Shown in pieces: positions 1-64,000 of a stretch of 64,000 nt of DNA (positions are counted from its first letter, which is position 1; each line of letters starts with the position of its first letter). The notes below the pieces were generated by a model. The model made no database searches, had not been told where the DNA came from, and worked only from the letters and a program-made list of their open reading frames with translations. The translations under genes were made by a program, and so were the position numbers. The stretch covers positions 830,124-894,123 of the forward strand of contig CP107220.1 in the NCBI GenBank assembly GCA_025757685.1, in the 5' to 3' direction. Source of the DNA: Oscillospiraceae bacterium (GTDB taxonomy: Bacteria > Bacillota > Clostridia > Oscillospirales > Acutalibacteraceae).

Positions 1-800
1 GGCCGCTGATACGCGGCGCCGTGAACTTTTTTGAATCTATGGTGATCGGATACAAGACCCTGATGTACTCCGCTGAGGTCTCCGGTATGGAGGAAGTGGA
101 GGAGGAAGAAATGAGCAAGTTTGAGCGCTGGCTGACGGACAAGTTGGGCGACAAACTGATGAAAGTGCTCACCGGTGTAGCGTCCGTGCTGGGCTTTGCA
201 CTGGCATTTTTGATCTTCTTCTATCTGCCGGTATTGCTGTTTAATGTGCTAAACAAACACTTTGACGGCACGCTCACTCCGGCCCAAGGTACAATTGAGG
301 GCGTAACGAAAATTATCATTTTTGTTGTGTATATTGCGCTTGTCAGCCGAATGAAAGACATTCGCCGTACTTTTATGTACCACGGTGCAGAGCACAAAAG
401 CATTGCCTGTTATGAGTCCGGGCTGGATTTGACGGTGGAGAATGTGAAGAAAATGACCCGCTTCCACCCGCGGTGCGGCACCTCGTTTATTTTTGTAATG
501 CTGATTTTCAGCGTGATTTTTTATTCTGTTTTAGCCAAGTGTTTTCCGGTGATCGCTACCCAGCGGGTGCTGTGGATGCTGCTGAAATTGGTGTTTTTGC
601 CGATTTTAATGGGGCTTGGCTATGAATTTATCCGCTATGCCGGTAAGCACGATAATTTGTTCGTCAAGATTGTCAGTGCACCGGGCCTTTGGATGCAGCG
701 ACTGACCACTCGGGAGCCGGACGACTCTATGATGGAGGTGGGCATCGCCGCACTTAAGGCTGTAATCACCGATAACCCGGAGGATGATGAAATCAAGTGA
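1..800 (+). CDS. DUF1385 family membrane protein (5' end probably outside the window)
   Basis: ORF 21..800, and the frame stays open back to nt 3. It has the YHGAEHK motif and a hydrophobic C-terminal half. It sits directly upstream of prmC with a GTGA stop/start overlap at 797-800. Confidence 0.7.
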   Translation, partial: PLIRGAVNFFESMVIGYKTLMYSAEVSGMEEVEEEEMSKFERWLTDKLGDKLMKVLTGVASVLGFALAFLIFFYLPVLLFNVLNKHFDGTLTPAQGTIEGVTKIIIFVVYIALVSRMKDIRRTFMYHGAEHKSIACYESGLDLTVENVKKMTRFHPRCGTSFIFVMLIFSVIFYSVLAKCFPVIATQRVLWMLLKLVFLPILMGLGYEFIRYAGKHDNLFVKIVSAPGLWMQRLTTREPDDSMMEVGIAALKAVITDNPEDDEIK

Positions 801-1621
801 CGGTTCAGGAAGCCTATAATTATAGTGTGTATTTTTTAGGCGCCAACGGCGTAGATGAAGAAGAATTCAAGGCCAAGTGCCTGGTGTGTCATTTGGCAAA
901 GATCGCCAACCGGGACTACCACAGCCACCTAGGCGACCTGGTGAGCCAAAAAAAGCTGGCGGACGGCCTGTGGCAACTGAAAAGCGGCACACCGTTGCAA
1001 TATGTGCTGGGGGAGTGGGACTTTTTAGACAGCACCTTTGCCGTGGGTCCAGGGGTACTGATCCCCCGGCCGGAAACGGAAGAACTGGCGCAGTTGGCTA
1101 TTGAACAGGTCAAAAATGCAGGGTCGGCGCCTGTTGTATGGGACCTTTGCGCCGGCAGCGGCTGCATTGGGATCAGCATCGCCAAGGCCTGTCCCGGTGC
1201 CAGTGTCTACTGTGTGGAAAAGTCGACAGACGCCTTCGCTTATCTGCAAAAGAACGCCATGCCTGTTGCCAATGTACGCCCTGTACTGGCTGATATCAGC
1301 GGCGATTTGACTGCGCTGCCCAAACCGCAGGTGCTGGTATCCAACCCGCCGTACATTCCTGCTGCTGTGCTGCCTACCTTACAGCCGGAGGTGCTAAAGG
1401 AACCGATGATGGCACTGGATGGCGGCACGGACGGACTGGACTTTTACCGCCTGATTGCTGAAAAGATCGTGCCAACACTGGCCAGCGGCACGCAGCTGCT
1501 TTTGGAGATCGGCGACGAGCAGGGCAGGGCGGTGCAAAACCTGTTTACCACCTGCAAAAATGTGCAGGTTAGGCAAGACATTTACGGCAAAGATCGTATA
1601 TTAATCGCCACCGTTGCGTAA
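797..1621 (+). CDS. prmC: Peptide chain release factor N5-glutamine methyltransferase
   Basis: 274 aa with the SAM-binding DLCAGSGCIG motif and the catalytic NPPY (VSNPPYIP). Confidence 0.9.
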   Translation: MTVQEAYNYSVYFLGANGVDEEEFKAKCLVCHLAKIANRDYHSHLGDLVSQKKLADGLWQLKSGTPLQYVLGEWDFLDSTFAVGPGVLIPRPETEELAQLAIEQVKNAGSAPVVWDLCAGSGCIGISIAKACPGASVYCVEKSTDAFAYLQKNAMPVANVRPVLADISGDLTALPKPQVLVSNPPYIPAAVLPTLQPEVLKEPMMALDGGTDGLDFYRLIAEKIVPTLASGTQLLLEIGDEQGRAVQNLFTTCKNVQVRQDIYGKDRILIATVA

Positions 1622-1688
1622 TTTTTCTTGACTATTGCGTAGGGATAATGGTATGCTATTCTTATCATTATAATTTAAGGGTGCTCTT

Positions 1689-2363
1689 ATGCTTTCTATT
1701 CTTTCTTATTTGCGCCAGGGTGAGTACCTGCTGGCGCTGATTTCTATTCTTTCCAGCTGCTTTGTGGTGTTTTGCTGTTTACCTGTGCACGAGTTGGCAC
1801 ACGGGTGGGTGGCATATAAGTTGGGAGATACCACCGCCAAGGACGAGGGACGGTTGACCTTTAATCCTTTGGCCCACCTAAACCCCATCGGCACCATTAT
1901 GATCTTTCTCTTTGGGATTGGTTATGCTCGCCCGGTGCCGGTGAATCCCAATCGTTTTAAGCATCCCAAAAGCGGTATGGCGCTGGTGTCCCTGGCCGGA
2001 CCCATTGCCAATCTGCTGATGGGCTTTATCTTCAATTTTATTTATATCGCTATTTACAGCAAAGCACCCGGTGCCGATGGCTTTTTGGGTGCCGTAGAGT
2101 ATTTTCTTTATTTTGCGGCCTGGATCAATGTGTCTTTGGCAGTCTTTAATTTGATCCCCATTCCGCCTCTGGACGGTTCCAAGGTGCTGGCGGCTGTGCT
2201 GCCTTATAAGGCATACAACAAATATATGCGCTATGAGCAATATATCATGATCGCACTGATGATTCTACTGTTTGTTGGCGCGCTGGACGGCGTGATCTCC
2301 ACTTTAAGTACGGCGATGATGAAGTTTATTTCCATTATCCCGGCGCTAATCTTTTTGAGGTAA
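1689..2363 (+). CDS. Site-2 protease family zinc metalloprotease (membrane)
   Basis: 224 aa, multi-TM, with HELAHG (HExxH) near the first TM segment. Confidence 0.75.
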   Translation: MLSILSYLRQGEYLLALISILSSCFVVFCCLPVHELAHGWVAYKLGDTTAKDEGRLTFNPLAHLNPIGTIMIFLFGIGYARPVPVNPNRFKHPKSGMALVSLAGPIANLLMGFIFNFIYIAIYSKAPGADGFLGAVEYFLYFAAWINVSLAVFNLIPIPPLDGSKVLAAVLPYKAYNKYMRYEQYIMIALMILLFVGALDGVISTLSTAMMKFISIIPALIFLR

Positions 2364-2364
2364 T

Positions 2365-3084
2365 ATGGAACAACCAAGTTATAAACTGGAGATTTTTGAG
2401 GGCCCGATGGATTTGCTCCTTCACTTGATCTCTAAGCATAAACTGAATATTAACGACATTCCTATTATTGAGCTTGTAAATCAATATTTGGATTATGTGC
2501 GAAAAATGCAGGAGGAGGATTTTGACATCGCCGGCGAATTTCTGGAGATGGCTGCCCGCCTGATTTATATCAAGACCGTATCTCTACTGCCCCGCCATGA
2601 GGAGGCAGAAACCTTAAAAAAAGAGTTGACCGGCGAACTGATTGAATACCGGGACTGCAAATTAATGGCAAAGGAACTGAGCGCCCACACAGACGGTTTT
2701 GACCGCTATGTGCGCACGCCTCAGGAGGGGTATGTAAACTATGCCTACGAGCGATTCCACGAAGGGGAGGAGCTTTTGCAGGCGTATATCAACGCTGCCG
2801 GGCGCGCCCAGCGCAAGCTGCCGCCGCCGTTGGACAGCTTTAAGGTGATTGTGGCGCGCAAGTTTGTAAATGTGGCGTCTAAGGTACAGACGGTACTGCG
2901 CAAGCTGTGGAACGGCAAGAAAGTGCGCTTTTTGTCCCTCTTTCAGGACGCCCAAACTCGCAGCGATATGGTCGCTACCTTTTTAGCGGTGCTGGAACTG
3001 GCTAAAACCAAGAAGATCACCATTGACGGGACCATGGAGGACCCGGATGTGCAAATCATAAACGAGGTAAATACCGTTGAGTGA
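2365..3084 (+). CDS. scpA: Segregation and condensation protein A
   Basis: 239 aa. The N-terminus FEGPMDLLLHLI is typical of ScpA, and the gene overlaps scpB downstream. Confidence 0.85.
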   Translation: MEQPSYKLEIFEGPMDLLLHLISKHKLNINDIPIIELVNQYLDYVRKMQEEDFDIAGEFLEMAARLIYIKTVSLLPRHEEAETLKKELTGELIEYRDCKLMAKELSAHTDGFDRYVRTPQEGYVNYAYERFHEGEELLQAYINAAGRAQRKLPPPLDSFKVIVARKFVNVASKVQTVLRKLWNGKKVRFLSLFQDAQTRSDMVATFLAVLELAKTKKITIDGTMEDPDVQIINEVNTVE

Positions 3085-3724
3085 GAAGAACAACACCATT
3101 GCCCAGTTAGAGGCCATGCTTTTTGCTGCCGGAGATCCGGTAGAGCCGGAAAAGCTGGCGGATGTGCTAAAATTGGATATTGAAAATGTGATCAAAATGC
3201 TTGGGTATTTGGAGGCCAAATACGACGAGAGCGGCAGCGGACTGCGGCTGATCCGCGTAGACGGCAAGTACCAAATCTGCACCAGAGAAGCCTATGCGGA
3301 CGGTGTGCGTGCCCTACTGGAGATCAAAAAAAATACGCCTCTCAGCCCGGCCGCATTTGAAGTTTTGGCTATTGTGGCGTATAATAAAGCGGTGACTCGC
3401 TCCTTTGTGGAGCAGGTGCGCGGCGTGGATTGCTCCGGTCCCATCTCCGGTTTGGTGCAAAAAGGCTTGATCGAGGAGAAGGGGAGACTGGACCTGCCAG
3501 GCCGCCCGTTGGTGTATGGCACCACAGATCGGTTTTTGCGCTGCTTTTCCCTGAATTCCCTGGACGATTTGCCGGATCTGCCATCCACAGAGGAAGTGGA
3601 GCAGATTGCCAAGGATAACGGCCAAACCTCCCTGTTTGAGAAAGAGGGCGGCAAGGACGACCCGCTGGCTGCAGCGGCTGACGCGCTGGAAAGTGCCAAT
3701 AATGACGATGAAAAAGAGATCTGA
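3077..3724 (+). CDS. scpB: Segregation and condensation protein B
   Basis: 215 aa with ScpB-like LEAMLFAAGDPV and GRPLVYGTTDRFL motifs and an acidic tail. Confidence 0.85.
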   Translation: MSEKNNTIAQLEAMLFAAGDPVEPEKLADVLKLDIENVIKMLGYLEAKYDESGSGLRLIRVDGKYQICTREAYADGVRALLEIKKNTPLSPAAFEVLAIVAYNKAVTRSFVEQVRGVDCSGPISGLVQKGLIEEKGRLDLPGRPLVYGTTDRFLRCFSLNSLDDLPDLPSTEEVEQIAKDNGQTSLFEKEGGKDDPLAAAADALESANNDDEKEI

Positions 3725-3741
3725 GCGGGAGAGGTGAGGAC

Positions 3742-4488
3742 TTGAAAATCTTTTTGATTATAGTGGGTGTGCTGGTGGTGCTCATCGCACTGCTGATGTC
3801 TTTGTCTGCCACCTTAACTTTGATCTATGACGGCGGCTGGCATACCAGTGTACAAGTGCTGTTCATTAAGAAAGACATTGTGCTGTCCCAGATTCTTTCC
3901 TTTATCCTGTTCCCGGAAAAATCCGCCGATCAGGCTAAGAAAAAGGGCAAGGAGAAAAAAGAAAGCAAGGAAGACACCACGGAGCCTACGCCGGAAAATG
4001 CGCCTACGGAAGACGAGAAAGCGACCCAGGCTGTGCCGGAAAAATCGGAGAGCGAAAAGGCACCCGCAAAAGCGGAAGAAAAGCCCAAAAAGCCCAACTA
4101 CTTCCAGCAGCTTTGGGACAAGGACGGCGTGATCGGTTACTTGCTGTTGATCAGCAATTTAGTGGAAACTGCGTCTTCTGCGGTAACAACTTTATTTAGG
4201 GGCTTCCATATTTATTCATTATATGTTAAAATGATTATCGGCGGCGCAGATGCCGCAGATATAGCTGAGAAGTACGGCACCCTCTGTTCGTTCTATTATC
4301 CCGTTAAGGGCATGATCTTAAACGGCATGAAGGTGGACCAATACGATGATTACATACAGCCGGATTTTATCGCACCCCGCTCGGAGTACGAGTTCCAGCT
4401 CATCGGCAGTCTCAGCGTCGGTCTTTTGGTGCGTATGCTCCTGCGGGCCGGTATCGTCTTTTTAAAAAATTTTATTAAAGATAAGTAA
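3742..4488 (+). CDS. Membrane protein with a Lys/Glu-rich spacer (DUF2953/YtfI-like)
   Basis: TTG start behind a GAGGTGAGGA RBS, with an N-terminal TM helix. It sits between scpB and ytfJ, as in other sporulating Firmicutes. Confidence 0.45.
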   Translation: MKIFLIIVGVLVVLIALLMSLSATLTLIYDGGWHTSVQVLFIKKDIVLSQILSFILFPEKSADQAKKKGKEKKESKEDTTEPTPENAPTEDEKATQAVPEKSESEKAPAKAEEKPKKPNYFQQLWDKDGVIGYLLLISNLVETASSAVTTLFRGFHIYSLYVKMIIGGADAADIAEKYGTLCSFYYPVKGMILNGMKVDQYDDYIQPDFIAPRSEYEFQLIGSLSVGLLVRMLLRAGIVFLKNFIKDK

Positions 4489-4500
4489 GGAGAAAGCATT

Positions 4501-4905
4501 ATGAAAGAAACTCCGGTAAACAAGATTATGGAAAACACGCTGGAAAAAATGCGTGAAATGGTAGATGTTTCTACCATCATCGGCGATCCGATGGTCACCG
4601 GCGACACCACGCTTATTCCGGTATCTAAAGTGACTTACGGCTTTACCAGCGGCGGTACGGATCTGCCCACCAAGCAGCAGAATCAAGAGCTGTTCGGCGG
4701 TGGCGGCGGCGGTGGCATCACCATTACCCCGGTGGCCTTTATCGTGATCGAAAAGGGCAAGTGCCGTATGATGCAGATCAACAATTACACTTCCTCTGCG
4801 GATCGTGCTGTGTCTATGATTCCGGAGTTGGTAGACAAACTCACCGAGCTGCTGAAAGCCAAGGACGGCAAAGCAGACGAGGCGGAGACCCCCGCGGCCG
4901 AATAA
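4501..4905 (+). CDS. ytfJ: GerW/YtfJ family sporulation protein
   Basis: 134 aa with TLIPVSKVTYGFTSGG and a poly-Gly stretch typical of YtfJ. Confidence 0.7.
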   Translation: MKETPVNKIMENTLEKMREMVDVSTIIGDPMVTGDTTLIPVSKVTYGFTSGGTDLPTKQQNQELFGGGGGGGITITPVAFIVIEKGKCRMMQINNYTSSADRAVSMIPELVDKLTELLKAKDGKADEAETPAAE

Positions 4906-4932
4906 TGATGTACGGATCACCCGCATATATTT

Positions 4933-5982
4933 GTGTGGGTGATTCTTTTGTATGTAAAAAAGCGTATTTTTGCCGTTCTCTTATGTTTGTTTTTGCTGGT
5001 GCCGATGCCGGCGCTGGCGTCCACCAGCGCCCAAAGCGCCGTGGTGATGGATGCTGCCGGACACACGGTGCTGTATGAACAAAATGCCTATGAAGAACGG
5101 CCCATGGCCTCGACCACCAAAATTATGACCGCCTACCTGGCTTGTGCAGCCGGGGACTTGCAGCGAACGGTGCCTATAACAGCCGCTATGCTGGAAGACA
5201 CAGAGGGCTCGTCCTTGGGATTGCATGTGGGGGATCGAATCACTTTGTACGATCTGGTGGTAGGCATGCTGTTGGTCAGCGGCAACGACGCTGCCAATGC
5301 GGCTGCAATCTTTCTTTCCGGCAGTACCAAGGCGTTTGCAGCCAGAATGAACAGTGCGGCCAAGGAAATGGGTATGCACCACACCCGCTTTGTGACCCCC
5401 TCCGGGCTGGATCGGGGCGATCATCATTCCACCGCTTACGACATGGCGCTGCTGACGGCTCACGCCCTTCAGAATAAGACCTTTGCCGAAATTTGCGCCG
5501 CGCCCAGAGCCAAAATGACCATCAACGGCAAAACAAAAACGGTATACAATCACAATCGGCTGCTCACTTCGCTGGATGGTTGCGTAGGCGTAAAAACCGG
5601 GTATACGGAACGGGCAGGGCGGTGCCTGGTGAGTGCTGTCAAATATAAGGGGAACACGCTGATCTGCGTAACCCTATCCGATCCGGATGACTGGGTGGAT
5701 CACCGCCGGCTGCTGGACACCTGTAAAAAGCAGTACACCACCTACAAGCTGGACCGCCGTGTGCAGGTGCCGGTAGTGGGCGGCAGGGAGTCCTATGTGA
5801 CCGCCGAGTTACGGTACAGCCAAACGGCGCTGAACGCCACTTATACCGTGCGGCTCTATTACTATCCTTTTGTTTATGCGCCGGTGAAGAAGGGCGATGT
5901 GATCGGCTACGCTTGTATTAATCAAATAATCGTGCCTATGCGGGCACAGGAGGATATTGAAATTTATGCCACAGAAGAATGA
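4933..5982 (+). CDS. Serine-type D-alanyl-D-alanine carboxypeptidase (S11)
   Basis: Signal peptide, then the SxxK motif ASTTKIMT, SGN (VSGNDAA) and KTG (GVKTGYT). Confidence 0.8.
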   Translation: MWVILLYVKKRIFAVLLCLFLLVPMPALASTSAQSAVVMDAAGHTVLYEQNAYEERPMASTTKIMTAYLACAAGDLQRTVPITAAMLEDTEGSSLGLHVGDRITLYDLVVGMLLVSGNDAANAAAIFLSGSTKAFAARMNSAAKEMGMHHTRFVTPSGLDRGDHHSTAYDMALLTAHALQNKTFAEICAAPRAKMTINGKTKTVYNHNRLLTSLDGCVGVKTGYTERAGRCLVSAVKYKGNTLICVTLSDPDDWVDHRRLLDTCKKQYTTYKLDRRVQVPVVGGRESYVTAELRYSQTALNATYTVRLYYYPFVYAPVKKGDVIGYACINQIIVPMRAQEDIEIYATEE

Positions 5983-6718
5983 AGAACGACTGCAAAAGTA
6001 CCTGGCCGAGTGCGGCGTGGCTTCTCGCCGAAAGAGCGAGGAGCTGATCGCTGCCGGTAAGGTGAAGGTCAATGGCCATGTAGCCCAAATCGGCGACAAG
6101 ATCGACCCGCGCAGAGATCTGGTAACCGTGCGGGGGAAGAAAGTGCGCAAAACCCAGCGGAATTACTATATTTTACTGCACAAGCCCCGGGGCTATGTGA
6201 CCACCGTGTCCGACGAATTAGGCCGTAAAACGGTGATGGATCTGGTGCGGGATATTGACGCCCGCCTGTATCCGGTAGGAAGGCTGGACAAAGACTCAGA
6301 GGGTTTGCTGCTGCTCACCAATGACGGTGCGTTTGCCAATGCCCTGACCCACCCTTGTCATGCGTACAGTAAAAAATACCGGGTGACCATTCGCGGCAAG
6401 GTAGACGACAGTGCGCTGCTGCAACTGCGAGAAGGGATTGATCTGGACGGCCGTATGACCGCCCCTTGTGATGTGACCGTCCTGACCGCAGAGGAGAACC
6501 GTACGGTGCTGGAATTTGTGCTTCACGAGGGGCGCAACCGCCAAATCCGGCGTATGTGCGAGGCAGTGGAACTGGAAGTGATTCGCTTAAAGCGTATTGC
6601 CGTAGGCTCCTTAAAGCTGGGTATGCTGCCGGTAGGGAAGTGGCGAGAGCTGACGGACAATGAGGTGCAAAAACTCATGCGCTCCGGTGCGCTGCAAACG
6701 GAGGACACAAAGAAGTGA
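5957..6718 (+). CDS. rluB: Pseudouridine synthase, RluB/RsuA family
   Basis: N-terminal S4 domain (RLQKYLAECGVASRR) and the catalytic GRLDKDSEGLLLLTNDG motif. Confidence 0.8.
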   Translation: MKFMPQKNEERLQKYLAECGVASRRKSEELIAAGKVKVNGHVAQIGDKIDPRRDLVTVRGKKVRKTQRNYYILLHKPRGYVTTVSDELGRKTVMDLVRDIDARLYPVGRLDKDSEGLLLLTNDGAFANALTHPCHAYSKKYRVTIRGKVDDSALLQLREGIDLDGRMTAPCDVTVLTAEENRTVLEFVLHEGRNRQIRRMCEAVELEVIRLKRIAVGSLKLGMLPVGKWRELTDNEVQKLMRSGALQTEDTKK

Positions 6719-6886
6719 TCTGCCTTGCCAAATCTGCTGGAAATACAGCGGAATTTCTGCGCTTTTTGTATGGAATATGCTATTGCTATTCCGGGGCAAC
6801 GGTGGTATAATTACAATAGGTAAGTTTGGACAGAGAATACTGTCGGCATTTGCCGAACTGCGCTTTTGTAATGAGCGGGAGCGCAA

Positions 6887-8230
6887 ATGAGTGTACAGGA
6901 GGAACAACAAGTGAGCGAACTTGCAGAGAAGGACAAGCTGGCTGTGGATCGGCTGACTGCCCTGTTTGACGACGGCGCTTTTACTGAGATCGACGGCTAC
7001 GCAAAATCCGCGTCCGGCGATGTGGAGGCTGCTGCCGGTTTCGGCACGGTGAATGGCAGTCCCGTTTACGCATTTGCACAGAATGTAAATGTAAACGGCG
7101 GTGCTATCAGTGTGGCCCAATGCGCAAAATTGAAGAAGATCTATGACCTGGCGACTAAGACGGGTTGTCCGGTGATCGGTATTTATGATTCCAACGGCGT
7201 AAAGCTGGACGAGGGCTTTGAAGCACTGTCCGCTTACGGCGAACTGGTGAAGGCTTCTACGGCGATGAGCGGCGTTTGCACGCAGATTTCCATTGTTGCC
7301 GGCAGTTGTTTGGGTGCCAGTGCCCTGATGGCCAATATGGCCGATGTGGTGATCGCCGTAAAGGACGCCGATTTCTATGTAACCACCCCCAGTGATGTGA
7401 CCGCGGATACCTGCTACGAGCAGGGCACGGTGGATATTTTGGCAGACGATCTGGACGGCGCACTGACCGCCGCCAAAGATGTGGTGGCTCTGCTGCCGGG
7501 CAACAACCTGTCCCCGGCACCGGTGTATGACTTTACTGCACCGTCTGTGGCTGTGGACACCGGCGCGTCTGCAATGGATGTGATCTGTGCTGTGGCGGAT
7601 GCCGGCAGCGTGGTAGAACTGAAGGGCGGCTATGCCACCCATTGCGTAACCGCACTGGCAACCGTTGGCGGCACCACCGTCGGCTTTGTGGCTTTTGACG
7701 GTTCTGCGGTTTGCCCCGCTTGCGCCTATAAGGCAGAGGCTTTCGTAAAGTTGTGCGACGCCTACAATCTGCCCATTCTCACTGTGGCAGACGCTGACGG
7801 CTTTGTAAAAGATGCAGAGAACGCTATGCTTACCGCAGCTACCCGTATGGAGACGGCTTATGCCACTGCCACTTGCCCCAAGATCGCATTGATCACCAGC
7901 AAAAGCATTGGCGGTGCGTATATTGCGCTGGCCGGTAAGGGCGCCAATGCAGATTTGACATTTGCTTGGGATACTGCTGTGCTTTCTCCGCTGGACGCAG
8001 AAGCTGCCGTTGCATTCCTGTACAGCGACCGCTTAGCAGCAGGGGAGAATCGTGGTTCTCTGGTGAAAGAATATAAAGAGACTCTCGCGTCTCCGTATAC
8101 CGCAGCCGCCAGCGGGGCCATTGACGATGTGATCGTACCTGCTGACAGCCGTGCAAAGGTAATGGCTGCACTGGATATTTTGGCCGGTAAGCGTGAGAAT
8201 ACGCTGCCGAGAAAACATTCTGTTAAATAA
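6887..8230 (+). CDS. Carboxyltransferase-domain protein (acyl-CoA carboxylase beta / transcarboxylase 12S-like)
   Basis: 447 aa whose two-lobe carboxyl-transferase pattern is recognisable by eye. It is the first gene of a cluster with a biotin carrier and a 5S-like subunit. Confidence 0.6.
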   Translation: MSVQEEQQVSELAEKDKLAVDRLTALFDDGAFTEIDGYAKSASGDVEAAAGFGTVNGSPVYAFAQNVNVNGGAISVAQCAKLKKIYDLATKTGCPVIGIYDSNGVKLDEGFEALSAYGELVKASTAMSGVCTQISIVAGSCLGASALMANMADVVIAVKDADFYVTTPSDVTADTCYEQGTVDILADDLDGALTAAKDVVALLPGNNLSPAPVYDFTAPSVAVDTGASAMDVICAVADAGSVVELKGGYATHCVTALATVGGTTVGFVAFDGSAVCPACAYKAEAFVKLCDAYNLPILTVADADGFVKDAENAMLTAATRMETAYATATCPKIALITSKSIGGAYIALAGKGANADLTFAWDTAVLSPLDAEAAVAFLYSDRLAAGENRGSLVKEYKETLASPYTAAASGAIDDVIVPADSRAKVMAALDILAGKRENTLPRKHSVK

Positions 8231-8248
8231 TCTGGAGGTTTCAATATT

Positions 8249-8647
8249 ATGAAGAACTACACCATTACCGTGAACGGTACAGCTTACAATGTATCCGTAG
8301 AGGAGGGGACTTCCGCCGCTCCCGCAGCTGCGCCTGTTGCAGCTGCTCCGGCACCTGCTGCCGCTCCCGCTCCCGCAGCAGCGCCTGCTCCTGCTGCCGC
8401 ACCGGCTCCTGCCGCTGATACCGCAGTCACCGGCGCTGTGACCGTTGAGTCTCCCATGCCCGGTACCATTCTGGATATTAAAGTGGCTTCCGGCGCTGCC
8501 GTTAAGAGCGGCGATGTACTCTTTGTTCTGGAGGCTATGAAGATGGAAAACGAGATTGTGGCGCCTCAGGACGGCACGATCGCCAGCATTAATGTAAACA
8601 AGGGTGACAGCGTAGAAGCCGGTCAGACCCTTGCTTCTCTCAACTGA
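8249..8647 (+). CDS. Biotin carboxyl carrier protein (1.3S-like)
   Basis: Ala/Pro-rich linker followed by a biotinyl domain with the EAMKMENEI biotinylation motif. Confidence 0.85.
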   Translation: MKNYTITVNGTAYNVSVEEGTSAAPAAAPVAAAPAPAAAPAPAAAPAPAAAPAPAADTAVTGAVTVESPMPGTILDIKVASGAAVKSGDVLFVLEAMKMENEIVAPQDGTIASINVNKGDSVEAGQTLASLN

Positions 8648-8665
8648 TAAAAAAGAGGTACAAGA

Positions 8666-10063
8666 ATGGCTAAAATCGGCATTACGGAAACCGTGCTGCG
8701 TGACGCGCATCAGTCCCTGATCGCCACGCGTATGCGCACGGATGAATTTGAAGGCATTTTAGAGAAGATGGACAAGATCGGTTATCATTCTCTGGAGTGC
8801 TGGGGCGGTGCCACTTTTGACGCCTGCCTGCGCTTTTTGGATGAGGATCCCTGGGACAGACTGCGCTTGATCCGCAAAAAGTGCCCCAATACGAAGCTGC
8901 AAATGCTCTTCCGCGGGCAGAATATGCTGGGCTATCGGCATTATTCCGACGAGCTGGTGGATTACTTTGTAAAGAAGAGTATTGATAACGGTATTGATAT
9001 TCTGCGTATTTTTGACGCACTCAACGATGTGCGTAATTTGCAGACTGCCATTAACGCAGCCAAGAAATACGGCGGTCATGTACAGGCTGCAATTTCTTAC
9101 ACCACCGGTCCGGTGTTTGACACGGAATACTACTGTCATTACGCGAAGGAGCTGGAGGACGCAGGTGCAGACTCTATCTGCATTAAGGATATGGCCGGTT
9201 TGCTGACCCCTTACGGCACCTATGATTTGGTTAAGGCGCTGAAAGAGACGGTAAATATTCCCATTCAGTTGCATTCCCATTACACTTCCGGTTTGGCTTC
9301 CATGGTCCACTTAAAGGGCATTGAAGCCGGCGTTGATGTAATTGATACTGCCATGAGCCCCTTGGCTATGGGTACTTCTCATCCGGCTACCGAGTCTATG
9401 GTGGCGGCTCTGCAAGGCACCCCGTATGACACCGGCTTGGATCTGAAAGCTTTGTCCGAGGTGCGTGACTTTTTCGTCCCCCTGCGAGAGAAATATCTGG
9501 CAGATGGTCTGCTGAACCCGAAAATGCTGGGCGTGGACGCCAACACTCTGCTGTACCAGGTGCCCGGCGGTATGCTTTCCAATCTGCTTGGCCAGTTAAA
9601 ACAAGCTGGCAAGGAGGACAAACTGGAGGAAGTGCTGGCCGAAGTGCCGCGCGTGCGTAAAGACAGCGGTTATCCGCCGCTGGTGACCCCCACCTCTCAG
9701 ATCGTGGGCACGCAGTCCGTGTTTAATGTCATTACCGGCGAGCGCTACAAAATGGTTACCAAGGAGTTTAAGGACATGGTTGCCGGCAAGTACGGCAAGA
9801 CACCGTGCCCCATTGACCCTGAATTCCAGAAGAAGATCGTGGGTGACGAAGAAATTATCACCTGTCGGCCGGCCGATCTGATCCATGATAAGATCGACGA
9901 CTTTAAGGCAGACATCGCCGAGTATTATGAGCAGGAGGAGGATGTTCTCTCCTACGCACAATTCGGTCAGGTTGCCGTTAAGTTCTTCCAGAAGAGAAGA
10001 GATAAAAAGTACGGCTTGGATGGCAAACACGACGATATGGACAACAAGATCCACGCAGTTTAA
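8666..10063 (+). CDS. Oxaloacetate decarboxylase alpha / pyruvate carboxyltransferase (5S-like) subunit
   Basis: 465 aa with a TIM-barrel HMGL-like N-terminus (ITETVLRDAHQSL, ICIKDMAGLL, LHSHYTSG). Confidence 0.85.
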   Translation: MAKIGITETVLRDAHQSLIATRMRTDEFEGILEKMDKIGYHSLECWGGATFDACLRFLDEDPWDRLRLIRKKCPNTKLQMLFRGQNMLGYRHYSDELVDYFVKKSIDNGIDILRIFDALNDVRNLQTAINAAKKYGGHVQAAISYTTGPVFDTEYYCHYAKELEDAGADSICIKDMAGLLTPYGTYDLVKALKETVNIPIQLHSHYTSGLASMVHLKGIEAGVDVIDTAMSPLAMGTSHPATESMVAALQGTPYDTGLDLKALSEVRDFFVPLREKYLADGLLNPKMLGVDANTLLYQVPGGMLSNLLGQLKQAGKEDKLEEVLAEVPRVRKDSGYPPLVTPTSQIVGTQSVFNVITGERYKMVTKEFKDMVAGKYGKTPCPIDPEFQKKIVGDEEIITCRPADLIHDKIDDFKADIAEYYEQEEDVLSYAQFGQVAVKFFQKRRDKKYGLDGKHDDMDNKIHAV

Positions 10064-10070
10064 TTGCAAG

Positions 10071-10096
10071 GGCGAAGTTTCGGCTTCGCCTTTTTG
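10071..10096 (+). terminator. Intrinsic terminator after the carboxylase cluster
   Basis: GGCGAAG / CTTCGCC stem followed by TTTTT. Confidence 0.6.
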
Positions 10097-10270
10097 CCGT
10101 TCTTTGCTTACCGGTAACCCGGAAAGTGAAGAAAGATAAAAGGCAATGCCGTACAGATTTTGCAATAAATGCCTATTTACACAAAAAAAGGCTGTTAAGT
10201 GTAAGTTTTTGTTGACCTTGATAACAGCCGGTGTTATAATCTATTCAGAAAATTTAACGGAGGGATTTTC

Positions 10271-11290
10271 ATGAACGTATTGATTTTTGGCGGTACCGGT
10301 TTGCTGGGCTCCGCCGCAGCACAGATTTTTATCGACAGAGGGCATCATGTAAAGACCATTGCACTGCCCCCGCTGCCGGAAGGCGCACCTATTCCCAAGG
10401 AGATGGAGATCGAGTTCGGCAACTTCCTGGAGCTGTCCGATGAGCAGCTGGAAGCCGCTATGACCGGCATGGATGCATTTGTTTATGCTGCCGGTGTGGA
10501 CGAGCGTGTAGAGTTCCCCGCTCCCGTATATGACGCTTATAAGAAGTACAACATTGATCCTGTGGATCGTTGCCTGGCTATGGCCAAGAAGTGCGGCGTA
10601 AAGCGTTGCGTAGTGCTGGGTTCTTATTTCTCCTGGCTGGCTAAGACGCACCCGGAAATGGATCTTTGCGCAAAGCACCCCTATATCCGCTCTCGTATTG
10701 ATCAGGAGAAAGTGGCTGCAAAATATGCTGATGAGAACATGGGTGTTGGCGTGCTGGAGCTGCCTTACATCTTTGGTACACAGCCCGGTCGTCGTCCTGT
10801 TTGGGTCATTTTGATCGAGCAGCTGCAGCGGTTTGAGAAATTGCCTTTCACTATGTATCCGGCCGGCGGTACAGCTATGCTGACCGTGCGTCAGGTAGGT
10901 GAGTGCATCGTTGGCGCTGCGGAGCAGGTACAGGGCTTCCGTGCTTATGGCATCTCCTGCTACAATATGCACTGGAGAGAGTTCCTGAAGATTGTTTACC
11001 GTGCCATGGATGGTATTCAGGATCGTAAGATCGTGGATGTACCGAAATGGACTTTCCAGGCCTTTGGTCTGCATATGCGCAAGGAATATGCAAAGCGCAA
11101 TGTACAGTCCGGTATTGATCCCGTAGGTCTGGCTGACATTATGGGTATGGATCTGTTCATTCCCACGGATGACACCAAGGAACTGGGTTGCACCCCCGAT
11201 GATATTGAGGCTGCCATCTTTGATTCCATTGCTCTGTCTAAGGCTTCCTTTGAGGGTAAAGCAAAGCTGCTGGAAATGAAGGGCGAGTAA
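10271..11290 (+). CDS. NAD-dependent epimerase/dehydratase family protein
   Basis: N-terminal Rossmann motif IFGGTGLLG, 339 aa. Confidence 0.7.
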   Translation: MNVLIFGGTGLLGSAAAQIFIDRGHHVKTIALPPLPEGAPIPKEMEIEFGNFLELSDEQLEAAMTGMDAFVYAAGVDERVEFPAPVYDAYKKYNIDPVDRCLAMAKKCGVKRCVVLGSYFSWLAKTHPEMDLCAKHPYIRSRIDQEKVAAKYADENMGVGVLELPYIFGTQPGRRPVWVILIEQLQRFEKLPFTMYPAGGTAMLTVRQVGECIVGAAEQVQGFRAYGISCYNMHWREFLKIVYRAMDGIQDRKIVDVPKWTFQAFGLHMRKEYAKRNVQSGIDPVGLADIMGMDLFIPTDDTKELGCTPDDIEAAIFDSIALSKASFEGKAKLLEMKGE

Positions 11291-11310
11291 TCCTACATAA
11301 TAAAAATATG

Positions 11311-11340
11311 CGCTCCGGAGTATTCCGGAGCGTTGTTTTA
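11311..11340 (+). terminator. Intrinsic terminator
   Basis: CGCTCCGGA / TCCGGAGCG stem followed by a T-rich tract. Confidence 0.6.
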
Positions 11341-11397
11341 TGCTTTAATGAAATAAAGCGGCAACCGTTCGGCTGCCGCTTTTTCTGTAACGATATT

Positions 11398-12864
11398 TTA
11401 GATATGGTTTTTCAGGTAAGACAAAATCAGAGGATTGACCTTGCTGTCATAGTTTTTACCCATGGCGTAATTCTCTCTGTTAAACCCGTGATTTGCGCCT
11501 TTAATGCGATACAGGGTAGCAGACTTGTAGGTCTTAACTGCCTTTTCTGAGTATCGGATGGGCACGCGGCTGTCTGCCGTGCCGTGAATGATCATCACGT
11601 CTTTTTTAAAGTTTTTGATGTTGCCGTAAATATCATAATCGATCAGGGTGGAAATATAATCGCGCCCCACGGTCATCACCAGAAAGTTGGCAGTCTTGGG
11701 CACATGGCCTTTGTAGTTCTTGGTCATTTCGTCCGCCATATTCAGTCCCGGGTACATCAGGATCAGTCCACGCACCTTGCTGCTGTTCTTGGAAGCCGTC
11801 AGTGCCGACACCAAACCGCCTTGACTGGTGCCCAACAGAAAAATTTTGTTCTTGTCCACCCGCTTGAGCGCCCGCGCCTTACTTAATACGGACTCTAGGT
11901 CCTTTACTTCGGTAAAGACGGTCATATCCGTGGTTTTACCGTTGCTCTTGCTCTTCTTGCTGCCGCCGCAAAAGTCAAAGCAGTAGGCCACATAGCCGTT
12001 CTTGGCCAGCATGGAACAGTAAGCGTTCATGGACTTGTAGGTCAGCCCAAAGCTATGGGACAAAATGACTGTGGGTCGGTGATAACCGACGCCGTCCGGT
12101 ACATAGACCTGACCGTAAATGCGGTTCTTGCCCCGTTTGGCCCAAACCGTCTCTGTGTGGTACGCCTGCTTGCGGATATTGGCTTTTACAGTCTTGGTAT
12201 TGCTCCAAGAGCCGTAATACTTCTTTCCGTTTAAGTTCTTATAAGGCCGCAGGTGCACATAATAAGTGCCGCTGTATGGCGCATAGTAGGTGGCCGCCTT
12301 GTTGCTGCCGCCCACCAAAATGCTCTCACCGTTTTTGAACTGCTTATTGCGGGCGTAGATCACCTGGTAGCCGCTGGCAGCGCCCTTTTTCCAGCTGACG
12401 GTTATTTTTGCACCACTTGCTTTTGCAGACTGCAAGGTAACTTTTGCCGGCTTGGTGGCGACGGTCAGGGTTTTCGCTTTTTTGGAATATAATGTTTTCT
12501 TTCCGGCCTTTTTGTAGGCGTGGATCTGAAGCTTATAGGTAGTGGCAGGGGACAGCTTTTTGACTGTGCCTTTGATTGCGCTGCCTTTGGTGGCGGTGAG
12601 CACCGTTTTCCATTTTTTGCTCTTGCTGTCATACCGGCGAATGCGGTAGCCGCTGGCACCTTTCACTTTACTCCAGCTTAGGCTGACGGTGCTTGCAGAG
12701 CAGCCGGTCATAGAGAACCTGGCTACTTTGCCGGGTGCAGAAGCAGCCAGCGCCACTTCACCCGGGAACACCATGGTTAGCACCAAAAAAGCGCTGAAAA
12801 GGGCACACAAAGCACGTTTATATGCAGATTTTTTCAAGCTGATCACTCTCCTTAACATTTCCAT
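11398..12864 (-). CDS. Secreted alpha/beta hydrolase (esterase-like) with two N-terminal Fn3-like repeats
   Basis: Signal peptide, then two repeats of about 90 aa carrying the W.KV.GASGY..RY motif. The C-terminal domain has the GTSQGG nucleophile elbow and a late HG motif. Confidence 0.7.
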   Translation of the reverse strand: MEMLRRVISLKKSAYKRALCALFSAFLVLTMVFPGEVALAASAPGKVARFSMTGCSASTVSLSWSKVKGASGYRIRRYDSKSKKWKTVLTATKGSAIKGTVKKLSPATTYKLQIHAYKKAGKKTLYSKKAKTLTVATKPAKVTLQSAKASGAKITVSWKKGAASGYQVIYARNKQFKNGESILVGGSNKAATYYAPYSGTYYVHLRPYKNLNGKKYYGSWSNTKTVKANIRKQAYHTETVWAKRGKNRIYGQVYVPDGVGYHRPTVILSHSFGLTYKSMNAYCSMLAKNGYVAYCFDFCGGSKKSKSNGKTTDMTVFTEVKDLESVLSKARALKRVDKNKIFLLGTSQGGLVSALTASKNSSKVRGLILMYPGLNMADEMTKNYKGHVPKTANFLVMTVGRDYISTLIDYDIYGNIKNFKKDVMIIHGTADSRVPIRYSEKAVKTYKSATLYRIKGANHGFNRENYAMGKNYDSKVNPLILSYLKNHI

Positions 12865-13108
12865 CGTGTGTCTATCATTTTTTGCAGTAGATTAAAATAG
12901 GTCCAACCCAGCGCCCGGGCGGCAATCAGGTCAGGCAATCCTGGTCTAACCGATTGGGCCGTACTGCGCCGGTAAGATTGGGTTTGAAGTTATAAAAATT
13001 TCAGCTGCCTCTCACTTCCTTACGCCCTCATAGTAGCACAAACCTTTTCATTTGTAAATAAGCAGACAAAATAATCCGCAAATGTCTGTTATCCCGGTGA
13101 AACCGCAG

Positions 13109-13137
13109 TTGCCTTTCTGCAGATTTGGTAGTATAAT
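13109..13137 (+). promoter_or_regulatory. Sigma-A-type promoter upstream of the rhodanese-TtcA gene
   Basis: TTGCCT, a 17-nt spacer, then TATAAT at 13132-13137. Confidence 0.45.
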
Positions 13138-13151
13138 AGCGGGGAAGTTTT

Positions 13152-14303
13152 ATGACAGGACGAGGGTATATGAAAGAACAAATCACCATAGAGGAACTGC
13201 TGGCGCTGGAACCGGGCAGCTACCTGCTTTATGATATGCGGGACCGCTATTCCTTTGATTACGGCGCCATTCCCGGTGCAGAGCATAAAGAACAGACGGC
13301 GATCTTAGAAGCGGCGGACAGCCTACCGAAGGACATGCCGGTCATCATCTGCTGCAAAAGCGGTCTCCTTAGTGATGCGGTGGCCGAGGAGCTGCGCACC
13401 CGTGGGGTACAGGCCATGAATTTACAGGGCGGCTACTACGGCTACCTGATGCAAAGCCTGCACTTTGAGGCGGATAAAGCGAAAGAAGTGCAGCACAGTA
13501 TTCACAAGAAGTTTCATAAAGAAATTTGGAGCCGCTTTACTGCTGCTTTGGACGAATACAGACTGTTGCAGTCGGGTGATAAGGTGGCCGTTTGTATCAG
13601 CGGCGGCAAGGACAGTATGCTGATGGCGCTGCTGTTCCAGGAACTGCAAAAGCACAGTCGCTTTCCCTTTGAAGTGGTGTATCTGGTGATGGATCCGGGT
13701 TACAGTCCCAAGAACCGGGAGGTGATTGAGCGCAACGCCCGCACCTTAGGACTGCCCATTACCGTGTTTGAGACAGATATTTTCTCATCCGTTTTGCATA
13801 TTGAAAAGTCGCCCTGCTATATCTGCGCCCGTATGCGCCGTGGGCATTTGTATAACAAGGCCAAGGAGTTGGGCTGCAACAAGATCGCCCTGGGTCACCA
13901 TTACGACGATGTAATCGAGACGATTTTAATGGGCATGCTGTACGGAGGCCAGGTGCAAACCATGATGCCCAAGCTGCACAGCACCAACTTTGCCGGTATG
14001 GAACTGATCCGCCCGCTGTACTTGGTGCGGGAAAGCAGCATTGAACACTGGCGGGATTATAACGGCCTGCACTTTATCCAGTGCGCCTGCAAGTTTACGG
14101 ACACCTGCACCTCTTGCAACCCGGACAATACTTCCAAGCGTAAGCGTACCAAGGAACTGATCCAAATGCTGCATGCAGAAAGTCCACAGGTGGAAAGCAA
14201 CATCTTCCGCAGTGTGGAGCATGTGAATATTGACACAGTGATCGGCTACAAGCAGCACGGTCAGCTTCATTCGTTCCTGGACAGTTATGATGAAACCGAA
14301 TAA
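13152..14303 (+). CDS. Rhodanese domain fused to a TtcA-family PP-loop tRNA thiolation ATPase
   Basis: N-terminal rhodanese with the active-site loop CCKSGLLS. This is followed by the PP-loop SGGKDS and two CxxC pairs (CYIC, CTSC). The start could instead be the ATG at 13170. Confidence 0.7.
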   Translation: MTGRGYMKEQITIEELLALEPGSYLLYDMRDRYSFDYGAIPGAEHKEQTAILEAADSLPKDMPVIICCKSGLLSDAVAEELRTRGVQAMNLQGGYYGYLMQSLHFEADKAKEVQHSIHKKFHKEIWSRFTAALDEYRLLQSGDKVAVCISGGKDSMLMALLFQELQKHSRFPFEVVYLVMDPGYSPKNREVIERNARTLGLPITVFETDIFSSVLHIEKSPCYICARMRRGHLYNKAKELGCNKIALGHHYDDVIETILMGMLYGGQVQTMMPKLHSTNFAGMELIRPLYLVRESSIEHWRDYNGLHFIQCACKFTDTCTSCNPDNTSKRKRTKELIQMLHAESPQVESNIFRSVEHVNIDTVIGYKQHGQLHSFLDSYDETE

Positions 14304-14318
14304 GCCTAAATAAAATGA

Positions 14319-14348
14319 ACCCCGGAGTACAAACTCCGGGGTCTTTTG
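14319..14348. terminator. Bidirectional intrinsic terminator between convergent genes
   Basis: 10-bp stem ACCCCGGAGT / ACTCCGGGGT flanked by A-rich and T-rich tracts. Confidence 0.75.
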
Positions 14349-14362
14349 TATCTGATTTGGTT

Positions 14363-16405
14363 TTAGAAGTTCAGCAGACCTGCGCCGCCGTTGACTGCCA
14401 TAAAGGCAGAGGAGAACACCAAAGACACAATGGTCATCAGCTTAATAAGAATGTTGATAGACGGGCCGGAGGTGTCCTTAAAGGGATCGCCTACGGTGTC
14501 GCCAACCACGGCAGCCTTATGGGCTTCAGAGCCTTTGCCGCCGTCTTTCAGACCCTCAATGTACTTTTTGGCATTGTCCCAGGCACCGCCACTATTGGCC
14601 ATAAAGATTGCCATCATAACGCCGCTGACCAGCGCACCTGCCAGCAGACCGCCCAGGCTCTCAACACCCAGCAGGAAGCCTACCAGTAAAGGAGCCACCA
14701 CTGCCATAATGCCGGGCAGAATCATCTCTTTAAGTGCTGCGGTAGTGGAGATGGACACGCACTTGGTGTAGTCCGGCTTCTCCGTACCCTTTAAGATGCC
14801 GGGTTTCTCCCGGAATTGGCGGCGCACTTCCTCGATCATCTTGTTCGCAGCCTTGCCAACGGAACTCATGGTAAAGGCAGAGAACAGGAAGGGGAGCATA
14901 CCGCCCAAGAACAAGCCTGCCACAACTTTGGCATCCAAAATGCTCATACCGCCACTGGTGATATTCGTAGTTTCTGCAAAGGAGGCGAACAGCGCCAGCG
15001 CCGTCAAAGCGGCAGAACCGATGGCAAAGCCTTTGCCTACTGCGGCTGTGGTGTTACCTACGCTGTCCAGCTTATCGGTGATCTTGCGCACAGAGCCATC
15101 CAGTTCACTCATCTCGGCAATACCGCCGGCATTGTCCGCAATCGGACCGTAAGCGTCCACCGCCACGGTGATCCCGGTGGTAGACAGCATACCTACGGCA
15201 GCAAGTGCGATACCGTAAAGACCTAAGAATTTGTAAGACAGCAGTATACCCACAGCGATAAACAGCACCGGAATGGCGGTGGAACGCATGCCCACGCTCA
15301 TACCGCTGATAATGTTGGTTGCAGCGCCGGTTTTGGAGCTTTCTGCAATTTCTTTTACGGATTTATAGTGATCGGAAGTATAAATTTCCGTCAGCTTACC
15401 GATGGCAGTGCCCACGATCAGGCCGCACAGCACACACCAAAAGCCGTTCATGGTGCCCAGCATAAAGTGGCTCAGCAACCCGGCGGCAAGGATCACCAGC
15501 GCCGTTGCCGTATATTCGCCCCGGTTCAAGGCGCGCTGCGGGTCCGTGCCGTCCTTGGCGCGTACAAAGAATGTGGCGATCACGGAACCGAGAATGCCCA
15601 CGCCGCACAGCACCAGCGGGAAGATCGCCGCATACAGGCGACTGCTGACGGTGGTAGCCGCAAATGCCAAGGTGATGGCAGAGATAATGGAGCCAACATA
15701 GCTTTCAAACAAATCGGCGCCCATACCGGCTACATCGCCCACATTGTCACCCACATTGTCTGCAATGGTTGCCGGGTTGCGGGGATCGTCCTCCGGAATA
15801 CCTGCCTCCACTTTGCCCACCAGATCGGCGCCTACATCCGCAGCCTTGGTATAAATACCGCCGCCGACACGGGCAAACAGAGCGATAGAAGACGCACCCA
15901 AACTAAAGCCTGTGAGAATATTCAGAGCAGAGGCATTGCTCACCAGATCGTACTTACTGTTTAGGAACAGGAAGATTAAACCCACGCCGATGACGCCCAG
16001 GCCGACCACAGACAAACCCATCACGGCACCGCCGCTAAAGGCAATCTTTAGTGCTTTATTCATGCCTCGCTCCCGCGCAGCATTGGCGGTGCGCACATTG
16101 GCTTTAGTGGCCACGGTCATACCAAAGAACCCGGCCAGGGTAGAGAACAGAGCGCCCAGCACAAAGCAAACGGCGGTGAGCCAGTTGATCACCAAGCCGA
16201 TCACTACAAACAGTACCACGGCAAAAACAATCAGAATTCGATACTCGGCAAACAAAAAGGCGCGAGCGCCGGTGGCGATGGCGTCGGCAATCTCTTTCAT
16301 CTTTGCCGTGCCGGCGTCTTTCTTACCGATATAGCGTGCAGTGAACAGGGCGAACAGCAGCGCCACCAAACCGCACACAGGTACAAGGTACAATAACTTT
16401 TCCAT
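14363..16405 (-). CDS. hppA: Membrane-bound ion-translocating pyrophosphatase
   Basis: 680 aa, about 16 TM segments, with conserved [17 protein letters not shown] and DNVGDNVGD motifs. Confidence 0.9.
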
Positions 16406-16610
16406 AAATTAACCACTCCCGGTCCGAATTCCGGCAAAGCCGAGAATTCTTATACTTTATTCTATTTTTACCATACTTGTAAGAAAAAGTCAACAAACAA
16501 AATAGCCGCCGTTTATTAAGAATTGTTTATGTTTGACAAAAATATGCAAAAAAGGCGATATAAGTGCATAAGATTTCGTATACCGGCCCAAAACAGTCCG
16601 GCGTGTGCAT

Positions 16611-16643
16611 AAAAAAACAGTACGGCAGAACCGTACTGTTTTT
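16611..16643. terminator. Bidirectional intrinsic terminator downstream of the GPH symporter gene
   Basis: ACAGTACGG / CCGTACTGT stem flanked by an A-run and a T-run. Confidence 0.7.
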
Positions 16644-16668
16644 ATCGCTATAAAATAGTATGTAAGAC

Positions 16669-18186
16669 TTAGTCGGCAGTTTTTTCGTTCTGCTCTGCCA
16701 AACGGGCAGCGCGCTTCTCCGCCAGTTCCACGATCATCTGCTGCTGCAGGTCACCGTGAATGTTGTAGAACAGGAAAGACAGACCGTAAAGGCCACGGGC
16801 CAAACCGGGCAGGATACAGAACACCGCCCAAATACCGGACAGAATAGCGGGATCCGTTTGAGGCACAGCGTTGCCCAGGGAGTCGGTGAGGGGAATGTAG
16901 TTAATCCAGGTCAGTACCATACCGGACATCCAAGAAGTAATAGAAGTTGCCAGTTTCTGAAAGTAGCCCTGTACGGTGGTTACCAGCGCTTCGTTACGCA
17001 GACCGTGCTTCCATTCCATATAGTCCAGAGCTTCTGCGGTCAAAATGGGGTTAACCACCTGAATGACTTTATTGGGCAGGCCGCAAATGGTCAGACCGAA
17101 GACCACCCAAATGAAGTTGAGAATTCTGTGGTCGCCGAAAGTCTGGCCAAAGGGGTGGTAACCGATAAAGAACAGAGTAAAGTAAGCCACACCGCCAAAC
17201 ACACCGGCCAAGATTGCCGTTACGCGAGCACCCAGCCTCTTAACCAGTTTGGCAGCCATAGGCACCATCAGGTAGTTGGGAATACCGGTAAATAGACCGC
17301 AGATGGTCTGGTTCATAATGGCGCCGGTATTGTTTAGCCAGAAGTACTGCTCGGAGGAGCCGCCTACGGCCTTAAAGTTGTTAAAGAAATCCGACAGAAT
17401 GATGGCAAACAGGGGACGGTTGGAGAAGATCTCCTTAATGGACTGGAGAACAGAGGTCTCGTTCATCTCCTCGCGGCTCATCAGCGGCACCCGCTCCCGC
17501 ATATTGAAGAACCCGAACACCGAGAACCCGGCGCAAAGGATCAACATACAGTAGGCGAAGCCGGAGTACACGCCCTGCATGGTAATGTTCTTATTAACCT
17601 TTGGCAGCAGCTGTACAAACACGGGAACCAGTGAGGGCAGCCAGGTGCCGAACAGCTCAAAAAACTTGGTGGTGGTAATTAAGTTATTTCGCTCGTCGTT
17701 ATTTGGCGTTATGTTATAAACAAGCAGCCAGTAGGCGCCGAAGTAGCTCATACCCAGACCGTACAGTAATATGCCTATGGCGGACCAAACGATCTTTTGT
17801 GTGGAATTCAGATCCGGAGCGGTAAACATCATATAGCCGCCGATGAGCCACATAGGCAGGGACAGGATCAAGAACGGCCGAATACGCCCCCAACGGGTAC
17901 GGGTACGGTCAATGATCAGTCCGCTGATGGTATCGTCCGCCGCATCATAAATGGAGGCAAACAGGTTGATGTTTGCGTACGCGGTGGTGTTCAGCTTTAA
18001 AAACTGGATCATAAAGAATTCCTTGAACGCACTGGTAAACTGGTCCAAGTTCTTCTTACCGAAGTTCACCAGCACAAAGGCGGCGATCTCCTTCGGTGAC
18101 AAGTAGCGCTTTTTGGTATAGGCCAGCCTTTCCAATTCTTCCAGTTCAGAATCGTTTAGCTGCTGAGACTCAACTTTTTCTGCCAA
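16669..18186 (-). CDS. GPH-family glycoside/pentoside/hexuronide:cation symporter (MFS)
   Basis: 505 aa, 12 TM segments, with the GPH signature DRTRTRWGRIRPF. Confidence 0.75.
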   Translation of the reverse strand: MAEKVESQQLNDSELEELERLAYTKKRYLSPKEIAAFVLVNFGKKNLDQFTSAFKEFFMIQFLKLNTTAYANINLFASIYDAADDTISGLIIDRTRTRWGRIRPFLILSLPMWLIGGYMMFTAPDLNSTQKIVWSAIGILLYGLGMSYFGAYWLLVYNITPNNDERNNLITTTKFFELFGTWLPSLVPVFVQLLPKVNKNITMQGVYSGFAYCMLILCAGFSVFGFFNMRERVPLMSREEMNETSVLQSIKEIFSNRPLFAIILSDFFNNFKAVGGSSEQYFWLNNTGAIMNQTICGLFTGIPNYLMVPMAAKLVKRLGARVTAILAGVFGGVAYFTLFFIGYHPFGQTFGDHRILNFIWVVFGLTICGLPNKVIQVVNPILTAEALDYMEWKHGLRNEALVTTVQGYFQKLATSITSWMSGMVLTWINYIPLTDSLGNAVPQTDPAILSGIWAVFCILPGLARGLYGLSFLFYNIHGDLQQQMIVELAEKRAARLAEQNEKTAD

Positions 18187-18356
18187 AACATTCCCTCATT
18201 TCAGGGCCGTAGCCCAACAAAATCATAACGATATAATTTTAGCATAATAAGTAGAGCAAATCAACACTTTTTTCTGTACAAAAGTAACAAGATAATGCAC
18301 GATGAGAAAAGTTGTGTAACATTTCTCCTGGCTTTTGATTTTTGCCGGCAATTCTA

Positions 18357-18385
18357 TTGACAACCGGCGCCAAACATTATAAAAT
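18357..18385 (+). promoter_or_regulatory. Sigma-A-type promoter
   Basis: TTGACA, a 17-nt spacer, then TAAAAT, about 100 nt upstream of the ATG at 18486. Confidence 0.4.
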
Positions 18386-18485
18386 ATTTTGGTGAATATG
18401 ATGGCTGTAACGGACTGATATTCGTTTCCATATTCGTTTTCATTGATAACAGAACCAGCGCCACGGCGCCGAAAGGATGTAGACT

Positions 18486-19412
18486 ATGGCATCGACCTGC
18501 CCCAACTGCGGCAAAAAATTACATTTTTGGAACATTAAGGCGGAGTGCTCCGCCTGCGGTGTGAGCATTCCTAATTTTGATTGGGAGGCCAGACTGGAGG
18601 AGGACAACCGCAATGCGGAAAAAGCCTTCGGCGTGTTTAACCGCACCCTCAGCCGTATGGCGTATTCCATGTGGGGCACCAAGCTGCGCATTGCTCGCCT
18701 GGTGCTGACCTTTTTGCCGGCTGTGGGTTTCATTTTACCCTGGTCCAATATCAAAGGCACCGGCTCCAGCTTTGTGCTGAGTATTCTCGCTTTTGACGGT
18801 AGCAAGTCGCTGATTGACTTTTTCAAGGCGTTTTTTGGCGATGTAGGACTGTTTACCACAACTATGGGTATGGAGGGCTACGGCGGTCCGGTGACCCTTG
18901 GTGTGATTGGCTACTTCCTGTTCTTACTCAGCGCTTTATTTATTGTGATCGCATTCTTTATGGTACTGATCCGCTGCAAGAATTCCAAGACCAAGACGAC
19001 CATTGTTTTTGATGTACTGTCTGTTGCGGCTTCTGTCGCCGCCGTAATCTGCTTTACCGTTGGCGGTCAGCGGGGCGCGGATCTGGGTGCATTCAGCTTT
19101 GGCGGCAACGCGGCTCTGGCACCCAGCGGTTCCATCGGTTGGGGCTACTTTGTGGCGCTGCTTTTGCTGCTGGTTGCCACCGGCATGAACATTGCCGTTG
19201 TTAAAGCGCCGGCCAAGTCTGACGAGCAGTTGGAGAACGAACGCCTGGCGCGGGTGGCTGCGAAAGAAGAAAAAGAGCGCCTGGCTGAAGAAAAACGGGA
19301 ACTGGAGCGCGTACAGGCTGCCAAGAAAGCCCAGGAAGAAGAAAAAGCTAAGGTGGAAGAAGCCAAGCGAAAGCTGGCTGCCAAAGCGGAAAAGCGTAAG
19401 AACAAGAAATAA
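18486..19412 (+). CDS. Zinc-ribbon membrane protein with a Lys/Glu-rich coiled-coil tail
   Basis: N-terminal CPNC...CSAC ribbon, several TM helices, and a C-terminal KE-rich low-complexity region. Confidence 0.5.
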   Translation: MASTCPNCGKKLHFWNIKAECSACGVSIPNFDWEARLEEDNRNAEKAFGVFNRTLSRMAYSMWGTKLRIARLVLTFLPAVGFILPWSNIKGTGSSFVLSILAFDGSKSLIDFFKAFFGDVGLFTTTMGMEGYGGPVTLGVIGYFLFLLSALFIVIAFFMVLIRCKNSKTKTTIVFDVLSVAASVAAVICFTVGGQRGADLGAFSFGGNAALAPSGSIGWGYFVALLLLLVATGMNIAVVKAPAKSDEQLENERLARVAAKEEKERLAEEKRELERVQAAKKAQEEEKAKVEEAKRKLAAKAEKRKNKK

Positions 19413-19540
19413 ACCAAAAGGAGCGGCACAGCTGCGGCAAATCGCCGAGCCTGCGGCTCCTTTTTTGTTGCCTTGACCGGCAAGGCCGGTTTTGGTATAA
19501 TGTAAAAGAGATTATTCGACTATTCGACAACTGGAGTGAT

Positions 19541-20110
19541 ATGATGGCAGAGGACAAACAAGAGTTGACCCCAACCGTAGAAAAAAAAGCAAAGAAGAAG
19601 CTCAGTGGCAAACAAAAAGGCATAATCGCCGGCGTTGTGGTGGCCGTAGTGATACTGCTGGTAGGCATTGCCGGTTACGTGGTGACCCATGTAAACAGCT
19701 ACGCCTTTTACAATAAAGTCGTGATCGCGTTGGCACCGGATAAAATAGAGGACTACGGCAAGACCTTTTACCTTAAGACCAACCCGGACTATGACCAGAA
19801 GAAGGCACCCAACGAGCCAATGTTCATCTGCTACTATAAAGATGCAAGCGGCAAGGAAGTGGATCTGCCCGGCGGCACCTATAAAGAGAACGGCAATAAC
19901 GGCCAGGTGCTCATCGCATTTTTGGGCAAAGCCGCCGAGAAAGTGGTCGCCATTCAAAAGACCGTAACCATTATCTTTTGGGTGTTGGTGGCCGTGGCCG
20001 TTTGCGTGCTGATCTATATTTGGTATCGGCTGGACGCCCGCTATGAGGAGCGCCAAATGCTGGCTGCCCACGGTGGCAGAGAAAAAGATAAAAAGAAACA
20101 CAAGAATTAA
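19541..20110 (+). CDS. Hypothetical bitopic membrane protein
   Basis: 189 aa with TM helices near both ends. I recognise no motif. Confidence 0.4.
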   Translation: MMAEDKQELTPTVEKKAKKKLSGKQKGIIAGVVVAVVILLVGIAGYVVTHVNSYAFYNKVVIALAPDKIEDYGKTFYLKTNPDYDQKKAPNEPMFICYYKDASGKEVDLPGGTYKENGNNGQVLIAFLGKAAEKVVAIQKTVTIIFWVLVAVAVCVLIYIWYRLDARYEERQMLAAHGGREKDKKKHKN

Positions 20111-20138
20111 GTCTGCGATGGCAGTGCGAGGTTTGCTT

Positions 20139-22205
20139 ATGAACTACGATTTATTGTTTTCTCCCGCCAAAATCGGCAATGTGACGGTAAAGAACCGGAT
20201 TATTATGGAGCCGATGTGCCTTGGCTTCGGTCAATTTGACGGTCGGGCCACGGATACCATGATGGACTATTACGAAGAGCGGGCCAAGGGCGGCGTAGGA
20301 CTGATCTTTACAGAGATTACCCGTGTCAACGATATGACCGGTGCGTCCTCCTTCGGTCAACTGGGCATGAGTCATGATTACCAAATTGACTCCCTGCGCA
20401 CCATGGCACAACGGGTACACCGTCACGGCACCAAATTGATGGTGGAGCTGCACCACCCGGGGCGGCAAAATCTGGGGCTGATGGTGGGCACACTGCCTAT
20501 TTGCGTAGCCGGCGACCGCTTCCTCGGGTCCGCTTATGCCAAGCTGCTGTACGGCAGTGTAATCCCTCCCGGTAAGAAGTTGCAGGATAAGGACATTGTG
20601 CCCCGCACCGTGGCACCCAGCCGATGCGAAAAAAGCAAAATGAGCGAAAGCGTCAACCGTGGTCTGTCCCACCGGGGTGTGCAGCGGCTGATCATGCAGT
20701 TTATTGAAGCTGCACAAAGAGTAAAGAAAGCCGGCTGTGACGGTGTGGAACTCCACGCCGCCCATGGCTATCTCATTCAGCAATTCCTGTCACCGAATAC
20801 CAACCGGAGAACGGACGAATACGGCGGTTCTCTGGAGAACAGAATGCGTTTTTTGACGGAGATCATTGACGGCATTCGCATCACCTGCGGGCGGGATTTC
20901 CCCATTGTGGTGCGTCTGTCGGTAGATGAGATGTACGATCGCATCGGCCAGCCCGGCAAGGGCTACGGCTTGGAAGAGGGCCTGCAAATGGCCAAAATTC
21001 TGTCTGACAAGCGCATTGACGCCATTGACGTGTCATCTGCGTGCTACGATACATTCAATTACTGGCTGGAGCCGGTAACTTTCCCTTGCGGTTGGCGCAA
21101 GCACCTGGCCCAAGCGGTCAAAGAAGTGGTGAACATTCCTGTGATTGCCGCCAATTTGATTCGCACCCCGGAGCAAGCGGAAGAACAGCTTGCACAAGGT
21201 ATTCAGGACTTTGTAGGTCTTGGCCGTCCCTTGATTGCTGATCCATACTGGGCAGACAAGGCAGAGCAGGGGAAGGCTGGTGAAATTCGCCACTGTATCA
21301 ACTGCCTATACTGCTTTGAGAGTATGATGGAGGGTGCCTATAAAGGCGAGCACGGTCATTGCTCCGTGAACCCGTTTGTAGGCCGAGAGCGCACAATGTT
21401 GGAACAAAACGGCAATGGGCGCAAGGTGGTTATTGTCGGTGCCGGACCTGCGGGTCTGACGGCAGCGGAACTGCTGGCTCGCCGGGGATTTGATGTGACC
21501 GTACTGGAAAAAGCCAAAACCCCCGGCGGTCAGGTACTGTTGGCAGCCAAGCCGCCCCATAAGGAGCGCATGACCTGGTGCACGGAGGATTTGACTACCC
21601 TCGCGCAGGCAGCGGGTGCGGAAATTCGCACCCAGGTAGAAGCGACAGAAGAAATCATTGCCGCTTATGATCCTTACGCTGTGATCTGTGCCACCGGCGG
21701 CAGCGCCGTACACCCAAAGGCTTTCAGCGGCGAAAATGTGTGTACGGTGACGGATATTCTCACCGGCAATGTGAAAGTGAAAGACAAAAAGGTGGCGGTG
21801 ATCGGCTCCGGCATGACCGGACTGGAAACCTCCGAGCTGCTGGTAAGCCAAGGCAATCATGTGACCATTGTGGAAATGGCGCCCCGCATTGCACCCGGTG
21901 CATACTTCCAGCACGTGGACGATGTGCTACCTAAGTTACAGGCGGCACGCACTGTCTTTATGGTGGGACAAAAACTGCTAGCCGTTCATCCGGACAGCAT
22001 TGAACTGGAAAATGTGGACACCGGCAGCAAAACCATGGTGCCTTGCGACCTGGTGGTGCTCTCTTTGGGCGTGCGCCCGGAGAACGGCTTGTATGAAAGC
22101 ATTAAGAGCAGCTTCAGCCGTGTATATAACATCGGCGACAGCAACAAAATCGGCCGAATCCACAACGCCACAGAAGCCGCCTACCAATTGGCAATGTCCC
22201 TGTAA
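20139..22205 (+). CDS. NADH:flavin oxidoreductase (OYE-like) fused to an FAD/NAD(P)-binding domain (2,4-dienoyl-CoA/enoate reductase family)
   Basis: OYE-type N-terminus (NRIIMEPM, ELHAAHGYLIQQFLSP), a Cys cluster (CINCLYC), and the dinucleotide motifs VVIVGAGPAGL and VAVIGSGMTG. The start was moved to the ATG at 20139. Confidence 0.8.
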   Translation: MNYDLLFSPAKIGNVTVKNRIIMEPMCLGFGQFDGRATDTMMDYYEERAKGGVGLIFTEITRVNDMTGASSFGQLGMSHDYQIDSLRTMAQRVHRHGTKLMVELHHPGRQNLGLMVGTLPICVAGDRFLGSAYAKLLYGSVIPPGKKLQDKDIVPRTVAPSRCEKSKMSESVNRGLSHRGVQRLIMQFIEAAQRVKKAGCDGVELHAAHGYLIQQFLSPNTNRRTDEYGGSLENRMRFLTEIIDGIRITCGRDFPIVVRLSVDEMYDRIGQPGKGYGLEEGLQMAKILSDKRIDAIDVSSACYDTFNYWLEPVTFPCGWRKHLAQAVKEVVNIPVIAANLIRTPEQAEEQLAQGIQDFVGLGRPLIADPYWADKAEQGKAGEIRHCINCLYCFESMMEGAYKGEHGHCSVNPFVGRERTMLEQNGNGRKVVIVGAGPAGLTAAELLARRGFDVTVLEKAKTPGGQVLLAAKPPHKERMTWCTEDLTTLAQAAGAEIRTQVEATEEIIAAYDPYAVICATGGSAVHPKAFSGENVCTVTDILTGNVKVKDKKVAVIGSGMTGLETSELLVSQGNHVTIVEMAPRIAPGAYFQHVDDVLPKLQAARTVFMVGQKLLAVHPDSIELENVDTGSKTMVPCDLVVLSLGVRPENGLYESIKSSFSRVYNIGDSNKIGRIHNATEAAYQLAMSL

Positions 22206-22220
22206 ATCACATAAAAAATG

Positions 22221-22250
22221 ACCCCGAACCACTCCGGTTCGGGGTTTTCT
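22221..22250. terminator. Bidirectional intrinsic terminator
   Basis: ACCCCGAACC / GGTTCGGGGT stem flanked by an A-run and a T-run, between convergent genes. Confidence 0.75.
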
Positions 22251-22254
22251 TGCT

Positions 22255-23319
22255 TTACAGCACGATTAGTTTTTTGGTCACATTGGATAAGTTCTCTCGG
22301 CCGTTGGGGGACAGGTAGAGCACGTCTTCAATGCGGATGCCGAATTTGTCCGGCAAATAGATACCAGGCTCCATAGAGGTCACATTGCCGGTTTGGTACA
22401 CATCCCCGCTGCGGGGCGAGGCGTTATAACCTTCGTGTATTTCCAGCCCCACGCCGTGCCCCAGGGAGTGGCGGAAATATTGCGCCTTATCCTCCGCTGC
22501 CAGTACATCGTAGGCCGCTTGGTACACCTCTTTGCAGGGCACGCCGGCGTGCAGCGCCTGAATACCTGCCAGCTGCGCGCGGAGCACCAGGTCATAAGCC
22601 GCCTGCATTTCTGCAGTGGCGCTGCCCACGGCCACTGTGCGGGTCATATCCGAATGGTAGCCCCGGTAGGTGGCGCCAAAGTCAAACAGCACAAAGTCGC
22701 CCTTTTGCACCTCCCGATTCTCCGGCACACCGTGTGGCATGGAGGTATGGGCGCCGGTCAGGAGAATGGTGTCAAAACTGACGCCGTCCGAGCCGCCCAG
22801 CGCCATTAGATAGTCAAACCGGGCAGCCAGTTCCTTTTCCGTTTTGCCGGGCTTTACATCGTTAAGAAGCTCTAAAAACGCCTTTTCCGCAATGCGGTTG
22901 GCGGTTTTCATTAGATCGATCTCCCACGGCTCTTTTACATTGCGCAGATCCATCACACCGTTGCCGACAGGGCGCAATTCGCCGCTGAAAATGCCTTGCA
23001 GCTGCGTGTACTGCCGGTAAGCAATGGTACGGTCCTCAAACAGCAAAATCTTGCAGTCGATTTTTGCCAGCAGGGCGTTCAGTTCGTCCCAAAAGCCGGT
23101 GGTAATCTCCGTCACCTGCACGTCGGTGTCCGCCGCGTGGAGCCGGGCGGTCTCCGTATAGCGAGAGTCTACCAGCTGGTACACAGCCGTTGGCGTCACC
23201 AAAATCATGCCCTCGCTGGGGGAAAAGCCGCACACATAGTGCATATTGGCTTCATCCAGCAGCAGCAACGCGTCTGCACCGGCCGTTTTTACATAATTCA
23301 TCATTTTTTTCGTATGCAT
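22255..23319 (-). CDS. Xaa-Pro aminopeptidase/dipeptidase (M24B)
   Basis: Creatinase-like N-terminal domain and M24 metal ligands (HSLGHGVGLEIHE, IEDV). An AGGTGA RBS lies 4 nt before the ATG at 23319. Confidence 0.8.
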   Translation of the reverse strand: MHTKKMMNYVKTAGADALLLLDEANMHYVCGFSPSEGMILVTPTAVYQLVDSRYTETARLHAADTDVQVTEITTGFWDELNALLAKIDCKILLFEDRTIAYRQYTQLQGIFSGELRPVGNGVMDLRNVKEPWEIDLMKTANRIAEKAFLELLNDVKPGKTEKELAARFDYLMALGGSDGVSFDTILLTGAHTSMPHGVPENREVQKGDFVLFDFGATYRGYHSDMTRTVAVGSATAEMQAAYDLVLRAQLAGIQALHAGVPCKEVYQAAYDVLAAEDKAQYFRHSLGHGVGLEIHEGYNASPRSGDVYQTGNVTSMEPGIYLPDKFGIRIEDVLYLSPNGRENLSNVTKKLIVL

Positions 23320-23465
23320 AATATCACCTACACAATAGGATAGCACAGATTTTTTACTTGTCAATTCCAAATTTTTGTCTTATTTGTTTCTTTAGTATTG
23401 ACAAGGCGGGCGGGGGTGTGCTATCGTTCCTTTGTAACAAAATCTTATCACTTCCGGGGGTAGTT

Positions 23466-24950
23466 ATGGAAAAGTATTTGATCAATCCCAACCAGCGGAT
23501 CGCCACCATCAGCAAGGACATTTACGGCCATTTCAGCGAGCATTTGGGTCGCTGCATTTATGACGGCATTTTTGTAGGCAAAGACTCTAAAATTCCCAAC
23601 GTGAACGGTATGCGCACCGATGTGGTCACGGCGCTGAAAGACATGGGCATTCCTGTGCTGCGCTGGCCCGGCGGCTGCTTTGCCGACGAGTACCACTGGA
23701 CGGACGGTATCGGCGAACAGAAGGATCGTAAAAAGATGATCAACACCCACTGGGGCGGTGTGGTGGAGGACAACTCCTTTGGCACCCACGAGTATTTTGA
23801 GCTCATCCGCCAGCTGGGGTGTGACGCTTATGTAAACGGCAATGTAGGCTCCGGCTCCGTGCGGGAGATGAACGAGTGGGTCGAATATATGACCTTTGAC
23901 GGCGTATCACCTATGGCGGACCTGCGGAAAAAGAATGGTGCCGATAAGCCCTGGAAGCTGCGCTACTTTGGCGTTGGCAACGAGAGCTGGGGCTGCGGCG
24001 GCCACATGAACGGCGATTACTATGCGGACGAGTTCCGCCGCTACAACACTTATGTGCGGGATTATACTGCCGGTGAGCATATTTACCGTGTGGCCTGCGG
24101 TCCCAATGCTTTTGACTTCAAATGGACGGAGCAGGTGATGCGCAAGGTGCCCGGCCAGGCGGACGGTCTGTCGCTCCACTACTACACCGTACCTTATAAT
24201 TGGGATCACAAAGGCTCTGCCACAGAGTTTAATTTGAAAGATTATGACCGTACGGTGGCCAAGGCCTACCGTATGGAGGAGCTGGTTCGCCGCCATACAG
24301 AGATTATGAATGCCCTGGACCCCCAAAAGCGGGTGGATCTGATCGTAGACGAATGGGGTACCTGGTTTGATGTGGAACCGGGCACCAATCCGGGCTTTCT
24401 GTACCAACTAAACACCATGCGAGACGCTATGGTGGCTGCGCTGACTTTGAATATTTTCAACAAGCACGCTGACCGGGTACAGATGGCGAATATTGCGCAG
24501 ACGGTGAATGTACTGCAAGCAGTGATCCTAACCGAAGGGGACAAGATGGTGTTGACCCCCACATACCATGTGTTTAAGATGTATAAGGACCACCAACAAA
24601 ACACATTGATCGGCTCCTACCTTACCAACAGCAATACCGTAGAGTGCGAGGAGTGCAGTGCACCCCAGATGATCGAGTCCGCCTCTGTGGACGAGAACGG
24701 CGCCATTTACGCCACGGTCACCAACATCAGCGCCACCAAAAAGGCCAAGATCAAGTGTCAGATCGCCGATACCAAAGTTTCTACCTTACATGCCGAAATT
24801 CTTACCGGAGATATGCACGACAAAAATGACTTTTCCAACCCGGGCGCGGTTCAGGTGCGTCCCTTTGACGGTGTACGTAAGCTGTCCGATGGTTTTGTAG
24901 CTGAACTGCCCCCTTGCAGTGTAGTAAAGTTCGTTATAAACGAAAAATAA
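23466..24950 (+). CDS. Alpha-L-arabinofuranosidase, GH51
   Basis: [14 protein letters not shown] and [11 protein letters not shown] motifs. The start was moved to the ATG at 23466. Confidence 0.85.
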
Positions 24951-25204
24951 TGGAGGAGCTTTGCAAACGCTGTCTGCTGTATGAGGCAGGGGAACGAGCA
25001 GCCTATACACAGGTGCAAGCATATTTGGAAACCGTGCCACCGGAAGAACTGGCAAGTCCGATTGTGCGGAACAGTCGCCTAAGCCAATGCCGTCATTGCG
25101 ACCAGCTGATCGCCGGTATGTGTCGCAAATGTGGCTGCTATGTGGAGGTTCGCGCAGCACTGAAAGACAGTACTTGCCCCCATACAGAGGGCAGAATGTG
25201 GTGA
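24950..25204 (+). CDS. Small Cys-rich (zinc-ribbon-like) protein
   Basis: 84 aa with CxxC, CxxC and CxxCxC motifs. Its start overlaps the GH51 stop (TAATG). Confidence 0.45.
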   Translation: MEELCKRCLLYEAGERAAYTQVQAYLETVPPEELASPIVRNSRLSQCRHCDQLIAGMCRKCGCYVEVRAALKDSTCPHTEGRMW

Positions 25205-25255
25205 TTCACGCCGACTTGAACGAATTCAGGTCGGCTTTTTCTATGGGCTGCTTGA

Positions 25256-26536
25256 ATGAAACGCCTTTTCCTTGCCCATACTTTGGGTATGAGATTTTAT
25301 GAAAAGAGCGGACGATGGCTGCAAGCTCTATGGGGCGCGTTCTGCGTTGTGGCTGTCCTATTGGCCCTTTGCCAGTTGCTGCAGATCAGCGAGGATTTAT
25401 GGAATCATCCATGGAGCAGCATAGCTGCAACCTTTGCCAGACAGGCGGAAAAAATGGCGCCTTATTTAATTGCCTTTGCTTTGCCGTATCATCTGTTACC
25501 AGGGAGTCGCACCAAGTGCGGGGTGTGGAGCGCCCTGAGTTACGGCCTGTTTACTGCTTTGTTTACCGCTGTTACGAACAGCGAACCAGGATTACTGTGG
25601 CCGATCCTGTTGGGTCTGGCGACGGTGCTATGCGTAGATAGAGTAGGGGAGAAGCAAGGGCTATTGCTGCTGCCCGTGATGACGCTGGCGCTTGCCGGTC
25701 TCTTGGGTGCTGCGCACGGTTATTATGAGAATGCGCTCCTGTGGCTGCTGGGTAAGCTAGGGAGTAGTACCGCCGTTTCCGGCGTAGTCTTCGGCGTCTT
25801 GAATACACTTTTGCGCCCGTTGTCCGGGGCGTTTGAACAGCCGGTGTATCTGCACAGCGCCGGTGGCGCCGTGTGGTTGGACGACCAGATCTTAACCGGC
25901 GCCAAGAACATTTTTGCCGCCAAGCCGGATAGTTTGGCAACCGCGCTATTTTTGTCCGGCAAAGGGCTGCAACTGTTCTTGTTGCCCGGGTTTGCATTAA
26001 CTCTGGCCGACTGCGGCAAGACGCGCAGCAAAGCCGCACTGGCGCTGTTCATCGCCGGGTGTGTACTCAGCGGTCATACGGAACTTTTTACCTTATTTTT
26101 GGCGCTGGAAAGTCCGTTTTTGCTGCTGGCCTTTGCCGGACTGACCGGCGGATGCTATTTGGTGTCTGTGCTGCTGGGTCTCCACTGGGGATTTTTGCAG
26201 AATGGGGGAATCGTGGAGTTTCTCCTGCACAACAGCAGCGGCGCACTGCCGTATCTTTTGGGCGTGACATTTTGCGTGCTGGCATATTTTGTCAGCCGGT
26301 ACACCGTGGTACGCTACGGCATTGCGGAACACAGCTGCGTTTGGCTGCCGAAAGATCTGCGCCCACTGGTACAGGAACTGGGCGGTCTACAAAACATTCT
26401 TGCCATTGAAAATGATGGTGTGCAGGTGCGCAATAGCAAGCGAGTAAACACTTTGCTCCTGGAGGGAGAACTGAAGGAAGATCGCTTTATAACCGATGAT
26501 CCGCAGATACAGACACTAAAAGAATATCTGCTGTAA
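25256..26536 (+). CDS. PTS EIIC-like membrane protein with a degenerate C-terminal EIIB-like segment
   Basis: Multi-TM. GHTELFTLFLALESPFLLLAFAGLTG lines up with the glucose-family GITEP...LTG motif. The C-terminal LGGLQNILAIENDGVQVRN resembles the EIIB LGGKENI..C.TRLR motif but lacks the Cys. Confidence 0.5.
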   Translation: MKRLFLAHTLGMRFYEKSGRWLQALWGAFCVVAVLLALCQLLQISEDLWNHPWSSIAATFARQAEKMAPYLIAFALPYHLLPGSRTKCGVWSALSYGLFTALFTAVTNSEPGLLWPILLGLATVLCVDRVGEKQGLLLLPVMTLALAGLLGAAHGYYENALLWLLGKLGSSTAVSGVVFGVLNTLLRPLSGAFEQPVYLHSAGGAVWLDDQILTGAKNIFAAKPDSLATALFLSGKGLQLFLLPGFALTLADCGKTRSKAALALFIAGCVLSGHTELFTLFLALESPFLLLAFAGLTGGCYLVSVLLGLHWGFLQNGGIVEFLLHNSSGALPYLLGVTFCVLAYFVSRYTVVRYGIAEHSCVWLPKDLRPLVQELGGLQNILAIENDGVQVRNSKRVNTLLLEGELKEDRFITDDPQIQTLKEYLL

Positions 26537-26645
26537 AGAATTTGATCTAAACAGAAAACAGCATATAAACGCCTTATCCACAGGAAAAACGCTTTTCCAT
26601 TTGAAAGGTCAGTCGGTGGCAGAAGATTCATACTCAAAAAAGAAA

Positions 26646-26684
26646 ATCGCAAAAGGCACCGATGTGGTACCTTTTGCGATTTTC
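26646..26684 (+). terminator. Intrinsic terminator after the EIIC-like gene
   Basis: 15-bp stem ATCGCAAAAGGCACC / GGTACCTTTTGCGAT with one mismatch, followed by TTT. Confidence 0.65.
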
Positions 26685-26704
26685 ATATTGTTCAGAACAG
26701 GGGC

Positions 26705-26733
26705 TTGCATTTTTCTTTTGAATTTGCTATAAT
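26705..26733 (+). promoter_or_regulatory. Junction promoter at attL (host -35, -10 inside the repeat)
   Basis: TTGCAT, a 17-nt spacer, then TGc-TATAAT at 26728-26733, reading into the prophage left end. Confidence 0.35.
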
Positions 26734-26750
26734 TATACAAAATTAATATT
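26725..26750. repeat. Left 26-bp direct repeat (attL core)
   Basis: TGCTATAATTATACAAAATTAATATT, identical to 33722-33747. Confidence 0.9.
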
Positions 26751-26760
26751 CTGCCCTCAT

Positions 26761-26798
26761 AAAATGCACAAAAGGGGAGAGCCTTGCGGCTCTGCCCC
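26761..26798 (-). terminator. Minus-strand intrinsic terminator
   Basis: On the minus strand the sequence reads GGGGcAGAGCC-gcaa-GGCTCTCCCC followed by TTTTGTGCATTTT. It lies 18 nt after the stop of the 27-codon ORF. Confidence 0.6.
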
Positions 26799-26816
26799 TC
26801 GTGTGTCAGTTGGTCG

Positions 26817-26900
26817 TTATCGGAATAGGATTTCAAACTTCCAGCTGATCTTTTTGATTGCCCTGCCTGCCAGCAGGGCTTTTATTATTGCCCGGAACAC
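26817..26900 (-). CDS. Candidate 27-aa basic amphipathic peptide
   Basis: GTG start 8 nt after a perfect AAGGAGG. The peptide is (M)FRAIIKALLAGRAIKKISWKFEILFR, and the ORF is followed by its own terminator. Confidence 0.3.
   Translation of the reverse strand: MFRAIIKALLAGRAIKKISWKFEILFR
26860..26889 (+). terminator. Plus-strand intrinsic terminator
   Basis: GCCCTGC-ctgcca-GCAGGGC followed by TTTTATTATT. No T-run follows it on the other strand. Confidence 0.6.
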
Positions 26901-27100
26901 TCTTTTCACCTCCTTGCAGTCCCAGGTAGCGAACTTGAAATTGGCAAGCGTGCGTGCGCTGTCGCTCGTCGCTTGCATAGTCCGTTGGAAGTAGGCCGGG
27001 TGCGGCAAGTCAAGGGAGAAAAGCAAAAAGTCTGCAACAAGGCATAAGGAAGAGTTTTTGCGTACCCTTTACTTGTCGTACCAGGTCTGCTATATAACAC

Positions 27101-27131
27101 AAAAGCACCCCCTCCTGGGGGTGCTTTTTTT
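27101..27131. terminator. Bidirectional intrinsic terminator
   Basis: AAAA-GCACCCCC-tcct-GGGGGTGC-TTTTTTT. Confidence 0.75.
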
Positions 27132-27143
27132 ATTATTCGGTTG

Positions 27144-27209
27144 TTATTTTAATCGTGCGTAGCAAAATGCAGCTATTAGCATTGATATAAAAATTGCTAA
27201 AGCCTTCAT
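27144..27209 (-). CDS. Candidate 21-aa hydrophobic peptide downstream of the XRE gene
   Basis: A GGAAG RBS directly follows the XRE stop codon. The peptide is MKALAIFISMLIAAFCYARLK. The bidirectional terminator follows. Confidence 0.4.
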   Translation of the reverse strand: MKALAIFISMLIAAFCYARLK

Positions 27210-27222
27210 TATTCACTTCCTT

Positions 27223-27414
27223 TCACTGTTTTCTCATATACCTGATGATTTCATCATCTGGTATCCCTAATACGGATATTGCTTTTTTTATAGTCTCTAA
27301 TGTGGTCTTGTCCTCGTCTTTCTCTATTCGTTGGTACTGTCTTGCTGAAATGCCTATCATTTCTGCCGTCTGTTCTTGTGTGTATCCTTTGTTTTGTCTG
27401 TATTCCTTTAGCAT
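27223..27414 (-). CDS. XRE-family helix-turn-helix transcriptional regulator (phage repressor-like)
   Basis: MLKEYRQNKGYTQEQTAEMIGISARQYQRIE is a typical HTH_XRE N-terminus. A GGTGA RBS lies 5 nt before the ATG at 27414. The longer GTG start at 27465 lacks an RBS. Confidence 0.8.
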   Translation of the reverse strand: MLKEYRQNKGYTQEQTAEMIGISARQYQRIEKDEDKTTLETIKKAISVLGIPDDEIIRYMRKQ

Positions 27415-27458
27415 TTTAATCACCGTATATATTCTCTCATATTGATTTAATGTGCACC

Positions 27459-27547
27459 ACGACACTGTATGTCGTTTATTTTGAATTTTCTATTGACATT
27501 TGATGTCGTGTCTGTTAATAATGAATTGTAACGACACGATGTGTCGT
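27459..27547. promoter_or_regulatory. Divergent control region with three ACGACA/TGTCGT operator-like sites and a forward promoter
   Basis: ACGACA-N5-TGTCGT lies at 27459-27475. A TGTCGT half-site at 27504-27509 lies inside the promoter spacer. A perfect ACGACAC-GAT-GTGTCGT lies at 27531-27547. The promoter is TTGACA (27493-27498), a 17-nt spacer, then TAATAA (27516-27521). Confidence 0.55.
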
Positions 27548-27891
27548 ACTGCTGGAGTGATCCAGTACATGGCCGCCTCCGGGGAAGCCCCTATCTTCCC
27601 CGGGTGTTCGGCTTAGGAGGTGGTTTTATCCTTAGTCAGTATGATATAGAAACTGTAAAGGCGTTGCGTGATAGGGAGTGTTACCGTCTTGCACTTGATA
27701 TGTGCATTGACTTGTATAGTGACCTTTCGGTTACGCATGAAGTGGCTTTTAAGTTTCTGAGTGATAATGGCTTGCTTACTCATTGTTATAGGGACTTTGA
27801 GTTAGTACAGTTACAAGATAATGCCGAAAAGTGGCAATCAATTCTTAATTCATTCGATTTTGGAGGTTGTAAAAATGGTAGCAACGATTAA
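27541..27891 (+). CDS. Hypothetical phage protein (start uncertain)
   Basis: The open frame runs from a GTG inside the operator palindrome. The first 75 nt or so are GC-rich hairpins. The only strong RBS (AGGAGG, 27615-27620) precedes an in-frame ATC at 27628. Confidence 0.4.
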   Translation: MSYCWSDPVHGRLRGSPYLPRVFGLGGGFILSQYDIETVKALRDRECYRLALDMCIDLYSDLSVTHEVAFKFLSDNGLLTHCYRDFELVQLQDNAEKWQSILNSFDFGGCKNGSND

Positions 27892-28096
27892 AGGACAGTT
27901 CCTGGAGCAGGGTACATTTAACCGAAAGACCGGCGAAACGGTCGCGTATAGTGAGGTTTTGTGTGAGGATAATACGGTGGTGCAAATCAACGACTATATC
28001 CCGCCTGCCGGTACAAAGAAGTTTGATCCGGTCAATATCCGGGTAAAAATTCATTCAACAAAATTCGGCTTGCTGATCCGTAACGCGGATAAGTAA
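27875..28096 (+). CDS. Small phage protein, positional candidate for an ssDNA-binding (gV-like) protein
   Basis: 73 aa with a GGAGG RBS 7 nt upstream. It is soluble and beta-rich-looking and sits early in the operon. The function is inferred only from size and position. Confidence 0.45.
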   Translation: MVATIKGQFLEQGTFNRKTGETVAYSEVLCEDNTVVQINDYIPPAGTKKFDPVNIRVKIHSTKFGLLIRNADK

Positions 28097-28117
28097 TATA
28101 CCACCATAGTAAAGGAA

Positions 28118-29266
28118 GTGTCAGCAGTGAAACAGAAAGTAACCCCTTTCCTCTCCGTCCTGCTGGCACTTTCTTTTCTTATGCCTGCCGCTCTGTTTGC
28201 AAAGCCGATAGAAGCCCAGGCGGCACAATTTACTGCTAGTCCTACTTATGTCCGTGTAAGTGATGATAACGCATATAATAGTAAAACTTCGACTTGGACT
28301 TTTGGTGGGGACGGTAATAATAATAATCCTATTCCTGTTACGGATATTACATGGGGACGTCAACAAAACTGCGCTATGGTATCTACGATTGCGTTTTGTG
28401 GCACGACTTCTAAAAAGGTAGATGCGGGCGATACTATTAATGTTAAAGCCCAAATTTCCCTTTATGATTATGATGATGCTGGGTACAATATGTACTTTTG
28501 TATTTTCAATTCTGCGGGTAAACAGCTGATTACTCCGCGGCTGATGGATAAGTCCGGGTCTCGTAACTTCAAGCTATCTGTGAAGATTGCTAATGATGTT
28601 GAAGGGTATTTTGGCTTTATATCTGGAAAACTGACTTATGATTCATCAAGTGGAAGTTCTCATGTATTTACTGCTCGTATTATTAATTGGAATGTAGAAT
28701 GTGAGCCTGGTGAAGTAGGCTTTTGGAACGCAGTAAAAGAAGCCCTTACCAATGTGCTTACTTGGCTTAAAGAAATTCGTGATAAGATTGTAAATGGTTT
28801 TAATGATCTTGGTAAATTGATTTCTAATCAGTTTTCCAATCTTGTTAAAAATGTACAGTCTATGATTGATAGTGTCAATAAGTGGCTGTCAGACACCTTG
28901 GATAATATCAAGCAGTTTATGTCCAATGTAGGCAAGTGGTTTACAAACCTTGGTAATTCTATATCCGGCTTTTTTGAAAAGCTGTGGAATAGGATATGGT
29001 GGGGTAATGAGAACGGAGAGAGTGAGTATGTAAAGCCGACGATCAGCAATAAGTTGCTTGATATTCTCGCCACTCTCCAGGATTACCAAGAGAAGCTAAA
29101 ATCTACTATTGACACTATCGGCTCCGCTGCCAGTGATGTAGCAAACTATATCTCTGCTGGTACTTCCTTTGTCAATGGTGTTGTGGGTGTAACCGGTGCC
29201 GGATTTACTGCACTCATTGTCTTTGGTATCGTCTTTGTCCTGGTGCGAAAGGTGGTAGGTCGGTGA
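28118..29266 (+). CDS. Secreted, C-terminally anchored phage protein (pIII-like adsorption/minor coat candidate)
   Basis: Signal peptide ending AQA, an N-terminal domain, repeated amphipathic helices, and the C-terminal TM GFTALIVFGIVFVLVRKVVGR. Confidence 0.55.
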   Translation: MSAVKQKVTPFLSVLLALSFLMPAALFAKPIEAQAAQFTASPTYVRVSDDNAYNSKTSTWTFGGDGNNNNPIPVTDITWGRQQNCAMVSTIAFCGTTSKKVDAGDTINVKAQISLYDYDDAGYNMYFCIFNSAGKQLITPRLMDKSGSRNFKLSVKIANDVEGYFGFISGKLTYDSSSGSSHVFTARIINWNVECEPGEVGFWNAVKEALTNVLTWLKEIRDKIVNGFNDLGKLISNQFSNLVKNVQSMIDSVNKWLSDTLDNIKQFMSNVGKWFTNLGNSISGFFEKLWNRIWWGNENGESEYVKPTISNKLLDILATLQDYQEKLKSTIDTIGSAASDVANYISAGTSFVNGVVGVTGAGFTALIVFGIVFVLVRKVVGR

Positions 29267-29493
29267 AGTACATTATTGATTATATTATCGTCTTTACGGA
29301 CTGGCTTATTACCGCCATTAAAGATATTTTACTGCTCTTGTGGAACGTAATATTGATCGTGGTGGAAGCAGGGAAGTTTTTAATCTCCGTAGTTACTTCA
29401 CTTCCCGCTTTGGTTACTGTGCCTGCTGTGGCTTTGGTCGTTGCTTGTGTTCTGTATAAAGTCCTCGGTCGAGAGGGGGGAGAAGCAAGCTAA
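29263..29493 (+). CDS. Two-TM small phage membrane protein (pVI-like candidate)
   Basis: GTGA overlap with the upstream gene. 76 aa with two hydrophobic helices. Confidence 0.55.
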   Translation: MKYIIDYIIVFTDWLITAIKDILLLLWNVILIVVEAGKFLISVVTSLPALVTVPAVALVVACVLYKVLGREGGEAS

Positions 29494-29636
29494 TGGAAGA
29501 TCTTGCAAGCCTGTTTGGTCAAGGCTTTTCTATACTGTGGAATGCAAAACTTCTTGGTATGCCTATTATGTTTTGGTTTGTTCTTGTAGCCATATTTGGT
29601 ATTATCGGTAGTTTTTTGAAAGGTAAGAAAGAATGA
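29493..29636 (+). CDS. 47-aa coat-like single-TM protein
   Basis: Not in the ORF track. TAATG overlap upstream and ATGA overlap downstream. The peptide is MEDLASLFGQGFSILWNAKLLGMPIMFWFVLVAIFGIIGSFLKGKKE. Confidence 0.55.
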   Translation: MEDLASLFGQGFSILWNAKLLGMPIMFWFVLVAIFGIIGSFLKGKKE

Positions 29637-30157
29637 AAAAGAAGTTAGTTTTTATCGTATCTCTGCTGCTTGCACTGTCTATACCGTCAGTAGCCTATGC
29701 AGAGGAATACGGAAATACATATCCGGCTTATGTGCCGGTGTCGGGAGGTGCGTATATTGAGGTTCAGTGTGCCCTTGGGCGTGGGACGCTTGTCTTTGCG
29801 CGTGAGTACAAAGACGGTTATTTTGGCTTTTACGGCAGTGGCTATAGCCCTGCTAATATATCGCGTAGTACCATCAATGGCACCTACTATACGGCAGCTG
29901 GTGCAAAATATAATGCAAGGGTAAATGCAATGGGTGAAGCCCAGTATTATCGTGAGACAAGTACACGGTATGAATGGACAAACCTTAATGTCTCTAAAAT
30001 CTATAATACTAATGTGAAGTTTGAGGACTTTAAAGATGATCGTGCTAATATCATTGATTTGTTTTCTTATGATCCTGTTACTTATCTCTGGCTGGCTTGT
30101 ACTGTCGTTATAATCCTGCTGCTGATGTATATTGCTTGGAGGAGTTCTTGTGATTGA
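29633..30157 (+). CDS. Secreted, C-terminally anchored phage protein
   Basis: Signal peptide ending VAYA, Tyr/Gly-rich ectodomain, C-terminal TM. Confidence 0.55.
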   Translation: MKKKLVFIVSLLLALSIPSVAYAEEYGNTYPAYVPVSGGAYIEVQCALGRGTLVFAREYKDGYFGFYGSGYSPANISRSTINGTYYTAAGAKYNARVNAMGEAQYYRETSTRYEWTNLNVSKIYNTNVKFEDFKDDRANIIDLFSYDPVTYLWLACTVVIILLLMYIAWRSSCD

Positions 30158-30299
30158 GTATTTTACTAAATTGATAGGGGAGTGTCCCAGCTATCTTTAT
30201 GGCGTGGTGTATGTACTCTCTTTCTTCTTGGTCGTTTTTGGCCTGTATGTCATATTGACATTGATAAAAGTGTTTTTCAGTCCTTTTTTTAAGGGTTAG
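30150..30299 (+). CDS. 49-aa single-TM phage protein
   Basis: Not in the ORF track. The GTG start lies 5 nt after GGAGGAG and overlaps the upstream stop. Confidence 0.5.
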   Translation: MIEYFTKLIGECPSYLYGVVYVLSFFLVVFGLYVILTLIKVFFSPFFKG

Positions 30300-30313
30300 T
30301 GAGGTGATAATAT

Positions 30314-30499
30314 ATGCCCTTGTCTGTGATTGCTATGGAAGTAACTTCCGCTGCTGACGCTATTACGGAGTTTACTTCTGTTTTTACCAAAGCCTGGACT
30401 TTTTTGACCGGAAATTGGTACTTTCTCGCTTTAATTTGCGTGCCCTTGGGTGCTTTGCTTCTTTCTACAATTCTGGGCTTTATTCGGAGTAGAACCTAA
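30314..30499 (+). CDS. 61-aa coat-like protein (paralogue family with 31382 and 31689)
   Basis: GAGGTGA RBS. It starts MP, has an amphipathic N-terminus and one TM helix, and ends in the basic tail IRSRT. Confidence 0.6.
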   Translation: MPLSVIAMEVTSAADAITEFTSVFTKAWTFLTGNWYFLALICVPLGALLLSTILGFIRSRT

Positions 30500-30669
30500 T
30501 GGTTGCCGAATGTTTTAACAAAGCCATTGAATTTATAACAATAACAGCTGAAGCTTGGTTTTCTCTTGTTATTGATGAGTGGCCGTTGTTCCCTTGGTTC
30601 CTGCTTGGCTTTGCTGGGTTCTTGCTTTTGGTGGTACTTCGTTTCGTACTCCGAAAGGTGTATAGATAA
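30499..30669 (+). CDS. 56-aa coat-like single-TM protein
   Basis: Not in the ORF track. TAATG overlaps at both ends, with the basic tail LRFVLRKVYR. Confidence 0.5.
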   Translation: MVAECFNKAIEFITITAEAWFSLVIDEWPLFPWFLLGFAGFLLLVVLRFVLRKVYR

Positions 30670-31340
30670 TGTTATATAACACATTTGATGATACTATTAT
30701 GGAGCCTATCGGCTGGCTGTTTGAAGTGCTTAGTGGTGTGCTATATTTGCCGTTCCAATTCAATGAAGATACGATAATTGCCGGACTGATCGTCATTACA
30801 CCGATCGCAGCCGGTGCCTTGTGTTTGATCATTGATTGGGTCTTTGATGTCCGGGATGAGTTCAGTAACTTCCACCGCTTGGAAGATTATACTTCTTCAT
30901 TTCGGCAGCACTTCCAGCGCTATGGCCGACCTCGGCAGAGTAGGGTAGACCTCAAAGCATTAAAGGAATACCAAGACTATAAGCATAATCAAGCTATGGA
31001 GTTGCAAGAAAAGAAGCACGCATATACTCATGACTATCTGCAACAGCAGATGGCGCATACAAAAATCAAAAACGCTATGCAAACGGAGCAGTCTACGCGC
31101 TTCTCCCAAAACATAGATAAGTTGAAAAACTATCAAGAATACAAGTTTGGTAAACAGCAGGAAGCACTAAATTTCTTCCAGTCGGTGGCTGCTCAGTATC
31201 AAAATCATAGTAGTTCTCCGGCTGCGCTTCACGGCGGTTCTGCTTTGCCTGCCGTTCCTGCTTCGTACAAACCGAAAAGGGTCAATGGCGCTCCTGTTCC
31301 TCCCGGTAACCACCCTGAGTTGGATATTGAGGTGGATTGA
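30669..31340 (+). CDS. Phage membrane protein with a Gln/Lys-rich cytoplasmic or extracellular domain
   Basis: 223 aa with N-terminal TM helices and then a polar Q/K/Y-rich region. I recognise no motif. Confidence 0.5.
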   Translation: MLYNTFDDTIMEPIGWLFEVLSGVLYLPFQFNEDTIIAGLIVITPIAAGALCLIIDWVFDVRDEFSNFHRLEDYTSSFRQHFQRYGRPRQSRVDLKALKEYQDYKHNQAMELQEKKHAYTHDYLQQQMAHTKIKNAMQTEQSTRFSQNIDKLKNYQEYKFGKQQEALNFFQSVAAQYQNHSSSPAALHGGSALPAVPASYKPKRVNGAPVPPGNHPELDIEVD

Positions 31341-31381
31341 GCACATGACATACAGAGACTATAAAGAAAGGAGAAAATGCA

Positions 31382-31624
31382 ATGCCTGTTATTCTTGCTG
31401 ATACTGGTGCCGCAGGTGGCGTGAGTCTTGCTACTCTTGATACGCTGATCACTGGCATTAAATCGGCTATTGCTTGGATCTTTAGCTTGTTTGCTCGGAT
31501 CGTTAGCACGATCTCTACAAACGATTTGCTGCTGTATCCTGTGCTGCTGTGTATGGTGATTGCAGCTGTTACGCTTGCAATCCGCATTGTTCGTAAGTTT
31601 GGTATGAAGTCCCGCCGGTCTTAA
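31382..31624 (+). CDS. 80-aa major-coat-like protein, copy 1
   Basis: AAAGGAG RBS. The central VSTISTNDLLLYPVLL segment is followed by a TM helix and the basic tail RKFGMKSRRS. Confidence 0.6.
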   Translation: MPVILADTGAAGGVSLATLDTLITGIKSAIAWIFSLFARIVSTISTNDLLLYPVLLCMVIAAVTLAIRIVRKFGMKSRRS

Positions 31625-31688
31625 CCCGTGAGGGCGGCTTGTCCGCCTCCGGGTTGGACCGTATCAGTATTTAGAAAGGAGTTAATAT

Positions 31689-31931
31689 ATGCCTGTTTCT
31701 GCTGCATTGACCGCAGCGATTACTACAAGTGACATTTTCAGCAGTATGACTACTGTCTTTGAGCTGCTGATGGATCAGTTTACCACGACTGTATCTACGA
31801 TCACAAGTAATCCTTTGCTGTTCGTGCCTGTCCTCTGCGGATTTGGCGGTGGCCTAATTATGGCCGGCGTTAAAGTCGTTCGTAAGCTGGGCGTGCGCGG
31901 TATGGGCGGTCGGCGCCGCCGCCGCGGTTAA
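31689..31931 (+). CDS. 80-aa major-coat-like protein, copy 2
   Basis: AAGGAG RBS. VSTITSNPLLFVPVL is followed by a TM helix and the tail RKLGVRGMGGRRRRRG. It is a paralogue of 31382-31624. Confidence 0.6.
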   Translation: MPVSAALTAAITTSDIFSSMTTVFELLMDQFTTTVSTITSNPLLFVPVLCGFGGGLIMAGVKVVRKLGVRGMGGRRRRRG

Positions 31932-31941
31932 ATCTTAAATA

Positions 31942-31972
31942 TAGGCGTGGTAGGGGCACGCCTTATTTTTTT
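31942..31972 (+). terminator. Intrinsic terminator directly after the coat-like genes
   Basis: AGGCGTG-gtagggg-CACGCCT followed by TATTTTTTTT. Confidence 0.7.
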
Positions 31973-31987
31973 TGGAGTGATTAACTT

Positions 31988-32143
31988 ATGGAATTTATTA
32001 AAACGCTGTTTCAGCTGTTCAATTACCTTTTTCAATCCGCTTTTGTATTTTCCCCTTTTATACTTCTTTTTACTTCCTTGGGTGTGCTTCTCGTCCTTTC
32101 TGCGGCTCTACAATCATTTTTTAGGGGGTACTACAAGAAGTGA
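31988..32143 (+). CDS. 51-aa single-TM protein overlapping the pI-like gene start
   Basis: Not in the ORF track as such. A GGAGTGA RBS lies 8 nt upstream. The peptide is MEFIKTLFQLFNYLFQSAFVFSPFILLFTSLGVLLVLSAALQSFFRGYYKK. Its stop overlaps the GTG at 32140. Confidence 0.5.
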   Translation: MEFIKTLFQLFNYLFQSAFVFSPFILLFTSLGVLLVLSAALQSFFRGYYKK

Positions 32144-32847
32144 ATTTGTTTAATAAGAAAATCGCCAAACATAGCTTAGAGCCTTATTGTGTGATCGTTA
32201 CAGGCGATAGGGGAGTAGGTAAGTCTACTTTGTTCGCTCTTATTGTAGAAGCAGCTAAGAAAGAGGGCTTGGATGTATTCTGTCAATTCCCTTATAAAGA
32301 TTGTTACCAAATCCCACTTACATATATCACTAAGAAAGGCTATACCTACTTGGATATAGATAAACAGTGGCTATACTCTCACGACTTTAACCACTGTGTA
32401 CTCTTAATTGATGAAGCTAAAACCGTTTGGCCTGCTCGTGGCTATGCTGATTGGACAATGCAAGATGAACAGTTCTTTAACTTCCTCCGTAAAAATGATA
32501 TTCATTTATTCGCTGCTACACAAGCGTATGATGGTCTTGACCTTAATGTAAAGCGTGCTGCTGATGAAGTGTGGTATCTCACCCAGTTCTTTTGGCATTT
32601 TACACATATCGAATCAAGCCATACAACACTCTGTAAGGTCGCAGATAAACAAACCGAGGTGCAAGGCCGTATGTTTAAAAAAGGTATGAGAAAAGTAGCC
32701 TGGGATGTCTGTGAAGTACCTTTGAAAAACTTCTTGTTTTGGCGTAAGAGTTATTATGGTAGCTTCATTTCCAACTTTGTATTTGGAGAAAAGCCAAAGC
32801 CGCAGCTGGAAAGCTGGAACGATACGCCAGTGTTCAAATCTCTTTAA
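32140..32847 (+). CDS. pI/Zot-like phage morphogenesis ATPase
   Basis: Walker A is VTGDRGVGKST and Walker B is VLLIDEAKTVW. This block and FFNFLRKNDIHLFAATQ align by eye with the Ff pI segments VTGKLGAGKT, LLVLDECGTWF and IIDWFLHARKLGWDIIFLVQ. Confidence 0.7.
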   Translation: MNLFNKKIAKHSLEPYCVIVTGDRGVGKSTLFALIVEAAKKEGLDVFCQFPYKDCYQIPLTYITKKGYTYLDIDKQWLYSHDFNHCVLLIDEAKTVWPARGYADWTMQDEQFFNFLRKNDIHLFAATQAYDGLDLNVKRAADEVWYLTQFFWHFTHIESSHTTLCKVADKQTEVQGRMFKKGMRKVAWDVCEVPLKNFLFWRKSYYGSFISNFVFGEKPKPQLESWNDTPVFKSL

Positions 32848-32849
32848 GT

Positions 32850-32883
32850 CTTATAATATAGTAAGATTATACTAGATTATAAG
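32850..32883. other. 34-nt AT-rich imperfect hairpin between the pI-like and rep genes
   Basis: CTTATAAT-a-TAGTA-agatta-TACTA-g-ATTATAAG. Confidence 0.5.
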
Positions 32884-32943
32884 ATGTCTATTTTATTTCT
32901 CTTGTCTATTGCTCAAATAAGAACCAAATAGGGGGTGTTTTTT

Positions 32944-33699
32944 ATGGAGCGGAAGGTACCTAAACGCAGGATAGAAAAGATAGTTATAAGCGGTAATGTG
33001 ATAGAATATTACAGGTATCAGAAGCCCCTAAATGTAGAACCGCGTGAGCATGATATAGAAAAGAATAGAGAGACCTCGGAGGGAAAAAGAGATCGGAATT
33101 TATACCGTGCCCGTGCTGATCTACGCCGGGCGATATGGTGCAATACAACAGATTATACTAAGTTTGTGACACTTACATATAAAGATACAGTTTTAGATCA
33201 AGATCAAGTTTTATATGATTGGAAGCAATTTATTAAAAATTTAAGACGAAAAGGATATAAAGTCCCTTATGTTTACATTACGGAGCACCAAAAGAAAAGG
33301 GGACTAAAAGAAGGCAATGAAGGGTGCTTGCATATTCACGCTGTGCTTTTCACAGATGACTTTATCAGCGCTGATGTGATTAACGCCTGCTGGGGTAAAG
33401 GTCGTACAGAGATTAAAGCACTTCGGTCAATCAAAAACCTTGGCGCTTATGTCTGCAAATATCTAACAAAAGAAGAGTTTGACCTTTACCATAAACATAG
33501 CTACCACTTGTCGCGCGGTTTGAAAAAGCCGGAGGTGCTGACAACTGATGGCTATATAGGTCAGTGGCGTGATATGTACTCGAATATTCACGAAAATACA
33601 AAAGTAATTTATAGCAACGCAACGGAATTTGTTTACGCCGGAGCAGATGGCAGTATTCAATCAAATACCATTCTTTATGAGCAGGGTATATTTAAGTAG
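32944..33699 (+). CDS. HUH-superfamily rolling-circle replication initiator
   Basis: Motif 1 is FVTLTY, motif 2 is CLHIHAVLF (HUH) and motif 3 is GAYVCKYLTKE (catalytic Tyr). An AGGGGG RBS precedes the ATG at 32944. Confidence 0.7.
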   Translation: MERKVPKRRIEKIVISGNVIEYYRYQKPLNVEPREHDIEKNRETSEGKRDRNLYRARADLRRAIWCNTTDYTKFVTLTYKDTVLDQDQVLYDWKQFIKNLRRKGYKVPYVYITEHQKKRGLKEGNEGCLHIHAVLFTDDFISADVINACWGKGRTEIKALRSIKNLGAYVCKYLTKEEFDLYHKHSYHLSRGLKKPEVLTTDGYIGQWRDMYSNIHENTKVIYSNATEFVYAGADGSIQSNTILYEQGIFK

Positions 33700-33701
33700 G
33701 G

Positions 33702-33730
33702 TTGACTATAGGTGAAAATAATGCTATAAT
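33702..33730 (+). promoter_or_regulatory. Near-consensus promoter spanning the phage end and the repeat, reading toward the xer gene
   Basis: TTGACT (33702-33707), a 17-nt spacer ending in TGc, then TATAAT (33725-33730). Confidence 0.5.
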
Positions 33731-33747
33731 TATACAAAATTAATATT
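33722..33747. repeat. Right 26-bp direct repeat (attR core)
   Basis: Identical to 26725-26750. Confidence 0.9.
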
Positions 33748-33756
33748 TTGTATAAT
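33729..33756. other. dif-like 28-bp recombination-site candidate
   Basis: ATTATACAAAA-TTAATA-TTTTGTATAAT, with perfectly inverted 11-bp arms around a 6-bp centre, 17 bp upstream of the recombinase start. Confidence 0.5.
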
Positions 33757-33773
33757 TCAGGGGAGTTGATACA

Positions 33774-34763
33774 GTGAAAAAAGCGGAATTTGGGCAATTA
33801 CCCATGCCCGTACAGGACTATCTGTTGTATTTGGAGGCCATCAAAGGTCATAGCGAATTATCGGTGATCGAATATGCGTCGGATTTGCGCACCTTCTTTC
33901 GCTACCTTGCCAAGGAAAAAAATCTGTATCCGCCTGACACGCCGGACGATCAAATGGATCTACGACAAATCAATATGGACTTTATCAAGACCATTACACT
34001 GAGCGACGCCTACCAGTTCTTAATCTACTGCAAGAACCAACGCGGCAACGCGGAAGCCACCCGTGCGCGGCGTGTGATCGCCATACGGCGCTTTTTTATC
34101 TATTTAACGGACAACCGGCACTTGCTGGAGGAAAATCCAATGAAAGTGCTGGACGCGCCGAAAACAAAAAAAGCCCTTCCAAAGTACATGACCTTGGAAG
34201 AAGCACGCCATTTATTATCCGTTGTAGACGGCAAACACAAAGAGCGGGATTACGCCATTTTGACCTTACTTCTGAACTGCGGTATGCGACTGAGCGAGTT
34301 GGTGTCCATTGATTATAATGATATAAAATCAAACGATACATTGGTGATCACCGGTAAAGGCAACAAGGAGCGCACCGTGTACTTAAACGATGCTTGCAAA
34401 ACCGCCGTTACGGCCTATATGCGGGTGCGGCCGCACGACGGTGTAAAGGACAAAGCTTTATTTCTAAGCAGCCGCAACCAGCGGATCAGCCCCAAGACGG
34501 TACAACACATGGTGTACGCTTATTTGGACAAGGCCGGGCTGGGCGATCGAGGCTTGTCCGTGCATAAGCTGCGCCATACGGCAGCCACACTGATGTACCA
34601 AAATGGACATGTGGATCTGCTGCTGCTTAAAGAGATTCTGGGCCATGAAAACCTGGGTACTACGGAAATCTATACCCACATCAGCGACGACGCAGCCAAG
34701 GCCGCCATTGAGGCCAATCCCCTTGCCGATCTTAATGCGCCTAAATCGAGATCACAGAACTGA
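33774..34763 (+). CDS. xerD: XerC/XerD-family site-specific tyrosine recombinase (host-encoded)
   Basis: N-terminal SAM-like domain (YLLYLEAIKGHSELSVIEY). The catalytic residues are GMRLSEL (Arg), HKLRHTAAT (H-x-x-R) and LGHENLGTTEIYTH (His, Tyr). The gene lies outside the prophage repeats, and the spoIIM neighbour matches Bacillus ripX. I am less certain of the gene symbol than of the family. Confidence 0.8.
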   Translation: MKKAEFGQLPMPVQDYLLYLEAIKGHSELSVIEYASDLRTFFRYLAKEKNLYPPDTPDDQMDLRQINMDFIKTITLSDAYQFLIYCKNQRGNAEATRARRVIAIRRFFIYLTDNRHLLEENPMKVLDAPKTKKALPKYMTLEEARHLLSVVDGKHKERDYAILTLLLNCGMRLSELVSIDYNDIKSNDTLVITGKGNKERTVYLNDACKTAVTAYMRVRPHDGVKDKALFLSSRNQRISPKTVQHMVYAYLDKAGLGDRGLSVHKLRHTAATLMYQNGHVDLLLLKEILGHENLGTTEIYTHISDDAAKAAIEANPLADLNAPKSRSQN

Positions 34764-35373
34764 ACAAACTGGTCAGCCCTGCATTACATAAGGCGGCCAA
34801 CGCCACGAAAGCGGCGGAAATCAGATATTTTTTTAAATAATCCCGCACCTGAATTTCAGCGGGGGACTCCCCTGTTGCATCGTCTCGCTTGACGGACAGG
34901 TGAAAGATGGACTTGGACATATCGGTGCTGATTTTAATGGTGAGCATGACCACCGTCAGCAAAATAGAGGCCGCCGGAATCACCATCAGCACGCAAAACA
35001 GCACACCTTTCAGGCGAAAAGTCATATAATAGTAGCACACCTGCATACCAAAAGCAAAGCCGCAAGTCATGGGCACAAAATGAATTAGCGGAAAGCCGAT
35101 CATACAAAAGCCCAAAAAGACCGTTACCAAAAATATACTGAAATACAAACAAAAATCATTGAGAAACAGCTGTAAAAAGCGGTTCTCCCCTACTCTCAGC
35201 AGTGCGTTGACTGTGTCGGAGCGAATTTGACGGTACAGTACGCTGCCCAACGCTAACCCGCAGGTGTAAAATACCAGGGAATAGATGTAAGTTCTATGGG
35301 TCTCCCAGCGAAATGCGCGCAGCTCATCCGAAAACGCCGCCGCCAGGTCCCGCTTCTCCCGAGGCTCGCTCAT
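34741..35373 (-). CDS. spoIIM: Stage II sporulation protein M
   Basis: 210 aa with about 5 TM segments and the typical SpoIIM layout. The start was moved to the ATG at 35373, which overlaps the upstream stop (ATGA). Confidence 0.65.
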   Translation of the reverse strand: MSEPREKRDLAAAFSDELRAFRWETHRTYIYSLVFYTCGLALGSVLYRQIRSDTVNALLRVGENRFLQLFLNDFCLYFSIFLVTVFLGFCMIGFPLIHFVPMTCGFAFGMQVCYYYMTFRLKGVLFCVLMVIPAASILLTVVMLTIKISTDMSKSIFHLSVKRDDATGESPAEIQVRDYLKKYLISAAFVALAALCNAGLTSLFSSVISI

Positions 35374-35756
35374 AAGTGCACCCGCTTGTTGCTGACAACT
35401 GCCAGCGCAGCGCACACCGGCATACCCAGCAGGCGCAGTACCAATAAACCAGCGCCGGAAGGTGCCATACAGTAGTGTATCACCATTAGGACCATTGCAG
35501 GCACAATGGCAGCCAATGCCAATGGCAAGCGGCTGTTTTTCACCCCGCGAAGCGCCCATTTTGCAATGAGAAAGGCACAGAGAAAGTCGATCGCCGCACA
35601 GATATACGCGATCAGCTTAAAGTCCAGATCCAGTTTGTACACCACCAGTGCCCCTAAAGCGCAGCAAACACCAAAGCAGCACACGGTGGCCGCCGTAACA
35701 CGAAGCAGATAAAGCAGCAATACGGTTTTTGTTTTGCCTACCTGAATTTTTGGCAT
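35370..35756 (-). CDS. Hypothetical multi-TM membrane protein
   Basis: A GAGGGTGA RBS precedes the ATG at 35756. It has four hydrophobic helices and is translationally coupled to spoIIM. Confidence 0.5.
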   Translation of the reverse strand: MPKIQVGKTKTVLLLYLLRVTAATVCCFGVCCALGALVVYKLDLDFKLIAYICAAIDFLCAFLIAKWALRGVKNSRLPLALAAIVPAMVLMVIHYCMAPSGAGLLVLRLLGMPVCAALAVVSNKRVHL

Positions 35757-35846
35757 ACCATCACCCTCGCTATACCGTATGCGCCGCAAGTAAGGAATAG
35801 AACGAAAAAAGGACTGCTCTTTGAGCAGTCCTTTTTATAAGTGTGC

Positions 35847-36299
35847 TTATTTCTCGATTTTTTCCTCTGCCTCTTTGGCGGTGTCGGATTTCTCAGTCAA
35901 AGCATCGTCCTTATTCTTTTTGTTCTTCTTATTCTTGGCAGCTTCTCTGGCAGCTTCCACTTCCTTCTGGTGCTGCTCGGCTTTGGTCTTGTTGGTATTC
36001 ACAGCCCAGCGCTGGATCCGCATTTTGTTGCGATCAGCACCGGTCTCAATGATCAGATCCTCCTCGCGAATGGTGACCACTTTACCCACAATACCGCCGA
36101 TGGTGATGATCTCATCGCCAATCTCCAAAGAAGAACGCATCTCCTGCTCTTCCTTCTGGCGCTTTTTCTGGGGACGGATCATGGTAAAGTACATCAGTAC
36201 CACCATCACCAGCATCAAGATGATAAAGCTGTACTGGCTGGCGCCGCCCTTACCGGAAGCGCTGGCGCCGGCTGCGGCCTGTAACAAAATAAAGTTCAT
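35847..36299 (-). CDS. yajC: Preprotein translocase subunit YajC with a Lys/Glu-rich C-terminal extension
   Basis: TM helix followed by MIRPQKKRQKE and GDEIITIGGIVGKVV motifs. Confidence 0.8.
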   Translation of the reverse strand: MNFILLQAAAGASASGKGGASQYSFIILMLVMVVLMYFTMIRPQKKRQKEEQEMRSSLEIGDEIITIGGIVGKVVTIREEDLIIETGADRNKMRIQRWAVNTNKTKAEQHQKEVEAAREAAKNKKNKKNKDDALTEKSDTAKEAEEKIEK

Positions 36300-36364
36300 T
36301 TTAATTCCTCCTGAACATAGTACGACTATTATATTAAAATTTTAACCGAATTGCAAGTCCTTTT

Positions 36365-37501
36365 CTATATTCTGGTATCCAATTTCACACAATATTCAGA
36401 TTTGTACTGTGCAAAGCTGCCGTTATCCAACGCTTGTCTGATTTCTACCATTAAATTGTTGTAGAAATACAAATTGTGCATCACTGCCAGGCGCATACCA
36501 AGCATCTCCCCTGCCTTGAGCAGATGGCGAATGTAACCCCGACTGTACCGGCGGCACACCGGGCAATCGCACTTGGGATCAATCGGCTTGTCGTCCCGGG
36601 CATACTTGGCGTTGTTCAAATTGATAATGCCGTCCTTGGTAAACAGATGACCGTGGCGGGCGTTGCGGGAGGGCATAACGCAGTCAAACAGGTCTACGCC
36701 GCGGCTGACGCCCTCTAAAATATTACCGGGCGTGCCGACGCCCATTAAATACCGGGGTTTGTCCGCCGGCATATACGGCTCTACGGCGCTGATAATGCGG
36801 TACATATCCTCGGCCGGCTCCCCTACTGCCAGACCGCCGATGGCGTAGCCGTCGCAGTCCAGTTTAGCGATCTCCTGCATGTGCCATACCCGCAGATCGT
36901 CGTAAGTGCAGCCTTGGTTGATCCCAAACAGCAGCTGGTCTTTGTTAATGGTGCCCGGCAAGGCATTCAATCGCTCCATCTCTGCCTTGCAGCGCTCCAG
37001 CCAGCGCAGCGTGCGCGCGCAGGACTGCTTTGCGTAGTTGTAAGTGGCCGGGTTTTCCACGCACTCGTCAAAAGCCATGGCGATCGTAGATGCCAGATGG
37101 GACTGGATCTGCATGCTCTCCTCCGGACCCATAAAGATCTTCTTGCCGTTTACATGGGAATGGAAGGTGACGCCCTCTTCTTTAATCTGGTTCAACTTAG
37201 CCAGACTAAATACTTGGAACCCGCCGCTGTCTGTTAAAATCGGCCGCTTCCAGTCTGTAAAGTGGTGCAGACCGCCCATGTCCGCCACCAGATCGTCCCC
37301 GGGGCGCACATGCAGATGATAGGTGTTACACAGCATGACCTGACAACCGATATGCTCCAGATCCTCGGTGGACAAACCGCCTTTAATGGCCGCAGCGGTA
37401 GCTACATTCATAAACGCCGGCGTCTGTACCGTGCCGTGCACCGTTTCAAAGGTGCCGCGGCGGGCGTTGCCTTCTTTTTTTAATAAGGTATATTTTGCCA
37501 T
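36365..37501 (-). CDS. tgt: Queuine tRNA-ribosyltransferase
   Basis: 378 aa with TDSGGFQVFSL, GLAVGE and the zinc motif CDCPVC...H. Confidence 0.9.
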   Translation of the reverse strand: MAKYTLLKKEGNARRGTFETVHGTVQTPAFMNVATAAAIKGGLSTEDLEHIGCQVMLCNTYHLHVRPGDDLVADMGGLHHFTDWKRPILTDSGGFQVFSLAKLNQIKEEGVTFHSHVNGKKIFMGPEESMQIQSHLASTIAMAFDECVENPATYNYAKQSCARTLRWLERCKAEMERLNALPGTINKDQLLFGINQGCTYDDLRVWHMQEIAKLDCDGYAIGGLAVGEPAEDMYRIISAVEPYMPADKPRYLMGVGTPGNILEGVSRGVDLFDCVMPSRNARHGHLFTKDGIINLNNAKYARDDKPIDPKCDCPVCRRYSRGYIRHLLKAGEMLGMRLAVMHNLYFYNNLMVEIRQALDNGSFAQYKSEYCVKLDTRI

Positions 37502-37513
37502 ACTTTCTCTCCG

Positions 37514-38539
37514 TCAGCAGATAAACATTGCGTCGCCAAAGGAGAAGAAGCGGTACTTCTCCGCCACGGCGGTATTGTAAGCGTGCATAATGTGGTCAAA
37601 TCCGGCAAAAGCACTAACCAGCATGATCAGCGTGCTCTCCGGCAGGTGGAAGTTGGTGATCAGTGCATCCATGCACTTGAATTCATACCCGGGATAAATA
37701 AAAATGCTGGTGTTATCGTCATCCTCGCAAATACAGCCGTTCTTGGTTGCCACAGACTCAATGGTGCGGCAGGAGGTGGTACCAACAGCAATCACCCGAC
37801 CGCCGTTTGCCTTGGTACGGTTGATCAGCTCCGCCGTCTCTGCCGGCATGTGGTAGTGCTCCGTGTGCATTTTGTGCTTGGTTACATCTTCCACCTTAAC
37901 CGGACGGAAGGTGCCCAGCCCAACATGCAATGTTACATAGCCGATATTGACGCCCATGGCCTGAATATCCTTTAGCATTTGTGGGGTAAAGTGCAGTCCG
38001 GCGGTAGGCGCCGCAGCGGAACCTAACTCCCGGCTGTACACCGTTTGATAACGCTCCTTATCTTGGAGCTTTTCCTTAATATACGGCGGCAGAGGCATTT
38101 GACCGATCTGGTCCAGCACCGCATAAATATTCCCCTGGCAGTCGAATTGCACCAGCCGGTTGCCGTCCTCTTGTATCTCAATGACCGTGCCGTAGAGTTT
38201 GCCCTCGCCGAAGTTAAAGCGGGTACCCACCTTGGCGCGCTTGCCCGGCTTGCACAGACACTCCCACACATTATTTTCCTTTTGAGTCAGCAGCAGAAAT
38301 TCAACAACCGCACCGGTCTCTTCCTTAACGCCGTAGATACGGGCGGGAATGACCCGGGTATCGTTGAGAATCAGGCAGTCACCGGGGCGCAGATATTCCG
38401 GCAAATCCTTAAAGATCCGATGCTCCAGTTCGCCGCTGTCCTTGTGCAAGATCATCAGGCGCGAGCTGTTTCGCGGCTCCACCGGGGTCTGCGCGATCAA
38501 TTCCTGGGGCAAATCGTAATAAAAATCAGAAGTTTTCAT
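37514..38539 (-). CDS. queA: S-adenosylmethionine:tRNA ribosyltransferase-isomerase
   Basis: [14 protein letters not shown] and [10 protein letters not shown] motifs. A GGAGA RBS precedes the ATG at 38539. Confidence 0.9.
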
Positions 38540-38686
38540 AATTATCTCCGCAAAAGTATTTGACATATATATATAGTAAGTGATATTATATCTAAAAGCA
38601 AGCGGTATTTACCCACCGCAGGCGCTGTAAGATATTATATTGCAAAATGCTGCGTTTTACAAGGCATTTTTTTAAGGAGAGTCACA

Positions 38687-39775
38687 ATGAACAAAAAGTA
38701 CAAAGTCGGTATCGTCGGCGCAACCGGTATGGTCGGTCAGCGCTTCGCCCTGCTGCTGGAGAATCACCCCTGGTTTGAGGTGGTGTGCCTGGCAGCCTCT
38801 GCACGCTCTGCTGGTAAGCCTTACAAAGAGGCGCTGGGCAGCAGATGGTGCATGGATAAACCCATTCCCGCCAACATGGCAGACCTGCCGGTGTATGACG
38901 CCCAGGCAGATATAGAAAAGATCACCTCTATGGTAGACTTTGTGTTCTGCGCCGTGGATATGAAAAAGGATGAGATTCGCGCGCTGGAGGAACAGTATGC
39001 CAAGCACGAGTGCCCGGTGGTATCTAACAACTCTGCCAACCGGTTCACTCCGGATGTGCCCATGGTGGTGCCGGAGCTGAATCCCCAGCATATTGACATT
39101 ATTCCCGCCCAGCGTAAACGTTTGGGCACCAAGCGCGGCTTTATCGCCGTAAAGTCCAACTGTTCTTTGCAGAGCTATGTGCCCGCCATCTTCCCCCTGC
39201 ACCAGAAGTACGGCATTAAACGGGTGCTGGTGTGCACCTACCAGGCCATAAGCGGTGCAGGCAAGACCTTTGAGCGCTGGCCGGAGATGATCGACAATGT
39301 GATTCCTTACATCGGCGGTGAGGAAGAAAAGAGCGAGAAAGAGCCGCTGAAGCTGATGGGCCACATTGTGGGCGACCAGATCGTGTCTGCAGATGCACCG
39401 GCCTTTACTGCGCAGTGCATTCGCGTGCCGGTGACCAACGGTCACCTGGGCGCCGTATTTATGGACTTTGAAGGTGAGAAACCCTCTGAGGAAGAGATTA
39501 TTGAGGTGTGGAAGAACTACGCCGGTCGTGCCCAGGAGCTGGAGCTGCCCAGCGCGCCCAAACAGTTCCTGCACTACTTTACCGAGCCGGATCGCCCGCA
39601 GATTCACAGCGAGCGTGAGCTGGAGCACGGTATGGCCGTGTCCATCGGCCGTCTGCGCCCGGATACACAGTATGATTACAAGTTTGTATGTCTGTCCCAC
39701 AACACTCTGCGCGGCGCTGCCGGCGGCGCAGTGCTGCTGGCAGAATTGCTGGCAGCCGAGGGTTATATGGACTGA
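38687..39775 (+). CDS. asd: Aspartate-semialdehyde dehydrogenase
   Basis: VGIVGATGMVGQ Rossmann motif and the active-site segment SNCSLQS. Confidence 0.9.
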   Translation: MNKKYKVGIVGATGMVGQRFALLLENHPWFEVVCLAASARSAGKPYKEALGSRWCMDKPIPANMADLPVYDAQADIEKITSMVDFVFCAVDMKKDEIRALEEQYAKHECPVVSNNSANRFTPDVPMVVPELNPQHIDIIPAQRKRLGTKRGFIAVKSNCSLQSYVPAIFPLHQKYGIKRVLVCTYQAISGAGKTFERWPEMIDNVIPYIGGEEEKSEKEPLKLMGHIVGDQIVSADAPAFTAQCIRVPVTNGHLGAVFMDFEGEKPSEEEIIEVWKNYAGRAQELELPSAPKQFLHYFTEPDRPQIHSERELEHGMAVSIGRLRPDTQYDYKFVCLSHNTLRGAAGGAVLLAELLAAEGYMD

Positions 39776-39802
39776 TAACACAGCGAAAAGGAGATTTTTG
39801 AT

Positions 39803-40696
39803 ATGAAGAAGGATCCTATCTTTACAGGCGCAGCCGTTGCCATTATTACCCCTATGCATGAGGACGGCAGCGTAAATTATGACGAGTTTGCCCGGTTTGT
39901 GGACTGGCAGATTGACAACGGTACAGACGCCATCGTAATCTGCGGCACCACCGGCGAAAGCTCTACCCTGGATGTTGATGAGCACCTGGAGTGCATCAAG
40001 TGGTGCATCGAGTATGTGAACGGTCGTGTGCCGGTGATCGCCGGTACAGGCTCCAACTCCACCGCCAGCGCCATTGAAATGAGCAAGGAAGCCTGCGAAT
40101 ACGGCGCAGACGCTCTGCTTTTGGTGACCCCCTACTACAACAAGACCAGCCAGGCCGGTCTGATCGCCCACTATACTGCGATTCACGATGCAACGGATAA
40201 GCCCATTGTGCTTTATAATGTGCCGTCCCGCACCGGGTTGAACCTGCTGCCGGAGACGGCGCTGGAGCTGTCCAAGCTGCCCCGCATTAACGGCATTAAA
40301 GAAGCATCCGGCAACCTGGATCAGGTAGCTAAAGTACACGAGCTGTGCGGTGACGCACTGAACATTTGGAGCGGCAACGACGACCAGATTGTAGACATTC
40401 TGGAGCGCGGCGGTAAAGGTGTAATCAGCGTACTGTCTAATGTATGCCCCCAGGAAACCCACGACATTGTGGCTAAGTACCTGGACGGCGATGTGGACGG
40501 CTCCAAGGCACTGATGGATCACTATTTTGAGCTGGCAAAGACCCTGTTCTGCGATGTGAATCCCATTCCGGTTAAGGACGCTGTGAACCGCATCGGTTAC
40601 GCAGCCGGTCCCTGCCGTATGCCGCTGGTACCCTTGAGCGAGGCCAATCAGCAGAAGATGCAGGCAACACTGGAAAAGTACGGCCTGATCAAATAA
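39803..40696 (+). CDS. dapA: 4-hydroxy-tetrahydrodipicolinate synthase
   Basis: GTTGESSTL and YNVPSRTG motifs, with the Schiff-base Lys context GIKEASG. Confidence 0.9.
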   Translation: MKKDPIFTGAAVAIITPMHEDGSVNYDEFARFVDWQIDNGTDAIVICGTTGESSTLDVDEHLECIKWCIEYVNGRVPVIAGTGSNSTASAIEMSKEACEYGADALLLVTPYYNKTSQAGLIAHYTAIHDATDKPIVLYNVPSRTGLNLLPETALELSKLPRINGIKEASGNLDQVAKVHELCGDALNIWSGNDDQIVDILERGGKGVISVLSNVCPQETHDIVAKYLDGDVDGSKALMDHYFELAKTLFCDVNPIPVKDAVNRIGYAAGPCRMPLVPLSEANQQKMQATLEKYGLIK

Positions 40697-40718
40697 AAAG
40701 CACAGGAAGTTCAAAGCT

Positions 40719-41468
40719 ATGACGAGAATAATTATTACCGGCGCCAACGGCAAAATGGGTCATGTGATCCGCAGCGTTGTAGCCGGTCGGGAGGACTGCA
40801 CGGTAGTAGCCGGTGTGGATTTTAACACCCAGGCGGCCGACTTCCCTATCTATAAAACGATTGCAGAGGTGCAGGAAGAAGCGGATGTGATTATCGACTT
40901 CTCCAACCCTGCCCTCTTAGACGATCTGCTGACCTATTCCGCCGCCAAGTCTATGCCCTTGGTAATCGCCACCACCGGCTACACGGCGGAGCAAAAGGCC
41001 AAGATTGAAGCCGCAGCTGAAAAGAGCCCCATCTTCTTCACTTATAATATGAGTATGGGCATTAACCTGCTGGCGACCTTAGCACAGAAAGCGGTCAATG
41101 TACTGGGACCGGATTTTGACATTGAAATTGTGGAAAAGCACCATAATCAGAAGATCGACGCGCCCAGCGGCACAGCATTGATGCTGGCAGACGCCATGTG
41201 CAAGGAGATCGATCACCCCATGAAGTACGAATATGACCGGCACGCCAAGCGCGAAAAGCGCACCCGGGACGAGATCGGCATTCATGCTGTACGAGGCGGC
41301 ACCATTGTAGGCGAACATGAGATCATCTTTGCCGGCAGGGACGAGATCATTACTTTGTCTCACTCTGCACGAAGCAAAGAGATCTTTGCCGTAGGCGCTG
41401 TGAATGCTGCCGTCTTTATGTGCGGAAAAGACGCCGGGCTGTATGACATGAGCCAAATGATTCACTAA
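40719..41468 (+). CDS. dapB: 4-hydroxy-tetrahydrodipicolinate reductase
   Basis: ITGANGKMG N-terminus and the EKHHNQKIDAPSGTA motif. Confidence 0.9.
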   Translation: MTRIIITGANGKMGHVIRSVVAGREDCTVVAGVDFNTQAADFPIYKTIAEVQEEADVIIDFSNPALLDDLLTYSAAKSMPLVIATTGYTAEQKAKIEAAAEKSPIFFTYNMSMGINLLATLAQKAVNVLGPDFDIEIVEKHHNQKIDAPSGTALMLADAMCKEIDHPMKYEYDRHAKREKRTRDEIGIHAVRGGTIVGEHEIIFAGRDEIITLSHSARSKEIFAVGAVNAAVFMCGKDAGLYDMSQMIH

Positions 41469-41475
41469 TTCTTGT

Positions 41476-41508
41476 CCCTATTCTGCGGAATAGGGACTTA
41501 TTCTTTTT
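41476..41508 (+). terminator. Intrinsic terminator after dapB
   Basis: CCCTATTC-tgcg-GAATAGGG followed by a T-rich tract. Confidence 0.6.
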
Positions 41509-41518
41509 GGAGGACGGT

Positions 41519-42706
41519 ATGAACCAGACAGAACAGGTCTTTCTCTCTCTGCTGCGGGATTATGTTTGCGGACAAAAATTAAAAGCCCTTCCCACCGTAG
41601 ACTGGCAGGCACTGTATAACTTGGCGCAAAGTCATAATGTGACCGGTCTTGTGGGTCGTATCTTGGCAGATCTTCCTACCGATCATCGCCCTCCAAAAGC
41701 CCTTGCAGTGGCCTTTCGCCAAGGGATGGGTCAAACCCTAATGGCTTACGAAAAGCGTATGGCGGCCGTGCAGGTGATGGAGCAAACACTAACGGACGCC
41801 CACATCCCCTACTTAACGGTGAAAGGCGCCTGCACTGCGGCAGCCTACCCGGATCCCTCCTTGCGCACCTGCGGCGATACGGATATTGTGCTGACGCCAG
41901 AGCACCAGCGAGAAGCGGTACAGACTTTGGAACAGCGTGGCTTTGCCAAAAAAGTGACCCACGACGATGTGGTGATGCTCACCCTGCATGGATTTGAATT
42001 TGAACTGCACACACGGTTGGAAAGCATTAACGACGGCTCTCGCGCCCTGCTGGCAAACCCTTTTGCACCGGAAGTGGCATACAATAAATCCAAAAATATC
42101 TGGGTGCTGCAACCGGTATATGCCGTTTATTACACCATGCTGCACCTGCTGCACCACATCAAAACCGGCGGTGCCGGCGTGCGTATGCTGCTGGACACAG
42201 ACTTGCTCCTTCGCAAGGATCCGACACTTGCACCACAGGTACTGGAATTGGCCGAGCGCAGCGGACTGGAGCGGTCCTTTGGCTGTATCCTTGCCCTGTG
42301 TAAGCAGTGGCTGGATACGCCCCTTCCCTGTTCGGTGCCGGCATTGGATACGGACACGGTAGAGAAGTTCGCTGCCGTGATTTTAGGCGGCGGCGTGTTC
42401 GGTCACGGCAACGGCAACACCGGTGCTGTATTCCTGGCCCGGCAAAAGGCCGCAGATGGCAGCAAAACACCCTTTACCCGTTTGGTCGCATTGTTTCGCT
42501 ACTGCTTCCCAAAAGCGGATTATATGGCCTACCAGTTCCCTTATTTGATCCGGCAGCCCTGTCTGCTTCCCTTTGCATACCTACACCGATTTTGTCGCGG
42601 ACTGTTTCGCAATCGGACCCACTCCGCGGCGGCATTGCAAGCCATTGCCGGCAAAAATCAAGGTGCTGCTCTGCTGCACCAGGTGTGGGCGGAGCTGGAT
42701 TTATAA
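41519..42706 (+). CDS. Uncharacterised nucleotidyltransferase-family protein
   Basis: A GGAGGA RBS precedes the ATG at 41519. It has the GDTDIVL motif typical of the NTP_transf_5-like family. Confidence 0.5.
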   Translation: MNQTEQVFLSLLRDYVCGQKLKALPTVDWQALYNLAQSHNVTGLVGRILADLPTDHRPPKALAVAFRQGMGQTLMAYEKRMAAVQVMEQTLTDAHIPYLTVKGACTAAAYPDPSLRTCGDTDIVLTPEHQREAVQTLEQRGFAKKVTHDDVVMLTLHGFEFELHTRLESINDGSRALLANPFAPEVAYNKSKNIWVLQPVYAVYYTMLHLLHHIKTGGAGVRMLLDTDLLLRKDPTLAPQVLELAERSGLERSFGCILALCKQWLDTPLPCSVPALDTDTVEKFAAVILGGGVFGHGNGNTGAVFLARQKAADGSKTPFTRLVALFRYCFPKADYMAYQFPYLIRQPCLLPFAYLHRFCRGLFRNRTHSAAALQAIAGKNQGAALLHQVWAELDL

Positions 42707-42802
42707 TGTTACTATTTGTATAGCATTGTTAGACAGTTCGTATATAATGCCTATTTACATCTCTTCCGAAAGTTGGTAAGCTTTTTGAAGAGGTGTATTT
42801 TT

Positions 42803-43501
42803 ATGTCGAACGAACAAAATGAAAACAAAAAAGAAAGACGAACCTTTGCCCCCGGTCTGTGCTTTAGCAAACTGGTATGGGTATTTTTGATCTCCTGTGT
42901 GGTAGGCTTTTTAGTAGAGACCTTGTGGTGCTACATACGCCACGGCTATATTGAAAGCCGACAGTCTTTGGTGTACGGTCCCCTTTCTGTGGCCTATGGT
43001 ATGGGTGCAGTGGTACTTACCATGGCGCTGTATAAATTCCGAAATTCTCCGTGGTGGAAGATCTTTCTGGTGTCTTTTGTGGTAGGCACGGTTACGGAAT
43101 ATATCTGTTCTCTGGGGCAAGAGCTGGTGTTCGGGTCCGTTGCCTGGGATTACAGCAATGTACCGCTGAATATCAATGGTCGAGTGTGCCTACTGTACTC
43201 CGTCTTTTGGGGCATACTGGGTATTGCGTGGATCAAGCTGATCTACCCGCCTATGGCTAAGCTGATTGGTAAACTGCCTATAAAACTTGGAAAAGTGCTC
43301 ACTTGGGCATTTATCATCTTTTTTATTTTTGATGCCATTCTGTCCGCCTCCGCTGCGCTGCGTATGGACCAAAGAGACAAAGGTGCAGCGCCTCGTAATG
43401 CCTTTGAATGCTATCTGGACGAACACTTTGACGATGCGCGCATGCACAGGATTTATGCAAACTCCGTCAGTACCGACCCACAAAAGCAAGAAAATAAGTA
43501 A
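42803..43501 (+). CDS. Multi-TM membrane protein (CmpB/DUF1113-like)
   Basis: A GAAGAGGTG RBS precedes the ATG at 42803. It has about 5 TM helices and a YSVFWGILG motif. Confidence 0.45.
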   Translation: MSNEQNENKKERRTFAPGLCFSKLVWVFLISCVVGFLVETLWCYIRHGYIESRQSLVYGPLSVAYGMGAVVLTMALYKFRNSPWWKIFLVSFVVGTVTEYICSLGQELVFGSVAWDYSNVPLNINGRVCLLYSVFWGILGIAWIKLIYPPMAKLIGKLPIKLGKVLTWAFIIFFIFDAILSASAALRMDQRDKGAAPRNAFECYLDEHFDDARMHRIYANSVSTDPQKQENK

Positions 43502-43556
43502 GCCGATCGGCGCAAAAAAGCCACTGTCTGTTACAGACAGTGGCTTCTTGATCGTT

Positions 43557-44990
43557 TTATAGGCGCTCCAAGTTGGAAGAGTCGAACAGCTCCTGGCTCA
43601 TGGGAAATGTGTCTTTGACGATTACGCGCAGTTGCACACGCTGGTCCTTCATACCGGAGATGGTCACATGCTGCACATCAACATTCACCTTCATATTGTA
43701 AGTTGCCTTGGTGATCTTGCCGCTGGAGGTGTTAATGGTTATGGTGCCGGTGCCGCCGGTGTAATTCATATGCAAGTTCTTTTTGGCATTACCGGTGGTC
43801 CATTTGCCGCCATTTTGCTTGAGCATTTGGTCAAAGGTGTCATACATGGGGCCAAGGGTGCTGAAGAACCGGCCCTGGGCATCTGCACCGGGAGAACTCA
43901 TTTGCACCGATTTGGGCTTGATAGTCAGGGTGACGGTGCCGTTTTTATTGTCCTTAATGCTTAGGCTGGCGACATCCGTGTCTCTCAGACGGGAGGTAAT
44001 CAGAGACTTGCCGTTCAGGTCCGTATCTGCTGACTTATTAACAGAAGTGCTGGGCGGCAGCCCGGTACCGACTTTGGTGTCGCTGATCATGGAGTCCAAA
44101 TAACTGTCCATAAACTTATTGCGGCTGCCGTTAATGTACACATTGTCTGCGCCAAGAGTCTTAACGCCCAGCAGTTTGTAGTAGGTAAGGATTTCGTCCG
44201 TTTCTTTATTCTGATACTTGGCGGTCTCTTTCTTTGTGGCATTATATGCCTTAACGTAGTACCGTACTGCGTCCGCGGTGGTGTTCAGCTGCACACCGGC
44301 GTATTTGCCTTTCTTAAACGGATCCTTGGCGGTGGTAACCGTCTTGGCGGGGCTGTACGCACCGGAATAAGACTTCTTACCCTGATTCACATAAGCCTGC
44401 ACCCGCACATAATACTTTTTGCCGGCTTTCAGGCCGGTGATGGTGGCAGAGGTGGCGTTGCCGTTGGTGACCTTCAGCGCTTTGGTCACCTTTTTGTCAA
44501 ATTTAGAAGAGGTGCTGTACTGCACCCGGTATCCGGAAACAGAAGGCGCCTTACTCCATTTGACAGTAAATCCCAAACGCTCAGCAGAAACAGACTTAAA
44601 GTTCACTTTCGCCACCTTGGTGGTAACGGATTTGGCGCTGCTCCAACTGCTGTACTTTTTCTTTTTACCGCTGGTTTTATAGGTGCGCACACGCACATAA
44701 TACTTGGTTTTACTTTTCAGACCGCTGACCGTCTTGGCCGTAGTCTTATCTTTCTTGGCCGTAGCGGTTTTGCTGGTTTTGGAAGTGAATTTGGAGGAGG
44801 TGCTGTACTGCACCTGGTATCCGGTCACGCCGCTGACCTTCTTCCACTTGACGGTAAAGGCAGCTGCACCGGCGCTGACGGAGGACACCGTGGGCTTTTT
44901 GGGCGCTGCAGCAAAGGCGGTGGTAGGCACGGCAAAGCAGCTAAGCAGCATTAGCAATGCCAGGCATACGGACAAAGTCTTTTTCATCAT
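43557..44990 (-). CDS. Secreted protein with two Fn3-like repeats and an unknown C-terminal domain
   Basis: Signal peptide ending AFA, then two repeats with W.K..GV.GY.VQYSTSSKF...YYVRV. Confidence 0.6.
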   Translation of the reverse strand: MMKKTLSVCLALLMLLSCFAVPTTAFAAAPKKPTVSSVSAGAAAFTVKWKKVSGVTGYQVQYSTSSKFTSKTSKTATAKKDKTTAKTVSGLKSKTKYYVRVRTYKTSGKKKKYSSWSSAKSVTTKVAKVNFKSVSAERLGFTVKWSKAPSVSGYRVQYSTSSKFDKKVTKALKVTNGNATSATITGLKAGKKYYVRVQAYVNQGKKSYSGAYSPAKTVTTAKDPFKKGKYAGVQLNTTADAVRYYVKAYNATKKETAKYQNKETDEILTYYKLLGVKTLGADNVYINGSRNKFMDSYLDSMISDTKVGTGLPPSTSVNKSADTDLNGKSLITSRLRDTDVASLSIKDNKNGTVTLTIKPKSVQMSSPGADAQGRFFSTLGPMYDTFDQMLKQNGGKWTTGNAKKNLHMNYTGGTGTITINTSSGKITKATYNMKVNVDVQHVTISGMKDQRVQLRVIVKDTFPMSQELFDSSNLERL

Positions 44991-45362
44991 TTCTCTCCTT
45001 CTAAAATCATTAAAAAGTGTGTGAACTTAAAACTTTATTATAGCATAAGACTTTGCCTCTTGCAATAGACAGGGCGAACATTCTATCTAAAAGCAAAAAA
45101 GAGACTCCTGCGAGTCTCCTTTTTTATTTCTATTATACACAGTTAAGAAGCCGTTGGTATGCCAGTTAATCAACTGACTGCTGCGTCGAGCAAATGAACT
45201 TAAATCATATACTCAATGGTGTTCTCCGGAGTGAGCATGGTCTCCGTATTATATAGCACCACCGCTTCCCTACTCTCCTGCTCTGCAAAGGCATACAAGG
45301 TCTGCGCCTCTCCGTTGAGCATAGACTGGGGCAAAATGCGATTATACGCAAAGGGCTCTTCA

Positions 45363-46472
45363 TCAGTCTTGCTTCTCCATTAATGCCTGCGCCAGCCGGC
45401 CTGCCTTGCACAGTTCCTCCACAGTGGTGTATTCGTTCACAGCGTGGCAGTTATTCATAGCCGTAGCCACCACCAAACCCTGTATGCCGTGCGCGGACAG
45501 GATATTACAGTCACTGCCGCCGTAAGTGTCCGTAAACCGAGGCGCAACTCCCACAGCTTCGCAGGCTCGTCTGAACCGCTGGGCAACAGGTGCGTCCGTG
45601 TCTACTCGATAACCGGTAATATGTATGGTATGGTTAAAATTCAGTTTGGCGTCCACCGCCTGTGCCTGCTCCACAAACTCGCTGTGAATTTCGTTGAGTC
45701 GATCCAGGGCGTCCTGGTGGCACAGGGCACGAATTTCACCGGTGACGGTGCAACTGTCCGGCACAATGTTGGTGGCGCGACCGCCGGTAATGGTGCCCAC
45801 ATTTACCGTCACATCGCCCCATCGCCCACTGGGAAGATTGGCAACTGCGGCAGCAGCCACCTGAATGGCGTGCACGCCGTCCTCCGGCGCAAAACCGGCG
45901 TGGGCAGCCTTGCCCACCACCTCTGCGGAAAAAGTAATCAGCGTAGGCGCTGCCACAGCACAGTCCCCTACCGGGCCGGACAAATCCATCACATACGCCG
46001 TCTTGGACTGCAGGCGCTCCGCATCAAACGCCTTAGCACCCAAGCAAAAATGCTCCTCTCCGGTGGTAAACAGCAGTTCCAGCGTCGGATGGGTTGCGCC
46101 GCTCTCTAACAAAGAAGCCACACCCTCTAAGATTGCCGATACACCGGCAAAATCATCAGCACCTAATACCGTATCACCACAGGAGGTAATGCGCCCGTTC
46201 TCATTTGTGACCGCCTGCTTGCCCTGGGACGGCTCCACCGTATCCATATGGGCAGCAAAGAGCACCGGCTCCAGCGATGGATCACCGGGAATGGTTGCCA
46301 GCAAGTTGCCGCAGGTACTGCCGGTGGCAGCGGCGGAGTCGTCTTCCGCCACCTGCACGCCTAGCGCAGTTAATCGTTCCTGAATGTAACGGCAAACCGC
46401 CTGCTCGTCAAAGGAGGGGCTATCCAGTGCTACCAGATCCATAAATGTCTTCACCAATCGTTCTTTGTTCAT
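45363..46472 (-). CDS. M20-family metallopeptidase (peptidase T-like)
   Basis: AHMDTV, GADDFAG and TTGEE metal-site motifs. Confidence 0.75.
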   Translation of the reverse strand: MNKERLVKTFMDLVALDSPSFDEQAVCRYIQERLTALGVQVAEDDSAAATGSTCGNLLATIPGDPSLEPVLFAAHMDTVEPSQGKQAVTNENGRITSCGDTVLGADDFAGVSAILEGVASLLESGATHPTLELLFTTGEEHFCLGAKAFDAERLQSKTAYVMDLSGPVGDCAVAAPTLITFSAEVVGKAAHAGFAPEDGVHAIQVAAAAVANLPSGRWGDVTVNVGTITGGRATNIVPDSCTVTGEIRALCHQDALDRLNEIHSEFVEQAQAVDAKLNFNHTIHITGYRVDTDAPVAQRFRRACEAVGVAPRFTDTYGGSDCNILSAHGIQGLVVATAMNNCHAVNEYTTVEELCKAGRLAQALMEKQD

Positions 46473-46584
46473 CCTATATCACCATTTCCTACAAATGTTC
46501 TATGATTTAATGATACAACCCTGTGGGTTGCCTGTCAATATAAAAAGAGCAGAAAGTCACACTCTCTGCTCTTACCGTTTCCAT

Positions 46585-48906
46585 TTACGGATTGATTTGC
46601 AGCTGCACGCCGTCGTCACCTGCTGTCAAAGCAATCGCCTGTATGTCCTGATCCTGATGGAACACCAATGCACTTGCCAGCTGATCCTCCACCTGGCGGC
46701 GCACCGCGTCACGCAAACCGCGGGCGTTCTTCTTGGAACCATAGGCGATCTTTGCCAAATACACCGGCACACTGTCGTCATAGGTCAGGGTAATGCCCTT
46801 GTCCTGCATGCCGGGCACCAGTTCGTCCACCATCAAGCGGGCGATCCGCTGGAAGTTCTCAAAGGTCAGCTTGTTAAAGACGATCACCTCGTCCACACGA
46901 CCCAGGAATTCCGGACGCAGGAAGCGCTCCAGGGCTTTCATGGTCACATCCCGGTTCATATCCGCCTGGGACTTGCCAAAGCCCACAGTGGCAGCGTCGG
47001 TCGATCCGGCATTAGAGGTCATCACAATAATGGTATTTTCAAAATTCACCGTGCGGCCCTGTGCATCTGTGATCCGACCCTCGTCCAGAATTTGCAGCAA
47101 AATGTTCAGCACATCTTTATGGGCCTTTTCAATCTCGTCAAACAGAATCACGCTGTAAGGCTTGCGCCGTACTTTCTCTGTCAACTGCCCGGCATCGTCA
47201 TAGCCCACATAGCCGGGAGGCGAGCCGATGATACGAGAGACAGAAAACTTCTCCATATACTCGCTCATATCCAGGCGGATCAGGGCGTCCGGGGTGTCAA
47301 ACATATAGGCGGCCAACTGCTTGACCAGCTCCGTCTTGCCTACGCCGGTGGGACCCACAAAAATAAAGGACTGGGGCCGCTTGCGGGGACTGATTTGTAC
47401 GCGGCCTCGGCGCACGGCTGCGGCAACTTTTTCAATGGCTTCATCTTGGCCGATGATATGGGCTTTCAGCGCCGGCTCCAAACCGGCCAGTTTTTGAATA
47501 TCCCCCTGCTCGATTTTTGCAGCAGGAATCCCTGTCCACATGGAGATCGCGCTGGCAATATCCGACTCCAGCACCTGATTGTCTTTGGCCTTTTCCTGCA
47601 AAGCAGGCAGCTTTTCGTCAATGGCCATCACTTCGGTTTTCAGTTTGGAGATCAGCTCATAGTCGATCTGCTGGTCCTCCTCTGTGGGTTCAGACAGATT
47701 TTCAATATTCTCCTGCAAATTCCGTTTTTTACCTTCCAGGATCTGCGCCTGGCTGATGGCCGGGTTGCGCAAATTGGCGCAGGTGCAGCTTTCATCCAGC
47801 AAGTCAATGGCTTTATCCGGCAGGTAACGGTCTGTTACATACCGCTCGCTCATCAGCACCGCTTTATAAACCAAGGTGTCAGAAATTTGCACCTTGTGGT
47901 ACTGCTCGTAGTAGCCCTTAATGCCCAGCAGCATTTTGTAGGCGTCTTCCACGGATGGCTCCTCGATCTTCACCGGTTGGAACCGGCGCTCCAGGGCCGC
48001 ATCCTTCTCTATAAACTTACGATACTCGGTAAAGGTGGTAGCGCCGATCACCTGAATTTCGCCGCGAGAGAGCGCAGGCTTCAGGATATTTGCCGCGTTC
48101 ATGGTGCCCTCACTGTCGCCGGTGCCCACCAAATTGTGCACCTCGTCAATGAACAGAATAATATTGCCCTGGGCCTTCACCTCGTCCACCAGGCCCTTGA
48201 TCCGGCCCTCGAACTGGCCACGGAACTGGGTGCCGGCCACCAGTGCGGTCAGGTCCAGCAAATAGATCTCTTTGTCTGCCAGGCGCGCAGGCACCTGCCC
48301 CTTAGCAATGCGAATGGCCAGCCCCTCGGCAATGGCAGTCTTACCCACGCCCGGCTCGCCGATCAGGCAGGGGTTATTCTTGGTACGGCGGCACAGGATT
48401 TGTACCGTGCGGGAGATCTCCTGTTCTCTGCCGATAATGGCGTCCAGCTTACCGTCCCGGGCTTTGCCGGTCAGGTTGGTGCAGTAGGTGTTTAGGTACT
48501 TTTTGCCGTCATCTTTTTGGCGTTTGTTGCCTTTTTTCCCACGCTTCTTACCCTGCTTTTGACCGCTTTCATTCTCATCCACAGCCAGTTCTCCGGCGTC
48601 GCCAAAAAGATTGGCAAAGGGCATGGTCTGGGCGCCGTCCATATTCTCCGCGTTGAACATCCCGCTCATATCGCCAAAGTTAAAATCGCCCATATTCTCC
48701 ATAAACTGGCTCATCTGCTCAGACGCCTGCTCCAGTTCTTCGTCAGAGATACCCAGCTTATCAATCATCTGGTTAATAGAGCCGATGTTCAGCTCCCGGG
48801 CGCACTGAATACAAAGCCCCTCCGGCTTTACCTCATCGCCCTCCATTTTTTGAATATAGATCACCGCCGGGCGTTCACCGCAGCGGGCACACATCTGTTG
48901 TTTCAT
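46585..48906 (-). CDS. clpE: ClpE-type HSP100/Clp ATPase (two AAA+ modules, N-terminal zinc ribbon)
   Basis: N-terminal CARC...CIQC. Walker A motifs are GEPGVGKT and GPTGVGKT. No Clp_N repeat is present. Confidence 0.75.
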   Translation of the reverse strand: MKQQMCARCGERPAVIYIQKMEGDEVKPEGLCIQCARELNIGSINQMIDKLGISDEELEQASEQMSQFMENMGDFNFGDMSGMFNAENMDGAQTMPFANLFGDAGELAVDENESGQKQGKKRGKKGNKRQKDDGKKYLNTYCTNLTGKARDGKLDAIIGREQEISRTVQILCRRTKNNPCLIGEPGVGKTAIAEGLAIRIAKGQVPARLADKEIYLLDLTALVAGTQFRGQFEGRIKGLVDEVKAQGNIILFIDEVHNLVGTGDSEGTMNAANILKPALSRGEIQVIGATTFTEYRKFIEKDAALERRFQPVKIEEPSVEDAYKMLLGIKGYYEQYHKVQISDTLVYKAVLMSERYVTDRYLPDKAIDLLDESCTCANLRNPAISQAQILEGKKRNLQENIENLSEPTEEDQQIDYELISKLKTEVMAIDEKLPALQEKAKDNQVLESDIASAISMWTGIPAAKIEQGDIQKLAGLEPALKAHIIGQDEAIEKVAAAVRRGRVQISPRKRPQSFIFVGPTGVGKTELVKQLAAYMFDTPDALIRLDMSEYMEKFSVSRIIGSPPGYVGYDDAGQLTEKVRRKPYSVILFDEIEKAHKDVLNILLQILDEGRITDAQGRTVNFENTIIVMTSNAGSTDAATVGFGKSQADMNRDVTMKALERFLRPEFLGRVDEVIVFNKLTFENFQRIARLMVDELVPGMQDKGITLTYDDSVPVYLAKIAYGSKKNARGLRDAVRRQVEDQLASALVFHQDQDIQAIALTAGDDGVQLQINP

Positions 48907-48931
48907 AAATCGATCTCCTGATGAATATTGC

Positions 48932-49558
48932 TTATTTGGCAGTGTTTTGTGCCTTGTTCTCTTTCAGCTGCTTCAAAAATCCCGGCACATAGCCCAGGAG
49001 AGATACCAAGGCAGACACGGCGGACAGTGCCACCAGCACCCAGGTCACCACGGACGGCAGCGTAAAGTGGGTCACATTACACAAAGCGCCGTTCTCGCCA
49101 AAGGCTAAAATAATAATCATAGCAATGTAAAACACATTGGTGGCTACCTTGCCCCAAATCTCTGCGGCGGTGGGGCGCATACCCTTGGACAGCAGCAGCG
49201 CGCCGCCCAGCAACATCAGCACCTCTTTCACAATAAAAAAGAAAAACAGATACTTAATGGGGTTCTCCCAGTAGGTGTACAATAGCACGATTACAATCGC
49301 CATTTGGGACAGCTTATCCGCAATGGGGTCTAAGATCTTTCCCAGATTACTCACTTGATTAAACTTGCGGGCAATCTTGCCGTCGAACAGGTCGGTTAGC
49401 GCAGCGCAAATCATCACGATCACCGCCACCAGTTGATGCCCCTGAACAAACAGCACAGCAAACACCGGGATCAGTGCAATGCGGATAAAGGACAGCCAGT
49501 TGGGAATGGTATTCCAGCCGTCAAACAGGTCGTGCACATTTTCTTTTAGTGTAGACAT
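48932..49558 (-). CDS. pgsA: CDP-diacylglycerol-glycerol-3-phosphate 3-phosphatidyltransferase
   Basis: CDP-alcohol phosphatidyltransferase motif DLFDGKIAR...G..LDPIADK, multi-TM. Confidence 0.8.
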   Translation of the reverse strand: MSTLKENVHDLFDGWNTIPNWLSFIRIALIPVFAVLFVQGHQLVAVIVMICAALTDLFDGKIARKFNQVSNLGKILDPIADKLSQMAIVIVLLYTYWENPIKYLFFFFIVKEVLMLLGGALLLSKGMRPTAAEIWGKVATNVFYIAMIIILAFGENGALCNVTHFTLPSVVTWVLVALSAVSALVSLLGYVPGFLKQLKENKAQNTAK

Positions 49559-49569
49559 AACAGGTCCTC

Positions 49570-50238
49570 CTATAGTGTGGGAAGCAAAGTTTCCATATAT
49601 TCTAAAATGGCGCTGTCTGCAAAGAACGCATATACGCCGTTATCTTTCGGCAGCCAGTTGTTACCGGCCAGGTACGCCCAAACGCCGCTGACCAGCACCA
49701 AAAACAGACACCCCTTAACCAGCCCAAAGGCACCGCCCAATAGGCTGTTGGTCCGGGTAAATATCGTATTTTTACCCTGCTTCTTCCTTAGCATAGCGGA
49801 AAGCAGCCAACAAATCAAGGCAATAATTATGAACGATAATAAAAATAATGCGATTTTTACCAGCAGGCAAGCCGCCGGTTCCACCAACTGCTGCATTACA
49901 AAATCTGCAGCAGTTTTGGCACTGCCTTTTTTCAGCGCGGCGAAGTCAAAATCCCTTTGCAACGCCTGGGGCAGAGCCTGCATCTTGTCCTGCAAGGCAG
50001 CCATAAAGGTGTCCACGCCGGAGGCGCCGGTGATTTTCTCCTGCACCTTGGCAAGGGCCTTTGGCTCCACCAGCTTGTCATACACCACTTGATAATACTG
50101 ATGGCTGACGAACAGGGACACCGGCACACCAACAGCGTACTTGGCTGTGCCGATCAAACCGGACAGCAGCCCCCGTCGAAAGCCCCATACCGCCATAAGT
50201 ACCACCAGGGCGATCAATATATAATCCAAAATACTCAA
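49570..50238 (-). CDS. CvpA-family membrane protein
   Basis: The N-terminus ILDYILIALVVLMAVWGFRRGL is typical of the CvpA family, with 4 TM segments. Confidence 0.6.
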   Translation of the reverse strand: MSILDYILIALVVLMAVWGFRRGLLSGLIGTAKYAVGVPVSLFVSHQYYQVVYDKLVEPKALAKVQEKITGASGVDTFMAALQDKMQALPQALQRDFDFAALKKGSAKTAADFVMQQLVEPAACLLVKIALFLLSFIIIALICWLLSAMLRKKQGKNTIFTRTNSLLGGAFGLVKGCLFLVLVSGVWAYLAGNNWLPKDNGVYAFFADSAILEYMETLLPTL

Positions 50239-51395
50239 GACTTGGTCTCTTCTTTCTCAATCACAGACTGGCGCTGCACAAACACATTGGAGGACATCAT
50301 GGTGATGGACCGGACTGCGTCCGTACAATCCGCTGTATGTACTACACTGCCGTCTGACAGCTTATAAATTTTGATTTTATCGGCAAAAAGCACGGCTACC
50401 CGACTGCCGGAGGCAGACAGATCCTTGATCGCGCCCTGCACGGTAAAGGGCTTTTGCACCTTGCCGCCGGCGGTGATCCGCGCTACGGTATTTTGCGTGG
50501 CATTGCTATAAGAGCTGTACGCCACCACCAAATCGCCGCTGGCGCTATAATCATAGGCCACCGTTTGCACTTCGCCGTTTTTCAGCACCGTCTCCAGCTT
50601 ATCTCCGTTTACCACGCTCACAAAGCTGCTGCCCACCACATACAGGCTGCTGCCCCGATAGGCTATGTCCAGCACCTGGGTGCCGGGCAGGTCAAAGCTG
50701 GCATAAGGCTCCGTGTCCTTTACACGCATCAAATAGAGCTTTGGCTGCAAGCGTGCATCCTTACTGTTCATGGCTACAAAAGCGACTTGACTGCCGTTGT
50801 CCCGAATGGCAATGTTGGTCACAAAGCCATAGGACAGGCTGTATTTCATCTTATCCCCGCGGGTCTTGGTGATCACCTGAACATCGCTGCGTTTATCCGC
50901 AGACTGCGTGGCGTAGACCACCTTGCCGTCGTCCGCCACATCGGCGCACAACAGGCCGGTCTTGCTCTCGATCTCATACAAATTCTCACCACTGTAATCC
51001 AGCCGCAGCTTGGAGCCGCCCTGATCGTATGTAACCAGATACGAGTCAGAAGCAGCGGTAATCGGATTGGCATAACCGTGCACGGCGGTGAATTCCTCCT
51101 TGCCGTCTGATGGGTTCAGTACTGTTATGGAGCCGCCGGTGAGCACCGCCAGTTTCGCGCCCTGCTTATGAACCGTAACGCCATCGGAGCCATCCAGTGC
51201 ATAAGGAAAATTGCCGGTGAGCACGGACGATGTACCGCTGCCGCCGCTCAGGCTGCCGAAATCCACCTCGCACAGCTTTAGGATCACAATTGCCGCCAGC
51301 AACACAGCCAACACAATCCATACGATCCTGCGTACTTTTTTATCTTTTAGGCGCTTGCGTTCCCGCCGAAGCGCCTGCCGGTCTTCCGCTTCCAC
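50235..51395 (-). CDS. Membrane-anchored hypothetical protein with beta-rich repeats
   Basis: Basic N-terminus, one TM helix, then repetitive beta-strand-like sequence. It is coupled to cvpA. Confidence 0.45.
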   Translation of the reverse strand: MEAEDRQALRRERKRLKDKKVRRIVWIVLAVLLAAIVILKLCEVDFGSLSGGSGTSSVLTGNFPYALDGSDGVTVHKQGAKLAVLTGGSITVLNPSDGKEEFTAVHGYANPITAASDSYLVTYDQGGSKLRLDYSGENLYEIESKTGLLCADVADDGKVVYATQSADKRSDVQVITKTRGDKMKYSLSYGFVTNIAIRDNGSQVAFVAMNSKDARLQPKLYLMRVKDTEPYASFDLPGTQVLDIAYRGSSLYVVGSSFVSVVNGDKLETVLKNGEVQTVAYDYSASGDLVVAYSSYSNATQNTVARITAGGKVQKPFTVQGAIKDLSASGSRVAVLFADKIKIYKLSDGSVVHTADCTDAVRSITMMSSNVFVQRQSVIEKEETKS

Positions 51396-51414
51396 AAAAG
51401 CACCGCCTTTCTGT

Positions 51415-52170
51415 TTACATTTTAAAGTCTGCCGGGTCGTACTCCACCCGGTTCAGGTACAGCCCCTGGGGCGGCGCCGTCTTACCGGCGCGAATGCGCT
51501 CCCCACTTTCAATAATCGCCGGCAAATCCGCCGGGTCAATCTTGCCCTCACTGACAAAAAGCAGCGTGCCAACGAGAATGCGCACCATATTGTAAAGGAA
51601 GCCGTCTGCGCTCACCTTAAACAGTACCATATCCCCTTGCCGCTCTACGGTAAAGGCGGTAATGGTGCGCACTGTGTCCTCCACATCGCTGCGTGCACTG
51701 CAAAAGCCGCGAAAATCGTGGGTGCCCAGGAACGCCTTGGCCCCCTGCTGCATACGCTCCAAATGAATGGGGTAGCGGTACTGGTACGCATAGCGCAGCA
51801 AAAACGGATCCCGAATGGCACCGTTGTACAGTTTATATACATATTCTTTCTCTCGGCAGTAGTACCGGGGGTGAAATTCAAGAGGAACCTCTCGGCAGTC
51901 CAGTACCGCAATATCCTTGGGCAGCACTGTATTCAGCGCCCGCACCACACCGTCACAGGCAATGGACAGCTCTGTTTGAAAACTGACAAAATAACAATTT
52001 GCGTGCACACCGCTGTCTGTGCGGGAGCAGCCCTTTACCGGCAGCCGCGCGCCAAACACCTTTTCTACTGCGTTTTGGAACACTTCCTGCACGGTAACGG
52101 CATTTTTTTGTACCTGCCAGCCGTGGTAATCTGCGCCGTCATATCCAATGTTTAACAACAAATTTCGCAT
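51415..52170 (-). CDS. truA: tRNA pseudouridine(38-40) synthase
   Basis: YDGADYHGWQVQ and CSRTDSGVHA motifs. Confidence 0.9.
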   Translation of the reverse strand: MRNLLLNIGYDGADYHGWQVQKNAVTVQEVFQNAVEKVFGARLPVKGCSRTDSGVHANCYFVSFQTELSIACDGVVRALNTVLPKDIAVLDCREVPLEFHPRYYCREKEYVYKLYNGAIRDPFLLRYAYQYRYPIHLERMQQGAKAFLGTHDFRGFCSARSDVEDTVRTITAFTVERQGDMVLFKVSADGFLYNMVRILVGTLLFVSEGKIDPADLPAIIESGERIRAGKTAPPQGLYLNRVEYDPADFKM

Positions 52171-52173
52171 AAC

Positions 52174-52986
52174 TTAAAGTACCGAACCTAAAAAGTGATT
52201 CACCACAAAAATGCCTGCAATATACAGCACCACCGCCGCCAGCGCAAAAAAGTCACCGGTATGCAGGTGCATTTCTTTCATCTTGGTACGCCCGGCACCG
52301 CCACGATAGCAGCGGCACTCCATAGCGTCCGCCAGCTCATTGGCGCGGCGAAAAGAGGAGATGAACAAAGGAATCAAGATGGGCACCAATCCTTTGGCTC
52401 TGCGAATCAGTCCCCCGCTCTCCATATCGGCGCCCCGAGATTTCTGCGCCGCCATAATTTTGTCGATTTCCTCGATCAAAGTGGGAATAAACCGCAGGGC
52501 GATTGTCATAGTCATAGCGATCACATGCACATCAATCTTAAACACTTTTAGGGGTTTAAGCAGCCGCTCAAGAGCGTCCGTCAATTCCGTCGGCGAGGTG
52601 GTGTAAGTCAGCAGACTGCCTACAATCACCAACTCGATAATACGTACAGCCATAAAAACGGCAGTCATCACACCATCCATAGTGATCTTCAGCTTTCCAA
52701 GGCTCACCAGCGGCTCGCCTTCGCCGTAAAACAGGTTAATAACGCCGGTAATGAGAATAATCACGACCAAGGGCTTAATGCTCTTCAAGATGGTTTTAGG
52801 CGGTATCTTAGACAGACCCACCGCCAGAATCATAAAGACGATGGCCAGCCCCAGGGACCAAAAGTTCTTGCACAAGAACACCGCCACCACCATCAAAAAG
52901 GTGAGCACGATCTTCATACGCGCATCCATACGGTGCACCGGGGAATTGCCGGGAAAATACTGACCAATGGTCATACTGGAATTCAC
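52174..52986 (-). CDS. ecfT: Energy-coupling factor transporter transmembrane subunit
   Basis: 270 aa, multi-TM, with the ARG motifs (AQKSRGA, RRANELADAM). It lies downstream of two ECF ATPase genes. Confidence 0.85.
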   Translation of the reverse strand: MNSSMTIGQYFPGNSPVHRMDARMKIVLTFLMVVAVFLCKNFWSLGLAIVFMILAVGLSKIPPKTILKSIKPLVVIILITGVINLFYGEGEPLVSLGKLKITMDGVMTAVFMAVRIIELVIVGSLLTYTTSPTELTDALERLLKPLKVFKIDVHVIAMTMTIALRFIPTLIEEIDKIMAAQKSRGADMESGGLIRRAKGLVPILIPLFISSFRRANELADAMECRCYRGGAGRTKMKEMHLHTGDFFALAAVVLYIAGIFVVNHFLGSVL

Positions 52987-53852
52987 AGGCGAACCCCCTC
53001 TCTCTTTAGGCGCTGAAATTCGCGCACGCCGTCGTCAACCGTAAAAATATCCGTGCGGCACGGTACGCCACGCCGCAGCAGTTCTAAGAAAATATCCGTT
53101 ACCTGGGGCACATTCAGCCCCATTTGGCGCAGTTCCTCCGCATTAGCGTACACATCGGCAACCGGGCCGTAGGCGGCCACCTGCCCCCGGTGCATCACCA
53201 GCACGCGGCGGCAAATGCGCGCCACATCTTCCATAGAGTGGGAGACGAAGAGCACCGTTGCCCCGGTACGGTCCCGGTAACTACGGATCAGATCTAAAAT
53301 TTGATCCCTACCACGAGGGTCCAACCCGGCGCAAGGCTCGTCTAAAATCAAAACCTTTGGCTCCATTGCCAAAATGGACGCAATGGCCACACGGCGCTTT
53401 TGCCCACCGGACAGATCAAAGGGCGATTGCTCCGCAAAATCACGGGACAGACCCACCAATTCCATAGAATGGAACACCCGGCGGCGAATTTCCTCGCTGT
53501 CCAGTCCCATTTGCTTGGGACCGAAAGCGATCTCTTTATATACATCTTCTTCAAAAATTTGGTACTCCGGGTACTGAAAACACAGCCCTACTTGAAAGCG
53601 TACACGGCGAATTTGCTTGCGGTTTTGCTTACTCCAAATATCCGCGCCGTCCACATAGACTTTGCCGCTTTGGGGCTCTATCAGGCCGTTTAGGTGCTGG
53701 ATGAGCGTGGATTTTCCGGAGCCGGTGTGACCAATAATGCCGACAATCTCGCCCTCCTCCACAGAGAAAGACACATCCTGCAGCGCCGCCGTCTCAAAAG
53801 GCGTACCCACACTGTAACGGTAATTGAGTTTTTCACAGGTCAGTACAGCCAA
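52983..53852 (-). CDS. ecfA2: Energy-coupling factor transporter ATPase
   Basis: Walker A is GHTGSGKST, the signature is [10 protein letters not shown] and Walker B is LILDEP. Confidence 0.85.
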
Positions 53853-54708
53853 GTTTTTGTTCCTCCAAGTTGGAAATCAATACATCCACGCATTCTGCAG
53901 TGTTCAAAACTGCGTGTTCGGCAAAGCCCAGCCGATCCGCCAGTTCCGTTGCCTGGGGCACATCCAGGCCCAGGGCTTTCAGCTCATCTACATGGGCAAA
54001 AACCGCGCGGGGAGCGCCGTCCAGTCGGATCACGCCGTCGTCCATCACCACCACCCGATCGGCTTGCACCGCTTCATCCATATAATGGGTAATGAGCAGA
54101 ATGGTGATCCCCTCTTCTTTGTTCAATTTCTTCACGGTGTCCAGCACTTCTCGGCGGCCGCTGGGATCCAGCATCGCCGTGGGTTCGTCCAGTACAATAC
54201 ACAGAGGCCGCATGGCGATAATGCCTGCCACGGCTACCCGCTGTTTTTGACCGCCGGAAAGCTTGGAGGGCGATTTCAGCCGCTCCGCATACATGCCAAC
54301 TGTCTTTAGCGCAGCATCCACCCGGCGGCGGCATTCCTTTGGCTCCACGCCCAAATTCTCCACCCCAAAGGCCACATCCTCCTCTACAATAGAGGAGACG
54401 ATTTGGTTGTCCGGGTTTTGAAACACCATACCCACCTTGCGGCGCGCGTTATAGACCACATCTTCGTCTTGCGTCAGCGGCGTGCCGTCTACGATGACTT
54501 GGCCGCTTTGGGGAAACAAAATGCCGTTAGAGAGCTTGGCTAATGTGGATTTGCCGGAGCCGTTATGCCCCAGCACCGCCACAAAGGAGCCCTTCTCAAT
54601 CTGCAGGTTCAGGTGGCTGAGCACCGGGCGGGGCGCAGGCGCGTCCTTAGGTGCGTCCGGGTCCGCAGGATATGTAAATGTTACATCGTTAAATTCAAGA
54701 ATTGCCAT
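53833..54708 (-). CDS. ecfA1: Energy-coupling factor transporter ATPase
   Basis: Walker A is GHNGSGKST, the signature is [10 protein letters not shown] and Walker B is IVLDEP. The start was moved to the ATG at 54708. Confidence 0.85.
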
Positions 54709-55573
54709 CTTTGCCTTTCCACACAGCGGTGGCACCGCAGGGCAGCACACCGCCGGTTTCTGTCACCGGCAGGCCAATCTCGTCCGCAGACACAGAACCG
54801 CCCATTTGACGCACCAAAACATCTTCCAAAATATATTGCATTACCGAGGCAGACAGGCCGGTGGTATAAGAATTCAACACCACAGCCAGCGCGTTTTCAC
54901 TGAGCACCTGCTGCACCAGGGTCACAAAATCATATAAATTATCTTCCAGGTGCCAGATCTCACCTTTTGGCCCCCGGCCGTAGCTGGGCGGGTCCAGGAT
55001 CACAATGTCGTACCGGTTGCCCCGACGAATTTCTCGCTGCACAAACTTGATACAATCGTCCACGATCCAGCGCACAGCGCCGTCTGCCACGCCGGAGGCG
55101 GCCGCGTTCTCCTTGGCCCACTGGACCATACCCTTGGAGGCGTCCACATGGACTACCTCTGCACCGGATTTCAGGCAGGCAACCGTGGCACCGCCGGTAT
55201 AGGCAAACAGGTTGAGTACCTTTACCGGACGGTCAGCGCCCTCGATCATGCCACGCACCAGATCCCAATTCACAGCCTGTTCCGGGAACAGGCCGGTGTG
55301 CTTAAAACCCATGGTCTTGATGTTAAAAGTCAAGTCCTTATAGCGCACCTGCCACACAGCAGGAATGCGCTTAAAGGTCTGCCACTTGCCACCGCCGGTG
55401 CGGGAGCGCACATAGCGTGCCCCCGGCTGTGCCCACAAGCGGTTCTCCCGCGGGCCATTCCAAATCACCTGGGGGTCCGGACGAATCAGGATTTCTCTGG
55501 TCCAACGCTCCAGCTTTTCGCCGGCAGAGCAGTCTATCAGTTCATAATCTTTCCAGTCACTGGCTACACGCAT
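54695..55573 (-). CDS. Class I SAM-dependent (rRNA) methyltransferase, RlmI/RlmK-like
   Basis: [12 protein letters not shown] motif and DPPSYGRGP catalytic-type motif. Confidence 0.65.
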
Positions 55574-56922
55574 TAACTCAATCTCTCCCGTACCACATCT
55601 GCAATTCGATTGCCCAGTCGGGTGATCTTTTCCAGATCTTTGCCCTCTAACATCACCCGCACCAAAGGCTCTGTACCGCTGACCCGAACCAGCACGCGGC
55701 CGTCGCCCATCAAATCCATCTCAGCCTGTTGAACGGCAGAGATAATATATTCGTCGTTGTTATATTTTTGCTTGCCCTCCGGTGTCACCTGCACATTGAT
55801 GAGCACCTGCGGATAAACGGTCATAATCTTTGCCAGCTGAGACAGCTTTTTGCCGCTTTTCACCACTGTCTTAAGTAGCTGCACACCGCTAAGCTCACCG
55901 TCACCGGTGGTGGCATAATCCAGGAAAATCACATGCCCGCTTTGCTCGCCGCCGATGTTATAGCCCTTTTGCAGCATACGCTCCAGCACGTAACGGTCAC
56001 CCACTGCCGTCTTTTCACAGGCAATACCGTTCTCTTCGCAAAACTTAAAGAAGCCCATATTGCTCATCACCGTTACCACGGCGGTGTTCTTAGCCAAAGT
56101 GCCCTCGTCCAGCATCCGCTTGGCGCAAATGGCGATCACCTTGTCGCCGTCCACCAATTGGCCGTTTTCGTCCACCGCCAGCATACGGTCTGCGTCGCCA
56201 TCAAATGCCAACCCTAAGTCCAGCCCGTTGTCCGTTACAAACTGCATCAGCTCCTCCGGGTGGGTGGAGCCGCAGTGATCGTTGATATTCACACCGTCCG
56301 GTGTGTCGGAAAGCATATAACACCGGGCACCCAGTGCGGTAAAGATCTGTTTGGCACAAACGGAAGCGGAGCCGTTGGCGCAGTCCAAAGCGATATTCAG
56401 CCCGTCAAAGCGAACATCGGCGGTCTCCACCACATGGCGCACATAATCCTCCACGGCCGTCTTGCAATAGAGCCGATTGCCCACATCGCCGCCCAGCTTC
56501 TCCGGGATTTCTTCTGCACCATCCAGAATAATAGCCTCAATTTCTTCTTCTATGGCGTCATCCAGCTTGTAGCCGGTGGACTGGAAGATCTTAATGCCGT
56601 TGTATTCGCAAGGGTTGTGTGAAGCGGAGATCATCACGCCGGCGTCACAGCCGTAGCGGCCGATCAGGTAGGCTACAGCCGGGGTAGGCACTACGCCCAC
56701 AGAGAGCACATTCGCCCCCACGGCGCAAAGCCCGGCGGTGAGTGCCGCCTCCAGCATATCGCCGGACGCCCGGGTGTCTTTACCGATGAGCACCGTGGGT
56801 TTTCTGCCCAGCTCACCGGCCAAAACTTTGGCTGCCGCCTTGCCGATCGAGAGCGCCAGCTCGTTGGTTAAATCTTTATTGGCTATGCCACGCACGCCGT
56901 CTGTTCCAAACAATCTGCCCAT
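55573..56922 (-). CDS. glmM: Phosphoglucosamine mutase
   Basis: FGTDGVRG and the active site ISASHNP. Confidence 0.9.
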   Translation of the reverse strand: MGRLFGTDGVRGIANKDLTNELALSIGKAAAKVLAGELGRKPTVLIGKDTRASGDMLEAALTAGLCAVGANVLSVGVVPTPAVAYLIGRYGCDAGVMISASHNPCEYNGIKIFQSTGYKLDDAIEEEIEAIILDGAEEIPEKLGGDVGNRLYCKTAVEDYVRHVVETADVRFDGLNIALDCANGSASVCAKQIFTALGARCYMLSDTPDGVNINDHCGSTHPEELMQFVTDNGLDLGLAFDGDADRMLAVDENGQLVDGDKVIAICAKRMLDEGTLAKNTAVVTVMSNMGFFKFCEENGIACEKTAVGDRYVLERMLQKGYNIGGEQSGHVIFLDYATTGDGELSGVQLLKTVVKSGKKLSQLAKIMTVYPQVLINVQVTPEGKQKYNNDEYIISAVQQAEMDLMGDGRVLVRVSGTEPLVRVMLEGKDLEKITRLGNRIADVVRERLS

Positions 56923-56994
56923 ACCATACTCCTTTGTTGTTAAAAAGAACTGTGTGTTTCCGTCTATACCGGTTTGAATTTCAATTTATGATGG

Positions 56995-58029
56995 TTAAAG
57001 TAAAGTTTGCTGCCCGTCCTGCTGGAATCCCAAATGCCGGTAGGCCGCCGGGGTCACGCAGCGCCCACGGGGGGTGCGGCTGAGAAAGCCGATCTGCATT
57101 AAATACGGCTCGTACACATCCTCAATGGTCACTGCCTCTTCACCGATGGCTGCGGCAATGGTTTCCAGTCCCACAGGTCCGCCGTTATAATTTTTGATCA
57201 TGGTGGTCAGCAAGCGACGGTCAATACCGTCCAGTCCCAGCTGATCGATCTCCATACGAGAGAGGGCATCCTCCGCCGCCTCAGCGTTGATTACACCGTC
57301 GTACTTTACCTGGGCAAAGTCACGGCTGCGCTTAAGCAAACGGTTGGCGATACGCGGGGTGCCTCGGGAGCGGGAAGCGATCTGCAAGGCGCCGTCCTGT
57401 TCAATGGGAATATTCAAAATGCCCGCCGAGCGCTTAACGATGGTGGCAAGCTGCTCATCCGTGTAAAGCTCCAGTCGCAAGATCACGCCAAAGCGGTCAC
57501 GCAGTGGCGCCGACAGTTGCCCGGCACGAGTGGTGGCGCCAACTAAGGTGAAGTTGGGCAGATCCAACCGAATGGAACGGGCGGACGGACCTTTGCCGAT
57601 GATAATATCCAGCGCACGGTCCTCCATAGCCGGATACAGCACTTCCTCAACGCTGCGGTTCAGACGGTGAATCTCGTCAATAAAGAGCACATCCCCCTCT
57701 TGCAGGTTGGTAAGCAGTGCCGCCAGATCGCCCTGCTTCTCAATGGCCGGACCGCTGGTGACGCGAATGTTCACGCCCATCTCATTGGCAATAATGCCCG
57801 CCAGCGTGGTCTTGCCCAATCCGGGCGGACCGTACAGCAGCACATGATCCAGCGCCTCGCCACGGGTGCGCGCCGCCTCAATGTAAATGGCCAGGTTCTC
57901 TTTCACTTTATCTTGCCCAATATAGTCCTCCAGGGTCTTGGGACGCAGGGAATTCTCTATATCCGTATCCGTCTCCGTCAGGCCGGTAGACACAATACGA
58001 TTTTCCAAATCCATATCTTCCATAGGCAA
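56995..58029 (-). CDS. ruvB: Holliday junction branch-migration helicase RuvB
   Basis: Walker A is GPPGLGKTT, with FIDEIHRL and the typical RuvB C-terminus. Confidence 0.9.
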
Positions 58030-58048
58030 CTCCTAATCTGTTTTAGGC

Positions 58049-58654
58049 TTACAAATTGGCGGCCAGCTGGCGCAGCCCTCGGCGGATCATCTCGTCCACC
58101 GACAGGCCGGGTTCCATCTGACCCACGGCCACAGCGGCGTCGCTTTGACCGTAGCCCAGAGCCACCAGCGCTTCCACCGCCTCTGCCGCAACAGAGCCGG
58201 CGGTATTGGCAGCGGCTGCCGCCTGCACCTCTCTGCTGCTGCCCAAATCCAGCACGCCCATTTTATCTTTCAATTCCAGCACAATGCGCTCGGCAATCTT
58301 TTTGCCGATACCCGGCGCACGCGTCAGGGACTTGGCGTCCCCGCCGGCAATGCAAACGGCCAATCGATCCGCCGACAGCTCCGACAAGATCGCCAGCGCC
58401 GCCTTAGGTCCCACGCCGTTTACGGAGATCAGCAGCTTAAAGCAATCCAGTTCCGCCGTGGTGGCAAAGCCGTAAAGATCCAGTGCATCCTCCCGCACAG
58501 ACAAGTAAGTGAAAAGCTGCACCGGCTTGCCCACGCCCGGCAGGGACTGTAAGGTAGTCAGCGTGGTGAAGCACTTAAACCCCACACCACCGCAGCTGAC
58601 CACCGCAAAATTCTGGTCAAAATAAGTGAGCGTACCGTCCAAACTGTAAATCAT
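58049..58654 (-). CDS. ruvA: Holliday junction DNA-binding protein RuvA
   Basis: MIYSLDG N-terminus and HhH motifs (VNGVGPKAAL, APGIGKKIAERI). Confidence 0.9.
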   Translation of the reverse strand: MIYSLDGTLTYFDQNFAVVSCGGVGFKCFTTLTTLQSLPGVGKPVQLFTYLSVREDALDLYGFATTAELDCFKLLISVNGVGPKAALAILSELSADRLAVCIAGGDAKSLTRAPGIGKKIAERIVLELKDKMGVLDLGSSREVQAAAAANTAGSVAAEAVEALVALGYGQSDAAVAVGQMEPGLSVDEMIRRGLRQLAANL

Positions 58655-58664
58655 AAGTAACTCC

Positions 58665-59165
58665 TTATCGCAGGTTGCCCAACCGCCCCAGCAGGCTGCC
58701 GCTGGCGTGGCCGTGACAGATGGCCATAGCCAGTGCGTCAGCCGTGTCGTCTGGCTTGGGTATTTTCTCTAAATTCAAAATCAGGCGGGTCATCTCCTGT
58801 ACCTGCTTCTTCTCCGCCCGGCCATAGCCCACCACCGACTGTTTCACCTGCAAGGGGGTGTATTCAAAGATGGGCACATTTTTTTGTTGGGCGGACAGGG
58901 TGATGACCCCTCTGGCTTGCGCCACATCAATCACGGTCTTGGCGTTGTTGTTATAAAACAACTTCTCCATACTCATCACCTCCGGGTGATAGGTATCAAA
59001 CAGGCCGATCATATCCGTGTAGATGATTTGCAGCCGCAAAGGAAACGGCGTTTTGGCCTGCGTGGTGATGGCGCCGTAGTCCACCACAGAGAATTTATTG
59101 CCTTTATAGTCAAGCACGCCCCAGCCGATAATGGCATACCCGGGGTCAATACCAAGAATACGCAT
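58665..59165 (-). CDS. ruvC: Crossover junction endodeoxyribonuclease RuvC
   Basis: MRILGIDPGY start and the C-terminal DDTADALAMAICH motif. Confidence 0.9.
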   Translation of the reverse strand: MRILGIDPGYAIIGWGVLDYKGNKFSVVDYGAITTQAKTPFPLRLQIIYTDMIGLFDTYHPEVMSMEKLFYNNNAKTVIDVAQARGVITLSAQQKNVPIFEYTPLQVKQSVVGYGRAEKKQVQEMTRLILNLEKIPKPDDTADALAMAICHGHASGSLLGRLGNLR

Positions 59166-59291
59166 ACTGACACTATCCCATAATAAATTTAAATTATTAT
59201 AACACAAAGACGCACGGCTTGCAATATAATATATAAATTATTATATATGCACGCAGAAAGATAGGGAGCACCGCAGCGCTCCCCTATTCCT

Positions 59292-59855
59292 TTATCGCCC
59301 GGCGCCCTCGCCCCGCAGCTGATGAATAAATTTTTGCAGTTCAATGTTGTTAAAGGTGTACTGCCCCCGGTCCGTGCCCGGAATATAGTACCGTGCCGTA
59401 ACTTCTCCATTAAGGACCGTAAAAGACTGGCGCAAGGTGGCAGTCATATAGTCGGCACACTGCCGCGCATTTGAGCCGCTTACGATCACCACGCCTACCC
59501 TTTTCGGCTTAGCAATAGGCGGCTTGGCGCCCCGTTTGAAGCGGGCGCTGTAATACCGCTGGAACCGGTCGATCACTGCCTTCAGCGGAGCCGGAAAAAA
59601 ATTATTATACACCGGAGTAAAGAACGCAATATAGTCCGCGTCTTCAAAGTCCTCAAAAAAAATATCCAGATCTTTGTTGGCGCAGCCCGCATGCTGCTCG
59701 CAAAAGCGGCAGTCGGTACAGGGCGCCGGCGCCAACTTGTACGTATTATATTCTACGATCTTACAGTCGATAAAATACGGCTTCACCTGGCGGATCAATT
59801 CTTCGCTGACCCCATTTGGCCGAGGCGAACCGCCGATAATCAGTAGTTTCTTCAT
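59292..59855 (-). CDS. Flavodoxin-family (NADPH-dependent FMN reductase-like) protein with a Cys cluster
   Basis: MKKLLIIGGSPRPNG N-terminus and a CTDCRFCEQHAGC motif. Confidence 0.65.
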   Translation of the reverse strand: MKKLLIIGGSPRPNGVSEELIRQVKPYFIDCKIVEYNTYKLAPAPCTDCRFCEQHAGCANKDLDIFFEDFEDADYIAFFTPVYNNFFPAPLKAVIDRFQRYYSARFKRGAKPPIAKPKRVGVVIVSGSNARQCADYMTATLRQSFTVLNGEVTARYYIPGTDRGQYTFNNIELQKFIHQLRGEGAGR

Positions 59856-59949
59856 CTCATCACCGCCCCTATTCTACCACACTTTGCCCTTGTTTTGAAG
59901 TCGTAATTGTGATAAACTTAAAAATAACACAAAAAAGAGGGCCTCGACT

Positions 59950-61116
59950 ATGACCAAGTTTTTGATACACAAATTCATTCCACGGGATGCAAAGCAAAGC
60001 ACCAAAGACCGGCAGCGCTACGGCGTACTCAGCGGCATTGTGGGCATTCTCTGCAATCTGCTCCTATGCGTGCTGAAATTTATTTGCGGCACGGTGAGCC
60101 ACTCGGTGTCTATCACCGCAGACGCCGCCAATAACCTGTCAGACGCTTCCTCCAACATCGTCACCGTAATCGGCGCAAAAATCGCAAGCAAGCCGGTAGA
60201 TAACGACCACCCATTCGGCCACGGCAGGATGGAATACATCAGTGCCCTAATCGTCGATTTCTTTATTTTCCTAATGGGATTTGAGTTGGGCAAAAGCAGT
60301 ATTGAAAAGATCATTCATCCCCAAGAGGTGCGGTTCAGTGCCGTGACCGTGGCGGTGCTTGTGCTGTCCGTTGGAGTCAAGCTGTGGATGGCTTACTTTA
60401 ATCAGGTACTGTATAAAGAGAGCAACAATCTCAATCTGAAAGCGGTACGCCAGGACAGCCTGAACGACTGCATTTCCACCGCCGCAGCCGGCGCGGCACT
60501 GCTGTTGTCTGCCTTTACCGCCTTTGACCGGGCAGACGGCATTATGGGGCTGCTGGTCGCCGCATTTATCCTCGCCGGAGGTGTGAGCACCTTAAAGGAC
60601 ATTATGGGTCCCCTGCTGGGTCAGGCGCCCAGCAAAGAGCTGGTGGATGAGATTGAGCGCCGTATGCTGGCAGAACCGCTGATTGTAGGCGTGCACGACT
60701 TAATTATTCACGACTACGGCCCGGGGCGCGTCATCGCCTCTGCACATGCGGAAGTACCGGCAGATCAGGATATTATGGCGGTGCACAACGCCATTGACCG
60801 TGTGGAGCACCAAATTAGTAAAGAACTGCAAATTGTTATCTGTATTCACATGGATCCCATTGCAATTCATGACGCCACGGTGGATAAATACCGCAAACTC
60901 ATGGCGGAAATTCTCCAAGACTACGATCCTGAGCTGCGCTTTCATGACTTTCGGCTGGTGGAGTGCAGTGACCACATAAACCTGATCATGGACATTGTGG
61001 TGCCCAAAGAGCACAAAAAGCACCGCAGCCAAATTTTGAAGGAAGTACAAGCGGCCGTGCAGCAGCGTGACCCCCGGCTGCGAGTCGTGGCGACTATGGA
61101 GCACTCGTACATCTGA
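59950..61116 (+). CDS. Cation diffusion facilitator family transporter
   Basis: Six TM segments with the ADAANNLSD and HPFGHGRMEY motifs. Confidence 0.8.
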   Translation: MTKFLIHKFIPRDAKQSTKDRQRYGVLSGIVGILCNLLLCVLKFICGTVSHSVSITADAANNLSDASSNIVTVIGAKIASKPVDNDHPFGHGRMEYISALIVDFFIFLMGFELGKSSIEKIIHPQEVRFSAVTVAVLVLSVGVKLWMAYFNQVLYKESNNLNLKAVRQDSLNDCISTAAAGAALLLSAFTAFDRADGIMGLLVAAFILAGGVSTLKDIMGPLLGQAPSKELVDEIERRMLAEPLIVGVHDLIIHDYGPGRVIASAHAEVPADQDIMAVHNAIDRVEHQISKELQIVICIHMDPIAIHDATVDKYRKLMAEILQDYDPELRFHDFRLVECSDHINLIMDIVVPKEHKKHRSQILKEVQAAVQQRDPRLRVVATMEHSYI

Positions 61117-61130
61117 TTTTCACATTGAAA

Positions 61131-61170
61131 AACGCCCGGCAGTTTGGAACTGTCGGGCGTTTTGCTGTTT
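61131..61170. terminator. Bidirectional intrinsic terminator
   Basis: 14-bp stem AACGCCCGGCAGTT / AACTGTCGGGCGTT followed by a T-rich tract. Confidence 0.7.
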
Positions 61171-61172
61171 TG

Positions 61173-61616
61173 TTAATTCTTTGTACCAAAGGTGTAGTCA
61201 ATGCCGTTTTCATAGCACCAATCCGCAGCCTTTTTGCGCACATACTCGGTCTGAAACGCGTCAAACTTCTCGGAAAATTCCTTATAGGCATTAAAATATT
61301 TCCAAAAAGTCTCAACCACGGCATCATCCGGCGTTTGATCAAACACTGCCTTGATCTTGGCATTGCCGATAGAATGAACAAACGCGCGCATTACTTCGCC
61401 GTCCGTTACATAAAAGTACGGAATATAGCCCAAAGACAGCAGATACGCCGATGTGCCGGTATCCTCCGGGTGATCCAAATCCGCCAACTCCGCCATGCTG
61501 TGCACCTGCATATCCTGACGGGAGAACCAAAATTCCGACGCGCCGCTCCAGCCTTTTCTTAAATTATCTTCGTTCAAAACAAACTGCTTCATCACTAAAC
61601 CCTTTGCTGCAATCAT
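61173..61616 (-). CDS. Hypothetical cytoplasmic protein
   Basis: 147 aa. Its start overlaps the leuD stop (TAATG). I recognise no motif. Confidence 0.5.
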   Translation of the reverse strand: MIAAKGLVMKQFVLNEDNLRKGWSGASEFWFSRQDMQVHSMAELADLDHPEDTGTSAYLLSLGYIPYFYVTDGEVMRAFVHSIGNAKIKAVFDQTPDDAVVETFWKYFNAYKEFSEKFDAFQTEYVRKKAADWCYENGIDYTFGTKN

Positions 61617-62095
61617 TAACCAATGGACTTCATCAAACCGCCGTTTTTGATAATGTTCTGAATGAACGGCGGAAACGGCTGGGCCTGATACACCTTGCCG
61701 GTAGTCAGATCCGTGATCACGCCGCTGTCAAAATCCACCTGCACTTCATCGCCTTGGTTGATCTCGTTGGCAGCCTGGTCGCACTCTAAGATCGCAAGGC
61801 CGATATTAATGGCATTGCGGTAAAAAATACGAGCAAAGGTGGAGGCAATCACGCAGCTGATGCCGCTGGCCTTAATGGCAATGGGGGCGTGTTCACGGGA
61901 GGAGCCGCAACCAAAGTTTGCCTTGGCCACCATGATGTCACCGGGCTGCACCTTATTTACAAAATCCTTGTCAATATCTTCCATACAATGAGAAGCCAGC
62001 CAGGCCTCGTCACTTTTGTTCAGGTAGCGGGCAGGAATGATTACATCCGTGTCCACATTGTCGCCGAACTTATGTACCTTACCTTTTGCTATCAT
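61616..62095 (-). CDS. leuD: 3-isopropylmalate dehydratase small subunit
   Basis: 159 aa with [10 protein letters not shown]. Confidence 0.85.
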
Positions 62096-62106
62096 ACCGT
62101 ACCTCC

Positions 62107-63372
62107 TTATACCGTAGCCGGGTCGGCAATATAGCCCTTGACCGCAGAGGCGGCAGCCACAGCGGGAGAGGCCAAATAAATCTCAGACTCCGTGTGACCC
62201 ATACGGCCCACAAAGTTTCGGTTTGAGGTGGAAACTGCTCGCTCACCGGCAGCCAAAATACCCATGTGACCGCCAAGGCAGGGACCGCAGGTAGGTGTAG
62301 ACACGACTGCACCGGCCTCAATAAAGATCTGGGTCAGGCCCTCCTCAATGCACTGCAAGTAAATGCGCTGGGTGGCCGGGATCACGATCACGCGCACATC
62401 CTGCGCCACCTTGCGACCTTTCAAAATTGCAGCGGCAGCGCGCATATCTTCCATTCTGCCATTGGTGCAGGAGCCAATCACCACCTGGTCAATCGCGATC
62501 TTTTCACCGTCCACCTGATCAATGGTATGGGTATTCTCCGGCAGATGCGGAAATGCCACGGTGGGCTTTAAGGTGCTCAAATCAATTTTTACCGTGCGGG
62601 TGTATTCTGCGTCCGGGTCTGCCTCAAAAATCGTATATTCCCGCTCTGCGCGGCCGTTCACATACTGCAAGGTCACATCATCTACCGGGAAAATTCCGTT
62701 TTTGGCGCCGCACTCAATGGCCATATTGCTGATGCACAGCCGATCGTCCATAGAAAGCTCCGCAATACCATCGCCGGTAAATTCCAAAGACTGGTAGAGG
62801 GCGCCGTCCACACCGATCTCACCGATCAAGTGCAGTACCACATCTTTGCCGCTGATAAAGGGTGCTTTTTTGCCGGTGATCTCAACCTTAATGGCGGAGG
62901 GAACCTTAAACCAAGCCTTACCGGTAACCATACCGGCAGCCATATCCGTGGAGCCTACGCCGGTGGAGAACGCACCCAGTGCACCGTAAGTACAGGTGTG
63001 GCTGTCTGCGCCGATCACGCAGTCACCACAGGCCACAATCCCCTGCTCCGGCAGCAACGCGTGCTCAATTCCCATGTTGCCCACATCAAAATAGTGGGTA
63101 ATGCCATGGGCACGGGCAAAAGTACGCACCTGCTTGCAGTTCTGCGCGGACTGAATGTCCTTGTTGGGCGTAAAGTGATCCATTACAAGGGCAATGCGGG
63201 TCTTATCAAACACGCCGTCCTTGCCAAATTTGTTCATCTCATTGATGGCAACCGGAGAGGTCACATCGTTGCCCAGTACCATATCCAGCTTGGCCTCAAT
63301 CAATTGACCGGCTACCACATGATCCAAACCGGCGTGCGCCGCCAGGATCTTTTGCGTCATTGTCATTCCCAT
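62107..63372 (-). CDS. leuC: 3-isopropylmalate dehydratase large subunit
   Basis: Aconitase-type motifs (IGADSHT, GSCTNGR, CGPCLG). A GGTGA RBS precedes the ATG at 63372. Confidence 0.85.
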
Positions 63373-63386
63373 GATCGTCACCGTCC

Positions 63387-63896
63387 TTAAATATCGTCCG
63401 TAAAGGAACCGGCGCCGCGCTCCAGCGAGGTCACGCCGGTACGCGCCATTTCCACAATACTAAAGCGCTGCTCCAGTCGCTGAATAAAGGCGTCCAGCAT
63501 CTCCCCCGCACCGGTGAACTCCAGGGTCACCGTCTCAGCAGAAATATCCAGCACACGAGCACCATAACCGGCGTTGAATGCCAAAAGGGCGTTTTTCTCC
63601 GGAATGCCCTGGGCGTGCACCTTCACCAACAGCAACTCAGAGGACACGGAATTGTCCGGAGTCAGCTCAGATACTTTCTCCACGATCTCCAACTTTAACA
63701 GCTGGCGCTTGATCTGGCGAAAATTCTCCGGCTCCGTGTTGGTCTCGATGGTCATACGGGAAAAGTTCGGGTCCTCCGTCTCACTTACCGTCAGAGAGGA
63801 GATGTTGTATGCACGGCGGGAGAACAGGCTGGCCACCCGTTGCAGCACGCCGCTCTCGTTATCCACAAGAACAGATAAAACCAATTTCTCTTTCAT
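63387..63896 (-). CDS. ilvN: Acetolactate synthase small (regulatory) subunit
   Basis: ACT-domain start [31 protein letters not shown] precedes the ATG at 63896. Confidence 0.85.
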
Positions 63897-63912
63897 CTTC
63901 CTTGCCTCCAAT

Positions 63913-64000
63913 CAGTTAAACTGCTCGATAATGTCCGTGTGTGCGCCGCCGGGCGGAATCATCGGCAGCACATTGCTGTCCGGCGAAATACGGCAGTCCA
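63913..64000 (-). CDS. ilvB: Acetolactate synthase large subunit, C-terminal fragment (continues beyond the window)
   Basis: The reverse frame reads ...DCRISPDSNVLPMIPPGGAHTDIIEQFN-stop, which resembles an ALS large-subunit C-terminus, directly upstream of ilvN. Confidence 0.6.

Follow-up and report, generated by a model that had tools for sequence, protein, structure and literature searches.

Identification and gene content of the prophage

[quoted passage not shown] The direct evidence consists of its gene content, the architecture of its att sites, an empty site, the use of one conserved insertion site in several species, ORFs under purifying selection, and relatives in circular form. An inovirus-like prophage had been proposed in the initial annotation, and this reading was supported by significant matches to Zot and Rep profiles, while none of the tests that were run refuted it. 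The phage itself is of a known kind and is already an IMG/VR entry.

The block is flanked by perfect 26-bp direct repeats, which form the attL core (26725..26750) and the attR core (33722..33747) in the window, i.e. the whole 64-kb stretch of DNA that was analysed. Aligned over 29 nt (26725-26753 and 33722-33750) the copies differ at one position, the first 26 nt being perfect, which confirms the repeat as initially annotated. The element was also correctly recognized as AT-richer, with a GC content of 41.7% compared to 52.4% in the rest of the window, but the contrast of 33% against 60% reported earlier was overstated. All 16 ORFs are intact, and the ORF listing places 15 of them on the + strand and one, an XRE gene, on the - strand. 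Their tight packing was verified base by base at the stop/start overlaps: GTGA at 29263, TAATG at 29491-29495, ATGA at 29633, GTG at 30150 (inside the end of the upstream gene), TAATG at 30497 and 30667, and GTGA at 32140. Profile searches of the element's proteins against Pfam and PHROGs gave no match to capsid, portal, terminase or lysis families, in agreement with the initial annotation, and no recombinase or integrase; the element does not encode a secretin either.

Replication and assembly genes

The 235-aa protein encoded at 32140..32847 (+) is a Zot/pI-type morphogenesis ATPase, carrying the Walker A motif GDRGVGKS at residue 22 and LLIDEA at residue 88. It matched PF05707 with 21.1 bits, barely above the cutoff of 20.3, and PHROG 197 (“Zot-like”) with E=4.9e-5, and a profile built from 21 sequences of the family matched PDB entry 2R2A (E=8e-8), whose molecule is named “Uncharacterized protein” and which we take to be the N-terminal domain of Neisseria Zot. 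In total 124 homologues were found, many of them precomputed as PF05707. While canonical pI carries a transmembrane (TM) segment, a hydrophobicity scan detected none in this ATPase, nor any hydrophobic segment in three longer Zot ORFs of relatives and three downstream ORFs (bajarodino virus 43 and contig L005 included), and the TM-less Zot is thus a feature of the lineage. The 51-aa single-TM protein (31988..32143, +), of which the stop overlaps the Zot start (GTGA), may be its membrane partner.

The 251-aa protein at 32944..33699 (+) is an HUH rolling-circle Rep of the G2P/ORF2 type, as supported by PF23343 (REP_ORF2-G2P; 65 bits, E=7e-18) and PHROG 3584 (E=2.5e-26). The three motifs noticed earlier were located at residues 74 (FVTLTY), 130 (HIHAVLF) and 169 (YVCKYLTKE) of the 251-aa form.

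Membrane and putative virion proteins

All TM and signal-like calls on the element's proteins derive from a Kyte-Doolittle scan. At least seven small one-TM proteins had been claimed; the scan found nine of 47-80 aa, with one hydrophobic segment each, except for two in the 76-aa protein (o76; 29263..29493, +), which is kept in relatives, and with basic tails in most. Two of these, both of 80 aa, are coat-like paralogues arranged in tandem: protein a (31382..31624, +), with an amphipathic N-terminus, one TM segment and five K/R in its tail, is the major coat protein candidate, and protein b (31689..31931, +) has six K/R in its tail. A PHROG search with the element's proteins returned no clear match to a major-coat family. 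The remaining single-TM proteins in the upstream part of the operon are of 47 aa (29493..29636, +), 49 aa (30150..30299, +), 61 aa (30314..30499, +) and 56 aa (30499..30669, +), followed by a 223-aa protein (30669..31340, +) that has a TM segment at its N-terminus and varies at its C-terminal end, its L002 counterpart being 198 aa long.

Two larger proteins, read as secreted, show the signal-like N-terminus and C-terminal anchor that had been ascribed to them. The one of 382 aa (379 according to gene callers; 28118..29266, +), conserved in its C-terminal half and variable in its N-terminal half, is a candidate adsorption protein analogous to pIII, and the one of 174 aa (29633..30157, +) is a minor virion protein candidate. 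Residues ~200-360 of the former gave tape-measure-like PHROG matches; a tail tape-measure identity was rejected, as the 7 kb contain nothing further that is tail-like, and the matches were attributed to a helical stretch of repetitive sequence.

The rightward operon starts with a 116-aa protein (27541..27891, +; gene callers report it in L002 as well), followed by a 73-aa protein (27875..28096, +) for which an AlphaFold single-sequence model (pLDDT 85) predicts an all-beta, OB-fold-like structure. The best Foldseek matches of this model are OB folds, but every E-value is at least 0.027, and a gene V-like role in ssDNA binding is put forward only tentatively.

Regulatory and non-coding regions

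Divergent from the main operon lies the XRE-family repressor (27223..27465, -), confirmed by Pfam HTH_3 (E=1e-15). The adjoining control region (27459..27547) holds two predicted palindromic operators, ACGACACnnnRTGTCGT at 27459-27475 and 27531-27547 (chance expectation 0.05 matches), which flank a rightward promoter, TTGACA-18-AATAAT, at 27493-27522. The non-coding region at 26751..27222 (+) is highly structured (ssDNA fold z = -6.7), includes a bidirectional terminator at 27101-27128 according to a terminator scan, and may contain the packaging signal and the replication origins. The terminator described behind the tandem coat-like genes was found as an intrinsic-terminator-like hairpin followed by a T-run at 31943..31963 (+), directly 3′ of the pair. 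At the right end of the phage, a promoter-like site (TTGACT-17-(TG)TATAAT; 33702..33730, +) reads into the host xer gene, its -35 being phage-derived and its -10 within the repeat; at the empty site the corresponding promoter is TTGCAT-17-TGCTATAAT.

The attachment site and the host recombinase

The 26-bp repeat contains one arm and the centre of an intact 28-bp palindromic dif-like site, ATTATACAAAA-TTAATA-TTTTGTATAAT, at 33729..33756, a perfect 11-6-11 palindrome present as a single copy in the window. At attL a hybrid site is found (26732..26759) with the intact arm ATTATACAAAA, the centre TTAATA and a phage-derived degenerate arm, TTCTGCCCTCA, which matches the host arm at 4/11 positions. 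[quoted passage not shown] Among relatives the centre differs from species to species, unlike the conserved arms, and attL invariably combines one arm and the centre with a degenerate arm; in L017 and L018 the attL and attR centres differ at one or more positions.

A Xer-type tyrosine recombinase gene (33774..34763, +) begins 17 bp downstream of the palindrome; it is outside the element and retained at the empty site. Among PDB entries, its product matches XerD (1A0P) and XerA (4A8E) best. The initial annotation mentioned neither the lack of an integrase, nor that the repeat is half of a dif-like palindrome by xer, nor the position of the locus at a GC-skew switch.

We infer that the palindrome is the chromosome-dimer-resolution site and that the host Xer catalyses integration and excision. 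Alternatively, the prophage may be an inovirus while the palindrome belongs to a dedicated integration module or hotspot, or is an autoregulatory operator, with Xer as a domesticated integrase; we regard this as improbable. The palindrome overlaps the xer promoter, with the -10 TGCTATAAT inside the repeat, so it could also, or instead, serve as an autoregulatory operator, and the scores of the Xer protein against the NCBIfam XerC, XerD and XerA models are all below the curated cutoffs. A recombinase gene beside its own site resembles phage integration modules, to which xerS-difSL has been likened for this adjacency, but the same adjacency is shared by known single-recombinase systems such as XerS/difSL itself (PMC1914069). 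The 11-6-11 geometry and the likeness of the arms to XerD half-sites fit a Xer site, and xer stays in place at the empty site within a host synteny (spoIIM, yajC, tgt, queA) that is kept across species, with spoIIM next to xer in eight other loci. When the prophage is left out of the calculation, the cumulative G-C skew of the window peaks 130 bp from the palindrome; the skew averages +0.052 on its left side and -0.069 on its right (p=1.5e-7). This switch is blurred by a weakly positive patch at 38-44 kb, a t-test changepoint lying ~10 kb to the right; at the other loci the flanking sequence is not long enough for the skew to be decisive.

Relatives, mobility and selection

The element is mobile and maintained. 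The conspecific contig L004 carries a precise empty site, with an identical Xer protein and flanks that are 97-99% identical, which excludes universal conservation of the block in relatives, named earlier as a refuting outcome. The initial annotation had further called the prophage intact or recently active. Activity of the lineage is supported by dN/dS values of 0.064 and 0.124 over all ORFs, small ORFs included, and by the morphogenesis module, in which ten genes are collinear with the circular 8,022-bp GenBank genome of bajarodino virus 43, deposited as Inoviridae and derived from faeces. A related Logan contig (L005) closes into a circle through an overlap of 30 nt (k-1), and similar contigs occur in further runs. 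Moreover, a 95%-identical whole-phage contig (L033), recovered from five samples, has both ends exactly at the 26-bp core; in a k=31 assembly graph such ends would result from a branch at both core edges, where an attP junction would occur alongside attL and attR, compatible with a free circle or a tandem prophage alike.

The prophage would produce virions of its own; it is rather unlikely to be a remnant (cryptic or defective) or a helper-dependent satellite. For such a state one may cite that exact-pattern scans of IMG/VR and JGI metagenome contigs did not find the attP junction sequence, the lack of a TM segment in the Zot-like protein, the missing major-coat match, and a Zot-less, Rep-less element (L041/L042) at the xer-adjacent site in a sister species. 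Against it, the 16 intact ORFs keep their lengths in L002, L003, L033 and L035 under the low dN/dS, the modules are complete (repressor, Rep, ATPase, coat-like genes and adsorption-like protein), the TM-less Zot is lineage-wide among the relatives checked, and the L033 ends fit an attP junction.

In all ten relatives from other species with enough flank, the insertion is found directly upstream of the xer orthologue. In a sister species the site is empty, or occupied by a different inovirus or the Zot-less element, with an identical Xer protein throughout. In some other elements integration can be carried out by HUH enzymes, and Xer catalysis is a proposal here; it is nevertheless very doubtful that a phage function (such as the HUH Rep or a small protein that escaped recognition) integrates the element, with the xer adjacency as a coincidental target preference. 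The integrated relatives at this site carry at least two unrelated Rep families, G2P-type (PF23343) and Rep_OBD (PF01719), with the same arm-plus-centre attP, and the motif is likewise present in a relative with a third, Rep_trans (PF02486; L009, a phage-only contig). In addition, the repeat corresponds to one arm and the centre of a tyrosine-recombinase-type core site, and the element's proteins scanned contain no recombinase domain. An integrated rolling-circle plasmid or other non-viral mobile element with membrane-protein genes, to which Rep families common to plasmids (PF01719 in relatives) could point, is scarcely credible given the Zot/pI family ATPase, the ten genes shared in collinear order with an Inoviridae-deposited faecal genome, and a coat-like pair and terminator that follow the layout of Ff phages.

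Proposed mode of action and comparison with known systems

In the proposed life cycle of this filamentous prophage, the XRE repressor, bound to the two operators flanking the rightward promoter, would keep the 15-gene operon silent. Upon derepression the HUH Rep would initiate rolling-circle replication, the small OB-fold-like protein would probably coat the single strand, and the Zot/pI-type ATPase, probably anchored by its small TM partner, would assemble membrane-inserted coat proteins, namely the 80-aa pair and the minor proteins, around the DNA at the membrane. Oscillospiraceae are generally taken as monoderm, and a secretin would be unnecessary if the host is. The phage attP would comprise one arm of the 28-bp site, its 6-bp centre and then a degenerate second arm, and recombination of this attP with the palindrome by the Xer encoded 17 bp downstream would recreate the intact site at attR and leave a crippled one at attL.

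The earlier statement that few characterised inoviruses infect Gram-positive hosts is fair, though uncharacterised examples are already numerous (Roux 2019, PMC6813254; Burckhardt 2023, PMC10061712). Such Xer-mediated recombination would make the element an IMEX, and its attP, an arm, a centre and a degenerate arm, has the architecture described for TLC-phi and GGI (PMC5357621). So far, descriptions of integration at Xer sites mainly concern cholera-type phages of Gram-negative hosts, and within the literature searched the Xer/dif inovirus arrangement in Clostridia appears to be undescribed.

Boundaries and gene content of the element

The element is delimited by a direct repeat (26725-26753 and 33722-33750) of 29 nt with one mismatch, the initial 26 nt of which are perfect, just as proposed in the initial annotation. 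The span between the repeat starts is 6,997 bp, with a GC content of 41.7% compared to 52.4% in the remaining window; the block is AT-richer than its surroundings, as had been noticed, but the contrast of 33% versus 60% given at that stage was exaggerated. Fifteen ORFs run head to tail on the forward strand, and all of the stop/start overlaps listed earlier for this array are present. The single divergent gene, on the reverse strand (27223-27465), encodes the XRE repressor already recognised there, and would be part of a lysogeny module with two palindromic operators (27459-27475 and 27531-27547; 0.05 matches expected by chance) flanking a rightward promoter (27493-27522). The non-coding stretch adjoining the left repeat copy (attL), 472 nt in length, is unusually structured as single strand (z = -6.7) and represents a candidate for the packaging signal and the origins. 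A terminator-like hairpin (31943-31963) lies directly after two paralogous 80-aa genes, corresponding to the strong terminator previously described behind tandem coat-like genes. Neither RNA families (Rfam gathering thresholds) nor tRNAs (ARAGORN) were found in the whole window; the element is therefore not inserted in a tRNA.

With its 6,997 bp and a replication initiator (Rep) of the HUH type (PF23343), the element has the genome size (about 5-15 kb) and the initiator of inovirus-like phages, and the phage is also present as an IMG/VR entry. When the larger proteins and both coat-like proteins (all but the seven small ORFs) were scanned with Pfam and PHROGs, no capsid, portal, terminase, tail or lysis family was retrieved, in line with the absence of such genes claimed at first reading. 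The sole tail-like matches came from tape-measure-like PHROGs and fell in a repetitive stretch of the 382-aa protein. The tailed phage that these might indicate was rejected, as no other tail, head or terminase genes are found within the 7 kb, and as the same region recurs in adsorption-like proteins of other small Zot-bearing elements.

The 223-aa protein (30669-31340) corresponds to a 198-aa protein (7548-8144) in L002, a close phage copy, and only the N-terminal ~160 codons align; its C-terminal part varies between phages that are otherwise 95% identical.

Morphogenesis and replication proteins

The 235-aa P-loop protein narrowly passes the cutoff of the Pfam Zot family (PF05707; 21.1 versus 20.3 bits) and matches PHROG 197, annotated as "Zot-like" (E=4.9e-5). 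In addition, a profile built from 21 Zot homologues matches PDB entry 2R2A (E=8e-8), named "Uncharacterized protein", which we take to be the N-terminal domain of Neisseria Zot. The assignment to the pI/Zot type made by eye is upheld by these three matches. The family comprises 124 detected members, from gut metagenomes and from MAGs labelled Eubacterium sp., Ruminococcus sp. and Acutalibacteraceae, and many of the homologues carry precomputed PF05707 assignments.

In canonical pI proteins a transmembrane (TM) segment links the cytoplasmic ATPase to the envelope. This feature of inovirus-like phages is missing from the Zot described here, in which no 19-residue window reaches a Kyte-Doolittle value of 1.6. 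TM segments were likewise absent from three longer Zot ORFs of relatives and from three small ORFs located behind Zot in other relatives. Since none of the Zot-like and downstream ORFs that were checked has such a segment, anchoring of Zot through a partner would be expected. A 51-aa TM protein that is translationally coupled to Zot, its stop codon overlapping the Zot start, may stand in for the missing segment; it is also conserved in bajarodino virus 43.

The Rep is a member of PF23343 (G2P/ORF2 replication proteins; 65 bits) and of PHROG 3584 (E=2.5e-26). It carries HUH and YxxKY motifs, and the three motifs quoted in the initial annotation were located at residues 74, 130 and 169, in agreement with its reading as an HUH Rep.

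Nine proteins of 47-80 aa were found by a hydropathy scan to contain hydrophobic segments, exceeding the minimum of seven small TM proteins first counted: eight have one segment and the 76-aa protein has two, and their tails are mostly basic. In the 382-aa and 174-aa proteins, the two anchored signal-peptide proteins noted earlier, the same scan detected an N-terminus resembling a signal peptide and an anchor at the C-terminus. The two paralogous 80-aa proteins fit the plan of a major coat protein, with a TM segment, a basic C-terminus and the terminator-like hairpin after their genes; no coat-protein family matched this pair in the Pfam and PHROG scans. For the 73-aa protein an all-beta, OB-like model was obtained (pLDDT 85), predicted from a single sequence because the homologue search returned just seven close matches. 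Its Foldseek matches were not significant (E >= 0.027), and a function as ssDNA-binding protein is our guess from the model.

The insertion site and the adjacent Xer recombinase

At the right repeat copy (attR), the repeat forms the left part of a perfect palindrome (33729-33756) reading ATTATACAAAA-TTAATA-TTTTGTATAAT, with two 11-bp arms around a 6-bp centre. This geometry is that of the core site of Xer/dif systems, and the palindrome is unique in the 64-kb window even at three mismatches. At attL the same arm and the centre recur, and the arm after them, TTCTGCCCTCA, is degenerate. The 26-bp identity takes in one arm, the 6-bp centre and 2 further nt, and the second arm matches at 4 of 11 positions. 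Because the attL arm is degenerate, we infer that the joined phage site (attP) consists of a good arm, the host centre and a poor second arm; it is predicted to read ...GGTGAAAATAA-TGCTATAATTATACAAAATTAATATT-[C/G]TGCCCTCATAAAAT. An arm and centre that mimic the host site in this way are also found in nine other integrated relatives. The arms match the XerD-side dif arm at 8 of 11 positions, both for E. coli (TTATGTTAAAT) and for B. subtilis (TTATGTAAACT), the dif sequences of which have been defined experimentally (PMC3025954).

A gene for a 329-aa tyrosine recombinase (xer) begins 17 bp downstream of the palindrome, followed by spoIIM on the opposite strand. The protein carries the conserved catalytic-region motifs; its best models are XerC, XerA and XerD, all under the equivalog cutoffs, and its best structures are XerD and XerA crystals. 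No Xer paralogue was found in the 64-kb window, and the perfect symmetry of the arms suggests a site served by one recombinase, without a XerC/XerD pair. No recombinase domain was detected in the element proteins by Pfam and PHROGs (all but the seven small TM ORFs scanned). The reading of xer as the phage's own integrase was rejected, since the gene is located beyond the repeats, is retained at the empty site and has a conserved host synteny. The host Xer is the candidate enzyme. A CTX-type attP made of folded ssDNA is also unsupported: just one dif-like site is found near the element ends, and since attP has a single dif-like site there is no inverted pair to fold into a forked hairpin.

With the prophage removed, the cumulative G-C skew peaks 130 bp from the palindrome; the mean 1-kb skew changes from +0.052 (n=26) left of the site to -0.069 (n=30) right of it (Mann-Whitney p=1.5e-7). 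Long ORFs mostly run towards the site, being mostly on the forward strand on the left and mostly on the reverse strand on the right. A weakly positive patch with forward-strand ORFs at 38000-44000 interrupts the negative arm, for which reason a simple changepoint falls ~10 kb right of the cumulative maximum. Twelve other loci, with their short flanks, show a skew in the expected direction that is too weak to count. Together with the uniqueness of the palindrome, the nearby skew maximum makes the target a candidate for the chromosomal dif at the terminus, as judged from the 64-kb window. The stretch downstream of queA in L002, in L003 (a further close copy) and in the sister-species contig L040, matching 38000-44000, contains genes for aspartate-semialdehyde dehydrogenase, DHDPS and DapB.

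A comparison of 33700-33760 with 9925-9990 of L004, the conspecific empty site, shows that the xer promoter and the palindrome overlap; in L004 this promoter reads TTGCAT-17-TGCTATAAT. After integration the phage right end provides a better -35 (TTGACT), and the host -35/-10 at attL now faces the non-coding left end of the phage. Judging from these promoter sequences, integration might change xer expression.

The attachment rule across species

A Zot-profile scan of one genome per GTDB species identified 19 loci. In all ten with enough downstream DNA, a Xer orthologue (47-77% identical) is found 0.4-3 kb beyond Zot on the same strand, followed in seven of them by spoIIM. The arms ATTATACAAAA/TTTTGTATAAT recur upstream of xer and the 6-bp centre depends on the host (TTAATA, TTATTA, TATTAA, TAAATA or CTTTTA). 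Each relative prophage has a second copy, 6.9-9.2 kb off, made of one arm, the centre and a degenerate arm. The distance from the site to xer, 17 bp in the window, is about 35 to 460 bp in other species. The centre also changes among strains of the present species, being TTATTA in L002 (3606/10534), in the IMG/VR provirus L035 (1093/8021) and in MT839262.1 (80), compared to TTAATA in the window (26732/33729); this change is shared by attL and attR of the resident prophage.

The Rep families of integrated relatives include PF23343 (the window, L017 and L025) and PF01719 (L013, at the same xer-adjacent site). Since at least two unrelated Rep families occur in integrated relatives, integration driven by Rep is unlikely. 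A PF02486 Rep is encoded by L009, a phage-only contig that opens with the arm-plus-centre motif and has no xer context.

In a sister species, among contigs that encode one identical Xer protein, the site is empty in L045 and L043 and holds a distinct 5.2-kb inovirus in L040 (4386-9588) and L044 (2103-7305). This phage encodes an XRE protein, Rep_OBD, a 267-aa Zot-like and a 469-aa adsorption-like protein, and its 29-nt repeat includes the dif arm and centre. In L041 (5676-9565) and L042 (5718-9565) the site is occupied by a ~4-kb element without Zot or Rep, encoding an adsorption-like 414-aa protein and small ORFs (three ORFs were scanned, the others being <90 aa). No attL of this element was recognisable at <=1 mismatch, and the element may represent a decayed prophage or a satellite.

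Several variations of the site were recorded. A GGGGA motif follows one palindrome arm (TTTTGTATAATTCAGGGGA in the window). In three species (L013 3357/10590, L027 4391/12317 and L029 5172/12070) the orientation of the whole site with respect to xer is reversed (TCCCCTAAATTATACAAAA), and the phages at inverted sites carry the GGGGA-side arm in attP. The attL and attR centres are TAGATA versus TAAATA in L017 (3246/12453) and TAAAGA versus TAGATA in L018 (3651/12407). Both loci have an intact palindrome ~450 bp upstream of xer and an extra lone right arm in promoter-like sequence just before xer.

Mobility, selection and activity

The arrangement of the window recurs in L002, in L003 (run SRR17687125) and in the IMG/VR provirus L035. 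L004, which encodes an identical Xer, is collinear with the window (97.4% identity on the left and 99.4% on the right) and lacks exactly 26751-33721, retaining one core copy at its empty site (...TTTGCTATAATTATACAAAATTAATATTTTGTATAATTCAGG...). The block is therefore variably present within one species, which removes the possibility, raised in the initial annotation as a refutation, that it is universally conserved in relatives. L004 also contains an extra ~1.1 kb (12050-13193) with an APH-family (aminoglycoside phosphotransferase-like) gene, located between small genes downstream of spoIIM and missing near ~35822 of the window.

Over all ORFs, dN/dS is 0.064 and 0.124 against two diverged copies (L033 and L002, each about 95% identical), with small ORFs no less constrained than large ones. 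Because of these low values, small ORFs included, the small ORFs can be considered real genes of a lineage selected for function.

L005, a Logan contig of a related phage, self-closes with a 30-nt overlap, equal to k-1 at k=31, and similar contigs are present in further runs. L033 (7,056 bp), obtained from run SRR27381143 and four sister samples, contains the whole phage at 95% identity in five samples, and starts and ends exactly at the 26-bp core. Such ends are expected if the core has two alternatives on each side in the k=31 graph. From this behaviour of the assembler, as distinct from reads, we infer that the attP junction, as a free circle or a tandem copy, coexists with attL and attR. 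The predicted attP junction had no exact match in IMG/VR (36 nt) or in JGI metagenome contigs (31 nt), a null that is uninformative because an exact match was required and human-gut circles may be absent from these collections. Two GenBank records were discarded as particle evidence: MT839262.1 (1-1910; "UNVERIFIED: Bacteriophage sp.", human faeces) is instead a prophage-host junction, with the Rep end, the dif-like site, xer (98% identical) and spoIIM, and MT836776.1 ("Bacteriophage sp.") contains just a dif-like site close to one of its ends and lacks homologues of this phage. The circular relatives and the core-bounded L033 indirectly support a circular ssDNA that would be carried in a filament and extruded without lysis. 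On the whole, the filamentous prophage first proposed for this block is supported, and the underlying observation is real.

Proposed working and significance

Lysogeny would be governed by the XRE repressor and the two operators bracketing the rightward promoter. The HUH Rep would drive rolling-circle replication, the 73-aa OB-like protein being, tentatively, a possible ssDNA binder, and the 472-nt structured stretch may supply the packaging signal and origins. The Zot-type ATPase would assemble the membrane-inserted coat proteins, anchored through a partner that is most simply the 51-aa TM protein; no secretin is encoded in the element. Integration and excision would be carried out by the host Xer, which would recombine attP with the palindrome and restore an intact site at attR.

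Inovirus prophages in Clostridia are already known, and the novelty lies in the variant features: a predicted integration at a xer-linked palindromic dif-like site, an apparently clade-wide arm-plus-centre rule for attP, and a pI-type ATPase with no predicted TM segment. [quoted passage not shown] Under the same reading, inoviruses of various kinds and satellite-like elements without Zot would take each other's place at this hotspot. Hardly any filamentous phage of Gram-positive gut anaerobes has been characterised, and their route to lysogeny is undescribed in the literature searched. If the host Xer integrates them at dif, many "integrase-adjacent" inovirus prophages of Clostridia would become IMEXs, with xer counted as chromosomal instead of viral. 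The sequence rule (arm, centre and degenerate arm by xer) would then delimit prophages, and the centre would predict the host. The ATPase without TM segment and its coupled small membrane protein would constitute a variant of inovirus assembly in a cell without outer membrane.

Comparison with known systems

The Ff phages (M13/fd/f1) possess a HUH Rep, a pI-family ATPase and small membrane-inserted coat proteins, with a terminator placed behind the gene for the major one. The element resembles them in its small genome, its Rep and its ATPase, and its candidate coat proteins and the terminator-like hairpin behind them would fit the same layout. In contrast, it has no pIV secretin, its pI-like protein lacks the TM segment and the C-terminal domain, its coat-like proteins have no cleavable leader (by inspection), it is temperate with an XRE switch, and Rep comes last in the gene order.

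The closest GenBank phage is bajarodino virus 43 (PQ006155.1), an 8,022-bp circular metagenomic genome from woodrat faeces, deposited as Inoviridae with no host assigned. The two phages share ten collinear morphogenesis genes and have Zot proteins of 76% identity; the collinear part includes the C-terminal half of the adsorption-like protein, proteins of 76, 174, 55 and 61 aa, both coat-like proteins of 80 aa, and the 51-aa protein whose gene overlaps that of Zot. Bajarodino virus 43 differs in its Rep (Rep_OBD, PF01719) and regulatory module, and the dif arm of the present host does not occur in it.

IMEX phages are well known in Proteobacteria. Like Vibrio TLC-phi, VGJ-phi and CTX-phi and the gonococcal GGI, the element has no integrase of its own and is associated with a dif-like site. 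The attP of TLC-phi and GGI likewise combines one dif-matching arm and the central region with a divergent second arm (PMC5357621). Different elements at one site, as in Vibrio, are seen here in a sister species with identical Xer. The differences are that the host belongs to the class Clostridia, that catalysis by Xer is a candidate function here, and that the site is symmetric and directly upstream of xer, whereas theirs are asymmetric XerC/XerD sites remote from both genes.

Among gut commensal Clostridia, secretion of inoviruses, both in vitro and in vivo, has been shown for Enterocloster (Burckhardt et al. 2023; PMC10061712). By the description in that study, these prophages measure 6.5-8.5 kb, are flanked by direct repeats and encode a homologue of pI besides 10-16 further ORFs, features that they share with the element. 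Their hosts are Enterocloster species, whereas the MAGs considered here are labelled Oscillospiraceae/Acutalibacteraceae. The text of that study contains no mention of dif, Xer or a recombinase. Roux et al. 2019 reported thousands of inovirus-like sequences and defined as att sites the repeats lying "in a tRNA or outside of an integrase gene" (PMC6813254); they likewise do not mention Xer or dif. A full-text search of a limited literature set found no paper on an IMEX in a Gram-positive host.

The position of the site 17 bp upstream of xer is the linkage of single-recombinase Xer modules, as in difSL-xerS of Streptococcaceae, where the site lies immediately upstream of the recombinase gene (PMC1914069). 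By sequence, the present system differs from XerS/difSL in its protein, nearest to XerD and XerA and not to XerS, and in its 28-bp 11-6-11 site compared to the 31-bp difSL. As in XerS/difSL, XerL/dif and archaeal XerA/dif, the near-palindromic arms fit one protein binding both sides. In Legionella, the dif of XerL was revealed by LME-1, a mobile element mimicking it (PMC9765430); if our reading is true, the present prophages would similarly point to a candidate chromosome-dimer-resolution system for a large uncultured gut clade.

Follow-up and report, generated by a model that had tools for sequence, protein, structure and literature searches.

A candidate small basic-peptide gene and a predicted convergent antisense RNA at the dif-proximal end of an inovirus-like prophage

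An inovirus-like prophage within the xer promoter region

The window examined here is a 64,000-nt stretch of contig CP107220.1 from an Oscillospiraceae bacterium. Positions 26725-33750 of this window form an AT-rich block of approximately 7 kb in which small genes lie on the same strand, with a repressor gene diverging from them. No integrase gene was found in this element (26725-33750), and a host gene for an Xer-type tyrosine recombinase is located just outside its right end. The features that define the element and its boundaries are as follows.

26705-26733, plus strand: predicted promoter of a plus-strand RNA, composed of TTGCAT (26705-26710), 17 nt and the TG-extended -10 element TGCTATAAT (26725-26733)
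26725-26753: attL, the left copy of a 29-nt direct repeat
27465-27223, minus strand: XRE repressor gene
32140-32847: gene for a Zot-like assembly ATPase
32935-33699: gene for a rolling-circle Rep of the ORF2/G2P family
33703-33731, plus strand: phage-borne promoter copy (TTGACT-17-TATAAT) at the right end of the phage
33722-33750: attR, the right copy of the repeat, spaced 6,997 nt from attL
33774-34763: host xer gene, immediately beyond attR

The two att repeats differ by a single mismatch (97% identity). At attL, the left arm of a dif site (AATTATACAAAAT, 26731-26743) is joined through the centre TAAT to a degenerate arm contributed by the phage (ATTCTGCCCTCAT, 26748-26760), whereas the attR repeat belongs to a perfect palindrome, AATTATACAAAAT-TAAT-ATTTTGTATAATT, directly upstream of xer. 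Two sister species (G001 and G003) carry an uninterrupted form of this site, which reads ...GGGGCTTGCATTTTGCTTTTGAATTTGCTATAATTATACAAAAT-xxxx-ATTTTGTATAAT..GGGGAG.. and continues into the xer start. From the gene content, the att repeats, the palindrome beside xer and these uninterrupted sites, we therefore concluded that the element is an inovirus-like (filamentous) prophage residing in a dif-like site that overlaps the promoter region of host xer. As a filamentous, integrase-free element integrated at dif beside an Xer gene, it resembles the IMEX phages (CTXphi, VGJphi, TLCphi) and the single-recombinase XerS/difSL arrangement, and it shares with IMEX phages a dif-like attP that has one degenerate arm. 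It departs from those phages in that its host, which belongs to the Oscillospirales, is a Gram-positive gut bacterium, and in that the dif site overlaps the xer promoter, such that integration re-aims this promoter at the phage.

The sequence considered in this study occupies the first ~160 nt inside attL. An initial annotation, made from the letters of the window, described it as richer in GC and in hairpins than the rest of the element, and both parts of this description hold. The GC content is 0.52 at 26750-27049 versus ~0.40 in the remainder of the element, and seven terminator-like sites occur in 26400-27700 compared to 1.4 +/- 1.1 in shuffled sequences. The same annotation proposed a plus-strand -10 element in the att repeat followed approximately 150 nt later by a terminator functional on that strand only, and we read both elements in the sequence, the extended -10 TGCTATAAT within the 29-nt repeat and the terminator, hereafter H3, at 26860-26889.

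The -35 element of this promoter, TTGCAT, matches the consensus at only three of six positions. As a result, promoter strength must rest on the TG-extended -10, and the weak -35 is also why a scan for consensus promoters overlooked the site. The empty sites of G001 and G003 carry the same TTGCAT-17-TGCTATAAT arrangement directly upstream of dif and xer, and the promoter at attL is thus the native xer/dif promoter of the host, displaced by integration and aimed into the phage. This host origin was not part of the initial annotation. This promoter is present at every metagenomic attL junction.

The phage carries its own promoter copy at the opposite end, which in the lysogen would drive host xer and in the circular form would read across attP into positions 26754 onward. 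The phage-borne -35 has been kept in three lineages, namely the prophage itself, a diverged remnant (L006, TTGACA-17-TACGAT) and an attR junction in GenBank (MT839262.1). Furthermore, in a tandem array (L030), the same promoter place is occupied by TGTATAAT from the dif arm of the adjoining element. In all contexts examined, a promoter is therefore predicted to fire into the left end of the phage, with H3 as the first plus-strand terminator encountered. As far as we could find, the re-aiming of a xer promoter at a phage that supplies the replacement is undescribed for IMEX phages.

A probable small gene and the RNA predicted on the opposite strand

The segment inside attL contains two convergent predicted units, one on each strand, whose parts are listed below.

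26907-26915, minus strand: Shine-Dalgarno site AAGGAGGTG, 8 nt ahead of the orf27 start
26817-26900, minus strand: orf27, with a GTG start (26900-26898), 27 codons and a TAA stop (26819-26817), encoding (M)FRAIIKALLAGRAIKKISWKFEILFR
26760-26798, minus strand: H1, intrinsic terminator of the minus-strand unit, with a stem at 26798-26774 followed by CCCCTTTTGTGCATTTT, the T-run reaching ~26760
26740-26889, plus strand: predicted ~150-nt RNA with hairpins H1, H2 and H3, complementary to orf27 codons 4-27 and the 3' UTR
26806-26848, plus strand: H2 hairpin, TCAGTTGG...CCAGCTGA, covering the C-terminal codons and stop of orf27
26860-26889, plus strand: H3, intrinsic terminator of the plus-strand RNA, GCCCTGC-CTGCCA-GCAGGGC plus TTTTATTATT, within orf27 codons 8-14

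The minus-strand unit had been proposed to consist of a Shine-Dalgarno site 8 nt before a GTG-initiated ORF of 27 codons and a terminator of its own, and each of these elements was located; the core of the terminator was also listed by our terminator scan. The Shine-Dalgarno site AAGGAGGTG pairs with 9 nt of the 16S rRNA 3' end. Dinucleotide shuffling of the 469-nt non-coding region generates a Shine-Dalgarno site with a start codon and 25 or more codons in 3.5% of cases. Among intact prophages, this site is an invariant island amid an indel-rich stretch, and its spacing to the start is 8-10 nt in all five variants. The start codon switches between GTG and ATG across the 14 haplotypes in which orf27 is conserved. 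Indels are absent from the 27 codons themselves, with 1-nt and 3-nt indels occurring just past the stop codon and others before the start. The last codon and the stop codon co-vary as CGA TAA or AAG TGA, a 3-nt change that places R or K at position 27 and keeps the stop. All remaining orf27 differences among intact prophages are synonymous or exchange I and L, and the I/L and R/K variants are found in all four combinations.

To assess coding constraint, the observed transitions and transversions were placed randomly on codons 4-27 and amino-acid changes were counted in all six frames. Minus frame 0, which is that of orf27, exhibits a deficit of amino-acid changes in comparisons of the window with L006 (P = 0.002) and with a second diverged copy, L007 (P = 0.03), of the two main alleles (P = 0.026), and of L006 with L007 (P = 0.0006); these four pairwise tests share data and are not mutually independent, but the signal is nonetheless specific to the frame. 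The other five frames yield P >= 0.10, including the plus-strand frame that shares its third positions with orf27. The non-conservative substitutions (L>R, G>C, G>D) lie in codons of the H3 loop, and that part of the sequence is therefore constrained by the hairpin rather than by the peptide. These patterns suggest that orf27 is probably a real gene, and we consider its translation likely. At 84 nt, it is too short to have been noticed by gene callers.

Two longer reading frames in the region were rejected. Both the 69-aa minus-strand ORF that starts at TTG 27026 and the 76-aa plus-strand ORF at 26764-26994 are disrupted by frame-shifting indels between haplotypes and exhibit no deficit of amino-acid changes. 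The 69-aa reading is not conserved because the translations upstream of the orf27 start differ between haplotypes.

The orf27 peptide had been characterized as basic and distinct from a classic hydrophobic toxin, and its composition agrees with this view. Its net charge is +6, with K and R distributed along its length, its GRAVY value is 0.62, and it has no transmembrane or hydrophobic segment, the highest 19-residue Kyte-Doolittle mean being 0.82. The accompanying description of the peptide as amphipathic was not borne out, given that its helical hydrophobic moment of 0.30 is equalled by 27% of shuffled peptides. Searches of Pfam and NCBIfam returned no match to orf27 at E <= 10.

A search of the minus strand from 27100 to 26917 revealed no sigma-A-like promoter. 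The repressor gene is separated from orf27, which follows downstream, by a terminator (27128-27101) and ~200 nt of structured RNA, and the order of repressor, terminator, structured block and orf27 is unchanged with both immunity modules. Since no promoter for orf27 itself is visible and the gene resides past the repressor gene and the terminator, read-through of 27128-27101 is the sole visible source of its mRNA. For want of a visible minus-strand promoter, orf27 may be barely expressed.

The plus-strand RNA has a predicted folding energy of -55.3 kcal/mol. Folding both strands, as had been suggested in the initial annotation, gave z = -5.0 for the plus-strand RNA and z = -4.1 for the minus-strand RNA relative to shuffles. 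The terminators are strand-specific, in that H3 was scored on the plus strand only and the core of H1 on the minus strand only. H3 has a stem of 7 bp with six G-C pairs and the tail TTTTATTATT, it is invariant among intact prophages, and it is contained in orf27 as had been proposed. H1 likewise has an unchanged stem in intact prophages, with a variable loop (TTGC, TTTC, TCGC). The promoter and the H3 terminator of the plus-strand RNA are present in all copies. The predicted overlap of this RNA with the minus-strand unit is ~130 nt of full complementarity, close to the ~128 nt estimated earlier.

A comparison of covariation, also suggested at the outset, yielded no compensatory change in any of 39 base pairs (RNAalifold; phages 92-96% identical, and thus of low divergence), including none in H2. 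Because compensatory pairs are lacking at this low divergence, covariation cannot carry the structural claim, and support instead comes from five one-sided stem changes, all of which permit a G.U pair on the assigned strand and leave A.C on the opposite strand. Two of these changes in H2 and one in H3 (in L007) are G.U on the plus strand and A.C on the minus strand. One of the H2 changes is a C/T polymorphism at 26810 that divides the haplotypes six to five and gives U.G on the plus strand only. Two further stem changes, in H1 of L006, are G.U on the minus strand and A.C on the plus strand. By a coin-flip model, five such changes are expected about once in 32 times, if the strand assignments are treated as fixed beforehand. 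The sequence changes thus weakly support a conserved RNA structure. No Rfam 15 family matched 26754-26900 on either strand at E <= 1, in a scan of 24000-37000.

Relatives and the neighbouring structured block

A degenerate pattern scan of metagenomes produced 24 matches, of which two (L023 and L033) were unrelated coding sequence. In each of the 22 retained human-gut contigs, which together represent 14 distinct segment haplotypes, the phage is 92-96% identical and occupies the same host site. Remnants of the phage also occur in two sister species, as the diverged copies L006 and L007. When 400 genomes of the family were searched for the peptide in six frames, only three copies were recovered, all within the genus; the best other peptide match (G379) is an alternative frame of an unrelated gene. 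A 19-mer scan of genome contigs gave seven matches, two of which are the G003 and G004 contigs with known copies, and the other five come from unrelated phyla and were taken as chance. IMG/VR contained no exact 19-mer, no match to a back-translated SWKFEILF pattern and no relatives of Rep, and no INPHARED phage record matched 26754-27230, the sole nearby INPHARED match (MT839262.1) being just an attR junction and host DNA. No further copies were found in IMG/VR, INPHARED or the 400 family genomes, and the pairing of orf27 with the plus-strand RNA appears to be confined to one genus.

The copy L007 (G003:C51, 1095-1218) exhibits an unusual form. Its homology spans exactly 26769-26892, which corresponds to H1 through the end of the H3 T-run, such that it retains the RNA body but lacks the orf27 start codon and ribosome-binding site. 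Ahead of this body stands an unrelated promoter close to the consensus (TTGACG-17-TGATACAAT). Within ~900 nt past the RNA terminator, no plus-strand ORF of 80 aa or more begins, and the next genes lie on the other strand, and so the new promoter has nothing else downstream that it could serve. The copy adjoins a CRISPR array, in which there is a spacer directed at this phage group, and its other neighbours encode a HAD hydrolase, a Big_2 protein and a MatE transporter. The idea that it represents a tracrRNA or anti-repeat was discarded, since it is not complementary to the 36-nt repeat and cas genes are absent beside it.

Beyond orf27 lies a second conserved region, with the following parts.

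26921-27130, plus strand: conserved structured block comprising hairpins and a bidirectional terminator, which would serve as the 5' leader if orf27 mRNA arises by read-through
26944-26976: smaller hairpin
~26990-27088: imperfect hairpin of ~100 nt, the strongest ssDNA structure, outside the coordinates of the initial annotation
27101-27128: bidirectional terminator, extending to 27131 in its plus-strand form

Folding of 26740-27140 as ssDNA gave z = -7.1, with the ~100-nt hairpin dominant. Sequence diversity is 0.02-0.08 across 26760-27120 compared to ~0.2 in the adjoining immunity region, which occurs in two alternative versions; within the structured block it is 0.02-0.05. The circular form presents rep, attP and then this hairpin-rich region. 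Relatives with 45-51% Rep identity carry GC-rich structured DNA past a dif-like site, without sequence homology, and a search of the intergenic regions of two of these Rep relatives (G020 and G255) for a common origin motif found only dif arms. The initial annotation offered a phage intergenic region as one of two readings of the segment. This reading probably applies to the neighbouring 26921-27130, which is the better candidate for a packaging signal or origin than are H1-H3, rather than to 26754-26920. Minus frame 0 of 26817-26900 shows purifying selection.

Competing explanations and biological meaning

The segment forms the att-side end of the prophage's regulatory region. We give an even chance to the explanation that it contains a cis-antisense pair, composed of a gene for a small basic peptide and an RNA of ~150 nt from the dif/xer promoter that also insulates the prophage. 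The RNA would start in the lysogen from the displaced xer promoter in the dif left arm, and in the circular phage from the phage's own promoter copy, and in both states it would end at H3 inside orf27. Termination at this point would halt transcription from the dif promoter before it enters the repressor gene in antisense. The orf27 mRNA would probably be made only by read-through past the repressor gene and its terminator. Because the plus-strand RNA is fully complementary to most of this mRNA, it would hold orf27 expression down, either by duplex formation or by polymerase collision. Alternatively, the RNA may exist only because transcription from the dif promoter has to be stopped.

The layout itself had led to the proposal of a type I toxin-antitoxin-like pair. 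The convergent arrangement and the elements of an antisense RNA were recovered, but the type of peptide, the lack of a match to any toxin family and the lack of a visible minus-strand promoter do not fit this proposal. A true system of this kind would consist of a toxic orf27 product and an unstable antitoxin RNA that together stabilize the prophage or exclude competitors by addiction or abortive infection, and we regard it as rather improbable. The convergent 3' overlap of ~130 nt is like that of prophage modules in C. difficile (PMC6563280), the locus is in a prophage, the ORF is shorter than 60 aa and has a coding signature, and, at the sequence level only, there is full complementarity together with an antisense promoter and terminator that are conserved in all copies. 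The orphan RNA beside a CRISPR array in G003 also recalls the adjacency of type I modules and CRISPR arrays in C. difficile (PMC5961336), but this is a single case, and the ORF start is lost in that very copy. Clostridial type I toxins are described as small, hydrophobic proteins that carry a transmembrane domain and end in a charged C-terminus; they are often prophage-borne, with convergent, overlapping antitoxin genes (PMC6563280), and in C. difficile such modules have been found beside CRISPR arrays (PMC5961336). In contrast, the orf27 peptide has no hydrophobic segment, its charge is spread throughout, it matches no toxin family in Pfam or NCBIfam, and its gene has no visible promoter. Even less probable, in our estimate, is a joint reading in which the locus is an integration-state switch and the host-captured orphan RNA gives RNA-based immunity, which we consider highly improbable. 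Integration swaps the -35 of the antisense promoter, assigning the phage TTGACT to xer and the weaker host TTGCAT to the plus-strand RNA, and the plus-strand promoter overlaps the Xer-binding arm of dif. The amount of anti-orf27 RNA, and hence of peptide, would thus differ between the episomal and integrated states and would respond to Xer occupancy, and the orphan RNA of G003, with its new promoter, its lost ORF start and its place beside a CRISPR array, would silence orf27 of incoming phages.

Two further explanations dispense with a functional peptide. The segment might act as DNA elements of the packaged plus strand (a packaging signal, a minus-strand origin or accessory sites for Xer), with the ORF and the transcription units being incidental, which is unlikely. 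Its position after rep and attP in the circular form fits the intergenic region of filamentous phages, the ssDNA fold of 26740-27140 is strong and the block 26760-27120 is conserved, the relatives with 45-51% Rep identity also carry structured DNA in this place, and the wobble changes in H2 and H3 suit plus-strand DNA as well as they suit RNA. This explanation is at odds with a coding signature that is particular to minus frame 0 and with a Shine-Dalgarno island that is invariant among indels. Furthermore, only the minus strand tolerates the changes seen in H1, and this strand would never be ssDNA in this life cycle, the longest hairpins (26944-27088) are outside the segment, and the chromosomal copy in G003 has its own promoter and terminator where ssDNA functions would be meaningless. 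Alternatively, the segment could be purely an insulator, wherein H3 stops read-through from dif/xer and H1 stops minus-strand read-through into dif, while orf27 is not usefully expressed and the antisense arrangement has no regulatory role. Integration unavoidably points the host xer promoter at the phage, a second plus-strand terminator (27101-27131) also stands ahead of the repressor gene, which is oriented antisense, and no promoter for orf27 was found, yet we judge this explanation quite unlikely. It leaves unexplained the frame-specific conservation, the kept ribosome-binding site, the GTG/ATG switch and the stop-to-stop change, as well as ~100 nt of conserved H1 and H2 ahead of the terminator and the G003 RNA body with its new promoter.

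The cis-antisense pair that we favour can be compared with several known arrangements. In lambda, the OOP RNA is a short, terminator-ended antisense transcript that runs convergently into the 3' part of the small cII gene and lowers its expression. The phage described here is of an unrelated type and has no homology to that system, and its antisense RNA would span nearly the whole ORF and start at the attachment site. Like CD2517.1-RCd8 and CD0956.2-RCd10 of C. difficile and txpA/RatA and bsrG/SR4 of B. subtilis (PMC6563280), the locus combines a prophage ORF of fewer than 60 aa and a long 3' overlap with a convergent antisense RNA that is predicted to have its own promoter and terminator. It differs from those modules in that orf27 encodes a basic, non-membrane peptide unrelated in sequence to known toxins and lacks a visible promoter, and in that the antisense promoter is the host xer/dif promoter or, in the circular form, the phage copy. 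We found no description in the literature, as far as could be found, of an att-proximal pair of a small gene and an antisense RNA as a feature of IMEX phages.

The layout alone does not justify annotating a type I toxin-antitoxin system at this locus. Among Gram-positive gut anaerobes, filamentous phages have hardly been studied, and their regulatory regions carry no annotation; the locus supplies a concrete small gene and a candidate regulatory RNA for this group. If antisense control of orf27 does not hold, the prophage end would still be a tidy case of insulation by terminators. If it does hold, host Xer/dif biology would be tied to the expression of a phage gene.

Conserved and exchanged regions of the phage

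Downstream of the left prophage end lies a very conserved non-coding block (26944-27088), within which two hairpins are candidates for the packaging signal and origin of the phage:

26944-26976: GC hairpin of 7 bp
about 26990-27088: imperfect hairpin of approximately 100 nt

Beyond this block, phages that are otherwise about 93% identical carry one of two alternative immunity modules (window 27129-27615; L021 3105-3530, L026 and L029 among metagenome contigs with the same phage), and the exchanged stretch is bordered by the terminator at 27128 on one side and ends near 27565-27615 on the other:

One version: 80-aa XRE repressor and a 21-codon ORF
Other version: 89-aa XRE repressor, unrelated to the 80-aa protein

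Traces of the phage in sister species

Two sister-species contigs, one from genome G003 (L007) and one from genome G004 (L006), carry the following features:

L007 (G003:C51) 1-996: CRISPR array in which 36-nt repeats (GTTTGAGAATAGTGTGAATTCATAAGGTAGTAAAAG), at least 15 in number, alternate with 30-nt spacers
L006 (G004:C10) 4622-5175: phage fragment of 360 bp, comprising the last 26 rep codons, then the promoter and attP, and the segment as far as window position 26989

One spacer of the array (L007 811-840) has its match in rep of the phage, at the 3' end of this gene, with 16 of 16 contiguous bases identical to the rep copy in L006 and about 24 of 30 identical to window 33625-33654. No cas genes are present on the sequenced side of the array. 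The orphan copy of the segment in L007 begins approximately 100 nt past the end of the array. The L006 fragment is located away from dif. Its flanking genes encode a metallophosphoesterase and a tRNA, and it adjoins an apparent duplicate of a tRNA 3' end.

Occupancy of dif and the promoter of xer

Tandem arrays are found at dif in a metagenome contig (L030 12160-13058, minus orientation) and in G020, a genome with a related phage (L073, G020:C37, 160-2790). The second small element in these arrays, which separates the phage from the host flank and has further dif-like sites at its borders, codes for a tyrosine-recombinase-like protein of about 175 aa and, in G020, also for a plasmid-type Rep. 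In G004, a different element occupies dif beside xer (L078, G004:C3, about 1270-1495); its dif-proximal end is an extremely GC-rich hairpin region, which includes CCCCCCTCCCGTCCCCCCGCTGGGGGGAGCG and is similar to the structured region seen in the phage of G020.

A heptamer, AGGGGAG, is present twice:

26773-26779: immediately within the phage, as part of the left arm of H1
33759-33765: after the right arm of the host dif, where it also serves as ribosome-binding site of xer

Integration also swaps the -35 element before the host xer gene (window 33703-33731 versus 26705-26733), such that the native TTGCAT is kept at attL and the phage TTGACT now precedes xer. Because of this replacement, seen in the sequence, the prophage may raise xer expression.

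Follow-up and report, generated by a model that had tools for sequence, protein, structure and literature searches.

A conserved symmetric dif-like site beside a divergent Xer recombinase gene in Oscillospirales, occupied by an integrase-less inovirus-like prophage

Most dif sites and polar motifs defined so far come from Proteobacteria, Bacilli, streptococci and a few archaea. The difH site of Helicobacter and Campylobacter is more palindromic than the dif sites of XerCD systems and lies near the recombinase gene. In these genera a single recombinase, XerH, acts on the cognate dif (PMC3325230, PMC5241119). The XerS/difSL system likewise uses one recombinase, which is guided by a polar motif and FtsK (PMC1914069, PMC2965235), and in the archaeal XerA/dif system one protein acts on an 11-6-11 inverted repeat, with short polar sequences that flip at dif (PMC5357621). 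In Legionella, the XerL/dif system was revealed via an integrated element, LME-1, which carries a dif mimic and on integrating gives rise to a second, modified site with an effect on stability (PMC9765430). The integrase-less filamentous phages CTX-phi, VGJ-phi and TLC-phi of Vibrio integrate at dif via the host Xer recombinases, and CTX-phi does so as folded single-stranded DNA with incomplete homology in the centre (PMC4246890, PMC6744903). A large-scale prediction of dif sites covered only few Clostridia, with no table entries for Ruminococcus, Eubacterium or Faecalibacterium, and failed for two Clostridium species (PMC3025954).

In the current study, a 64-kb stretch of DNA from an Oscillospiraceae bacterium (the window) was found to contain a 12-6-12 palindrome, AATTATACAAAA-TTAATA-TTTTGTATAATT, at positions 33728-33757 (no strand assigned). 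The initial annotation had described perfectly inverted arms in an 11-6-11 arrangement, extendable to 12 bp, and direct reading confirmed this, the arms being complementary at 12/12 bp. Two inverted arms of about 11 bp around a 6-8 bp centre are the geometry of dif sites, and the window geometry was seen in 55 sites. The 28-mer at 33729-33756 occurs only once in the window with 3 mismatches allowed (expectation from shuffled sequences, 0.00), and each 20-kb locus of the relatives holds one full site, insertion junctions aside. As had been proposed, a gap of 17 nt separates the 28-mer from the GTG start of a recombinase gene at 33774, and the right arm matches the B. subtilis-type XerD arm TTATGTAAACT at 8/11 positions; both arms are XerD-arm-like to this extent. 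The dif sequence with TTATGTAAACT is the Bacillus pumilus entry in the supplement of PMC3025954. The conserved site exceeds the palindrome and includes n-AGGGGAG, a point absent from the initial annotation. This flank (33759..33765, + strand) begins 1 nt past the right arm, points away from the core and is one copy of the polar (KOPS/SRS-like) motif of the clade; in the window genome the recombinase gene also uses it as its Shine-Dalgarno sequence. The word TATAAT is present within each arm, and the palindrome could fold as a hairpin.

The same palindrome was found upstream of the orthologous recombinase gene in 52/80 species-level genomes of Acutalibacteraceae, Ruminococcus and relatives, while the 28/80 loci with no clear site within 1.5 kb of the gene include some short contigs, diverged arms or insertions. 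Perfect 12/12 palindromes accounted for 41 of the 55 sites. Arm changes comprised 32 symmetric double changes against 17 that affected one arm, and 8 of these 17 fell at the outermost base; GCG and GCA are among the natural arm variants. The inner AAAA/TTTT was invariant across sites and the central 6 bp were variable, a pattern that appears typical of the core site of a tyrosine recombinase. The distance between site and gene ranged from 16 to 1,262 nt (mostly 16-170 nt among the 52 loci), and the site occurred in both orientations relative to the gene, which the initial annotation had not mentioned. In class-2 loci the site is inverted with respect to the gene, and reading of the flanks showed that the promoter arrangement of class-1 loci is absent. 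The AGGGGAG flank is retained in both orientations, and also where no ORF comes after it. Because both orientations are found and the spacing varies from 16 to 1,262 nt, the site probably acts autonomously, at the DNA level. In most loci it is empty, without cargo.

The replication terminus coincides with the position of the site. Cumulative GC skew, which had been suggested as a check, has its maximum in the window at 33887, beside the site. Among related loci, 28/36 had positive skew to the left of the site and negative skew to its right, and only 1/36 had the reverse; left flanks are not syntenic between species. AGGGGAG was the most strand-biased 7-mer in 1.2 Mb of flanking DNA, with 186 copies directed toward the site and 15 away from it. 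The idea that it is merely a Shine-Dalgarno sequence was rejected, since 156/186 leading-strand copies are not in an RBS context and no ORF lies downstream in most class-2 or long-gap loci; outside RBS contexts the ratio of copies toward and away from the site was 156:11, and the Shine-Dalgarno-like GGAGG had a bias of only 0.67. In the window, AGGGGA occurs 17(+):1(-) to the left of the site and 1(+):14(-) to the right, the sole + copy on the right being the flank copy itself. Over 53 loci taken together, the ratio went from 161:13 left of the site to 8:175 right of it (Fisher p = 7e-74), and the strand flip falls in the same kb as the site. No canonical XerCD-type dif with 4 or fewer arm mismatches was found in any of the loci, the best candidates having 5-6 mismatches at scattered positions. 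KOPS (E. coli GGGNAGGG), SRS (B. subtilis), AIMS (PMC5357621) and AGGGGAG are all G-rich, with over 90% of the copies near the terminus on the leading strand, a density that rises toward dif and a change of strand at dif. AGGGGAG differs from these motifs in being another word, a 7-mer, and in having one copy fixed 1 nt from the dif arm. We know of no description of a polar motif held at this distance from a dif arm in other systems. These observations suggest that the symmetric site is very probably the dif of a large group of gut Clostridia.

A 26-bp repeat, TGCTATAATTATACAAAATTAATATT, is present at 26725-26750 (attL core, + strand) and at 33722-33747 (attR core, + strand), with a spacing of 6,997 bp; it starts in the flank, 6 nt before the left arm, runs through this arm and the centre and takes in the first 2 nt of the right arm. 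Between the copies lies an integrated, inovirus-like element without an integrase (26751..33721, + strand; GC 41.8%), and the phage genome including one copy of the core has a length of 6,997 bp. GC content is 0.418 in the insert versus 0.519 and 0.530 in the flanks. The palindrome at 33728..33757 is attR: its left arm comes from the phage, its right arm from the host, and its centre is shared. At the other end is a hybrid site, attL (26731..26760, no strand assigned), which reads AATTATACAAAA-TTAATA-TTCTGCCCTCAT; here the left arm is host DNA, the centre is again shared, and the right arm, from the phage, is degenerate and matches at 5/12 positions. The repeat at both prophage ends and the replacement of the right arm by TTCTGCCCTCAT at attL had been noted before, and both were verified. 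The empty site, whose recovery from prophage-free relatives had been recommended, was also obtained. When the 6,997 bp are removed, the window becomes colinear with a prophage-free contig of the same species (L001; 904 bp, 96.8% identity), which carries the precise empty site with the centre allele TTATTA. In a contig search with the Rep sequence from its ATG start, 19 contigs matched Rep, and every one of the matches listed (at least 10) carries the prophage integrated at this same place. The predicted circular junction of the phage is GAAAATAATGCTATAATTATACAAAATTAATATTCTGCCCTCAT; searches of IMG/VR and JGI metagenomes for the circular attP with an exact 35-mer and a degenerate 38-mer gave no match.

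No integrase, recombinase or transposase domain was detected in the five insert ORFs of at least 170 aa, all of which were scanned, in line with the earlier claim that the prophage has no integrase of its own. The ORF at 32935..33699 (+ strand; gene-caller start 32944) encodes an HUH-type rolling-circle Rep (Pfam PF23343 REP_ORF2-G2P, 65.2 bits, cut-off 27.8; PHROG 3584, 2.5e-26), which has no more than 30% identity to Reps of ssDNA phages. A Zot/pI-like P-loop morphogenesis ATPase is encoded at 32140..32847 (+ strand), with a marginal Pfam Zot score (21.1 bits, cut-off 20.3) and a match to PHROG 197 (4.9e-5). The GC3 of these two genes is 0.38-0.39. An HTH_3 (Xre-type) regulator (27223..27465, - strand; Pfam HTH_3, 57.9 bits), a candidate repressor, is divergent from the structural genes and has a counterpart at the same position in L049, L027 and L196. 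The 382-aa protein encoded at 28118..29266 (+ strand) has an N-terminal signal-like and a C-terminal hydrophobic segment and only low-complexity coiled-coil matches; its position makes it a candidate adsorption or minor coat protein. Several hydrophobic ORFs of 47-80 aa are also present in the insert. The marginal Zot match, the G2P-type Rep, the hydrophobic ORFs and the length of 6,997 bp identify the element as inovirus-like (Tubulavirales).

The same site is used by at least five further Zot/Rep elements, whose Reps belong to three different families. A relative 93% identical to the window prophage (L084) has the centre TTATTA at both junctions, which is the allele of the empty site in L001; together with the window, these cases suggest that integration may require homology in the centre. 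The others carry Zot with a RepB-type Rep (L049), a RepB-type Rep (L027), a G2P-type Rep (L115) or Zot with Rep_trans (L137), and L196 is a circular Zot genome of 5.1 kb whose attP-type site combines a good arm, the centre and a degenerate arm. In these independent integrase-less elements the crossover limits lie at the central region. As in IMEX, they lack an integrase of their own, attP mimics part of dif and dif is re-formed at one junction. Because three Rep families share one target, integration presumably depends on the host Xer machinery. No homologues of the window phage proteins were found in the 80 genome loci, and the elements inserted in those loci are phages different from the window prophage. 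When IMG/VR was scanned for one arm plus the centre, mostly chance matches in AT-rich viral DNA were obtained, and only L115, L127, L137 and L196 were informative. Half-sites in L060, L077, L080 and L083 were considered as further element junctions and rejected, since the intervening genes are host-sized and at host GC.

The gene adjacent to the site (33774..34763, + strand) encodes a Xer-family tyrosine recombinase of 329 aa, as indicated by Pfam, NCBIfam and PDB matches. It has the two-domain architecture of the tyrosine recombinase superfamily (Pfam Phage_integrase, 129 bits, plus a SAM-like N-terminal domain), and the N-terminal domain appears to contain an insertion relative to E. coli XerD. 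Residues R172, K195/K198, H264, R267, H291 and Y300 are invariant among 14 homologues; to judge from their motifs and from the catalytic residues of E. coli XerD, they are probably the RKHRHY catalytic set of the superfamily. The protein scores below the NCBIfam cut-offs for XerC (208.6 bits, cut-off 335.2), XerD (TIGR02225; 192.9, cut-off 329.6), XerA (197, cut-off 220) and XerS (148, cut-off 267). Its best PDB match is E. coli XerD (3.5e-31), and the match to the XerH structure 5jjv (only 3.6e-16) is weaker than those to XerD or XerA. The initial annotation had placed this gene outside the prophage repeats and had called its composition host-like, and its GC3 of 0.60, compared with 0.58-0.68 in neighbouring host genes, agrees with this. 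Given the host-like codon composition, the conserved right-hand synteny (a SpoIIM-family gene, then tgt and queA) and the invariant catalytic motifs, the recombinase looks competent and host-encoded.

The SpoIIM-family gene (34741..35559, - strand) is convergent with the recombinase gene and overlaps its end; it was recognized by Pfam (SpoIIM, 43.7 bits, cut-off 26.9) and is below the NCBIfam cut-off. The spoIIM neighbour claimed earlier is therefore real, but the accompanying orthology with ripX/xerD was not upheld, because relatives encode a better XerD candidate. This second, canonical XerD-like recombinase of 297 aa (TIGR02225 320 bits, cut-off 329.6) is above the PRK00283 subfamily cut-off, and is widespread in Caproiciproducens and other Oscillospirales. 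In L137, L058, L068, L074 and L043 its gene and the 329-aa gene are about 1-2 kb apart, and in L040 it lies about 0.8 kb upstream, but in only 5 of the 52 site-bearing loci is it within 10 kb. For the proposed single-recombinase system the signs are mixed. The two-fold symmetry and the symmetric co-variation of the arms favour one protein species on both arms, whereas the canonical paralogue present in relatives could act as well or instead.

Among the known systems, XerS/difSL of streptococci and lactococci resembles the locus in some respects, both being from Firmicutes with a recombinase gene linked to a dif-like site at the terminus (PMC1914069, PMC2965235). However, difSL is an atypical site of 31 bp (PMC5357621) and lacks the perfect 12-6-12 symmetry seen in the window; with 148 bits, the window protein falls short of the XerS cut-off of 267 and so is not XerS, and the abutting KOPS-like motif, the two site orientations and the canonical Xer paralogue in relatives are further differences. 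The gene lies adjacent to the site as in XerS- and XerH-type systems, but the protein belongs to neither family, being far from XerH (3.6e-16 for 5jjv versus 3.5e-31 for E. coli XerD) and from a different phylum. XerA is the NCBIfam model whose cut-off is approached most closely (197 versus 220), but the protein stays below it and so is not a member, and the XerA system is archaeal and FtsK-independent. The XerL/LME-1 system belongs to a gamma-proteobacterium, involves an element that is not an inovirus and was proven genetically, whereas the present system is known from sequence. In the Vibrio IMEX phages and in the window prophage alike, attP pairs a good arm with a poor one, and integration restores a functional dif at one end; the Vibrio phages, however, use the XerC/XerD pair in Gram-negative hosts, while the hosts here are Gram-positive-type Clostridia. 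Unlike in CTX-phi, the centre of the window attP is identical at 6/6 positions, which would allow both strand exchanges on double-stranded attP.

We consider it highly likely that the palindrome and the abutting AGGGGAG form the dif that the window bacterium shares with a large part of the Oscillospirales, located at the terminus beside a divergent Xer gene and exploited by an IMEX prophage. The empty site, the skew, the polar motif, the conservation and the recurrence of elements all support the initial proposal of a dif-type site beside a Xer gene that serves as the attachment site of an integrase-less filamentous-type phage. In the mechanism that we propose, the identical arms would both be bound by one kind of recombinase, which would cut at both borders of the 6-bp centre, and an FtsK/SpoIIIE-type translocase reading the converging AGGGGAG would bring the recombinase to the site or activate it. 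With one arm perfect, the 6-bp centre identical and the other arm degenerate, attP could be recombined with dif by the host enzyme. Integration would rebuild a full dif beside the gene (attR) and leave a crippled hybrid attL, so that the prophage should be less easily lost when dimers are resolved. A more specific picture, which is offered tentatively, is an undescribed Oscillospirales dif with a symmetric core polarised by AGGGGAG 1 nt from the arm; the motor might dock or halt on that side and activate only the recombinase pair of that arm, and the site might be the common landing pad of diverse unrecognised inoviruses of gut Gram-positive bacteria. No prior description of this system was found in the literature searched.

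A dominant group of gut anaerobes would thereby gain a dif site that can be tested, together with candidates for its recombinase and for its KOPS-like word (AGGGGAG). To our knowledge, these would be the first clear Xer-exploiting phages in Gram-positive-type hosts, and a simple rule for finding such prophages follows, namely one arm plus the centre beside a xer gene. A polar motif abutting a symmetric core is also relevant to the question of what sets the order of strand exchange in Xer systems. The 30-mer could also serve as a site for marker excision ("Xer-cise") and as a terminus landmark for MAG assembly and orientation in these bacteria.

It is less likely, though it deserves attention, that the palindrome is dif but that the acting enzyme is the canonical XerD-like paralogue on both arms, or a pair of paralogues sharing half-site specificity. 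The XerD-like character of both arms (8/11), the wide distribution of the paralogue in Caproiciproducens and other Oscillospirales and its proximity to the 329-aa gene in the loci named above are in keeping with this. It is the 329-aa gene, however, that is linked to the site in 52/80 loci, and perfect symmetry with 32 symmetric double changes would be hard to maintain if two different proteins were bound. That the site is instead an integration platform served by the adjacent recombinase, like attI and the integron integrase, with a conventional XerCD/dif elsewhere, seems improbable. Such a platform would fit the variety of elements inserted there, the canonical Xer paralogue of relatives and a view of the window genome that is limited to 64 kb. 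It does not account for the switch of the polar motif and GC skew exactly at the site, which is seen in the window as well as in dozens of species, and the site is empty in most loci, with no canonical dif nearby.

A dif function would explain the convergence of the polar motif, which would be left unexplained if the palindrome were only an operator, a promoter element or a 5'-UTR hairpin and the phage entered by another route, e.g. through its HUH Rep. This last reading is very improbable, since the site is found in either orientation and as far as 1.26 kb from the gene, class-2 loci lack the class-1 promoter arrangement, and three unrelated Rep families have a common target and common crossover limits. 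It draws on the TATAAT in each arm, on the possible hairpin and on a sigma-A promoter that overlaps the outer end of the arm in the window and in other class-1 loci, so that binding would repress the gene; autoregulation may well exist alongside the dif function. In the window this sigma-A-type promoter (33702..33730, + strand; TTGACT-17-TGcTATAAT, 11/12 matches, TG present) is directed into the site and the recombinase gene. Its -35 element is phage DNA, and its -10 element is part of the shared repeat and extends 3 nt into the left arm. At 26705..26733 the promoter scanner made no call, the -35 matching at only 3/6 positions; read by eye, this stretch (+ strand, TTGCAT-17-TGcTATAAT) is the native host version of the promoter, now parted from the recombinase gene by the prophage.

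The palindrome at 33728-33757 reads AATTATACAAAA-TTAATA-TTTTGTATAATT, a perfect 12-6-12 inverted repeat, and the 28-mer within it (33729-33756) occurs once in the window even with three mismatches allowed, no copy being expected by chance, so that the symmetric dif-like site of the initial annotation was borne out. A scan of one genome per species yielded 80 loci with recombinase orthologues (50-77% identical) from Acutalibacteraceae, Ruminococcus, Anaeromassilibacillus, Caproicibacter and others. Of these 80, 52 had a 12-6-12 site of this kind ≤1.5 kb upstream of the gene, usually at 16-170 nt, and 41 of 55 sites were perfect palindromes. The inner AAAA/TTTT of the arms was invariant and the 6-bp centre varied freely. 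Arm changes were mostly symmetric (32 double vs 17 single, 8 of the latter at the outermost base), for example ACTTATACAAAA/TTTTGTATAAGT, AATTGCGCAAAA/TTTTGCGCAATT and AACTTCGCAAAA/TTTTGCGAAGTT, which is the pattern of a core site bound by the same protein on both arms.

Exactly one base separates one of the arms from a following AGGGGAG(TT), and the conserved unit extends beyond the palindrome to include this flank. When oriented by it, the centre has the loose consensus T-N-A-A-T-R. The window copy of the flank is at the same time the ribosome-binding site of the recombinase gene, but most inverted or distant sites have no ORF after it. Since the unit occurs in either orientation relative to the gene, at distances of up to 1.26 kb and with such ORF-less flanks, an RNA element or a fixed-position operator, both of which were considered, does not fit.

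On the window's plus strand, GC skew stayed above zero as far as about 34 kb and was below zero from about 45 kb onward, and the extremum, which according to the initial annotation should be sought at the site, was found there (cumulative maximum of the window, 33887). Of 36 related loci whose flanks were long enough, 28 likewise had positive skew left and negative skew right of the site (1 had the reverse); as left flanks are non-syntenic between species, this shared pattern is not one inherited gene arrangement. Stronger evidence for a terminus than GC skew comes from k-mer polarity. Among all 7-mers in 1.2 Mb of pooled flanks read in the direction of the site, AGGGGAG was the most polarised: 186 copies point to the site and 15 the other way. 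Ribosome-binding-site context accounted for only 30 of the 186 site-directed copies, and the bias of the Shine-Dalgarno-like GGAGG was only 67%. For AGGGGA, plus:minus counts in the window were 17:1 to the left and 1:14 to the right of the site, the sole plus copy on the right being the flank copy at 33759, and pooled counts over 53 loci were 161:13 and 8:175 (p = 7e-74). The strand flip fell within the site-bearing kilobase and density rose close to the site, behaviour shown by the KOPS, SRS and AIMS motifs around dif (PMC5357621). These data indicate that the site lies at the replication terminus; no canonical XerCD-type dif was detected in any of the loci searched.

The 26-bp direct repeat TGCTATAATTATACAAAATTAATATT of the two prophage ends was located at 26725-26750 and 33722-33747 (spacing 6,997 bp), and its left copy, as previously described, lacks the right arm and runs on into TTCTGCCCTCAT. 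GC content is 41.8% between the repeats and 52-53% outside. The prophage carries an HTH_3 regulator gene in divergent orientation, small hydrophobic ORFs in a row, and genes for a protein of 382 aa that is secreted or membrane-bound, for a Zot-like ATPase with a P-loop (21.1 bits in Pfam against a cut-off of 20.3) and for a G2P-type rolling-circle Rep (65 bits against 27.8), which is ≤30% identical to Reps of known ssDNA phages. No recombinase or transposase was found among the genes between the repeats, in agreement with the integrase-less prophage initially annotated. The empty site was recovered from L001, a prophage-free contig of the same species (recombinase 98% identical), which is colinear with the window minus precisely these 6,997 bp over 904 bp at 96.8% identity; the insertion is both precise and recent. 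The same prophage occupies the same place in 19 public contigs, and a 93% identical relative does so in the IMG/VR contig L084. The centre is polymorphic in the species, TTAATA in the window (33740-33745) and TTATTA in L001 (site at 6993-7022), and both junctions of each lysogen show the allele of that strain (TTATTA in L084, with junctions at 1092 and 8020). This is the outcome that would be expected from recombination within an identical 6-bp overlap; that prophage and host centres match suggests that homology is required and that the two may be in an arms race over this sequence. AGGGGAG occurs three times inside the prophage (26773-26779, 30176 and 32209), each time in plus-strand orientation, which is the permissive one for the replichore concerned. 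One copy lies 12 nt past the degenerate attL arm, beside a small hairpin (26778-26793).

Other elements were found at the same site. The 5.6-kb element of locus L049 (GC 33% vs 40%), encoding an HTH protein, Zot (29 bits) and a RepB-type Rep, is limited by a full site and a half site, its repeat comprising flank, one arm and centre. That of locus L027 (6.6 kb; HTH, RepB-type Rep) has the full site distal and the half site beside the gene. In the IMG/VR contigs L115 (G2P-type Rep) and L137 (Zot, Rep_trans) the phage genes adjoin a full site and the xer gene. L196 (IMGVR_UViG_3300007802_000086) is a 5,191-bp IMG/VR contig encoding Zot (33.8 bits) and an HTH regulator, whose 47-bp terminal overlap implies a circular genome of 5.1 kb. 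Its site, AATTATACAAAA-TAAATG-ATATCTAAAAAG, combines one good arm with a centre and a degenerate arm, as was deduced for the attP of the window phage. Its gene order is that of the window prophage, and hosts with the TAAATG centre include L014, L015, L018, L050 and L062. Three unrelated Rep families share one target and the same crossover limits, which points to the host recombinase, rather than Rep, as the integrating enzyme. The site is a recurrent landing place for integrase-less Zot/Rep elements.

The adjacent gene (33774-34763) starts 17 nt after the 28-mer and encodes a 329-aa Xer-clade tyrosine recombinase. Its GC3 of 0.60, vs 0.38 in the phage genes, agrees with its initial description as a host-like, non-phage gene. 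The residues that we take, from its motifs, to be catalytic are invariant across the family. All NCBIfam Xer equivalog cut-offs exceed its scores (XerC 209/335, XerA 197/220, XerD 193/330, XerS 148/267), and its best matches among structures solved so far are E. coli XerD (3.5e-31), followed by P. abyssi XerA (1.7e-28), that of XerH being far more distant. By their own thresholds the protein falls outside the XerS, XerH, XerC, XerD and XerA families. The arrangement works like XerS/difSL, which is likewise gene-linked and found in Firmicutes, and like XerH/difH and XerA/dif, in which a symmetric site is served by one protein, but the window protein is below the XerS and XerA thresholds and is not XerH.

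Which recombinase acts at the site is complicated by a second gene, encoding a 297-aa canonical XerD-like protein (TIGR02225 320 bits; above the PRK00283 subfamily cut-off). It is absent within the 64-kb window, but five related loci have it some 1-2 kb away from the gene for the 329-aa protein (L137 1-894; L058 12078-12968; L068 12070-12957; L074 10748-11635; L043 11924-12811) and a sixth has it about 0.8 kb upstream of that gene (L040 3582-4466), and relatives of its product are common in Caproiciproducens and other Oscillospirales. The XerD-like protein could be active at this site, either by itself or together with the 329-aa neighbour, or could instead serve some other function at the terminus; the XerD of B. 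subtilis also unloads SMC. It is also the better candidate for the ripX/xerD orthologue, which weakens the synteny argument formerly made for the 329-aa gene. The gene-linked, symmetric site of the proposed one-recombinase dif stands, whereas "single recombinase" is not established.

In the proposed mechanism, one kind of recombinase molecule would occupy both dif arms and the good arm of attP, in which one arm is perfect, the centre identical and the second arm poor, and strands would be exchanged at the borders of the centre. After integration the gene again has a complete site next to it, and the opposite end of the prophage carries a hybrid. This hybrid attL would be a poor substrate, shielding the prophage from excision during dimer resolution; such protection has been described for LME-1 (PMC9765430) and Vibrio IMEXs (PMC4246890), and the window arrangement works like these Vibrio and Legionella systems. 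A translocase reading AGGGGAG might deliver or activate the enzyme at dif. The abutting AGGGGAG points outward from the core, and a simple loading site would be oriented otherwise; speculatively, it may provide the asymmetry missing from the symmetric core. In the searchable literature, no account was found of this dif-like system or of Clostridia phages that exploit Xer, nor was AGGGGAG described there as a polar motif. The evidence is that of sequence throughout, and the system should clearly interest those working on Xer, chromosome segregation and gut phages.

The prophage end contributes a -35 close to consensus (TTGACT), 17 bp from the TGcTATAAT -10 of the shared repeat (33702-33730), whereas the native -35 is TTGCAT (26705-26733), so that in the lysogen the recombinase gene is under a hybrid promoter nearer to consensus than the native one. 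The outermost 3 nt of the dif arm lie within this -10, making it conceivable that the recombinase could repress its own gene. A TTGACA-17-TA(T/C)AAT arrangement also occurs in class-1 loci (site not inverted relative to the gene) L002, L004, L005, L050 and L058. A strong bidirectional terminator-like hairpin of 19 pairs (26642-26684) separates the upstream gene for a 426-aa membrane protein from the native recombinase promoter.

In some species, direct arrays of 2-4 copies of the half-site TTTTGTATAAT, spaced 21-36 bp, precede the xer gene (L040 5090-5190; L044 94-125; L055 21-53; L056 255-286); in L040 there is also a full site, another 0.5 kb upstream. The arrays may serve as accessory or regulatory binding sites or be left over from insertions. 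At L023 (5727-5811) the two arms ACTTATACAAAA and TTTTGTATAAGT are 61 nt apart vs 6 nt, and this site is disrupted or rearranged. Isolated perfect 12-nt arms AATTATACAAAA (L060 7396, L077 1869, L080 7940, L013 2846) occur at 2-2.6 kb from the full site, separated from it by ordinary host genes, and outnumber the chance expectation of roughly one over all loci.
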